The notes beneath the pieces are model-generated. The model was not told the origin of the DNA, ran no database searches, and was given only the letters and a program-made list of their open reading frames with translations. DNA of 45,647 bases from Macrostomum lignano (lineage: Eukaryota): positions 1-45,647 of the forward strand of contig NIVC01000129.1 in assembly GCA_002269645.1 (NCBI GenBank), in the 5' to 3' direction. This document shows positions 1-45,647 of the stretch, one piece after another. Every line of letters begins with the position of its first letter. Within the stretch, counting starts at the first letter, position 1. A program made the translations under genes and the position numbers.

Positions 1-1380
1 TGTAGGTTATGTGGACCACCTAAGAGCCAGAGCTCAAACAGACAGAGAAATCTGTTCGAGTTGTGTCTGTAGGTGAGGTGAACCACCTTCTGAGAGCCAA
101 AGCTCAAACAGACTGAGAGAGCTGCTTCAGTTGTGTCTATAGGTTATGTGGACCACCTAAGAGCCAGAGCCTCAAACAGACAGAGAAATCTGTTCGAGTT
201 GTGTCTGTAGGTTAGGTGGACCACCTTCTGAGAGCCAAAGCCTCAAACAGACTGAGAGAGCTGCTTCAGTTGTGTCTGTAGGTTATGTGGACCACCTAAG
301 AGCCAGAGCCTCAAACAGACAGAGAAATCTGTTCGAGTTGTGTCTGTAGGTTAGGTGGACCAGCTACTCAAAGCACTTCTAGGCGATAATCTGAGCCAGG
401 AATCTCCGAGAGCCTCTCGTTACACATCCAGATGTTCTGCCTTGATGCTGGCTAGCTCACTTTCTAGGAATCTGTTCTGATTGCATTCTAACAAACTGAA
501 GCATTCTCGGCACTAAACTTTCTCGGCGGCTCTGAGAGCCAGAGCCTAAACAGACAGAGAAATCTGTTCGAGTTGTGTCTGTAGGTTAGGTGGACAGCTA
601 CTCCAAAGCACTTCTGGCGATAATCTGAGCCAGGAGTCTCGAGAGACTTTCGTTACACATCCAGATGTTCTGCCTTGATGCTGGACTAGCTCACTTTCTA
701 GGAATCTGTTCTGATTGCATTCTAAAAAACTGAAGCATTCTCGGCACTAAACTTTCTCGGCGGCTCTGAGAGCACAGCCTCAAACAGACAGAGAAATCTG
801 TTCGAGTTGTGTCTGTAGGTTAGGTGGACCAGCTACTCCAAAGCACTTCTAGGCGATAATCTGAGCCAGGAATCTCCGAGAGCCTCTCGTTACACATACA
901 GATGTTCTGCCTTGATGCTGGACTAGCTCACTTTCTAGGAATCTGTTCTGATTGCATTCTAACAAACTGAAGCATTCTCGGCACTAAACTTTCTCGGCGG
1001 CTCTGAGAGCCAGAGCCTCAAACAGACAGAGAAATCTGTTCGAGTTGTGTCTGTAGGTTAGGTGGACCAGCTACTCAAAGCACTTCTAGGCGATAATCTG
1101 AGCCAGGAATCTCCAAGAGCCTCTCGTTACACATCCAGATGTTCTGCCTTGATGCTGGACTAGCTCACTTTCTAGGAATCTGTTCTGATTGCATTCTAAC
1201 AAACTGAAGCATTTTCTGCACTAAACTTTCTCGGCGGCTCTAAGAGCCAGAGCCTAAACAGACAGAGAAATCTGTTCGAGTTGTGTCTGTAGGTTAGGTG
1301 GACCACCTTCTGAGAGCCAAAGCCTCAAACAGACTGAGAGAGCTGATTCAGTTGTGTCTGTAGGTTAGGTGGACCAGCTT
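1..1380. repeat. Complex tandem repeat: two alternating ~60-bp subunits plus a ~240-bp higher-order unit (about 4 copies)
   Basis: Recurrent GAGCCAGAGCCTCAAACAGACAGAGAAATCTGTTCGAGTTGTGTCTGTAGGTTAGGTGGACCA and its variant with GACTGAGAGAGCTGCTTCAGTT. A long block GCTACTC...GGCGGCTCT starts near 362, 597, 831 and 1070. No open frame found in the long block on the minus strand. Runs off the left edge. Confidence 0.9.
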
Positions 1381-2770
1381 CTCTACAGCAATTGAGTTGC
1401 AGGCCTTGCAGCTAGCTACTTTGAGATCATCAAACGAAACTCACTTTTCTGGACGCGGTGTCGACGGATTTGCGAGCAGACTGATGATTTTCACCAGGCG
1501 ATGCGGCTTCTTCGATTTCGCAGTGGCTTTTTGCGACGGTGTTTTTTTAGTTTTTATTTTAGGCTTGGCGTCCTTTTTGCGGGTCATCATATCTTGGTTG
1601 TAGATTACAGTTTTTGGCACAATAAATTTATATATGGATGAAACTTGGAGTAAGGATTAACATTAGACCTATTAAGTATAAAAAACCGTTCTAATCTATA
1701 CAATTGCAATCCTTTAGAGTTGTATAGTATGGATTATAAGTACTTTCTTTTAAACTGTCTGTGTCTGGTCTCACTACGCCATGGTTTACGTGGACCACCC
1801 GCTTAGACATTATATATCCCTCTCTCCACTGTCTTACCTTCAGAACGCTTGCGGGTTTCCTATTGGCTGCGGTCGGTCCCATTGTTGGGGTGGATCTATC
1901 CTCCTAAGTGTTAACCAGCCAATTATAGAAAGGGAGGTCTGTCTGTCTGTCTGTCCAACCCTATACTCCTGCACATGTGTTTACGTGGACCAAACAGACA
2001 GTGAGTGTTAGGCTGACTGTTAATGCGTTCTTAGTTTTACTGGGACCGCAATCAAGTCGACCTTTTGCTAGAGAGTCAGAGACCGATCGCTAGTTAAAAG
2101 GCCCTTCTTAATTGCGTCCTCTTGATCAAATCTTTTGCATGTACATGTATGAATTGTCCTTTTCAATTAGGTAAATTGCATCTTCAACTTTGCACTTGAA
2201 AGGCTGCAGCTTAGGATCTTCTTCTTCCAAAATTGGAGGAGGATAGAACAGGATATCCCATAGTGTTTAGGATAGAATTGGCAAGCACTTAATTCATGAA
2301 GTTGCTATTTTCTTCTTGTGTAATGGTAGAGCCTCAGAAATTCGCATTTACACAGTGTGGCCATCAAGGACCACTGGGAGTTCTTGAGAAGTCATTGAAG
2401 AATACTATTTAGGCTTCACTTAAATATCTTTCTTGTCTCGGAGTCTTTATCGTTTGATCTGGTTAGCGAATTGGATTTCTTTACGTTGGTGTCTTACTCT
2501 GTGAGTCTGTGCTCAGAGTACGATACCGAAATTGCTGGAACTGAGCTAATTAAATGGAGTTTAAAGTTTACTGTATCAAATTCATTTCGCATACGAGGTT
2601 TCAGAATTTTTAATTAACCTGCGTACCTACTTGAATGTCAAAGAACTGAACGCATATTGTTTTAAAGCCAGTAGCGGTCATAATATGATGCCAACATACC
2701 CCTTTGTTCGTAAGGTAATGATCTGTAAAAAATTCAGTTTTGCATTGAATCTATGCTTAATAACTGCTAT

Positions 2771-2830
2771 ACACAAACAGACACAAACAGACACAAACAG
2801 ACACAAACAGACACAAACAGACACAAACAG
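2771..2830. repeat. (ACACAAACAG)6 decamer repeat
   Basis: Six perfect copies read directly. Confidence 0.95.
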
Positions 2831-3142
2831 ACGATTTTCGAAAAATTTTCTAAAATTTTTCGGTTTACGTGGACCAGACTCGCTCGGTTTAGGTGGACCA
2901 GGCTGGAGGTCCAGCTAAACTGAAATGCAAATAACTTTGGCAAAAACCATGCTAGACATCCCAAAATTGCTTAAGCCTTTCTTGACCCGCCTGACATTAA
3001 TGTGAGATCCTCATCAACGTCTTAACCCCACCAGAGACAAAATTATTTGGTGGTCCACCTAAGTGGTCTACCTACACCGGTTGGTCCATCTAACGAGGCT
3101 ACTGAACTTCCAAAAAGTCCACGTAAACACACAGACAGTAGA

Positions 3143-3528
<386 letters not shown>

Positions 3529-4629
3529 TCCGAGGTGAGCATCATTAGGCAACGCCTTTCCCCAGTAAGCCGTGCTGACCCCCCAGCAACCGGGGCTGTC
3601 AAACTGCCGGCAGAAGCTCCGCAGGCCAGGCAGAATCGATGTGCCGCCCTTTCCGTATCGCCGGTGGGGAGGAGAGGCGATCTCGGGGCAAAGAAAGCGA
3701 GACAAGCGGCGGCAGCAGCGGCAGCCCTTCAGTATCCTCTGGCTGACCAGCAGGCACTGACAAGATTACAGAGCTCGCCCGTATTAAGCATCGGGTTCTC
3801 GCTGCGCCATGCAATTTCTATCTTGTCAAACCGGACCCCCTCCCCGTCTCCTTTCCCTCCCGAAGCTCCGCCTACTCTTCGTCCTCCTGCTTCCAGTAGC
3901 AGAAGACCAAGAGCCCTCAGCGCTCGATTTGCTTTCGCTCAGAGCAGGCGGCAGTGGGGAGTCTGAGTGGCGCTTCTCTCGCTCAAAAGTTTGTCCCCTC
4001 ATCATAACTTTCTGCTCGACTCTTCTCAAACGCTAGGGGGGGGGTTGCTGCACTTTCCCCACTCCGAAAGCCGGCCGACTCTCATGGGAACCCCTCCCCC
4101 TGTTGTTTCTTCCAGTTGCGCAGACAGAAGTCCACACCCAATCCCATTTATACGCTTTGCGCTTGTCTTTGGGGCTTTTGATTCGAATCCTTGCCCTACG
4201 TTTATCTCTCTCAGTCTCTCTCTCTCATTTACACACCAGGGTACGGCGGCAACTCCTTTTTAGTCTTGCCAGCAGGTTTCAATACGATAGTCTCTCAGGA
4301 GTTCGCGTTGCCCGCTCCCACAGGGTGTTATCAATCACCCAATGAGCCGCTATTCCATAGCTACCTTGACCTCTGTGTCCCCCATTAAACCCGGTATTTG
4401 ATGGGTAATATTGCTTCAGGTTCCTGTGCCAGTCTGCCCGGGCCGGCTCTCCATTCCATTGATAAGAAGGATAATTTGTAGCCCCCCCCGGCTGCTTTAG
4501 GGAAACTTTTCCTACGGTAATTGTTAACGCGAACTGGTTGCCGGCTTGTCTGTATTCTTCTGCAGCCCGGGCCGGGTTCGCCAGCTTCACTGCTCTCTTC
4601 ATCTACTCTGGCTTGTTGTCTCCACTCTT

Positions 4630-5165
4630 GCTCGCTTCTCCTCTCCCATTCCCCCTCTTCTTACTCTCTCTCCCTCGCTCACTCTCCCCATCTATCTACC
4701 TCTCACTCTCCCATCTATCTACCTCTCACTCTCCCATCTATCTACCTCTCACTCTCCCAGCTATCTACCTCTCACTCTCCCATCTATCTATCTCTCACTC
4801 TCCCATCTATCTATCTCTCACTCTTCCAGCAAGCTACCTCTTTCGCACTCCCCTCTATTTTCCTCTCTCACTCTCCCATCTCTCCGATCTATCTCTCTCT
4901 CACTCTACCTACCTATCTACCTCTCACTCTCCCATCTATCTACCTCTCACTCTCCATCTATCTACCTCTCTCTTTCTTAGCTAGCTACCCCTCTCACTCC
5001 CCCTCTATCTTCCTTTCTCACTCTCTCATCTATCTAAATCTTACTCCCCCAGCTATCTACGATCTACCTCTCTGGCTCTCCCCCTTTATCTCCATCTCTC
5101 ACTCTCCTATCTCTCTCATCTATCTCCCTCTCACTCTCCCCATGCATCTACCTCTCTCATCTCAC
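4630..5165. repeat. Pyrimidine-rich degenerate minisatellite (CTCTCACTCTCCCATCTATCTAC-like, ~25 bp)
   Basis: Repeated CT-rich unit; boundaries approximate. Confidence 0.85.
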
Positions 5166-5614
5166 ACAGCGGCCTCTCGTGCTGAATCTGTATTTATAAA
5201 ATCAGTGAATGTAAAAAGCAGACCGGCGCGCACCCTGCAGAGCCCACGCAGCTCGGAGAGGCCGTCGCTGACAGCAGGAACTCCGCCTCTCACTATTTTT
5301 GGACCGCCATCGGTTTGAAAAAATCGCAACCATCGGTTCCCTCTTTCGCTGTAATAAATCTTTGAACAGATATTTTTTGGGGATTTCTAAACCTGGCAAG
5401 TGCCGACAGATGGGAGGGAGGGAGGCAGCTGATGGGGGTAATAATCCCTCAGAGGAAGCCTGGCAGGCGGCAGCAACGAGGGAACCGGATGCCCGGCCGC
5501 CAATCAGCCTGGATAATCGCTGCCCGAGCGACAGGCGATTTTTATAAAGAAAAATTTTGATGAATTCCGATGCGCGCACCTGTTTAACTGCGCCTTGCAT
5601 TGGCGCGCACTGGC

Positions 5615-7066
5615 GTGAGCGCGCACCATCCTATGAGCGCGCACTATCTTAAGCGCGCACTATCCTAAGCGCGCACTATCTCATGAGCGCGCACTATCCT
5701 AAGCGCGCACTATCCCATGAGCGCGCACTATTTTAAGCGCGCACTATCCCATGAGCGCGCACTATCCCATAAGCGCGCACTGTCCTAAGCGCGTACTGTC
5801 CTAAGCGGGTACTGTCCTAAGCGCGCACTATCCCATGAGCGCGCAACATTCCAATCGCGCACTATCCCATGAGCGCGCACTATTTTAAACGCGTACTATC
5901 CATGAGCGCGCACTATCCCATGAGCGCGCACTATCCCATGAGCGCGCACTATCCTAAGCGCGCACTATCCCATGAGCGCGCACTATTTTAAGCGCGCACT
6001 ATCCCATGAGCGCGCACTATCCCATGAGCGCGCACTATCCCATGAGCGCGCACTATCCTAAGCGCGCACTATCCCATGAGCGCGCACTATTTTAAGCGCG
6101 CACTATCCCATGAGCGCGCACTATCCCATGAGCGCGCACTATCCTAAGCGCGCACTATTCCATGAGCGCGCACTATTTTAAGCGCGCACTATCCCATGAG
6201 CGCGCACTATCCTATGCGCGCACTAACATGAGCGCGCACTATCCTAAGCGCGCACTATCCCATGAGCGCGCACTATTTTAAGCGCGCACTATCCCATGAG
6301 CGCGCACTATCCCATGAGCGCGCACTATCCTAAGCGCGCACTATCCCATGAGCGCGCACTATTTTAAGCGCGCACTATCCCATGAGCGCGCACTATCCCA
6401 TGAGCGCGCATTATCCTAAGCGCGCACTATCCCATGAGCGCGCACTATCCTATGCGCGCACTAACGTGAGCGCGCACTTTCCTAAGCGCGCACTATCCTA
6501 AGCGCGCACTATCCCATGAGCGCGCACTATCCTAAGCGCGCACTATCCCATGAGCGCGCACTATTTTAAGCGCGCACTATCCCATGAGCGCGCACTATCC
6601 CATGAGCGCGCACTATCCTAAGCGCGCACTATTCCATGAGCGCGCACTATTTTAAGCGCGCACTATCCCATGAGCGCGCACTATCCTATGCGCGCACTAA
6701 CATGAGCGCGCACTATCCTAAGCGCGCACTATCCCATGAGCGCGCACTATTTTAAGCGCGCACTATCCCATGAGCGCGCACTATCCCATGAGCGCGCACT
6801 ATCCTAAGCGCGCACTATCCCATGAGCGCGCACTATTTTAAGCGCGCACTATCCCATGAGCGCGCACTATCCCATGAGCGCGCATTATCCTAAGCGCGCA
6901 CTATCCCATGAGCGCGCACTATTTTAAGCGCGCACTATCCCATGAGCGCGCACTATCCTATGCGCGCACTAACGTGAGCGCGCACTTTCCTAAGCGCGCA
7001 CTATCCTAAGCGCGCACTATCCCATGAGCGCGCACTATCCTAAGCGCGCACTATTCTAAGCGCGTA
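5615..7066. repeat. 17-18-bp CpG-rich minisatellite built on GCGCGC (AGCGCGCACTATCCCATG / AGCGCGCACTATCCTA / AGCGCGCACTATTTTA)
   Basis: About 80 units. Rare variants such as CCTATGCGCGCACTAAC recur near 6211, 6449, 6686 and 6958, indicating higher-order block duplication. Confidence 0.95.
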
Positions 7067-7619
7067 GTTTTATTTTTTCTAAATGTGGCACAAGAGGGCC
7101 TTGAGATGCTGCACAGTTTTGATGAGGTTAATGGACAAGTGTGCCATTGCGCCGGCACTATATGAAAATTCGCATTGGTTTGTGCGGCTACTAGCTAACA
7201 TGAAGTTCCTTACTGACCTGGATCACCAGCTAGACTTCAACCAGACCCATGCACTGGGGTTCTTCAAGTTAAGAATTTATTTCATCGGATGGCCGCTGGA
7301 GTCGAGTCAGTTATCAGTGTCAGCCCCGTCTGACAGATCGGCAATTAAAATCCTTGGCTGGCGTGTCGTCAGGGTGTGGATGGGGCGGGCCGCCTCGCTT
7401 CACACCCACTCCTTCTCAGTCCAAAAGATGCCCCAAGTACGCTCGGACTGTCGGGTGGGGGGGGGAGGGCGCTAATCCTCTTGCGGGGAAGTTCTTCAAA
7501 GTTTTGGCCTGAGTGGGAGTTTTTCCAGTTTCATTGCTGCTTGACCTGTCGATTTCAGTTTGAAAAAAGATATTCTTGCGTGATGGAACTGATTGGTAGC
7601 CTTATAAGGCTCTGAGTCG

Positions 7620-8186
7620 CTTTGTGAATATTCTGTGAATCACTGTTTGTATCTGTGAATCTATATAAGTCACTTTGAGCCAGTGTGAACTACTGTGGAC
7701 CACTGCAAATCTTTTTGAACCATTGTGAACCATTGTGAACCATTGTGAAACCACTGTGAACCACTGTGAATCTCTGTGAACCATTGTGAGCATTTTTTAA
7801 ATCTCTGTGAACCACTATGAACCACTGTGAATCTCTGTGAACCATTGTGAGCGACTGTAAATCTCTGTGAACCATTCTGAACCACTGTGAATCGCTGTGA
7901 ACCTTTGTGAGCCACTATAAATCTGTGAGCCGCTGTGAACGATCGTGAATCTATGTGACCCGTTGGGAGCCCCTGTGAATCTCTGTGAACCATTGTGAGC
8001 CACTATGAACCACTGTGAGCCATTGTGAACTACTTTAAACCATTGTGAATCAGTGTGAATCACTGTGAACCACTGTGAATCTCTGTGAACCATGGTGAAC
8101 CATTGTGAATCTCTGTGAACCATTGTGAGCCAATGTGAATTTCTGTGAATAATTGTGAGCCACTGTAAATCTCTGTGAACCATGTG
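7620..8186. repeat. Degenerate 10-bp repeat (CTGTGAACCA / CTGTGAATCT)
   Basis: TGTGAA/TGTGAG recurs with ~10-bp period; explains ORFs 7602-8330. Confidence 0.9.
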
Positions 8187-8633
8187 AATCTGGGACTGTT
8201 TTTGAAAATAAAAAGCCAGTTTCGCTTCGCCAACGCCTGTCATTGAGAAAAGGCGGCGATCACCCAGAGACAGGGGGTTTCCCACACTTCCTGGCTTGGC
8301 CACACGAGCTCTCCTTTGTTTTGCTGGCATTTCTCTTGCCCAGGCGCTGCTTCATCTCAAAAACTGCAACAACCAGCAGTCGGGATTTGGCTTCCCTTTT
8401 CCTCCCCGCTCTGGCTGACAGGTGGGTGACGACCCGAATCCCATCCGACCCTCCCCCCCCCCGGCTGTCTCATCTGACATGGGAACGGGGAGATTTCATC
8501 TCTCGGCTTCCCATTTTCACCTTAGCAATTTTTTCACCGAGCTCACAAATGGCTTCTGTTCTGCTGCTCTGGGCAAAGAAACATTGAGCAATAGATCGCT
8601 ATAGGACATCTGTAGTTGCACCGAATGTGAATG

Positions 8634-9533
8634 GAGATCTATCCACCTTGAGATCTATCCACCTTGAGATCTATCAATCTTGAGACCTATCCACCTTGAG
8701 ATCTATCCATCTTGAGATCTATCCATCTTGAGACCTATCCACCTTGAGATCTATCCACCTTGAGATCTATCCACCTTGAGACCTATCCACCTTGAGATCT
8801 ATCCACCTTGAGTTCTATCCACCTCTAGATCTATCCACCTTGAGATCTATCCACCTTGAGATCTATCCACCTTGAGATCTATCCACCTTGAGATCTATCC
8901 ACCTTGAGATCTATCCACCTTGAGATCTATCCACCTTGAGATATATCCACCTTAAGATCTATCCACTTGGAGATCTATTCACATGGAGATCTATCCACCT
9001 TGAGATCTATCCACCTTGAGATCTATCCACCTTGAGATCTATCCACCTTGAGATCTATTCACGTGGAGATCTATCCACCTCGAGATCTATCTACCTTGAG
9101 ATCTATCCACCTTAAGATCTATCCACCTTGAGATCTATCCACCTTGAGATCTATCCACCTTGAGACCTATCCACCTTGAGATCTATCCACATGGAGATCT
9201 ATCCACCTTAAGATCTATCCAGCTTGAGATCTATCCACCATGAGATCTATCCACCATGAGATCTATCCACCTTGAGATCTATCCACCTTGAGATCTATCC
9301 ACCTTGAGATATATCCACCTTAAGATCTATCCAGCTTGAGATCTATCCACCATGAGATCTATCCACCATGAGATCTATCCACCTCGAGATCTATCCACTT
9401 TGAGATCTATCTACCTTGAGATATATCCACCTTGAGATATATCCACCTTGAGACCTATCCACCTTGAGATATATCCACCTTGAGATCTATCCACCTTGAG
9501 TTCTATCCACCTCTAGATCTATCCTTATTGAGA
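8634..9533. repeat. 16-bp minisatellite (GAGATCTATCCACCTT)n
   Basis: About 55 tandem copies read directly. Confidence 0.97.
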
Positions 9534-10060
9534 CCCACCCAGTTTTAAACTCAACTCAAAGATCCACATGACTTTCAAGGTCAATAAAAATGCAGAAAAT
9601 TCTCTATGCTTCCGCAAGAACACCAAATTTCACATGTATACCTCATTTTCAGTTTTCCCCAATCAACGCAGTTTTAATTACTGACAGCAGCTCATGAATA
9701 CAGTTCAATTATCCCAAATTTTTCTGCATCACTAAAGCAAGCCTCCAGAGTACAGCTCTGCTACTCTCTTCCCAAAGCAAGAGGATACGATGAATTTCGT
9801 CTGGCAGCTGAATTATGATCAGCTTGTGGCTCACCTCTGCGCCCCCCTCCCTGCCGGCTCATGTCTCTAACCGTGTGGCAATGCCCCAGCCGTTAGTTTA
9901 AATTATCATCCCAACTCTGCTTTAGCCATGAAGGCTTCTGTACTCGTATTGCTTGCATAGACTGTTGGGGCTGGCGCAATTGTATCCATTCGTTACGAAA
10001 CGCATGGTTACAATTTATTGGCTAATTAGTTGAAGTTTTTAATATTCACATATTACATTT

Positions 10061-10670
10061 GATAGACATTGTGATATAAACATCGGGGTAGACATTGTGA
10101 TAGACATTGGGATAGACATTGTGATAGACATTGGGATAGACATTGTGATAGACATTGGGATAGACATTGTGATAGACATTTGGATAGACATCGGGATAGA
10201 CATTGGGATAGACATTGTGATAGACATTGTGAGATAGACATCGCGGTAGACATTGTGATAGACATTGGGATAGACATCGGGATAGACATTGTGATAAACA
10301 TTGTGAGATAGACATCGGGGTAGACATTGTGATAGACATTGGGATAGACATTGGGATAGACATTGTGATAGACATTGTGATAGACATTGGGATAGACATT
10401 GTGAGAGACATTGGGATAGACATCGGGATAGACATTGTGATAAACATTGTGAGATAGACATCGGGGTAGACATTGTGATAGACATTGGGATAGACATTGG
10501 GATAGACATTGTGATAGACATTGTGAGATAGACATCGGGGTAGAAATTGTGATAGACATTGGGATAGACATCGGGATAGACATTGTGTTAGACATTGTGA
10601 GATAGACATCGGGGTAGAAATTGTGATAGACATTGGGATAGACATCGGGATAGACATTGTGTTAGACATT
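10061..10670. repeat. 12-14-bp minisatellite (GATAGACATTGT / GATAGACATTGG / GATAGACATCGG)
   Basis: Tandem copies; explains ORFs 10039-10855. Confidence 0.95.
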
Positions 10671-10899
10671 AGGAGTTTTTTGTTAGAAGCAGGGGCTGCT
10701 TGTACCCTTGTGCACTTTAAGCGACATTGCCACACAACCGGCGAGAGCCATTCCGCCGGCTGCCCTAAACAGGCACACAAGCGCGCGGATGCGTACGCAG
10801 GCCACCCTCTCACACAGGGATGTACAGCGGCCCAGACTTTCTCATTGTCAGACATCTAAGGCAAGCGTAGAATCGAACTCCGGGCACTTCAGCGCTCAC

Positions 10900-11852
10900 C
10901 TGCCAAAAATGACGAACCCGTGCTGAGCATAGTTGAGCTCCTTGATCACCTGGAACAGCATCCGCACCGTCTCGCCCTCGCAGAAGCAGAGCACCACCTT
11001 GGCGCGCTTCTCGCCCTCCTCAGACGAGTTAAAGAGGCTGTGCGCCAGGTCCTGGAACTTGGCCAGCGGCTCGGCGCTGGAGATGTGCTTCTCCTGGTCG
11101 ATGCAGATGCTGTGCTCGCCGCGGTTGTCGTTGTCGATGAGCTCCTTGATCTTGCGGATGCCGCCGGCGCCGTAGTTGCCCTCGGTGTGCAGCAGCGAGA
11201 CGTAGTTCCAGCCCATCTGCCGGACAACGTCGAACATCGCCGTGGCCTGGAACGTGTCGGACGCCACGACGCGCAGGAAGTACTTGTACACGTCCTTCTT
11301 GCTGAGGTCGGTCGAGGTGGCCGAGTAGCCGATCTGGGGGATCTTGAACAGCTGCAGCAGGTTCTGCACCTGGATGGTGACGTCGGAGCCGCCGGGGCCG
11401 ATCAGCGCGGCGATGGGCTGCGTGTTGTTGCCGACGTCCTCGCAGTTGCCGAGGCGGTCGCCCCGGCTGCCGGCCAGGTGGCGGTCGGCGTGCGCCAGGC
11501 TGTTCCTGATGAAGTCGATGCTCTGCTCCAGCGCGATTGGCGCGTACCAGCAGCTGTCGCGGATGTCCAGGCCGATCCTCAGCCCAGGCAGGATGCTGGA
11601 GTCGGCGTTGATCTCCCTGATGGTCTTCATCAGCACCTCGACCCGGTGCATGCCGTAGTGCTCGCGGACCCGGCCGCACTTGCGCACGTAGGTGTCCTGG
11701 CCGGTGGGGCTCTCGTGGATGGGGAACAGCGCGCCGACCATGATGTCGCCTGGGAGTCTGGCGATGGCGCGCCGCCTCTCCGCCGAGCAGAACCGAGGGG
11801 ACAGCAGCAGCAGCAGTAGAAGCAGCAAAAAAAGGTGCCGAAGTGCTTGCAT
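10900..11852 (-). CDS. GRM1/5: Group I metabotropic glutamate receptor, first coding exon (signal peptide + N-terminal part of the Venus-flytrap domain); partial gene
   Basis: ATG at 11852, poly-Leu signal peptide, then GDIMVGALFPIH, REHYGMHRVE, IRDSCWYAPIALEQSIDFIR, IGPGGSDVTIQVQNLLQLFKIPQIGYSATS, YFLRVVASD, HTEGNYG, CFCEGETV, which match group I mGluR motifs. Ends VIFG-AG|GTGAGC, a phase-2 donor at 10899 in the Ser of the conserved GSDGW. No downstream exon recognised in 1-10899. Confidence 0.93.
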
Positions 11853-12415
11853 TAGATTTTTTTAAAGTGTATTTCCGAATTCAAGAACAGCTGAAGGTCA
11901 ATGCAGAGCTGGAAGCGGCAGGAGTGGCCATGAGGTGTTGGAGTCGCCGCAGCCGGTGCAGCTCTGGATAAGGAAAGCAGTGGAGCTGCTGGCGTCTCAC
12001 TGTTGGATACTTGCGATGAAAGTAGCATTTCTAGGAGTCACCGCAGGCAGCCGCTGGGTCGCCCATTGGTTGAGAGGCGAAGTCAGCCAATGGAAATGGG
12101 GTGCTGGCACAGTACATGTGCAGATATTAAGAAGCGAGACTGTGTTGGTATATTCAGTGGTATTTTGCGAATCTGTTTAAGGCGTCTGAAGTTTACATTA
12201 ACATTAGCCCCCTGATCCTTACTAAGAATAATCATAATGTCTTCATTACAAGCAACATACTAATAAAAAACTTCTCAAGTCTAATCTAATATCAATTAAA
12301 AAGTACAACTCACCTCCTTGGTCCTAAGGTACATTCTAAAGTCTTCCTTAGATTCATGTCTAAAGATACACTCCTACATCCACACTAAATCTATGCCTAA
12401 AGTCCTCCTTAAGAT

Positions 12416-13733
12416 CCGGAAAGATCCCTTCCTAATGATCCATTCCTAAAGATCCATTCCTAAAGATCCATTCCTAAAGATCCATTCCTAAAGATCCATT
12501 CCTAAAGATCCATTCCTAAAGATCCATTCCTACAGATCCATTCCTAAAGATCCATTCCTAAAGATCCATTCCTAAAGATCCATTCCTAAAGATCCATTCC
12601 TCCAGATCCATTTCTAAAGATCCATTCCTAGAGATCCATTCCTCCAGATCCATTCCTAGAGATCCATTCCTCCAGATCCATTCCTCCAGATCCATTCCTA
12701 GGGATCCATTCCTACAGATCCATTCCTAGGGATCCATTCCTACAGATCCATTCCTCCAGATCCATTCCTAGGGATCCATTCCTACAGATCCATTCCTCCA
12801 GATCCATTCCTAGGGATCCATTCCTACAGATCCATTCCTCCAGATCCATTCCTAGGGATCCATTCCTACAGATCCATTCCTAAAGATCCATTCCTAAAGA
12901 TCCATTCCTAAAGATCCATTCCTAAAGATCCATTCCTAGAGATCCATTCCTCCAGATCCATTCCTCCAGATCCATTCCTCCAGATCCATTTCTAGGGATC
13001 CATTCCTACAGATCCATTCCTACAGATCCATTCCTACAGATCCATTCCTACAGATCCATTCCTACAGATCCATTCCTCCAGATCCATTCCTAGGGATCCA
13101 TTCCTACAGATCCATTCCTAGGGATCCATTCCTACAGATCCATTCCTACAGATCCATTCCTCCAGATCCATTCCTAGGGATCCATTCCTACAGATCCATT
13201 CCTAGGGATCCATTCCTACAGATCCATTCCTCCAGATCCATTCCTAGGGATCCATTCCTACAGATCCATTCCTCCAGATCCATTCCTAGGGATCCATTCC
13301 TACAGATCCATTCCTCCAGATCCATTCCTAGGGATCCATTCCTCCAGATCCATTCCTAGGGATCCATTCCTACAGATCCATTCCTAAAGATCCATTCCTA
13401 AAGATCCATTCCTAAAGATCCATTCCTAAAGATCCATTCCTAGAGATCCATTCCTACAGATCCATTTCTAGGGATCCATTCCTACAGATCCATTCCTCCA
13501 GATCCATTCCTCCAGATCCATTCCTAGGGATCCATTCCTACAGATCCATTCCTCCAGATCCATTCCTAGGGATCCATTCCTACAGATCCATTCCTAAAGA
13601 TCCATTTCTAGGGATCCATTCCTACAGATCCATTCCTACAGATCCATTCCTACAGATCCATTCCTACAGATCCATTCCTAGGGATCCATTCCTACAGATC
13701 CATTCCTAGGGATCCATTCCTAAAGATTCATTC
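12416..13733. repeat. 14-bp minisatellite (AGATCCATTCCTAC/-CC/-AA; GGATCCATTCCTAG variants)
   Basis: About 90 tandem copies. Confidence 0.97.
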
Positions 13734-14269
13734 TTGAAGCCAAGCTTCGAAGGTCCACTCTCTAGAGTTTGATCCTACAAGCCCCTATAAGTTGGCGCGC
13801 TTCTCGACCCCCATTTTTCATCTGCATTGACTTTTCAACTTTTAGATCTACAATGTCAGTGGGCAAACATACGCATGCAAGAAGTCTGCAGTTCCCAAAA
13901 GGTTGCCGCTTCATTTCCCCTCTCATAGCGGCTGCTCCCAGTCCCCTTGCTGCCCAATTTTGGGTCTCGTCGTCATTGTCCAGACGGGGCTGTCTCGGGT
14001 CGGATTCAAGGGCCTGGCGGCTGCTGGCAACCCGAGATGCCGAGCCAGAGGGGGGGGGGCTGCATAGCCTGTTCAGTTCTCACTGGGATTCGGGCATAAG
14101 GATGAGAAAGTTATTGACACTGTAGTTGAGTTCAGATGCACCTCTTCTCACTTGTACCCCCCTGTCTGACACATCTTTGCTCGGCAAATTTCTCTCCCTT
14201 CTGTCTGCTCCCCTCTGCTTCTCATGTCTCATTTATTCCGAACTTATAACTCCCACAATAACCTCCATC

Positions 14270-14475
14270 CTATACCCTCTCCTCTCCAACCTGTACCCTC
14301 TCCTCTCAATCCTATACCCTCCTCTCCATCATATACCCTCTTGTCTCCATCCTATACCCTCTCTTCTCCATCTTATACCCTCTTCTGCAATCAGCCCCCT
14401 TTTTGATACCCTCTGCTACCCTCTACCTCTCCAACCTACGCTCTTTTCTGCCCTACCCTTCCTCCACCTCCTCAA
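14270..14475. repeat. CT-rich low-complexity repeat (TATACCCTCT-containing)
   Basis: Degenerate repeats; approximate limits. Confidence 0.7.
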
Positions 14476-15075
14476 TAATCTTTTTTAATCCTTTTCTTTG
14501 TTCACTTTGAGCTTCAAAAGCTCCAAAATGGAATTTTTCAGCTTCAAAATATGCCCCACAATTTTACACTAACAAACAGGCCACTTTGAAACGCTATCTT
14601 TAATGGAAAATACTGTCTCAAACGGGAATGTAGTCAAGCAGCCTTCTGAGATGGGATTTAATCTATCTCGATAAGCTGAGCCTCGACCAAGGCTTGACTG
14701 CCTGTTTCTTCCATTCCTCCCCCCACAAAGCCAGTGTTTGCAGATCGGGACACGGCGATGGCCAGACCAGCAGTCGCTGCGCTCAGGAGATCCGTGATGC
14801 CGCATTCCAGCCTCCCTCGTTCCAGCCTCTCTCTAATCCCGGAGCGATTACGCACCAGCGGCCTATTTGCTGTGCATTTTAAGGCCTCTTTATTTCCCGC
14901 GCCCAGTTACTACTGAGCTCAAACCTGACGGTCCGCAGTGATTTTATGGCAGTTTACTATTATTTCTCCATCTTTGCTATCTGCTTCCTTTGCGCGGGAG
15001 GCTGGCTTGAAGGAACGTACAGTATCGGTGTACTTTTTTATAAACATTCTTAACCGAAGAGTACATACATACAAG

Positions 15076-16145
15076 CAGGCGTGTCGCCACCGGGGGGGAA
15101 CAGGGTGGACATGTCCCCCCCCCAGTAAAAAGCTATGGGGGGACATGCCAATTCTTTGTCCCCCTCACCCCACCTTGTGACTCGTTGTGGTAATCAATAA
15201 TTTTTCTTTCAGGGCGTCAAAATGGAGCGCCTTCGGCGCCAAAATGAGTGCCTGCAGCGCTAAATGAGTGCCTGTGGCGCCAAAATGAGTGCCTGCAGCG
15301 CTAAATGAGTGCCTGCGGCGCTAAAATGAGTGCCTGCAGCGCTAAATGAGTGCCTATGGCGCCAAAATGAGTGCCTGCGGCGCTAAAATGAGTGCCTGCA
15401 GCGCTAAAATGAGTGCCTGCGGCGCTAAAATGAGTGCCTGCAGCGCTAAATGAGTGCCTATGGCGCCAAAATGAGTGCCTGCGGCGCTAAAATGAGTGCC
15501 TGCGGCGCTAAAATGAGTGCCTGCAGCGCTAAAATGAGTGCCTGCGGCGCTAAAATGAGTGCCTGCAGCGCTAAATGAGTGCCTGCAGCGCTAAATGAGT
15601 GCCTGCGGCGCTAAAATGAGTGCCTGCAGCGCTAAATGAGTGCCTATGGCGCCAAAATGAGTGCCTGCGGCGCTAAAATGAGTGCCTGCGGCGCTAAAAT
15701 GAGTGCCTGCAGCGCTAAAATGAGTGCCTGCGGCGCTAAAATGAGTGCCTGCAGCGCTAAATGAGTGCCTATGGCGCCAAAATGAGTGCCTGCGGCGCTA
15801 AAATGAGTGCCTGCGGCGCTAAAATGAGTGCCTGCAGCGCTAAAATGAGTGCCTGCGGCGCTAAAATGAGTGCCTGCAGCGCTAAATGAGTGCCTGCAGC
15901 GCTAAATGAGTGCCTGCAACGCTAAATGAGTGCCTGCGGCGCTAAAATGAGTGCCTGCAGCGCTAAATGAGTGCCTGCAGCGCTAAATGAGTGCCTGCGG
16001 CGCCAAAATGAGTGCCTGAGGCACCAAAATGAGCGCTGACAACACCGATTCTCAAAATAATGGAAATGTAGGAATTTAGTCATGTTCATGTTGAATTCTT
16101 GGCTTTGCCCCCCCCCACCATAAAATACGAATGGCGACGCCCCTG
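15076..16145. mobile_element. Non-autonomous hAT-type DNA transposon carrying an internal minisatellite
   Basis: Left TIR CAGGCGTGTCGCCA (15076-15089); right TIR TGGCGACGCCCCTG (16132-16145), 12/14 match. 8-bp flanks CATACAAG (15068-15075) and CATACAGG (16146-16153), 7/8. G/C-run subterminal segments. An 8-bp TSD with CAG-start TIRs is typical of hAT. Confidence 0.8.
15227..16035. repeat. 20-21-bp minisatellite (GGCGCTAAAATGAGTGCCTGC)n inside the hAT element
   Basis: About 39 tandem copies. Confidence 0.95.
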
Positions 16146-16710
16146 CATACAGGAGTGCAAAATCAATATTTGCAGGCCTGCGCACCCCCTGGTTCAACGC
16201 CTTCACTGACATCGTCTAACACAATCTGCGTTGAGGAAGTTCTGCCCATCCCGCTGACTCCTGAGCACAGACGAGTGCGCCAGTACTGTACGCAGGCACT
16301 TACTCATCAGGCATGTACACTCTGTGCCCTGGGGGTTGGCCTTCATGGCCTTCGATCCTGAGCTCATCCTGACCGATCCTGACCAGTCATATTATAAGAA
16401 AGAAGACAAAAACATAACTAAATTCTGATGATAATAGACTGGAGGCATTATTGAGATGTTTAAGGGTAAAAGAGAAAATGCAATGCTGAATGGATTCTGT
16501 GAAGTGAACACTAATTAACTTTACGCCAGTAAGCCTGCATAAATAATGATCAGGCCGCGTATGATTAGGGAATAATCTTCTTTTGTAGCGAGCGAATATC
16601 TGCACAAATTTGCTCCGAGAACATACAGAACTTCATTAACTGAGGCATTGATAAGACCTTTGCAGACAGTGCGGGTATCAGAGGGACATGGCGCATTGGA
16701 GCAGGGAGAA

Positions 16711-16910
16711 GCTGAGGGTGCTAGGGAGAATCTGAAGGTGACAGCTGAGGGTGCTAGGGAGAATCTGAAGGTGGCAGCTGAGGGTGCTATGGAGAATCTG
16801 AAGGTGACAGCTGAGGGTGCTAGGGAGAATCTGAAGGTGACAGCTGAGGGTGCTATGGAGAAGCTGAAGATGACAGTTGAGGGTGCTAGGGAGAATCTGA
16901 AGGTGACAGC
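16711..16910. repeat. 33-bp minisatellite (GCTGAGGGTGCTAGGGAGAATCTGAAGGTGACA) x6
   Basis: Tandem copies; the in-frame unit explains ORFs 16521-17094. Confidence 0.9.
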
Positions 16911-17057
16911 CGGGAGAAAGGACGCCAGAAAAAGGAAGACTGCTTGCTTACTAATTTTTATCAACTTGAAGCAGCTATTTTACATAAAATATTACAATCG
17001 TCTTTTACCGTTGCCACCAAACAAATCACGATATCAATGCGCGTACACAGACTCAAA

Positions 17058-17370
17058 TTTATTATTTATTTTTATTGATTACACCTTCCCTTAATGGCCA
17101 GATGTGCAACCGACAGCTCAGCCGCAGCTATTGAACGGCGCATCTGAAGGCTGCGTACGGCTGTTCAGTCCAATGTCTGGGGGGGTCGCCACACACAGCC
17201 TCAATTACCCCAGCTAATGCTGGCACCCATTTTACAGCTGGGTGAACTGAAGCAATGCAGAGTTAATTGTCTTGCTCAATGACACAAATTGTTCCGAGTG
17301 GGATCGGGAAACGAACCCCCGACCTTCAAGTCAGGAATCCGACGCTCTAACGCCACTAGGCTGCAACCCC
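17058..17370 (-). mobile_element. tRNA-derived SINE with CORE-like central domain and A-rich tail
   Basis: Minus strand: CAGCCTAGTGGCGTTAGAGCGTCGG (A-box region), GGTTCGTTTCCC (B-box-like), then TGTGTCATTGAGCAAGACAATTAACTCTGCATTGCTTCAGTTCACCCAGCTGTAAAATGGG (17287-17226), which resembles the MIR/CORE consensus. Ends in AATAAAAATAAATAATAAA. No clear TSD. Confidence 0.75.
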
Positions 17371-17462
17371 TCTAGGCTAAAAGATAAAAAAAATTGAATC
17401 TGCCGCGACAGACAGCAAAACGCGAGGACTCATGTTTTCAAGCGTGTCGTGTGTGATTTAAG

Positions 17463-17492
<30 letters not shown>
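17463..17492. repeat. (ATA)n microsatellite
   Basis: Direct reading. Confidence 0.9.
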
Positions 17493-17493
<1 letters not shown>

Positions 17494-18779
17494 TTTTTAT
17501 ATTTAAAAGCGCTCATCTACAGCAAAAGATGTTAAACTGTTTGTTAATAATTTTAATAACGGCAGATTGCAGAACTGAGGGGAGGAGGGAGAAGGCAGCA
17601 GCAGCAGCAGGTGGTCTGCAGTACGCGATGCGGGCTAGTTATATTGAGGAGCACGGATAGAGAAAGAAAGTGAAAATAAAACTTTCCAATTACACAAACG
17701 AATAACAATTAATCAATTTTTATAAGCAGGCCATGCGTTCGGGCAATGCAAGACACACAGAAAAGAAGCAGAAAGGCTGCACTTCCAAGCAATGAATAAT
17801 TAATAGCATTATAGTTAGTAATGGACAAAAAACAATGGGAGACAACGGCTCAGGTTAAGGCCAATACTAATTAAAATATTTAAAGTTAACTATTCTTAAT
17901 AACGCTAGTCAAATTGCTTCACCCGGCAGAAGAATGGATGCGCTGATTATAACAAAATAAGCGACAATAATGACAGCTATAACTAAAATTGGGGGGGGGG
18001 GTGAAAAGTTCGGTAAATATAGCTATTATATATAAGACTCGGTAGCCAAGCGGGAGCCGGGTGAGTTCTCCCCCCCCCCTACTAGGCAGTAGTCAGGTCA
18101 GGTTTCTCATTTCGGATTAATTCCACCCGGCAACCGCATAGCAACGCGAGGAGAGGGTATAAGAGAGAGAAATTCACGAACTAAAAGTGAAGCTACAGAG
18201 CACATGCATCAGTTGAAATCAGTAATTAAAACAATGATTAATAAACAGGCCGGTACACATCATATTTACTCCTACTAAAAGTTAATAGGCGAGGTCCAAC
18301 AAGCTGGTCAAGCCGAATTTAGCCTGCAAGAAGAAAATGTAATAATCGGAGTCAATTGCAGCAGCAGATACGGAAATAGAAGCGCATACTCAATCAGAGA
18401 ACACTGCTCACTTATTTGGGGGGTGAACGGGCACACAAACGGGCACTGGCTACACTACGCACTAGAAAAAGTTTTCAATCAAAGATGAGCGCAAAAAATG
18501 TTAATTACTTTCTTTAAAAAAATAATAACGCAGCTGGATGCATACAGAGGACAGCAGTGTGCGAGCAGTGCAAGCATTTGGGGGGGGGGGGGCTCGGGCC
18601 AATACCGGGACAAGGCAGTGTGAAATATAATATTTATATATATGGAGCATAGCATTGTATAAGTTCGGCATAAAATATTAACCAACGAGTTTAAATTTTG
18701 GTCGCGCCATCGTCACACACGAAGAATTTTAGAATCAAGCGATGCAGTAGGGAGGAGGAAGCTGATCAAATCGGGCAAG

Positions 18780-21700
18780 TCAGTGGCCGCCGTCTTGGCC
18801 GCCGCCAACCGCCCAGTGGTTGGTCCAGGGCACGCCTGACAGGCCTGAGGACCAGGGCGTGTAGGGAGCCGGGGCGGCGCACTGCGGATTGCCGAACTGC
18901 GGCTGCTGCTGTTGCAGCTGCTGATGCGGCATCTGTTGCTGCTGAGTGTGATGATACAGCGGGTGCTGTAACGGAGGCGGCGGCTGCATTAACAGCGGCG
19001 GTGGCGGCATCATATGCTGGTGATGAGGAGGAAAGAAAGGCGGCTGATAATTTTGCGGCTGCTGCTTCTGCTGATAACTGAGCTGGAAGCTGTCGCTTGG
19101 GAACACCGAGGCGACGGCGGCGGGATGCTCGGCGGAGCTGACTGCGGCAGCCATGGAGGCGGCCGGGGACGGTAATGTAGCCGGCTGCGGCGTCACGTGC
19201 TGGCGAGAGACGCCGGCCCAGCGGCGCTCGGCCCCGATTGGCGGCGGATTCTGCGACGGACTCGGCGCGTTTTCAGCCGATGAGGCCGACTGCGGCTGCT
19301 GCGGCTGCATCGGCGGCTGATGCGGCTGCTGCGACATCAATGGCGGCGGCGGCTGCGGCTGGCCGGGACTGACCGTCAGAGGCATTTTGGTGAGCTCAGA
19401 CTGCTGATACAGTTGATGATTCGGCGGCTGCTGATAGTGATGATGCTGAGCCGGCTGCTGCAGACCCGGTGGCGGCCTGTGCGAGCCCGGAGCCTTCGGA
19501 AAGCTGGCCGGGCTGCCTACAGCACCGAGTAGCTCCGGATGCTGAGCAGACGGTGGCGACGGCATTGTTAGCATCAGAGTCTGTGAAGCCGGCTGGGCCT
19601 GCTGCGGCTGTGACGATGGCGCTGGAGCTGGTGGCGGCTGCTGCTGCGGCTTCGGCGAGGACAGGTCAGTTGTCGTTACTGCAGCTGACGATGAAGTCTC
19701 GCTGGCCGCTGACGACGCGTTGTTGGCAGGCATCGCCGATGCGTTCGAGACAACGCCGGCGGCCGCCACTGAGGCGAAGTTGCCAACGGAGCCCAGAGAG
19801 GCGGGCGGGATGCCGTAGAGTGTTGGGCCGCCGGAGGTCAGGATGGACAGCGGAGCGGACACGGAGGCTGCGGCATTTGATGATGCGGCAGTCGGCGCTG
19901 GCGCGGCGGGCGCGACGGCGGGCGCAGCCACTGCGGCTGGAGCGTGCGGCTGCGGATTGTTCTGCAGGATCGGCAGTGGCCGACGGCCGCCGGCGGAGGA
20001 AGCCGCAGCCGGCGCCGCATTGCCGGCGGAAGGCGACGGAACGGCGCAGCCGAGACCGCCGCCACCGTGCGAGCTCTGACTGTGCGAGCGCTGCGAGCTG
20101 CCACCGGAGCTGCCGCCGAAACCCTGGATGAGCGACGGCGGAGGATCCGGGTGGTGAGGCTGCTGATGCTGCTGCTGGTGATGATCCGCATGCGCGCTTC
20201 GACCACGGCCGGGCGATTTAGCGGCGACGGTAGCGGAGGAGGCAACAATGGTAGAAGCAGTGCTAGATGATGCCGACGACGCTGACTGCTGCAGGCAAGG
20301 CGGCGCGGCGTGCCGCAGCACGGAGTCGATGAGCGACTTGGCCTTAGCGACGGCCTCGGCTGAGCCGCGTATGTGAATTAGCCGTTCGCCTGAGGTCTGC
20401 GACGTCTCCGATTCGCGATTGTCGATATCGATGTGGGCGCCGCTGGTGGTCCGGATGGAATTGATGGTCGCGCCCTCGCGCCCGATAACCCGGCCGATGT
20501 CGCGCCGAGGCACCGAGATGGAGAGCCGCTTTGGCGTCACAGTCAGCCAGTCGTCAGGCAAGGCCAGCGAATGCTGCCCGGCGCCAGCGAATGAGGCTGA
20601 GGCGGCCGACTCCGTCGCAGCAGCGGAGCCAGCGGCAGCGGTGCCGGCTGAAATTGACGCCAAGCCTTGATGAGCCCGACGGCTCTGCTGCTGCTGCTGG
20701 TGGTGCACTTCGCCGTTCACCGGCTGTAGCGAGTCGGAGGCTTCAGCGACGCTGTTGCCACCGCCGTTCCGACGACCGCCGGCTTTGCGTCGCTTAGACT
20801 GGAAAGTCTGAAAAGCGGCGGAGGAATTGCCGCTGGAGGAGTTGTTGGCCGAGGGCGGAGACGGCCCGGCGGCCGGCGGGGCGGGCGCGGAGGCTGCCTT
20901 GTTCGGCGTGGACTCCGCCATGACAGCGGCGGCTGGTGCGGAGCCTGTCGTCACGCCATTCTGCTGCTGTTCTTTCTTCCGGGAGGAGCGACTAGATGCT
21001 GGTGCGGCGGTGGGAGGCGGGGCGACGGTGGGAGCAGATGAGGAATTTGCTGCGGTGGACGATGAAGACGAGACGATGGGCGCTGCTTCAGTTGGCTGCT
21101 GCTGTTGCTGCTGCCGCTTCTCTGCTTTGCGGCCTCCAGCACGCTGCTTCGTTTGCGCTGGAGGCTGGGTTGCTGTCGGCGCTTGCGGAGGCTGCTGTTG
21201 CTGCTTTTGGGCAGCAGGAGAAGGAGCGGAAGGCGCTGGCGGCGCTGCCGCTGTTGCCTTGGAAGTCGGCGCTGCCGCTGTTGCCTTGGAAGTCGGCGCT
21301 GCCGCTGTTGCCTTGGAAGTCGGCGCTGCCGCTGTTGCCTTGGAAGTCGGCGCTGCCGCTGTTGCATTGGAAGTCGGCGCTGCCGCTGTTGCCTTGGAAG
21401 CCGGCGCTGCAGCCGCCTTGGCCCCTGTCGGTGCAGGTGCGGGCGCAAGCGCGGCCACGGGTTCGGGTTCAGGCGGTGGAGACGAAGGCGACGGCCTCTG
21501 CGGCTCATCGGGCTGCGCTTTACCCGATTTGCTTTGCTTCTTCTGCTTCTTTCGCTCCCGCTTTCTGGCGAGAGCCTCAGCTTTGCGTTCCTCCTGCACC
21601 TTCTCAGATTCCAGCTGCTGCAGCAGGCTGAAGGCGTGCTTGGCCGCTTCCGCAGCCTGCCGCTCCTTCGCGCTGATGATAATGTCCATCGCAGTGGAGC

Positions 21701-22214
21701 AGCGGCGCTTCAGCTCCTTGTCAGTGACGGTCTGCACGTGGCGAAGGCAGTCGCTGTCGGCCGGGAACTGGGTGCACAGGCGGACAAGGCACTTCACCAC
21801 TTTAACGTGGCCCCGACGAAATGCGGCAACCAGGCAGCCGATGCGCCTGTTGTCCTCGGCGTTGGGATCGGCCTTGGCCTGCAGCAGCAGCTGGCACACC
21901 TCCAGGTGGCCATTGTGGCAGGCCAGCCAGAGCGAGGTGGCGCCTTTCTTGTTCCTGGCGTCAACGAAGGCGCCCCGCTCGAGCAGGAGCTGGACGAACT
22001 TGGCGTGGCCCTTGTCCGCCGCGATGGTCAGCGCCGTGTCGCGGCTGGACGGCACGGGGGCGGCGTTCACGTCGGCACCTTTGTCCAGAAGGACGCGGGC
22101 CACGTCGGTGTAGCCGCCGCTGGCGCACTCCATCAGTGGCGTCAGGCCGCTCTTGGCTCGGTGCTCGATGTTGGCCCTGCGGTCCACCAGCTGCTGGACA
22201 ACCTCGCTGCGACC
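18780..22214 (-). CDS. ANKHD1: Mask/ANKHD1-ANKRD17 orthologue, last coding exon: end of second ankyrin block, basic NLS-like segment, KH domain, Q/P/A/S-rich tail
   Basis: Acceptor CACAG|GGT at 22215/22214; GRSEVV..IEHRAKSGLTPLME..APVPSSRDTALTIAADKGH..LWLACHNGH; RKRERKKQKK; KH SVPRRDIGRVIGREGATINSIRTTSGAHIDID; TGA at 18782-18780; 3435 nt, in frame. Confidence 0.95.
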   Translation of the reverse strand, partial: GRSEVVQQLVDRRANIEHRAKSGLTPLMECASGGYTDVARVLLDKGADVNAAPVPSSRDTALTIAADKGHAKFVQLLLERGAFVDARNKKGATSLWLACHNGHLEVCQLLLQAKADPNAEDNRRIGCLVAAFRRGHVKVVKCLVRLCTQFPADSDCLRHVQTVTDKELKRRCSTAMDIIISAKERQAAEAAKHAFSLLQQLESEKVQEERKAEALARKRERKKQKKQSKSGKAQPDEPQRPSPSSPPPEPEPVAALAPAPAPTGAKAAAAPASKATAAAPTSNATAAAPTSKATAAAPTSKATAAAPTSKATAAAPTSKATAAAPPAPSAPSPAAQKQQQQPPQAPTATQPPAQTKQRAGGRKAEKRQQQQQQPTEAAPIVSSSSSTAANSSSAPTVAPPPTAAPASSRSSRKKEQQQNGVTTGSAPAAAVMAESTPNKAASAPAPPAAGPSPPSANNSSSGNSSAAFQTFQSKRRKAGGRRNGGGNSVAEASDSLQPVNGEVHHQQQQQSRRAHQGLASISAGTAAAGSAAATESAASASFAGAGQHSLALPDDWLTVTPKRLSISVPRRDIGRVIGREGATINSIRTTSGAHIDIDNRESETSQTSGERLIHIRGSAEAVAKAKSLIDSVLRHAAPPCLQQSASSASSSTASTIVASSATVAAKSPGRGRSAHADHHQQQHQQPHHPDPPPSLIQGFGGSSGGSSQRSHSQSSHGGGGLGCAVPSPSAGNAAPAAASSAGGRRPLPILQNNPQPHAPAAVAAPAVAPAAPAPTAASSNAAASVSAPLSILTSGGPTLYGIPPASLGSVGNFASVAAAGVVSNASAMPANNASSAASETSSSAAVTTTDLSSPKPQQQPPPAPAPSSQPQQAQPASQTLMLTMPSPPSAQHPELLGAVGSPASFPKAPGSHRPPPGLQQPAQHHHYQQPPNHQLYQQSELTKMPLTVSPGQPQPPPPLMSQQPHQPPMQPQQPQSASSAENAPSPSQNPPPIGAERRWAGVSRQHVTPQPATLPSPAASMAAAVSSAEHPAAVASVFPSDSFQLSYQQKQQPQNYQPPFFPPHHQHMMPPPPLLMQPPPPLQHPLYHHTQQQQMPHQQLQQQQPQFGNPQCAAPAPYTPWSSGLSGVPWTNHWAVGGGQDGGH
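21241..21410 (-). repeat. Coding 27-bp minisatellite in the Mask exon (KATAAAPTS x ~6)
   Basis: GCCGCTGTTGCCTTGGAAGTCGGCGCT tandem; frame-preserving. Confidence 0.9.
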
Positions 22215-22238
22215 CTGTGGCGTGGTTTGGGATAAGGG

Positions 22239-22890
22239 ATCCGATGTGAGTTTATGCTGTGAGATCCTATCGCAATCTCTTGTGAGCAATGTGAACTTAT
22301 CACACGATCCGATGTGAGTTTATGCTGTGAGATCCTATCGCAATCTCTTGTGAGCAATGTGAACTTATCACACGATCCGATGTGAGTTTATGCTGTGAGA
22401 TCCTATCGCAATCTCTTGTGAGCAATGTGAACTTATCACACGATCCGATGTGAGTTTATGCTGTGAGATCCTATCGCAATCTCTTGTGAGCAATGTGAAC
22501 TTATCACACAATCCGATGTGAGCACTGCGACCAAATCACACAATCTGATGTGAGCACTGTGACCCAATCACACAATCCGATGTGAGCACTGTGACCCAAT
22601 CACACAATCTGATGTGAGCACTGTGACCCAATCACACAATCTGATGTGAGTACCGTGACCCAATCACACAATCTGATGTGATCACTGTGACCCAATCACA
22701 CAATCTGATGTGATCACTGTGACCCAATCACACAATCAGATGTGAGCACTGTGACCCAATCACACAATCCGATGTGAGCACTGTGACCCAATCACACAAT
22801 CTGATGTGGGCACCGTGACCCAATCACACAATCCGATGTGAGCACTGTGACCCAATCACACAATCTGATGTGGGCACCGTGACCCAATCA
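22239..22890. repeat. Intronic minisatellites: 68-bp unit x4 (22239-22510), then a related 32-bp unit (to ~22890)
   Basis: Both units start ATCCGATGTGAG; together they fill nearly the whole 22906-22215 intron. Confidence 0.93.
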
Positions 22891-22906
22891 CCGCGAGCAG
22901 TCTCAC

Positions 22907-23293
22907 CTGGAAGCAGGCCAGAGTAAGGGCAGTATTCTTATTAGTATCAATCTGAGAGTTGATGTCGGAGCCGCGGTCCAGCAGCAGTTTGACGGCGGCC
23001 ACGTGACCATTCATAGCGGCCAGCATGAGCGGCGAGATGCCCAGCTTGGAGCCTGTGCGGCTGTTAATCTCGGCGCCGAATTTGAGCAGCAGCTCGATGA
23101 TGTTGGTGAAGCCGCAAGAGGCGGCCAGGCTCAGCGGGGTGTAGTCAGACACGTTGCGGTGCTCCTTGTTGGCGCCGTTGGCTAGGAGAAGCTCGACAAC
23201 GTCGTAACGACCGGACGAGCAGGCCAGGGACAGCGCGGTGTCCTTGGTGCGCTCGGAGCAAGCCTCAAGATCGGCGTTGCGCTTGATTAGTAC
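22907..23293 (-). CDS. ANKHD1: Mask/ANKHD1 exon (ankyrin repeats)
   Basis: CAACAG|GTA at 23293; VLIKRNADLEACSERTKDTALSLACSSGR..KEHRNVSDYTPLSLAA..SRTGSKLGISPLMLAAMNGH..NKNTALTLACFQ; CAG|GTGAGA donor at 22906; 387 nt, phase 0/0. Confidence 0.95.
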
Positions 23294-23336
23294 CTGTTGG
23301 AAATGTGAAAGGTAAGTTATAACTGAGGATTTAAAA

Positions 23337-23870
23337 CTTTATTCATTCACACCCTCTATTCACTCATTTATTCATTTACACCCTCTATTCACTCATTTAT
23401 TCATTTACACCCTCTATTCACTCATTTATTCATTTATACCCTCTATTCACTCATTTATTCATTTACACCCTCTATTCACTAATTTATTCATTTATACCCT
23501 CTATTCACTCATTTATTCATTTACACCCTCTATTCACTAAGCTACTCATTCACACTCCATTCACTAAGCTACTCATTCACACCCTACATTCACTCAGTTA
23601 TTCATTCACACCCTCTATTCACTAAGCTACTCATTCACACCCTACATTCACTCAGTTATTCATTCACACCTTATATTCACTCATTTATTCATTCACACCC
23701 TCTATTCACTCAGTTATTCATTCCCACCTTATATTCACTCATTTATTCATTCACACCCTCTATTCACTCAGTTATTCATTCACACCTTATATTCACTCAT
23801 TTAATCATTCACACCCTATTCATTCAGTTATTCATTCACATCAATCAATTCACTAAGCTATAAGTTATTC
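23337..23870. repeat. Intronic ~29-bp minisatellite (ATTCATTCACACCCTCTATTCACTCA-like)
   Basis: Tandem degenerate copies. Confidence 0.88.
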
Positions 23871-24013
23871 ACTCCCCCAGTCACTAAACTAGATTAATAA
23901 AATATGGCTATTCACAAATGCTACCATAATCACCAATCTCAATATCCCTTATTCACGAAGCTATTCACTTATTTTTAATTATCTCAAGCAAAGTTAATTG
24001 CAGGCCAGCTCAC

Positions 24014-24509
24014 CTCGCACACATCATTATTGCCGGCCGTGGCAGCGATAATAAGCGGCGTGAAACCTTTCTTATCTCGATGCTCAATATTGCTTCCGTG
24101 GTCCAGCAGAACCTTGACAAGTTCGGCGTGTCCGTGCTGACAGGCGACTGTCAATGCGGTCTCGCCGCCGCTCTCAGTAGCCGAGTTGACATCAATTAGA
24201 CAGGAGTCGATCGACTCGGCGGCAGCGGCAAGCAGCTGACTGTTGGGCGCGGGCGGACTGTCGGAGGCTGGCGGGTAGGTGTCAGCAAACAGTTCCTTAG
24301 TCTTGGTGAGCAGGCTGGTCAGCTTGTCTGTGATGGGGCCGCTCAGCGGCCTGCGAGCTTCGGTGAGTTCGCGCTCAACCCGCTGCAGTTCCTCCATGAA
24401 GTGCTTCTTGGCGCACTGGGCAGCGGCTGAGTTCGATTTGCCGCCGGTGAGGCCGGACTCCTGCAGCGATACCCACTTGTTGAGCAGCTCCTCCAGCTTC
24501 TCGGGAGTT
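24014..24509 (-). CDS. ANKHD1: Mask/ANKHD1 exon (inter-ankyrin coiled segment + start of second ankyrin block)
   Basis: TTGCAG|A at 24509 (phase 2); ..DVNSATESGGETALTVACQHGH..IEHRDKKGFTPLIIAATAG; GAG|GTGAGC donor at 24013. Confidence 0.93.
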
Positions 24510-24616
24510 CTGCAAGGCAAACATTAGGGAGTCGGTTATAATAATCAGGCAATATTATGATCAGGAGGGGTTGCTGAGATGCCAATGATCCATGGGGGGG
24601 GAGGGTGTTCGCTCAC

Positions 24617-25520
24617 CTGAGCGTAGCCAGGTGCCGCAACTCAGCCTCGGAGCCGGCGCAATTGTCAGTCGAGCCAATCGCGCCCACAACGGCAGCCGCG
24701 GCGGTGGCAACTCCGGTTGAAGCCGGCGGTTGCTGCTGGTGCTGGTGTGGGCAGGATGCGGCGACTGCTGCGGCAGCATCGGCTGAGACGGAATTGGCGG
24801 CCGCTGACGCCACGTCGACAGCCTCGGACAGGGCGGCGGCGCCGGCCGCTTGCTCGTCGCCGTCGTTATTGTTGTCGTCGCTGTCCATAGCAGCAGCGGC
24901 GTTGTCAAGCAGCAGCTTGCACAGGTGGGTGTGACCGCCTTTGCAGGCCTCGATCAGCACGTTTGAGCCGTCCTTCAGCAGCACGGTGGGATCGGCCCGC
25001 AGGACAGCAGGAACTCTACAACTGGCAGGTGGCCGCCGGCGCAGGCCAGTGACAGGGGCGTGTGCTCCCGGCCCAGGGCGAACCGGTTCACCTGGGCGCC
25101 GCGTTCAACCAGCAGGCGGGCCACGTCCAGGTGGCCGGACCGGCAGGCCTTCATCAGCGGCGTCCGGTCGCCTTCGGCTAGGCAGTCAATCTCGGCGCCG
25201 GACTGCAGCAGCAGCTCGCAGACCTCCTGGTGGCCGCTCTCGGCGGCGAAGTGCAGAGCGCAGTCGCCCGTAGGCGAACGCTTGTCTACGCGGGCCCCGT
25301 CTAGCAGGAGCTTCTTGACTAGCTGGGCGTGGCCTTCCTGGGCCGCCTCCATTAGCGGGGTGGAGGAGCCGAGCTCGATGTCGGCACCGCAGCGGAGCAG
25401 CAGCTGGGCGACCTCGGTGAAGCCGGCGTTGCAGGCCTGCGACAGAGCCGTCTCTTTGGTCTCCTCCGTGATGGCGTTGATGTTGGCGCCCATGGCCAGC
25501 AGCAGCGCCACCATCTCGAG
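24617..25520 (-). CDS. ANKHD1: Mask/ANKHD1 exon (ankyrin repeats), with an apparent 1-nt deletion near 24996-24998
   Basis: CCAG|CTC at 25520; LEMVALLLAMGANINAITEETKETALS..DIELGSSTPLMEAAQEGH... Adding one G to TGCGGG(G)CCGAT restores CGADPTVLLKDGSNVLIEACKGGH. AG|GTGAGC phase-2 donor at 24616. Confidence 0.92.
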
Positions 25521-25571
25521 CTGGAGTAGTTAGAGTCGGGTGCGGTGAAGTTTTTATACTGGACAGTTAGA

Positions 25572-25866
25572 GCTTGCAGACCCACTGCCAGTCCCACTTG
25601 CAGACCCACTGCCAGTCCCACTTGCAGACCCACTGCCAGTCCCACTTGCAGACCCACTGCCAGTCCCACTTGCAGACCCACTGCCAGTCCCAGTTGCAGA
25701 CCCACTGCCAGTCCCAGTTGCAGACCCACTGCCAGTCCCAGTTGCAGACCCACTGCCAGTCCCATTTGCAGACCCACTGCCAGTCCCACTTGCAGACCCA
25801 CTGCCAGTCCCACTTGCAGACCAACTGCCAGTCCCACTTGCAGACCCACTGCCAGTCTCACTTGCA
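25572..25866. repeat. Intronic 24-bp minisatellite (TTGCAGACCCACTGCCAGTCCCAC) x ~12
   Basis: Tandem copies; explains ORFs 25352-25945. Confidence 0.95.
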
Positions 25867-25908
25867 CCCCTACAGAGAAATAAAACCAATAAGATTAATT
25901 AATCTCAC

Positions 25909-26196
25909 CTGGCCCTCCCTGGCGGCCTCCATCAGAGCCTGGTAGCCCTCGTCGTTGACCTCGTGCAGGTCGGCGCCGTAGCCAATGAGCAGGCTGGCCA
26001 AGTGCAGGTGGCCGCCGCAGGCAGCCAGGGTCAGCGGAGTCTCGAAGCTGTCTGGCGGCATGGAGATCTGGGCTCCGTGCTCAAGCAGCAGCCGAGCAAC
26101 CTCGGTGTGGCCGTCCATGGAGGCCTCCATCAGCGAGGTGTGCATCTCGTCCGTCTTGTGCTCGGAATCTGCGCCAGACTCCAGCAGGAAGCGGAC
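25909..26196 (-). CDS. ANKHD1: Mask/ANKHD1 exon (ankyrin repeats)
   Basis: CCAG|GTC at 26196; VRFLLESGADSEHKTDEMHTSLMEASMDGH..SFETPLTLAACGGH..EVNDEGYQALMEAAREGQ; CAG|GTGAGA donor at 25908; 288 nt, phase 0/0. Confidence 0.95.
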
Positions 26197-26289
26197 CTGG
26201 ATAGGGAAGGGAGAGTGAGCGAGAACGCTTATGGGTCTGACTGTGATTTGGGGATCTGAGACAGTGAATTATGGGAACTGAAACAGGGA

Positions 26290-27030
26290 AATTTTGGATT
26301 GGAGATGGCGAACGCTTGGTTTAGGAATCTGGGAGAGTTAATACTGGAAATTGGGGATCTGGGAGAGTTAATACTGGAAATTGGGGATCTGGGAGAGTTA
26401 ATACTGGAAATTGGGGATCTGGGAGAGTTAATACTGGAAATTGGGGATCTGGGAGAGTTAATACTGGAAATTGGGGATCTGGGAGAGTTAATACTGGAAA
26501 TTGGGGATCTGGGAGAGTTAATACTGGGAATTGGGGATCTGGGAGACTGAATACTGGGAATTGGGGATCTGGGAGACTGAATACTGGGAATTGGGGATCT
26601 GGGAGACTGAATACTGGGAATTGGGGATCTGGGAGAGAATATACTGGAATTGGGGATCTGGGAGAGTAATACTGAATTGGGCATCTGGGAGAGAATACTG
26701 AATTGGGGATCTGGGAGAGAATACTGAATTGGGGATCTGGGAGGTAATAGTATGAAAATTGGGGATCTGTTGCGGATTATCTAGAGTTAATACTGAAAAT
26801 TGGCTGGGAGAGTAAATACTGGAAGGGGATCTTTAATCTGAATGGGGATCTGGGAGTTAGAAGTTGGCATCGGGAGAGTTACTGGAAAGGGGATCTGGTT
26901 GAATACTGGGAATTGGGCCAGGCATAGACTGAATACTGGAATTGACTGGGAGACTGAATAGCTGGGAATTAGGCATCTACACTCTGATCTGCCTACTTAC
27001 TACTGGAAGACTGAATACTGGAATTAGCCA
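26290..27030. repeat. Intronic 30-bp minisatellite (ATACTGGAAATTGGGGATCTGGGAGAGTTA), degrading into noisy sequence after ~26640
   Basis: Clean copies 26330-26640, then deletion-ridden copies. Confidence 0.88.
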
Positions 27031-27074
27031 CGAGCCAATGCTCTTTGTCAGTTAGATTGGCGCAGCGCTGTTTC

Positions 27075-27710
27075 ATACGCCAATATGAAGTGTTGAGGCG
27101 CCAGAACACGCAGGTTTGAGGCGCCAATATGGGAGTGTTGAGGCGTCAGAACACGCAGGTTTGAGGCGCCAATATGGGAGTGTTGAGGCGCCAGGACACA
27201 CTCTTTGAGGCGCCAATATGGGTGAGTGTTGTTGAGGCGCTAGAACACGCAGGTTTGAGGCGCCAATATGGGAGTGTTGAGGCGCCAGGACACACTCTTT
27301 GAGGCGCCAGGACACACTCTTTGAGGCGCCAATATGGGTGAGTGTTGTTGAGGCGCTAGAACACGCAGGTTTGAGGCGCCAATATGGGAGTGTTGAGGCG
27401 CCAGGACACACTCTTTGAGGCGCCAATATGGGAGTGTTGAAACACTTTGAGGCCAATATGGGAGTGTTGAGGCGCCAGGCTCTTTGAGGCGCCGCAGGTT
27501 TGAGGCGCCAATATGGGAGTGTTGAGGCGCTTTTGAGGCGCCAATATGGGAAGGCACACACTCTTTGAGGCGCCAATATGGGAGTTTGAGGCGCTAGAAC
27601 ACAAGGCGCCAATATGGGTGTGTTGAGGCGCTAGAACACGCTGTTTGAGGCACCAATATGGGTGAGTGTTGAGGCGCTAGAATACGCTGGAGGCACCAAT
27701 ATGTGTTGTA
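27075..27710. repeat. Intronic ~22-bp minisatellite (TTGAGGCGCCAATATGGGAGTG alternating with TTGAGGCGCCAGRACAC variants)
   Basis: Tandem copies; explains ORFs 27073-27612. Confidence 0.9.
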
Positions 27711-27858
27711 GAGCAAAGGCTGCACTCAAATATGGCGCGTTTGTATAAACTGTGGAATCAAAGGCCGCCTCCTTAAGCGAAGACGATATTCTAAAACATG
27801 GCGAATTTCCCCAAAAGAAGCCGAAATTACCAGGCACAAACAAGAAATTCTGACGCAC

Positions 27859-28452
27859 CTGATTGCACAGATTGACGTCGGCTTTGTGCTGCAGCAGCAG
27901 GCGCGCCATTTCATCCAGACCGGCGCTAGCCGCCTCAATCAGCGGCGTGCTGTCGCCTTTCAGGCTGCGGCAATTCGCATCGGCGCCGTAGTTGAGCAGC
28001 ACTCTGGCCAGATCGAAGAAATTGGATGTGACGGCGATCAACAGCGGCGGGTCGTTGTCGCCGGCGCTGCCAGGCAGACAGCCGTTGTGCAGGAGCTCCA
28101 CTTTGCCGCTAGCCGCTGCTGCCGCGGCTGCTGCTGCTGCGGCGGCTGCATCAGCGGCTGGCAGGTCGGCTAGCTGCTGCAGAGTGTGCGGACTGCGGGC
28201 GATTGCGACAGCGGCGGCGGCTACTGCCGCTGCGTCTCCGCCGCCGCTGCTGCCACCAGTAACAGCGCCGTCCACGGCAGCTGCGCCGTCGGCAGCTTCG
28301 GGCGGCTGCGCGTTGAGCGAAAGGAGCAACTCGTGCAGCTTCCTGGCTGTCTGGGCGTCGCATTCCAGTAGGCGGCTGCTGTCACCGGAGTCGTCCGTGG
28401 CGGCGGCAGCGATGGCACCCCCGGCGTCAGGGCAGTGGTTTGCAGAATCGAT
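27859..28452 (-). CDS. ANKHD1: Mask/ANKHD1 exon (N-terminal region + first ankyrin repeats)
   Basis: CATCAG|ATC at 28452; ..ECDAQTARKLHELL.. Ala-rich ..DPPLLIAVTSNFFDLARVLLNYGADANCRSLKGDSTPLIEAASAGLDEMARLLLQHKADVNLCNQ; CAG|GTGCGT donor at 27858; 594 nt, phase 0/0. Confidence 0.88.
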
Positions 28453-30430
28453 CTGATGATCAGAAGAGATTGAATGAGCAGATGTAACATATAGCTAGGG
28501 TTTTAAGCATCAGAATCACAGAGCCATTTGGCATACTGGGTCAGAACTTAGAAATACCAAACATCTCTATCCTGTCCTTATATTGCTGAGCCTCTCTGAG
28601 ACTGTGTTTACAGAATACTTAAATTTAACATTTGATACAAGCCTTGCGAATCCAAAATGAATTAAAAAATATGGAGCATAAATTAAATGGCACCCAGTTT
28701 GTAGACAGACATGATTGCCAATTTAGCTTCTCTGGTCCAAATTCAGACAAAAAACTAGCATATTTTTCAAAATCATAAAAAAACTTGATATAATGTCTTA
28801 CACCTATTACAATTTTTGATTATTAAAAACAAAATACTATAAGACACTTATTATTTGACTGGTTCATCAAAACAATTAAACAGTTGGAAAAAAGAATTAT
28901 TTGAACATTTGAGAATTAAATTGGGAATGATTTTGCTTGCTGGGTTATTCCATGATAGGGTCATCAAAGGTATAGAAATTTTTTTTTAAATTATTTGCAA
29001 ATGTGAATATTTCATTTTGCATATAATTATGTATAGTTTCATTTTTATATAGTTTCATATACATTTATCTACCTCTAGGTATATATATTTTGTTTTGATC
29101 ATGGTACCCTTGCAAGATTTTAAATGTCCGCGGGACATTATAAAAAGTTTAATCTAGTTTTCAATAAGAAAAAAAGTTAATAAACATAATGCATCAAGTG
29201 CATAAATAATAAAAATCTTTCTTTCTTATATCTAAAGACTGAAATTATAAAGTTTTATGATCTAATATAGTTCTATCTATCATAATTTTATATTTTAAAA
29301 AGTTTGAATTCCCTTTTTTAAGTGTTAAAAACGACCATCATTTTTTTTACAAAAAGTTGTTGTACTAATTTTCAAGAGGTTTATAAGTTGATAATTTTTT
29401 GCTAAAATATTTTCTGAGCCTATATTTAAGTTTATAGTCATTTTTGTTAGTTTATGATAAGTGTAACATGCTAAAAAAACCCTGCAAAGTTACCTAATGA
29501 CCATCATTTTCTGGTATTCTGAAATTTGTTGATCTTCATAAAACCTGAATTACTATCATTTATTCCTAAATTTTATACAAAAAACTGAATTTACTGATAT
29601 TCTAAAACCATGTCTTTTTTTAAATGTGAATTACTTATTCAATTTCTCTTTCAAAGTTTTTACAGTTTTGATTGTAAAGAAAAATATAGTGGAATTCAAG
29701 TCTTTTATTAAAAATGTATACTGTCAATTACTTGTTTGATACCTTAAAATCATTTTCAACCTGCACTATTAAAAAGGTTGTTCAAATTACTAACCATGCA
29801 CCTAGAACTCTCCACTTTAGTTTGCACTGCACTTTAACACATGCCCCAATCTTCAGCATAAGTAGTCTAACTAGACTCAAGTTTTTACTATCTATTGGTG
29901 CTTGTTAAAACTAAGTTGCATGGCCAACCAAATTATGGAAGTTGCACATGTATCAGTCTACTATATCTGCCCTATACTAACTAACCCTTGACTAAGTTTT
30001 ATCTATTTGACTAATAGTTCTACTTAAGCTATAAACAATTATCTTTCTAGTTATGCTATTTTGTGTTAATTTGAATGATAAATTCTAACAAAAATAATAA
30101 GGCATATAGAAATAAAAGTTCATCAACTTATTACAATCTTGTAACATTAAAACTATAGAATTAAGACTCAATATTCTATTTATCTACTAGCAGACAAAAA
30201 TAAAGTAGAAAAATAAATATTTATAAACAATTGATACTTATTTTGTTTACTACTAGTTCCTTAGCCACTTTTTTGTCTACAAAAATATGATACAATAATA
30301 TTGTTTATTATAAAATATTTCATATAATATCATTTGTTAGCACTATAAACTTAGAATAAAAATAGTAATAAGATAACAAACTCATTTTACAGTATAACAA
30401 CTGACAACTATTATAAATATTAAGTCTATC

Positions 30431-30608
30431 TACATGCTTGGGTGCAACCTTGGGATTCACTCAGCTGTTTCTATTGGCAACACACAGATATGTAAGTCGC
30501 TATTGGATAGAATAGTAGTCACGTGACTGCTCTCAGCCAATAGCGACTTATGTGTGTGTGTGTGTTGCCAATAGAAATGGCCAGATGATTCCCAAAGTTG
30601 CGCATGTA
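30431..30608. mobile_element. ~180-bp palindromic MITE (fold-back) centred on GTCACGTGAC
   Basis: Ends TACATGC / GCATGTA. Arms complementary over most of their length (GCAACYTTGGGA, TTTCTATTGGCAACACAC, TAAGTCGCTATTGG). Flanks AGTCTATC (30423-30430) and TGTCTATC (30609-30616) suggest an 8-bp TSD. Confidence 0.75.
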
Positions 30609-31201
30609 TGTCTATCTATAAAACTTACCCACACATTTATCTAAATAGTAATTTTTTTATATTTTATTAAATAATCAATCATTGTCAATTATTCATTCAA
30701 TAAATTATAGATAAATGTTTAAAAAATAAATTGTGCAAATAAATAAATTATAGTCCTTCATTAAAATATACTTTTTGGAAAAAAGTAAAATTTAAAATTA
30801 AAAAAAATTAAAATTAAAAAAATTGATTTAACTTTTTGGCACTAATATAGTTTTGTTTGCAAAATTATTTTTCTTTTGAATTTGTGCCAGTTCTAATGAT
30901 TAATTATGCAGGCAATATTTCAACATCATGGCCATAGTTCCAAAGGCTACATATACGCTAAGAAATCCCAGTATACAACAAGGGTACTTATTATTCTTAG
31001 CAAGGTGCTACTTCATATTTTTGCACCATGGTTGAAATTTTCACATATTTGTGCCATTTTTGCGCTTGGCACAAATTTGTGCCATACTATAGCCACTGAC
31101 TAAGATAAATAAAATCCATATACAAAAAATTTATACATAAAAATAATATACATAAATTTTAGCATATCTTGCAATATCTATTATGGAATATTAGCTTAAA
31201 T

Positions 31202-32328
31202 TAGAGGTCAGATGAGCAGAAAATTTTGGTCGGGCGTGAAATTTCATGAAATTTTCAAAGTTGGGCATGATTGTGAATTTATATTTGCATACATGTATTT
31301 TGAGCTCATAAGTTACAAGTGTTGAAAATAACAAAACAAGAAAAGAAATATTTATAAATTGATAATAGCTACTTGGTAATGCTGTCAAGTCAACATATTT
31401 AAAATTTATTACTCTTATACACATTTGTAGTGATGGATCGAAATTCGATTTCGATTTCGATATTCCGAATTTCAAAACTAATTTTGCATCGAAATAATTT
31501 CGATTTCGAATTTCGATACCATTCATCGAAAATCATTTTGAAATTTTGGTTATATTTTAACAATTTAGACATTGATGATCATGCTACACAAGAAAGAAAA
31601 TCTATAGGAAGTGAAAGGAAGTGCAGTTCAAAGACTCAGTGGGGAGGTGAGAATCGCCTTTTCTACAAGAAAGATTGTGCGGGGCACATACTGTTCCAGG
31701 CCTTGTGCTGTACCCACCTCAACCTCCACAATCCCACTGGCTGAACGCATCGGCGTGGATTTTAATTGGCTAAAGACTTAAAGCCTTAATGAAATGGATA
31801 TAGGCTACTCATATCTAGATCTTCAGCTTTAACAGCGGTGAAGTATAATACAACTTCTACTATATTTGTATGTACGAGTGTGTAATACATAATACACCAG
31901 CATTTTTTATTTTGTATTTTTAAAGTAAGTTAAATCTTAAGTATTCTGGTTTCAACATATCAAATATACTTTTTATAAAACATGTAAGCTCATACAGGCA
32001 TAGGCAAGGTGTTAACCTTTTTGCATGATTAGCGAAAAAGTAAACATTCAGTTAAGCTAAAAAAATTTGATTTCAATTTCAATTTCGATTCTAAGGAACC
32101 GAAAATTTCGATTTTGATTTTGATTTGAAAAATAATTTCGATCCATTACTACACATTTGTGTTCACATATTTTGGTCAACCAAGTAGAAAAGTTATACTT
32201 CTAATAAAAATGTAATAAAGCGGAAATTCACGATTGTTGTGAACGGGTTTCAAGGAAATCACAATCGTGAAAAAATGGTTGTGAATTCACGAAATCGTGA
32301 TCACGATCATGATCACGTCTGACCCCTA
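31202..32328. mobile_element. Non-autonomous hAT-type element (outer), interrupted by a second element
   Basis: TIRs TAGAGGTCAGA (31202) and TCTGACCCCTA (to 32328), 10/11. Perfect 8-bp TSD GCTTAAAT (31194-31201, 32329-32336). CGTGA/TCACG subterminal motifs at both ends. Confidence 0.88.
31428..32151. mobile_element. Non-autonomous hAT-type element (inner, nested)
   Basis: TIRs TAGTGATGGATCGAAATT and AATTTCGATCCATTACTA, 17/18. Perfect 8-bp TSD CACATTTG (31420-31427, 32152-32159). TTTCGA subterminal repeats. Confidence 0.92.
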
Positions 32329-32734
32329 GCTTAAATATAGCTTACTTTATCTTATAATAAAAGTTTTTTTATATGCTGGCCAGTTTTTTGACTTCTTATG
32401 AAGACAAATAAATGTTAAAAATTAATTATGTATACCACATGATCTAACTTCCAGTGTGGTTCTACTGTCGACCTGTGCTTTTCATTTATCAGACAAATAT
32501 TGCATGTAGGATTGTAGACTACAACTAGGCCCTACTGTTACAATTTTTTTACAAACCTGTTACAATGTAGACTACTATTATTGTTATCAATTAACGATGC
32601 TATAACCGAACTCAAAGCCAATATATGTATGCTTTATTCTTTATTATATATTACTTACTTATTAAACAAAACACTTATTATTCGAACTGAATATAAGATG
32701 ATAAACCGAAAAATAGAAATGAAAAAGTACATAC

Positions 32735-32863
32735 CTCAGTGAGATCGTTAAGAGGAGAAATGTGCGCAAGCATTGGCGCTAAAGAACTGTCATTTACAGC
32801 TTCAATAAACACAGATGAATGCCTACTGCTTTCATCACTTGAGGAAGAACTATCGTCATTCAT
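32735..32863 (-). CDS. ANKHD1: Probable first coding exon of Mask/ANKHD1 (MNDDSSSSSDESS..LNDLTE)
   Basis: GCC-ATG-A start at 32863; acidic/Ser-rich peptide; GAG|GTATGT donor at 32734, phase 0 and compatible with the 28452 acceptor. Assignment rests on phase and position, not on homology. Confidence 0.55.
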
Positions 32864-33439
32864 GGCAATTACATGATTTTTATGCGACAATGTCAGGGTC
32901 ACATTATAAGACCGACTTAGAAGATTTTACTTTAAATGTTTGTATGTTATTAAAGTAAAATTTAATTTAATAACAAATAAATAAATGTCTTCTTTTTAAG
33001 TGTATAGTACATTTTTAAGTAGAAGTTCTTAACCAGAATCTGCTTTACATAGATCAAATTTTGTTTCTACCAATCAACGAATAAAAAACACCGTACTTAA
33101 TTTTTACCATTACTTTACAGTATTCTTAACTTTATTTGTATCAGCTCTATCGATTTTTTACTCTGAACGTTTATAACACGTCTTTAAAGCTATTCGACAA
33201 CATTTCATTCCCGTTATAAGATATTCAGATACAAGGTTCTAATATAATGATCTACTGGTGTGGAAAATTAGCTTCGACTGGAAACTGTATGTAGTTTAGG
33301 TAATATATATCGCACCATTCTCCTCAAAAGCTCAAATAAATAGGCCCTGCTGAGGCTTACAAAAGAGGCCACACTGCAATCATTCCTTTAGAATAGATGA
33401 AGGTTGCAGCATTTTACCGACGATCACCAACCATATGCA

Positions 33440-33605
33440 GGCTTTGGTGGGTTTTGGTGGGGTGCTGGTGCTCTGTGTGCGTGCAGGGCTTAGGGCAGCC
33501 TCCCCCTCCGCTCTACGCTATTTAGTCACGCGTCGCGGCCACTGAGTCGGCGTAATTTTGGCAAAATATTTATGCAGTACATGTAATTTTACCGAGTCGC
33601 GTATG
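33440..33605. promoter_or_regulatory. Local GC/CpG cluster upstream of Mask, candidate promoter
   Basis: CpG-rich patch (GTCACGCGTCGCGGCC, GAGTCGGCG, GAGTCGCG) in otherwise very AT-rich DNA, ~600 bp upstream of the putative ATG; positional inference only. Confidence 0.3.
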
Positions 33606-34769
33606 TATTTTTTTCTAACAACTGAAGACAACTGAAGTGCATTGTAGGACGGTTCCCAAGGTTTTCTTTGAATTTAGCTGTAAGCCGGTAAGGAGTGTTT
33701 ATTTGTCGTATTGCTTTGCATCTTCAGTAGTGTATGCTCTCAAGAAATCGGATTTATATGCGACCGAATTATGTATGGCGAACTGGAACTGCATCTCTAA
33801 AGATGCTAGCGATACAACAAATAGATGTGGCATAAAAATTGACTAGATGTCAACACAGACGGCAAATTTTCAAGCAAGAACTACATAAGTCTGTGGTATA
33901 TCGTGCTTGCGAAATATGTAGTGGCTCTTCTTTCTGATTTATTCTTAATGATTCATACATAAAATGAGTAGAAATATATTTATTGTCACTTGTATATCGC
34001 AATAAAAGTTGTGCAGCTTCCTCTCTACACGAGAGAGACTCAAAGCGAATGAGTACTTGAATTTTCAGAAGCTCCTGCTAGACGAGTACAAGCTCGATCA
34101 GAGCTTGCATCGCGCATGATTAAAGCCGCATCCGCTGCTTAAGACCACAAAAGTGTGGTCAACATGCCAGGAGAAGCCAGCCAGCAAAGACTAATTTGAT
34201 AAAGCTGCCTTGTGCAGCTTTGAGTCAGGCTTTTAGACAGTGCTAATAGGTATATGGAGATCTGAGGGAGTTGAGTGACAGAGGAGGACCTTAATGCACT
34301 GCACCCCACAGCGAGGCCCTCGCAGACAGCAAAGCGGAAAGGCATTCTTTATAAGCTAAAATTGTCACGTTTCGAGTTTGCCGAACGGATGGAATGTCGG
34401 AAACTTTTTCGTTGTTCTCACCGCGACCGAGACGCACCCCGCGAGTAATATGAGGTCCTGACGACTACATGATTCCGGCTTCCACGCTTCATCCAAGTCA
34501 CGACTTTCAGCAAAGGGAGGCAGGGGAGTGGCTATAGGTTGGGTGGACCAGCTTCCTGCAGTTGTCATGCGACTGCGAGCGAATTGCCACTGTTGAATAG
34601 CGGCGGCTCCTTGTGGATTTTTTTCAAGCTTGAAGTTTCAATTTGTAACTTTTGAGACGTTTTTTTTCTAAACCGGATGGGGTTTTTGCCATCTCACTAT
34701 ATAGAAAAAGTTCGAGATCCTCAATTTACATGTATTGTCAAAGTCCTTAATCTATTTTTAAGATCCGAT

Positions 34770-35387
34770 CCTCAGTATATTCGCATGATCCTCAGTGCAT
34801 TCACAAGATCCTCAGTGCATTCACAAGATCTTCAATCAATTCACAAGATCCTCATTCAGTTCCCAAGATCCTTAATTAGTTTACAAGATCCTCAATAATT
34901 TCACAAGATCATCAATTAATTCACAATATCTTCAATCAATTCACAAGATCCCCAATCAATTCACAAGATCGTCAATCAGTTCCTAAGATCCTTGCACAAT
35001 AGATCCTTCTCAATCAATTCACAAGATCTTCAATCAATTCACAAGATCCTCAATCATTTCACAAGATCATCAATTAATTCACAATATCTTCAATCAATTC
35101 ACAAGATCCCCAATCAATTCACAAGATCGTCAATCAGTTCCTAAGATCCTTGCACAATAGATCCTTCTCAATCAATTCACAAGATCTTCAATCAATTCAC
35201 AGGATCCTCAATCATTTCACAAGATCATCAATTAATTCACAATATCTTCAATCAATTCACAAGATCTTCAATCAATTCACAATATCCTTAATCAATTCAC
35301 AAGATCCTCAATCAATTTACATCTTCAATCAATTCACAAGGTCCACCATCAATTTACAGAATCCTCAATCAATTCACGAGATCCTCA
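34770..35387. repeat. Degenerate 20-bp minisatellite (AATCAATTCACAAGATCCTC)
   Basis: Tandem copies, with an internal ~120-bp block duplication. Confidence 0.9.
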
Positions 35388-35673
35388 ATCAGCTGTGCGG
35401 CCTGTGCTATAAAACTGGAAAAGGCAGTCGTGCAGGAGAGGAGCATCGAAGTCCTTGCGCACAATAGAGATAGAGCTGCCGCCGTGAGGGGAATAAGGCT
35501 CCCATTTCCTCCCTCTCCCTCTTTCCGTTTCTCCCCTTTCGCTTCCACAAATGCCGACCGAAGCGGGCCCTTGGTGCGCCGGAAATTAAATTCTGCAACC
35601 CCCACCCCCCTCCTCCCCAAGATGGGCAATTTACCACCGAAGAACCGCCAACTGAATCTCCTACTTTCCTCTG

Positions 35674-35676
<3 letters not shown>

Positions 35677-35759
<83 letters not shown>
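35677..35759. repeat. (CT)n microsatellite at the left junction of the Penelope-like array
   Basis: Direct reading. Confidence 0.97.
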
Positions 35760-36553
35760 GCTATCGAACATGTTCTTAATAACAACAAAATCGAACTAAG
35801 GGAAGAAATCTGGATTAAAAAACTAGGGACTTACAAACCGCCAGGCACGAACATCAGGGTCGACAATCATCTTCTCCGACCCATCCCAATGGTCCTTCCT
35901 TTTCACCCATCTACGGTCTGGCTTGCCAACGAGATTGCTAAAAACTTTGATAAGCTACAAAATAAACCAGGCTCCCGCATACTGCCCGCTTTTACACGGC
36001 AACGTAACTTACAGAGCCTCCTGGCTCCCAATAAGTTCAAGTCTCAGCCAGGAAACATTTAATCATTTTAACCAATGCGCTATTTTTACCCTATTAAAGT
36101 ACTCGTACAATATTTATTCACGTGTCATTTATTTTATTTTATTCAAACTGCTTAATTGTACGCTCAGTATTGATTTTTATGCTCCTACCCCCAATACCGG
36201 CATTTCATCTAATCGTATAGTATCGCATATCGCATAGTACTTCGAAATAACAATTTTTTTATTACAAATATACTGTCGTTTAAAATGAATGGTGGAAAGC
36301 CTCTGGGACAAGTTAGAGCTAGGCAAAACAGGGTTTTAAATGTACATCCCTCATATGTACAACTACTCATCAATTCTATCAGACTAAGAAAAATAATACT
36401 TAAAAGACCAACTTGCATTGCATGACACACAGATTTTTTGGCCTGACGAAGAGCCCAGAGGCTCGAAACCGGTAGCCCATATTAAATTAATTAAGTCTTT
36501 TGATTTTTTTAAACACGCCGTGACCTCTCTTCTCTCTCTCTCTACCTCTCTCC
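35760..36553 (+). repeat. PLE pseudo-LTR 1 (3' end of ORF2 + 3' UTR)
   Basis: Matches 40704-41496 and 44707-45495; begins GCTATCGAACA, contains ..KFKSQPGNI stop at 36062. Confidence 0.93.
36440..36477 (+). ncRNA. Minimal type I hammerhead ribozyme, copy 1
   Basis: GGC-CTGACGA-A-GAGCC(CAGA)GGCTC-GAAA-CCGG-TA-GCC: stem I GGC/GCC, core CUGANGA, 5-bp stem II, GAAA, palindromic ACCGGT stem III, GUA cleavage triplet (cut after 36474). Confidence 0.88.
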
Positions 36554-36593
36554 TGCCTATGCCTAGCTTGCTCTAGTGCCCGTGCATCATACT

Positions 36594-38780
36594 ATGGAGA
36601 ATCCCTCCAGGAGATGGAGAGGTCGCACGTTCTACAACAGTAACTACCAAAAACAGAACAGGAGACAACCTAGAAAGAACGAACACCTGGATGACGCCTC
36701 CAAACAAGCCAGACTGCTTTTGGACAAACTCCTGAGATGCTACCACCATCGGGCAGTCATCGAATCTATTATTGTCGAGCCACAACGGGCCTATGGCTCT
36801 CTTCAACAAGCCGCACGATCACTGGACCAGGCCTTTCGCCCTGCATTCGCGTCCGACAAACTCCTACAAGACCTACAGGCAGCGAATGTTGCCCACATCG
36901 AGAGCTCACTACTGAAGATCCTGACACACTACGATGCGGCAACCGAAGAGTCTGAAAATCTACTGCGACAACTCTGTAACGACAAAGGACCACCAGATCT
37001 AGCCTCAGTGGCGCGACAAGTCATCCACCATGTGGGCCTCCGCTGCAAACTTGATGCCTCGACCGTCTCAAAATTTCTGGATCGGTTGAATTCTCTGTCT
37101 AATGACCCCTCTGTTATTGACTTACTCGCTACGCCTGCCGCTGCTGCACCGACCATGACCTCGGTGGAGGAATCTCAACCACGCCAGGAGGGCACGGACT
37201 TCTGGAACCTAGATGACGAGTCAACTGTCAGCCTGAACAATTTCTTTCTGCAAAAGAACCAAGCGGATCGACTGGAGTCATTCCTGGCCAAGGAAGTCGC
37301 TCCCCTAGCCTGTCGGCATTCTTCAGCGTCAGAACGACCGGAACCACGACTGATTGCTTGGTTCGGCCCTGACTACAGCTACTCGGGTCGACAACTACGA
37401 TCAAACGGGCCGATCCCCTCAGGGCTCCAACCTCTACTCGAGTCCGTTGAAACTGCGACAGGAAAGCGCTTCAACTCGGTCCTCGTCAACGTGTACCAGA
37501 ACGGCTCCCAATTCGTCGGCTGGCATGCCGATGACGAAGCCGTGCTTGGCGAACGACCCTTCATCGCTTCAGTGTCAATCGGGTGCACCAGAACCTTCGA
37601 GCTAAAAGCTAAGTCAGCGACTTCGCCTTGTCTATCTCTCGATCTATTTCATGGCAGTCTTCTGACCATGTCAGGCGACTGTCAGGCCAACTTTTTTCAT
37701 CGAATTCCCCCGCAACACCACAAACGTGGCCGCCGATTCAACTTGACCTTCCGCTGGACTCACGAAGATCCCAACACCGGTGCCACCGGGGCTTCCCTGG
37801 CCCCATCTGCACCCAGTGCCACCAAGACAGCCACTCCCAACACCGCAGTCCCTCTGACTGCAAGCATGGCACCAGTCGATCTCGACGAGAGCGCCCAATC
37901 TGCCGAACATCGTAGGATCCCAGAGGTCGTCTGCTCCAACAACGACACCACGACAGCCAGCACGATCGCAGCATCTAGCAATGAGCCCACGGCAAGCACG
38001 AACACGGAGACCAACGCCGACTCGGTAGTGGACGGCGGCGCGACGACCATCGGGGACGTGGCAGCGAGCGCCGATGCGACGATCAGCAACGACCCCTCAG
38101 CGGCTGCGGTTGCAGCTTCGGACGGCAGTCCGGCGGCAGGCGGGACCACCGAAGTCGCCTCACCTGAGAACGGCTGTACGTCGGCAGCTGACGACCTCTT
38201 TGTGACCCCGCCTCTTCCACGGGTGGGACTGCCTGCTTCACCTGCCAAACGCCGCTTACCATCGCCGGACTCTGAAGACTCCCCTGGTGGTCCGGAACGC
38301 CACAGGCCGCATCTGAATGACTCACCCAGCACCTTTGAGCAACCTGTTTCGCTCATCATCAGCAGGGACTGCCGGAACCTGGTACTCTGCCCAAAGCCTT
38401 TCGAGGGCCTCAAACTGCCGGCAATCACAGAGGTACATGAGTACTCACTGTCAGCCTTACCATCCCTACTGAGGTCGGCTGCCCTGCGGAACCGGCAATG
38501 CGCTCAGTCAACGGTGCTGGTCCTGCCGGACGAGCTGCTCAGCACAGACCACTGGCGAGAGTTGCTCTCTGAGGCTATCGATCTACTCAGAGCGGACAGT
38601 CTGACACGTAAGATCCTTCTGGTTCCGTCCTTTGCCAGCGGTGAAGAATTGACTCAATATCTGAGTAAGAAACTCTCACCTGTTACTCTTATTGCCTCTC
38701 CTCCTCTTAAACCAATTGTATCCTTCTCAGCGCCGGACTTTATACTGGCGCTGGCTTCCTGGCTGAGAACTTTAAACTAG
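36594..38780 (+). CDS. PLE ORF1: basic N-terminus, helical domain, AlkB-family 2OG-Fe(II) dioxygenase (ALKBH2/3-like), T/A/S/D-rich linker, C-terminal alpha/beta domain
   Basis: First ATG at 36594 (ORF track starts at GTG 36576). EPRLIAWFG..YSYSG, FNSVLVNVYQNG..VGWHADDE (His 37524, Asp 37530), IASVSIG..RTF, L.HGSLLTM.G..Q..FFH (His 37698), RFNLTFR (37734-37754). No frameshift. Confidence 0.92.
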   Translation: MENPSRRWRGRTFYNSNYQKQNRRQPRKNEHLDDASKQARLLLDKLLRCYHHRAVIESIIVEPQRAYGSLQQAARSLDQAFRPAFASDKLLQDLQAANVAHIESSLLKILTHYDAATEESENLLRQLCNDKGPPDLASVARQVIHHVGLRCKLDASTVSKFLDRLNSLSNDPSVIDLLATPAAAAPTMTSVEESQPRQEGTDFWNLDDESTVSLNNFFLQKNQADRLESFLAKEVAPLACRHSSASERPEPRLIAWFGPDYSYSGRQLRSNGPIPSGLQPLLESVETATGKRFNSVLVNVYQNGSQFVGWHADDEAVLGERPFIASVSIGCTRTFELKAKSATSPCLSLDLFHGSLLTMSGDCQANFFHRIPPQHHKRGRRFNLTFRWTHEDPNTGATGASLAPSAPSATKTATPNTAVPLTASMAPVDLDESAQSAEHRRIPEVVCSNNDTTTASTIAASSNEPTASTNTETNADSVVDGGATTIGDVAASADATISNDPSAAAVAASDGSPAAGGTTEVASPENGCTSAADDLFVTPPLPRVGLPASPAKRRLPSPDSEDSPGGPERHRPHLNDSPSTFEQPVSLIISRDCRNLVLCPKPFEGLKLPAITEVHEYSLSALPSLLRSAALRNRQCAQSTVLVLPDELLSTDHWRELLSEAIDLLRADSLTRKILLVPSFASGEELTQYLSKKLSPVTLIASPPLKPIVSFSAPDFILALASWLRTLN
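38771..38780 (+). promoter_or_regulatory. Candidate -1 programmed ribosomal frameshift site U-UUA-AAC followed by the ORF1 stop UAG (copy 1)
   Basis: ORF1 codons ACT-TTA-AAC-TAG; XXXYYYZ heptamer TTTAAAC at 38771-38777 in the correct phase; the -1 frame is ORF2. Confidence 0.75.
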
Positions 38781-41006
38781 CTGACTACTGTAGGCCTCCC
38801 AAACTGGAAGGCAACATTTTGAATCTACACCCTACCTTCAAACTCTCCGAGTCTGAGACGAGGCTGCTAGATAGGGACTCAATTTTATCCCAACCCAAGC
38901 CCTTGATTTCGATGAGTTGAGGAACTGCATGACGGAATTTCATCGTAAACTTTTCTGGAAAGACTTTTTCAAAAAGAGGGGTCTCGCCAATACCAGCCCG
39001 CCCCCCTTCACCGGGAAATCAGGGAAGGAGGTTCCCCTCAGACTTAGAAGGGATGAGTGCAACTTGTTGGTACTTGAGAACCAAAATCTGGTAGAGAATT
39101 TGACAACGGTACAGATCAAAGGCAACCTAGAGGCACCAGAGACCAGGGCCATTCAGAGGCTCAAGCGAAACAGCTCCGTCCTTATAAAAAAGGCGGACAA
39201 AGGCAACGCAGTGGTCATCATGCACCCTAAGGACTACGAATTTGCAGCCTACAACCAACTGTTTGACACTGATGCCTATCAACAGCTGGACCAGCCATTG
39301 CAACCCGGACTGCGGAGCTTATTAGGGGGATCTTCCTCAATTTATGTAACAGAAAGTTCATATCTAAGAAACAGTGTGCATTTCTTTGTCCCGGAGAGAA
39401 CTTCCGTCCCCGGCATTTCTACCTACTCCCAAAAATTCACAAGGACCCGGCCACCTGGCTGATCCCCTTTCGGGTCCCAGCAGGCAGACCTATCGTTAGC
39501 GGATGCAGTTCTGAAGCAATTGGGGCAGAAAAGTACATAGACTTCTTTCTAAAACCGATTGCCCAAGCGCAACCCACTTTCATTAAGGACTCCTATGACT
39601 TCAAGGCACACCTTATGGATAAAAGCTGCACGGAAGGTTCGACTCTGGCAACCTGTGATGTCCAGAGTCTGTACTCCATGATCCCAATAGATCAGGGCAT
39701 TGCAGCGATCCAGGAATTCTTTAACCGATACCCGGATCCCATTAGACCGGATGCTGAAATAATAAAGCAGCTGGAATTGTGTTTGTACAGGAATGACTTT
39801 GAATTTGACAAAATGATTTTCCTACAACTTAGAGGCACAGCCATGGGGCGCATATTTGCGCCCAGCTATGCCTGTCTCTTCATGAGCCTCTGGGAGGAAA
39901 CTGCCCTGAGAACTGCTCTTTATAAGCCGAACATCTATTTTAGGTACATAGATGATATCTTCATTCACTGGGACCACCCGGCTGAAACTCTGACAGAATT
40001 TGTTGTACACCTAAATTCAATCAACCCCAACATCAAACTCACCGTCAGCTCCTCATCAACTGAGGTCAGTTTCCTTGACATGACCATCAGGAAAGCTGAA
40101 AACCGCTTCACAACACAACTGTTTTCAAAAGAAACAGACACTCATAGATTGTTGCACCGACAGTCCTTCCATCCGTCACACACCTTCAAGGGGGTAGTAA
40201 AATCCCAAATCCTTCGGTACGCTCGTATATGTGATGACTACAAGTCTTTCAACCGTGCTTTCAATTCTTTAAAATCGGAACTCAAGCAATTAGGCTACTC
40301 GAAGATTTTTCTTAGAAACTGCAAAAAGGAGGTCCTCATACTTATGAACTGGACTGCAGGACCAACGACCAATCTGGGTCTGCTTCCCAAAGGGTTCCAT
40401 CCCTGTGGGTCATCCCGCTGCAAATGCTGCACCCACTCACCGCCTGCTCTCTCCGCCCAGGGACTGAAACCGGCTTCTGGTTTTTTAATCTCTCAGAGCC
40501 TGTCCTGTGGCTCCAAGAGCATCATCTATGGCATCTCCTGCAACCAGTGCCACCCTGGGAAAATCTTCTATGTAGGGATGACTAGAAGAACAATGAGAGA
40601 TAGAATGAACCAGCACAGGTCAAATATTAACAGGAGAGTCGTAACTTCGGGGTCAGAGCACTTTCTCACCCCCAATCACTCAATTGCAAACTTTGTCTCC
40701 ATTGCTATCGAACAAGTTCTTAATAACAACAAAATCGAACTAAGGGAAGAAATCTGGATTAAAAAACTAGGGACTGACAAACCGCCAGGTACGAACATCA
40801 GGGTCGACAATCATCTTCTCCGACCCATCCCAATGGTCCTTCCTTTTCACCCATCTACGGTCTGGCTTGCCAACGAGATTGCTAAAAACTTTGATAAGCT
40901 ACAAAATAAACCAGGCTCCCGCATACTGCCCGCTTTTACACGGCAACGTAACTTACAGAGCCTCCTGGCTCCCAATAAGTTCAAGTCTCAGCCAGGAAAC
41001 ATTTAA
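38771..41006 (+). CDS. PLE ORF2, copy 1: reverse transcriptase + Cys-rich linker + GIY-YIG endonuclease; two 1-nt deletions (~38875, ~39307) relative to copy 2
   Basis: NILNL..LSESETRLLDRGLNF.PT, KKADKGNAVV, LPKIHK, GRPIVS, DVQSLYSMIP, GTAMG..FAPSYACLFM, YFRYIDDIF (39945-39956), FLDM, HPSHTFKGVVKSQILRY..C, CGSSRCKCC (40404-40430), IIYG (40521) ..FYVG (40569), HxxxxH/E motifs; TAA 41004-41006. Confidence 0.93.
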
Positions 41007-41496
41007 TCATTTTAACCAATGCGCTATTTTTACCCTATTAAAGTACTCGTACAATATTTATTCACGTGTCATTTATTTTATTTTATTCAAACTGCTTAAT
41101 TGTACGCTCAGTATTGATTTTTATGCTCCTACCCCAATACCGGCATTTCATCTAATCGTATAGTATCGCATATCGCATAGTACTTCGAAATAACAATTTT
41201 TTTATTACAAATATACTGTCGTTTAAAATGAATGGTGGAAAGCCTCTGGGACAAGTTAGAGCTAGGCAAAACAGGGTTTTAAATGTACATCCCTCATATG
41301 TACAACTACTCATCAATTCTATCAGACTAAGAAAAATAATACTTAAAAGACCAACTTGCATTGCATGACACACAGATTTTTTGGCCTGACGAAGAGCCCA
41401 GAGGCTCGAAACCGGTAGCCCATATTAAATTAATTAAGTCTTTTGATTTTTTTAAACACGCCGTGACCTCTCTTCTCTCTCTCTCTACCTCTCTCC
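40704..41496 (+). repeat. PLE pseudo-LTR 2
   Basis: Direct repeat of 35760-36553 (offset 4944). Confidence 0.93.
41383..41420 (+). ncRNA. Minimal type I hammerhead ribozyme, copy 2
   Basis: Identical to 36440-36477. Confidence 0.88.
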
Positions 41497-41568
41497 AACT
41501 CTGCTTTGCTCAAAGCCGCCGCAGTTGCTACTGCAACCAGGGGAGAGAAACAGAATAAAATCACTATA

Positions 41569-42781
41569 TTCAGTGTCAATCGGGTGCACCAGAACCTTCG
41601 AGCTAAAAGCTAAGTCAGCGACCTCCCCTTGTCTATCTCTCGATCTATTTCATGGCAGTCTTCTGACCATGTCAGGCGACTGTCAGGCCAACTTTTTTCA
41701 TCGAATTCCCCCGCAACACCACAAACGTGGCCGCCGATTCAACTTGACCTTCCGCTGGACTCACGAAGATCCCAACACCGGTGCCACCGGGGCTTCCCTG
41801 GCCCCATCTGCACCCAGTGCCACCAAGACAGCCACTCCCAACACCGCAGTCCCTCTGACTGCAAGCATGGCACCAGTCGATCTCGACGAGAGCGCCCAAT
41901 CTGCCGAACATCGTAGGATCCCAGAGGTCGTCTGCTCCAACAACGACACCACGACAGCCAGCACGATCGCAGCATCTAGCAATGAGCCCACGGCAAGCAC
42001 GAACACGGAGACCAACGCCGACTCGGTAGTGGACGGCGGCGCGACGACCATCGGGGACGTGGCAGCGAGCGCCGATGCGACGATCAGCAACGACCCCTCA
42101 GCGGCTGCGGTTGCGGCTTCGGACGGCAGTCCGGCGGCAGGCGGGACCACCGAAGTCGCCTCACCTGAGAACGGCTGTACGTCGGCAGCTGACGACCTCT
42201 TTGTGACCCCGCCTCTTCCACGGGTGGGACTGCCTGCTTCACCTGCCAAACGCCGCTTACCATCGCCGGACTCTGAAGACTCCCCTGGTGGTCCGGAACG
42301 CCACAGGCCGCATCTGAATGACTCACCCAGCACCTTTGAGCAACCTGTTTCGCTCATCATCAGCAGGGACTGCCGGAACCTGGTACTCTGCCCAAAGCCT
42401 TTCGAGGGCCTCAAACTGCCGGCAATCACAGAGGTACATGAGTACTCACTGTCAGCCTTACCATCCCTACTGAGGTCGGCTGCCCTGCGGAACCGGCAAT
42501 GCGCTCAGTCAACGGTGCTGGTCCTGCCGGACGAGCTGCTCAGCACAGACCACTGGCGAGAGTTGCTCTCTGAGGCTATCGATCTACTCAGAGCGGACAG
42601 TCTGACACGTAAGATCCTTCTGGTTCCGTCCTTTGCCAGCGGTGAAGAATTGACTCAATATCTGAGTAAGAAACTCTCACCTGTTACTCTTATTGCCTCT
42701 CCTCCTCTTAAACCAATTGTATCCTTCTCAGCGCCGGACTTTATACTGGCGCTGGCTTCCTGGCTGAGAACTTTAAACTAG
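41569..42781 (+). pseudogene. 5'-truncated PLE ORF1, copy 2 (starts inside the AlkB domain, after the HxD motif)
   Basis: Matches 37568-38780 at offset 4001; the first residues of the tracked ORF 41525 come from junction sequence. Confidence 0.9.
42772..42781 (+). promoter_or_regulatory. Candidate -1 frameshift site U-UUA-AAC-UAG (copy 2)
   Basis: TTTAAAC at 42772-42778; the ORF2 frame is open from 42712 and has no ATG until ~42931. Confidence 0.75.
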
Positions 42782-45008
42782 CTGACTACTGTAGGCCTCC
42801 CAAACTGGAAGGCAACATTTTGAATCTACACCCTACCTTCAAACTCTCCGAGTCTGAGACGAGGCTGCTAGATAGGGGACTCAATTTTATCCCAACCCAA
42901 GCCCTTGATTTCGATGAGTTGAGGAACTGCATGACGGAATTTCATCGTAAACTTTTCTGGAAAGACTTTTTCAAAAAGAGGGGTCTCGCCAATACCAGCC
43001 CGCCCCCCTTCACCGGGAAATCAGGGAAGGAGGTTCCCCTCAGACTTAGAAGGGATGAGTGCAACTTGTTGGTACTTGAGAACCAAAATCTGGTAGAGAA
43101 TTTGACAACGGTACAGATCAAAGGCAACCTAGAGGCACCAGAGACCAGGGCCATTCAGAGGCTCAAGCGAAACAGCTCCGTCCTTATAAAAAAGGCGGAC
43201 AAAGGCAACGCAGTGGTCATCATGCACCCTAAGGACTACGAATTTGCAGCCTACAACCAACTGTTTGACACTGATGCCTATCAACAGCTGGACCAGCCAT
43301 TGCAACCCGGGACTGCGGAGCTTATTAGGGGGATCTTCCTCAATTTATGTAACAGAAAGTTCATATCTAAGAAACAGTGTGCATTTCTTTGTCCCGGAGA
43401 GAACTTCCGTCCCCGGCATTTCTACCTACTCCCAAAAATTCACAAGGACCCGGCCACCTGGCTGATCCCCTTTCGGGTCCCAGCAGGCAGACCTATCGTT
43501 AGCGGATGCAGTTCTGAAGCAATTGGGGCAGAAAAGTACATAGACTTCTTTCTAAAACCGATTGCCCAAGCGCAACCCACTTTCATTAAGGACTCCTATG
43601 ACTTCAAGGCACACCTTATGGATAAAAGCTGCACGGAAGGTTCGACTCTGGCAACCTGTGATGTCCAGAGTCTGTACTCCATGATCCCAATAGATCAGGG
43701 CATTGCAGCGATCCAGGAATTCTTTAACCGATACCCGGATCCCATTAGACCGGATGCTGAAATAATAAAGCAGCTGGAATTGTGTTTGTACAGGAATGAC
43801 TTTGAATTTGACAAAATGATTTTCCTACAACTTAGAGGCACAGCCATGGGGCGCATATTTGCGCCCAGCTATGCCTGTCTCTTCATGAGCCTCTGGGAGG
43901 AAACTGCCCTGAGAACTGCTCTTTATAAGCCGAACATCTATTTTAGGTACATAGATGATATCTTCATTCACTGGGACCACCCGGCTGAAACTCTGACAGA
44001 ATTTGTTGTACACCTAAATTCAATCAACCCCAACATCAAACTCACCGTCAGCTCCTCATCAACTGAGGTCAGTTTCCTTGACATGACCATCAGGAAAGCT
44101 GAAAACCGCTTCACAACACAACTGTTTTCAAAAGAAACAGACACTCATAGATTGTTGCACCGACAGTCCTTCCATCCGTCACACACCTTCAAGGGGGTAG
44201 TAAAATCCCAAATCCTTCGGTACGCTCGTATATGTGATGACTACAAGTCTTTCAACGATGCTTTCAATTCTTTAAAATCGGAACTCAAGCAATTAGGCTA
44301 CTCGAAGATTTTTCTTAGAAACTGCAAAAAGGATGTCCTCATACTTATGAACTGGACTGCAGGACCAACGACCAATCTGGGTCTGCTTCCCAAAGGGTTC
44401 CATCCCTGTGGGTCATCCCGCTGCAAATGCTGCACCCACTCACCGCCTGCTCTCTCCGCCCAGGGACTGAAACCGGCTTCTGGTTTTTTAATCTCTCAGA
44501 GCCTGTCCTGTGGCTCCAAGAGCATCATCTATGGCATCTCCTGCAACCAGTGCCACCCTGGGAAAATCTTCTATGTAGGGATGACTAGAAGAACAATGAG
44601 AGATAGAATGAACCAGCACAGGTCAAATATTAACAGGAGAGTCGTAACTTCGGGGTCTGAGCACTTTCTCACCCCCAATCACTCGATTGCAAACTTTGTC
44701 TCCATTGCTATCGAACAGTTCTTAATAACAACAAAATCGAACTAAGGGAAGAAATCTGGATTAAAAAACTAGGGACTTACAAACCGCCAGGCACGAACAT
44801 CAGGGTCGACAATCATCTTCTCCGACCCATCCCAATGGTCCTTCCTTTTCACCCATCTACGGTCTGGCTTGCCAACGAGATTGCTAAAAACTTTGATAAG
44901 CTACAAAATAAACCAGGCTCCCGCATACTGCCCGCTTTTACACGGCAACGTAACTTACAGAGCCTCCTGGCTCCCAATAAGTTCAAGTCTCAGCCAGGAA
45001 ACATTTAA
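42772..45008 (+). CDS. PLE ORF2, copy 2: RT + GIY-YIG; one 1-nt deletion (~44717) relative to copy 1
   Basis: Uninterrupted 42772-44716; GAACAGTT here vs GAACAAGTT in copy 1; true stop TAA 45006-45008. Confidence 0.93.
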
Positions 45009-45495
45009 TCATTTTAACCAATGCGCTATTTTACCCTATTAAAGTACTCGTACAATATTTATTCACGTGTCATTTATTTTATTTTATTCAAACTGCTTAA
45101 TTGTACGCTCATATTGATTTTTATGCTCCTACCCCCAATACCGGCATTTCATCTAATCGTATAGTATCGCATATCGCATAGTACTTCGAAATAACAATTT
45201 TTTTATTACAAATATACTGTCGTTTAAAATGAATGGTGGAAAGCCTCTGGGACAAGTTAGAGCTAGGCAAAACAGGGTTTTAAATGTACATCCCTCATAT
45301 GTACAACTACTCATCAATTCTATCAGACTAAGAAAAATAATACTTAAAAGACCAACTTGCATTGCATGACACACAGATTTTTTGGCCTGACGAAGAGCCC
45401 AGAGGCTCGAAACGGTAGCCCATATTAAATTAATTAAGTCTTTTGATTTTTTTAAACACGCCGTGACCTCTCTTCTCTCTCTCTCTACCTCTCTC
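44707..45495 (+). repeat. PLE pseudo-LTR 3
   Basis: Third copy of the direct repeat. Confidence 0.92.
45384..45420 (+). ncRNA. Hammerhead ribozyme, copy 3 (stem III reads ACGGT, one C short)
   Basis: Same motif with GAAACGGTA instead of GAAACCGGTA. Confidence 0.8.

Positions 45496-45647
<152 letters not shown>

What the first reader, a model, noticed from the sequence alone, without database searches (positions are those of the whole stretch)
36594..38780. Penelope-like retroelement carrying its own intact AlkB nucleic-acid demethylase
Seen: ORF1 sits between the pLTR and the RT ORF and is duplicated with the element (copy 2), so it is part of the mobile unit and not a neighbouring host gene. 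The Fe ligands H-x-D (37524/37530) and distal H (37698) and the 2OG-binding RxNxTxR (37734-37754) are all present, with the ALKBH2/3-type EPRL.AW / YSYSG lid. Established: canonical endonuclease-positive PLEs have a single RT+GIY-YIG ORF; ALKBH2/3 enzymes reverse m1A/m3C, which block reverse transcription; AlkB domains occur in some plant RNA virus replicases. Inference: the element may repair or de-mark its own RNA or cDNA to protect target-primed reverse transcription or evade modification-based host control. I am not aware of a described AlkB-bearing PLE but cannot verify novelty.
Basis: partly seen in the sequence, partly recalled or inferred. Interest (0 to 1): 0.92.

Follow-up and report, generated by a model that had tools for sequence, protein, structure and literature searches.

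The report
Flatworm retrotransposon encoding an AlkB demethylase
A young, multi-copy Penelope-like retrotransposon of the flatworm Macrostomum lignano carries, inside its own first gene, an intact ALKBH3-like nucleic-acid demethylase, and five other distantly related elements share this layout, so the enzyme is a long-kept part of the element and not a stray host gene.

Summary
ORF1 (36594-38780, 728 aa) has a 2OG-FeII_Oxy_2/AlkB domain (Pfam E 1.4e-28). The HxD, distal His and RxNxTxR motifs sit at the stated coordinates. The closest solved structure is human ALKBH3.

ORF1 lies inside a 4943-bp Penelope-like unit (36553-41495). The unit has a hammerhead motif in its pseudo-LTR, an RT, a CX4CxxC linker and a GIY-YIG endonuclease. 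It is inserted in (CT)n.

Three independent M. lignano insertions have the same unit ends. Copy 2 in the window is 5'-truncated and lacks HxD.

New here:
- The RT frame is -1 to ORF1 and overlaps it at an in-phase U_UUA_AAC.
- Five further families (RT 42-50% identical) have the same helical-AlkB-C-terminal ORF1, with catalytic residues invariant.
- More distant relatives have a helical+GDSL ORF1 without AlkB.
- Two LINE-like ORF1 proteins also carry AlkB; one is confirmed by a downstream endonuclease ORF.

Substitutions among copies show purifying selection on ORF1 (ratio 0.26).

The function is inferred, not shown: removal of RT-blocking m1A/m3C from the element's own RNA or cDNA. I found no paper describing this. 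Verdict: a new variant of a known kind.

The parts
35623..35759 (+). (CT)n microsatellite, upstream part of the target site
   Evidence: The same (CT)n follows the array at 45496-45647.
35760..36552 (+). 5'-truncated upstream copy (unit positions 4152-4943), acting as the pseudo-LTR
   Evidence: blastn of the unit against the window, 99.5% identity.
36440..36477 (+). Minimal hammerhead-ribozyme motif in the upstream pseudo-LTR: GGC-CUGACGA-A-helix II-GAA-ACCGGU-A-GCC. Predicted cleavage is after 36474.
   Evidence: The same motif, with covarying helices, occurs upstream of ORF1 in L004, L005 and L008. It matches the PLE min-HHR description in PMC4209133. Rfam models do not detect it.
36553..41495 (+). 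Full-length 4943-bp element unit (copy 1)
   Evidence: The same ends are found at L001, L006 and L007.
36594..38780 (+). ORF1, 728 aa, intact
   Evidence: It is 99% identical to M. lignano BOX15_Mlig007645g3.
36714..37118 (+). Conserved N-terminal domain of ORF1 (LDxxLRxxHH...FxPAF...CKL), predicted all-helical, fold unknown
   Evidence: tblastn and alignment across families. The single-sequence AF2 model has pLDDT 47.5.
37233..37754 (+). AlkB (2OG-FeII_Oxy_2) domain. HxD is at 37524-37532, the distal His at 37698-37700, and RxNxTxR at 37734-37754.
38259..38777 (+). C-terminal domain of ORF1. It occupies the position of the GDSL esterase domain seen in relatives but is not recognisable as one here.
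   Evidence: The AF2 model has pLDDT 51.
38771..38777 (+). U_UUA_AAC slippery heptamer in ORF1 phase, two nucleotides before the UAG stop. The RT frame (-1) is open across it.
38771..41006 (+). RT-endonuclease reading frame of copy 1. It is interrupted by single-base deletions near 38873 and 39306. YIDD is at 39945.
40404..40430 (+). CX4CxxC zinc-finger-like linker (CGSSRCKCC) of Neptune/Nematis-type PLEs
   Evidence: The motif definition is from PMC8557442.
40521..40772 (+). GIY-YIG endonuclease domain
   Evidence: Pfam PF01541, E 1.4e-4, 22.5 bits against a cutoff of 22.6. Many RT homologues also carry PF01541. The motif was read.
41383..41420 (+). Minimal hammerhead motif in the tail of copy 1. 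Predicted cleavage is after 41417.
41496..41568 (+). 73-nt filler of unknown origin between copy 1 and the truncated copy 2
   Evidence: The same filler recurs in L006.
41569..45495 (+). Copy 2, 5'-truncated at unit position 1016. It holds an ORF1 remnant without HxD (to 42781), a slippery site at 42772-42778, and an RT-EN frame open for 657 codons, with a single-base deletion near 44716.
45496..45647 (+). (CT)n microsatellite, downstream part of the target site

Best explanation
This is an endonuclease-positive Penelope-like retrotransposon of Macrostomum lignano with a Neptune/Nematis-type linker. Its first gene is a three-part protein: a helical N-terminal domain, an ALKBH3-like Fe(II)/2-oxoglutarate dioxygenase, and a diverged C-terminal domain that sits where relatives have a GDSL esterase.

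Shown:
- The element is transcribed as a unit bounded by minimal hammerhead motifs in the pseudo-LTRs.
- ORF1 ends on an in-phase U_UUA_AAC.
- The RT-endonuclease frame is -1 and open across that site.

Inferred from these: most ribosomes make ORF1 protein alone, and a minority slip to make an ORF1-RT-EN fusion, as in Gag/Gag-Pol. This would place the demethylase in the same particle as the RT.

Also inferred: the AlkB domain oxidatively removes Watson-Crick-face methyl lesions or marks (m1A, m3C; the ALKBH3 substrate class) from the element's own single-stranded RNA template, and possibly from nascent cDNA. These lesions stall reverse transcriptases, so removing them would raise the yield of full-length copies during target-primed reverse transcription into (CT)n sites.

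Evolution: the domain was inserted into a pre-existing helical+esterase ORF1 and has been kept under selection through deep divergence of the lineage.
For: Identity of the domain:
- Pfam E 1.4e-28.
- Human ALKBH3 scores 110 bits, ALKBH2 63 bits and E. coli AlkB 24 bits.
- Fe and 2OG ligands, and the lid residues equivalent to ALKBH3 R131 and Y143, are present.

Part of the element:
- Identical unit ends at three independent insertions. Each is a 5'-truncated copy followed by a full copy, inserted in CT-rich microsatellites, mostly (CT)n.
- At least five paralogous gene models on five contigs.

PLE hallmarks: RT, CX4CxxC linker, GIY-YIG and min-HHR.

Conservation:
- L002, L004, L005, L008 and L012 carry AlkB and the helical domain upstream of a PLE RT. 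L002, L004, L005 and L008 have long intact ORF1s (883-1067 aa). L012's ORF1 intactness was not established.
- RT is 42-50% identical and AlkB 36-52% identical.
- H311, D313, H369, R381, T385, F386, R387, N294 and Y301 are invariant in the five aligned ORF1s (window, L002, L004, L005, L008).
- RT clade A, in which every examined member has AlkB, has 200/200 bootstrap support.

Selection: among M. lignano copies ORF1 has 8 synonymous and 6 nonsynonymous variants (ratio 0.26, p 0.011). RT-EN gives 0.22.

Frameshift: RT is in the -1 frame and in-phase UUUAAAC sits in the overlap in all five families checked (L012 was not checked), plus the AlkB-less relative L014 (phase checked) and L013 (heptamer found just upstream of the RT gene); L015 has GUUAAAC. 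The background rate of the heptamer is 2.3e-4 per nt.

Precedents:
- Plant-virus AlkB domains repair m1A/m3C in RNA (PMC2553587).
- An orchid Ty3/Gypsy element encodes an active AlkB (PMC9289625).
Against: - No biochemical or expression data were available, so the substrate (m1A/m3C, m6A or other; RNA or DNA) is inferred only from similarity to ALKBH3.
- No significantly stable structure lies downstream of the slippery site (z -0.9 to +0.3). Frameshift efficiency and its stimulator are therefore unknown.
- Every RT copy examined in the assemblies carries single-base deletions. No fully intact copy was seen. The deletions are private to one or two copies and mostly lie in short homopolymer runs, which suggests long-read assembly error.
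- Three of the four full-length copies were found through their intact ORF1, so ORF1 intactness in those is ascertainment.
- The hammerhead motif is not detected by Rfam models.
- The origin of the AlkB domain is unresolved (bootstrap about 10%).
Confidence: 0.6

Rival explanations
1. Epitranscriptomic evasion. The AlkB domain erases a host-installed regulatory mark (m6A, or m1A used as a mark) on the element's RNA, or on host RNAs or tRNAs, to escape modification-based silencing or decay. On this reading it does not repair damage that blocks RT.
For: The orchid Ty3/Gypsy AlkB is an m6A demethylase in vitro, and its authors propose this role (PMC9289625). m6A affects L1 activity (PMC7873242, listed). 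AlkB also occurs in LINE-like ORF1 proteins, which suggests a general benefit for retroelement RNA.
Against: The domain resembles ALKBH3 (110 bits) far more than ALKBH5 (26 bits). The ALKBH3 class mainly acts on m1A/m3C. No information on RNA modification in M. lignano was examined.
Confidence: 0.2
2. DNA-side role. The enzyme acts on single-stranded DNA during target-primed reverse transcription, on nascent cDNA or the displaced target strand, and not on RNA.
For: By established knowledge, ALKBH3-type enzymes accept ssDNA as well as RNA. Viral AlkBs also repair ssDNA (PMC2553587 abstract). Fusion to RT-EN by frameshifting would bring the enzyme to the integration site.
Against: Nothing in the sequence distinguishes DNA from RNA preference. 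Most ORF1 protein would be made without RT-EN, like RNA-coating ORF1/Gag proteins.
Confidence: 0.12
3. Non-catalytic module. The AlkB fold serves only as a single-strand nucleic-acid binding or chaperone domain within ORF1.
For: ORF1 proteins of retroelements are generally RNA binders or chaperones. The neighbouring C-terminal domain has lost its esterase motifs in clade A.
Against: All Fe(II) and 2OG ligands are invariant across five families, despite 36-52% overall identity in the domain. A purely binding role would not require this.
Confidence: 0.05
4. Passenger or host gene. ORF1 is a host ALKBH3-like gene that was transduced once, or merely lies next to PLE copies, and has no role for the element.
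For: PLEs can transduce host DNA (PMC6431247). The M. lignano copies are annotated as ordinary hypothetical genes.
Against: - ORF1 lies inside identical unit boundaries at independent insertions.
- The same architecture occurs in six families, five of them forming an RT clade with 200/200 support.
- An in-phase frameshift site couples ORF1 to RT.
- Purifying selection on ORF1 equals that on RT.
Confidence: 0.03

Closest known systems
Canonical EN+ Penelope-like elements of the Neptune/Nematis type (Arkhipova 2006; Craig et al. 2021, PMC8557442)
   Same: [quoted passage not shown] Partial-tandem pseudo-LTR structure with 5'-truncated copies. Minimal hammerhead motif in the pseudo-LTR. Insertion into microsatellites.
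   Different: These are described as single-ORF elements. Here a 728-aa ORF1 with an AlkB domain precedes RT and is coupled to it by a -1 frameshift site. The target is (CT)n, not (TA)n. Assignment to Neptune versus Nematis was not tested.
Athena/Terminon EN-minus PLEs of bdelloid rotifers (PMC5408684, PMC6431247)
   Same: PLEs with accessory ORFs, including GDSL esterase and coiled-coil ORFs, some with lost catalytic residues. An ORF1 separated from RT by a frameshift is noted for PLEs in the Fig. 1 legend of PMC8557442.
   Different: Those elements lack the endonuclease, are telomeric, and can reach 40 kb. No AlkB is listed among their accessory functions.
Orchid Ty3/Gypsy elements with an ALKBH5-like ORF (PMC9289625)
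   Same: A retrotransposon lineage that fixed an AlkB-family dioxygenase with all cofactor ligands. It is proposed to act on the element's own RNA.
   Different: A plant LTR element of 25 kb. The AlkB is a separate ORF of the ALKBH5 (m6A eraser) clade and a recent acquisition in one genus. Here it is an animal PLE, the enzyme is ALKBH3-like and is a domain inside ORF1, and it has been conserved through deep divergence.
AlkB domains in plant RNA virus replicases, Flexiviridae (PMC544882, PMC2553587)
   Same: A replicating RNA genome carries its own AlkB domain within a polyprotein. Those domains were shown to remove m1A/m3C from RNA. This is the best functional analogue.
   Different: Those are RNA viruses of plants with an RNA-dependent RNA polymerase, not reverse-transcribing elements of animals.
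Esterase-containing ORF1 proteins of CR1/L2-type LINEs (PMC3905857)
   Same: An ORF1 made of a helical or other N-terminal module plus an SGNH/GDSL esterase. The AlkB-less relatives L013, L014 and L015 have this layout, and L008 has it with AlkB inserted.
   Different: A different retroelement class. In the M. lignano element itself the esterase motifs are not recognisable.

Membership tests
Penelope-like elements (EN+) | PLE-type reverse transcriptase | tested here: met
   RVT_1 match at E 6e-6, below the gathering score. 791 homologues, the best carrying the PLE-associated PF28514/PF26215 plus GIY-YIG. YIDD at 39945 and 43948.
Penelope-like elements (EN+) | C-terminal GIY-YIG endonuclease | tested here: met
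   PF01541, E 1.4e-4, 22.5 bits against a cutoff of 22.6, so marginal. The motif IIYGISC...IFYVGMT...R...H...E is read at 40521-40772. Homologues carry PF01541.
Penelope-like elements (EN+) | Pseudo-LTR: partial tandem with a 5'-truncated upstream copy | tested here: met
   Seen at the window, L001, L006 and L007, with truncation points 4152, 3445, 4152 and 3892.
Penelope-like elements (EN+) | Hammerhead ribozyme motif in the pseudo-LTR | tested here: met
   Motif with a CUGANGA core, an unpaired A 5' of stem II, a 4-6 bp helix II, a palindromic helix III and a 3-5 bp helix I. It covaries across four families and fits PMC4209133. Rfam models do not score it. Self-cleavage is untested.
Neptune/Nematis-type PLEs | CX2-5CxxC zinc-finger-like linker before GIY-YIG | tested here: met
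   CGSSRCKCC at 40404-40430. The definition is in PMC8557442.
Neptune/Nematis-type PLEs | Phylogenetic placement with named reference families | not tested
AlkB / ALKBH dioxygenases | 2OG-FeII_Oxy_2 fold above the family threshold | tested here: met
   100.9 bits against a cutoff of 31.2.
AlkB / ALKBH dioxygenases | Fe(II) ligands HxD...H and 2OG ligands (N, Y, RxNxTxR) | tested here: met
   H311, D313, H369, N294, Y301 and R381-R387 are invariant in five families.
ALKBH3 subfamily | Closest to ALKBH3, with lid residues equivalent to R131 and Y143 | tested here: met
   110 bits to ALKBH3 against 63 to ALKBH2. EPRLIAWFG.DYSYSG aligns to QQPRLTAWYGELPYTYS. Numbering is derived from the His of HxD being ALKBH3 H191, which is from my own knowledge.
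ALKBH3 subfamily | Phylogenetic grouping with eukaryotic ALKBH3 | tested here: inconclusive
   The NJ point estimate places all retroelement AlkBs in one clade, next to the clade holding human ALKBH3, with bacteria outside. Bootstrap support is only about 10%.
ALKBH3 subfamily | Demethylation of m1A/m3C in single-stranded nucleic acid | not testable with these tools
   Needs an enzyme assay.
-1 programmed ribosomal frameshift signals | X_XXY_YYZ slippery heptamer in the upstream frame, within an overlap with an open -1 frame | tested here: met
   In-phase U_UUA_AAC in the ORF1/RT overlap in the window, L002, L004, L005, L008 and L014, and UUUAAAC found just upstream of the RT gene in L013; G_UUA_AAC in L015.
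-1 programmed ribosomal frameshift signals | Downstream stimulatory hairpin or pseudoknot | tested here: inconclusive
   Small hairpins lie 5-13 nt downstream in four of five families, but the z-scores are -0.9 to +0.3. Pseudoknots are not predicted by the tool.
SGNH/GDSL esterase domain of retroelement ORF1 | GDS, G, GxN and DxxH blocks, or a Pfam Lipase_GDSL match | tested here: not met
   The window C-terminal domain has no Pfam match, even at E 10, and lacks the blocks. Only its last 11 residues resemble L008. L008, L014 and L015 have the blocks and weak Lipase_GDSL_2 matches (E 1e-4 to 3e-3, below threshold).

The most novel reading that the evidence does not exclude
AlkB demethylases are a recurrent, exchangeable accessory module of animal retroelements: a whole PLE clade, at least one member of a second PLE clade, and LINE-like ORF1 proteins carry one. 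On this reading the module exists because hosts, or the cellular environment, methylate retroelement RNA on the Watson-Crick face, and this acts as a real barrier to reverse transcription. That would be a previously unrecognised layer of conflict between retrotransposons and RNA modification in animals.
Probability: 0.25. Interest if true: 0.85.

Novelty: new variant of a known kind. Interest (0 to 1): 0.72.

Why it matters
Retroelements rarely fix new enzymatic domains, and each such case points to a rate-limiting step in their life cycle.

An ALKBH3-like demethylase has been kept with all catalytic residues through deep divergence of a Penelope-like lineage. It appears to be tethered to the reverse transcriptase by ribosomal frameshifting. 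This suggests that methyl lesions or marks on template RNA (m1A, m3C) limit reverse transcription in vivo.

It gives an animal counterpart to the AlkB domains of plant RNA viruses and of orchid Gypsy elements. It extends the known coding repertoire of endonuclease-positive PLEs, which are usually described as single-ORF elements.

It also offers natural comparison sets for experiments: sister families with and without AlkB. Macrostomum lignano is a transgenic-tractable flatworm model, which makes tests feasible.

Practically, these ORF1 copies are annotated as ordinary host 'Fe2OG dioxygenase' genes and should be flagged as transposon-derived.

Tried and rejected
- A full-length ORF1 word-indexed search returned only the M. 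lignano protein, because low-complexity words swamped the candidates. The domain-only search and the exhaustive search worked.
- Rfam found no hammerhead, either across 33000-45647 or in a 141-nt slice. The motif was found by pattern and checked by hand and by script. MAFFT misaligned the four hammerheads because the loop lengths differ, so pairs were counted per sequence instead.
- Single-sequence AlphaFold2 of the C-terminal and N-terminal ORF1 domains gave pLDDT 51 and 47.5. These are too poor for fold search, so none was run.
- The C-terminal domains of clade A could not be shown to be homologous to GDSL.
- The AlkB tree has about 10% bootstrap support (a first attempt timed out). The origin of the domain, host ALKBH3 or another source, is left open. 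The best database scores go to short bacterial AlkBs (141 bits), but that database is dominated by bacteria.
- No stable structure was found downstream of the slippery site.
- The host taxa of the related contigs could not be identified. The run accessions appear in no paper and the clusters carry no names.
- One literature query was too loose and returned only unrelated oxygenase papers.
- I considered that intact ORF1 with broken RT might mean host domestication of ORF1. I rejected this for two reasons. The loci were ascertained through intact ORF1. The RT breaks are private single-base deletions, mostly in short homopolymer runs, and the majority state keeps the frame open.
Full report
**1. 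The observation**

The region 36594-38780 is a single open frame of 728 codons from its first ATG. Pfam places a 2OG-FeII_Oxy_2 (AlkB) domain at residues 220-393 of the 734-aa GTG-start ORF, with E 1.4e-28 and 100.9 bits against a cutoff of 31.2.

Against solved structures, the domain scores as follows:

| Structure | Bits | E-value |
|---|---|---|
| Human ALKBH3 | 110 | 1e-30 |
| Human ALKBH2 | 63 | about 1e-16 |
| ALKBH5 | 26 | about 7e-5 |
| E. coli AlkB | 24 | about 3e-4 |

The stretch EPRLIAWFGPDYSYSG aligns with the ALKBH3 lid segment that holds R131 and Y143.

**2. The host and the element**

ORF1 is 99% identical to Macrostomum lignano hypothetical protein BOX15_Mlig007645g3. Its 90% cluster holds five sequences on five contigs, four of them 728 aa long. 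One of the five carries no name and looks like the window's own entry.

Downstream of ORF1 lie the other parts of a Penelope-like element (PLE):
- a reverse transcriptase (RVT_1, YIDD);
- a CX4CxxC linker (CGSSRCKCC, 40404-40430);
- a GIY-YIG endonuclease (40521-40772).

The nearest RT relatives carry the PLE-associated Pfam families together with GIY-YIG. The linker is the one that defines the Neptune and Nematis clades (PMC8557442).

The repeat unit is 4943 bp (36553-41495). In the window it is arranged as follows:

| Coordinates | Feature |
|---|---|
| 35623-35759 | (CT)n |
| 35760-36552 | 5'-truncated copy, unit positions 4152-4943 |
| 36553-41495 | full-length unit (copy 1) |
| 41496-41568 | 73-nt filler |
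| 41569-45495 | copy 2, starting at unit position 1016 |
| 45496-45647 | (CT)n |

**3. ORF1 belongs to the mobile unit**

Three more M. lignano loci were fetched.
- L001 and L007 have different flanks and different truncation points in the upstream partial copy (3445 and 3892). Their full copy begins and ends at the same nucleotides as in the window. These are independent insertions. The flanks are CT-rich microsatellites, (CT)n in the window/L006 and at L001 and a CCCTCTCT-like repeat downstream of L007.
- L006 has the same structure as the window and may be the homeologous or allelic locus.

ORF1 (unit positions 42-2228) is inside the unit in all of them. Copies are 98.2-99.8% identical, so the family is young.

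**4. A hammerhead motif upstream of ORF1**

The tail of the unit contains GGC-CUGACGA-A-GAGCC-CAGA-GGCUC-GAA-ACCGGU-A-GCC, at 36440-36477 and 41383-41420.

The same architecture lies upstream of ORF1 in three other families. Helices I and II differ but remain complementary, and the helix III palindromes differ: ACGU, ACGCGU and ACUAGU.

This matches the minimal PLE hammerheads described by Cervera and de la Peña. Those have a short helix I, a longer helix II, an unpaired nucleotide 5' of stem II, and a small palindromic helix III that implies dimeric action (PMC4209133).

Rfam covariance models do not detect the motif. Predicted cleavage after 36474 and 41417 would give a 4943-nt RNA with a 119-nt leader before the ORF1 ATG.

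**5. Coupling of ORF1 to RT**

The RT-EN frame has no conserved ATG. It is in the -1 frame relative to ORF1 and is open across the ORF1 stop.

ORF1 ends ...R-T-L-N-stop on the sequence U_UUA_AAC_UAG. This is a classical X_XXY_YYZ slippery heptamer in the correct phase (38771-38777; 42772-42778 in copy 2).

The same in-phase heptamer sits in the ORF1/RT overlap of all five families checked. In L005 the -1 frame opens exactly at the heptamer.

The heptamer's background frequency is 2.3e-4 per nucleotide. Its recurrence in phase at this point cannot be chance.

No significantly stable downstream structure was found. The stimulator, if any, is unknown.

I infer Gag/Gag-Pol-like expression: abundant ORF1 protein and a minor ORF1-RT-EN fusion.

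**6. Conservation in other elements**

The closest RT relatives (47-54% identity) come from public read-set and genome assemblies of unidentified hosts. Every one with enough upstream sequence has AlkB and the helical domain upstream of RT on the same strand:

| Locus | ORF1 length |
|---|---|
| L002 | 1067 aa |
| L004 | 956 aa |
| L005 | 1012 aa |
| L012 (GCA_029980145.1) | AlkB and N-terminal domain found by tblastn; no single intact ORF1 shown |

L008, from a JGI metagenome, carries two tandem units. Each has an ORF1 (one complete at 883 aa, the other cut by the contig end) that overlaps the RT.

Each of the four intact ORF1s has the conserved helical N-terminal domain, a low-complexity spacer, the AlkB domain, another spacer and a C-terminal domain. 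L012 was shown only to carry the helical and AlkB domains.

AlkB identity between families is only 36-52%. Even so, all Fe and 2OG ligands are invariant in the five aligned ORF1s (window, L002, L004, L005, L008).

In an RT neighbour-joining tree:
- the M. lignano element, L002, L004, L005, L012 and P0126 form clade A with 200/200 bootstrap support;
- L008 falls in sister clade B, also 200/200.

**7. Relatives without AlkB**

Clade B members L013 and L014 have a 477-aa ORF1. It consists of the same helical domain plus a clear GDSL/SGNH esterase with blocks GDSN, FSGAN, GINNR and D-x-I-H. It has no AlkB. UUUAAAC lies at the ORF1/RT junction of both (phase checked for L014).

A more distant and abundant family (L015-L017, RT 37% identical) has an 856-aa helical+GDSL ORF1, a G_UUA_AAC site and RT in the -1 frame.

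L008 has helical + AlkB + GDSL, and its esterase is 46% identical to that of L014.

So the AlkB domain sits between the two domains of a pre-existing ORF1. In clade A the C-terminal domain has diverged beyond recognition.

GDSL ORFs, including catalytically dead ones, are already known from Athena PLEs, rotifer LTR elements and CR1/L2 LINEs (PMC5408684, PMC3905857). An ORF1 in endonuclease-positive PLEs is not what the cited literature describes as canonical (PMC8557442). I could not see that paper's Figure 1, so I do not claim novelty for ORF1 as such.

**8. Selection**

Among nine M. lignano copies and fragments:

| Region | Synonymous | Nonsynonymous | Per-site ratio | Binomial p |
|---|---|---|---|---|
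| ORF1 | 8 | 6 | 0.26 | 0.011 |
| RT-EN | 19 | 15 | 0.22 | 2e-5 |

ORF1 is therefore constrained like the RT on the lineages that gave rise to copies.

All coding indels are single-base deletions private to one or two copies, mostly in short homopolymer runs. At each such column the majority state keeps the frame open. This looks like long-read assembly error or very recent decay.

No copy with a fully intact RT-EN frame was seen. ORF1 intactness in L001, L006 and L007 is partly ascertainment, because those loci were found through their intact ORF1.

**9. Origin of the domain**

The best database scores go to short bacterial AlkBs (up to 141 bits), but that database is mostly bacterial.

An NJ tree of 273 domains puts all seven retroelement AlkBs in one 14-tip clade. 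That clade sits inside a 37-tip clade with human ALKBH3 and other long, presumably eukaryotic, proteins, with bacteria outside. Bootstrap support is only about 10%. The origin is unresolved.

**10. AlkB in another retroelement class**

The exhaustive search also returned P0282 and P0377. These proteins have an N-terminal AlkB domain followed by CCHC zinc knuckles.

In L009 the gene after P0282 encodes an apurinic-type 'endonuclease-reverse transcriptase' domain. This is therefore the ORF1 of a LINE-like element. P0377's genomic context was not examined; I call it LINE-like only from its domain layout.

P0282's AlkB is the nearest neighbour of the L004 PLE AlkB (distance 0.42). This hints at exchange between element classes.

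**11. Mechanism**

Shown: domain identity, intact catalytic residues, placement inside the element, in-phase slippery site, conservation and purifying selection.

Inferred: the enzyme is active and acts on the element's own single-stranded RNA, and perhaps its cDNA. It would remove m1A/m3C-type methyl groups, which stall reverse transcriptases, and so favour full-length target-primed reverse transcription.

The closest functional precedent is the AlkB domain of plant flexivirus replicases, which repairs m1A and m3C in RNA (PMC2553587, PMC544882).

Rivals are listed in the Rival explanations section: erasure of a regulatory mark, as proposed for the orchid Gypsy ALKBH5-like protein (PMC9289625); action on DNA at the integration site; a non-catalytic binding role; and a passenger gene. 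The last is contradicted by sections 3, 5, 6 and 8.

**12. Novelty**

No paper in the searched library mentions AlkB in a PLE or in any animal retrotransposon. Repbase and Dfam could not be searched.

I rate this a new variant of a known kind. It is a canonical-looking EN+ PLE whose frameshift-coupled ORF1 has acquired and kept an ALKBH3-like demethylase.

**13. Context in the window**

The rest of the window holds host sequence:
- exons of an ankyrin-repeat plus KH-domain gene on the minus strand (18780-22289, 27631-28329);
- a receptor ligand-binding (ANF_receptor) exon (10896-11852);
- many minisatellite arrays.

Noticed in passing
L009 837-3834 (also L010, L011); proteins P0282 and P0377: LINE-like retrotransposon ORF1 proteins with an N-terminal AlkB domain followed by CCHC zinc knuckles. 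In L009 the next ORF is an apurinic-type endonuclease (Exo_endo_phos_2, E 5e-11). AlkB has therefore been recruited by a second retroelement class. P0282's AlkB is the nearest neighbour of a PLE AlkB (L004).
   Followed up: partly
L014 738-4459 and 5308-9029; L013; L015 1598-6360 (also L016, L017): Endonuclease-positive PLE relatives with an ORF1 made of the same helical domain plus a clear GDSL/SGNH esterase, but no AlkB. RT is in the -1 frame and overlaps ORF1 at UUUAAAC (GUUAAAC in L015). The L015 family is abundant (85 contigs). ORF1-bearing EN+ PLEs therefore seem common, although canonical EN+ PLEs are described as single-ORF.
   Followed up: partly
window 41496-41568; L006 10185-10257 and again after the (CT)n downstream of 14174: A 73-nt sequence unrelated to the unit precedes the 5'-truncated copy. 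It recurs after the next (CT)n in L006. This suggests that the block '73 nt + truncated copy + (CT)n' has itself been tandemly duplicated. Its origin is unknown.
   Followed up: no
window 38873, 39306, about 44716; equivalent sites in L001, L006, L007: All 18 coding indels among copies are single-base deletions, mostly in short homopolymer runs (GG, CC, GGGG, TTT). Each is private to one or two copies. This is likely long-read assembly error, so gene models in this assembly may be wrongly broken.
   Followed up: partly
protein P0395 (1309 aa, M. lignano): A chimeric gene model fuses about 650 unrelated N-terminal residues to an ORF1 copy with internal deletions. Transposon ORF1 copies are being annotated as, or merged into, host genes ('Fe2OG dioxygenase domain-containing protein').
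   Followed up: no
window 18780-22289 (-) and 27631-28329 (-): Long exons encoding ankyrin repeats and a KH domain (Ank E 3e-26, KH_1 E 2e-18). This is probably one host gene, in a GC-rich (0.58-0.67) block.
   Followed up: no
window 10896-11852 (-): Exon with a receptor-family ligand-binding region (ANF_receptor, E 3e-47).
   Followed up: no
window 1-1382, 3127-3528, 5603-7064, 8634-9524, 12422-13733, 15213-16033, 34767-35391 and others: An unusually dense series of minisatellite arrays with periods of 4-311 nt. One is a 20-nt array directly upstream of the PLE insertion. There is also an AT-rich block (GC 0.26-0.34) at about 29-34 kb.
   Followed up: no
window 37760-38428 (-): A 222-aa antisense ORF lies inside the low-complexity Ala/Ser/Thr-rich spacer of ORF1 and is repeated in copy 2. 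It is probably a by-product of composition and not a gene.
   Followed up: no
window about 45410-45415 (tail of copy 2): The hammerhead palindrome ACCGGT reads A-CGGT here (one base missing), so the exact motif is found only twice in the window. This is either a mutation or an assembly error.
   Followed up: no
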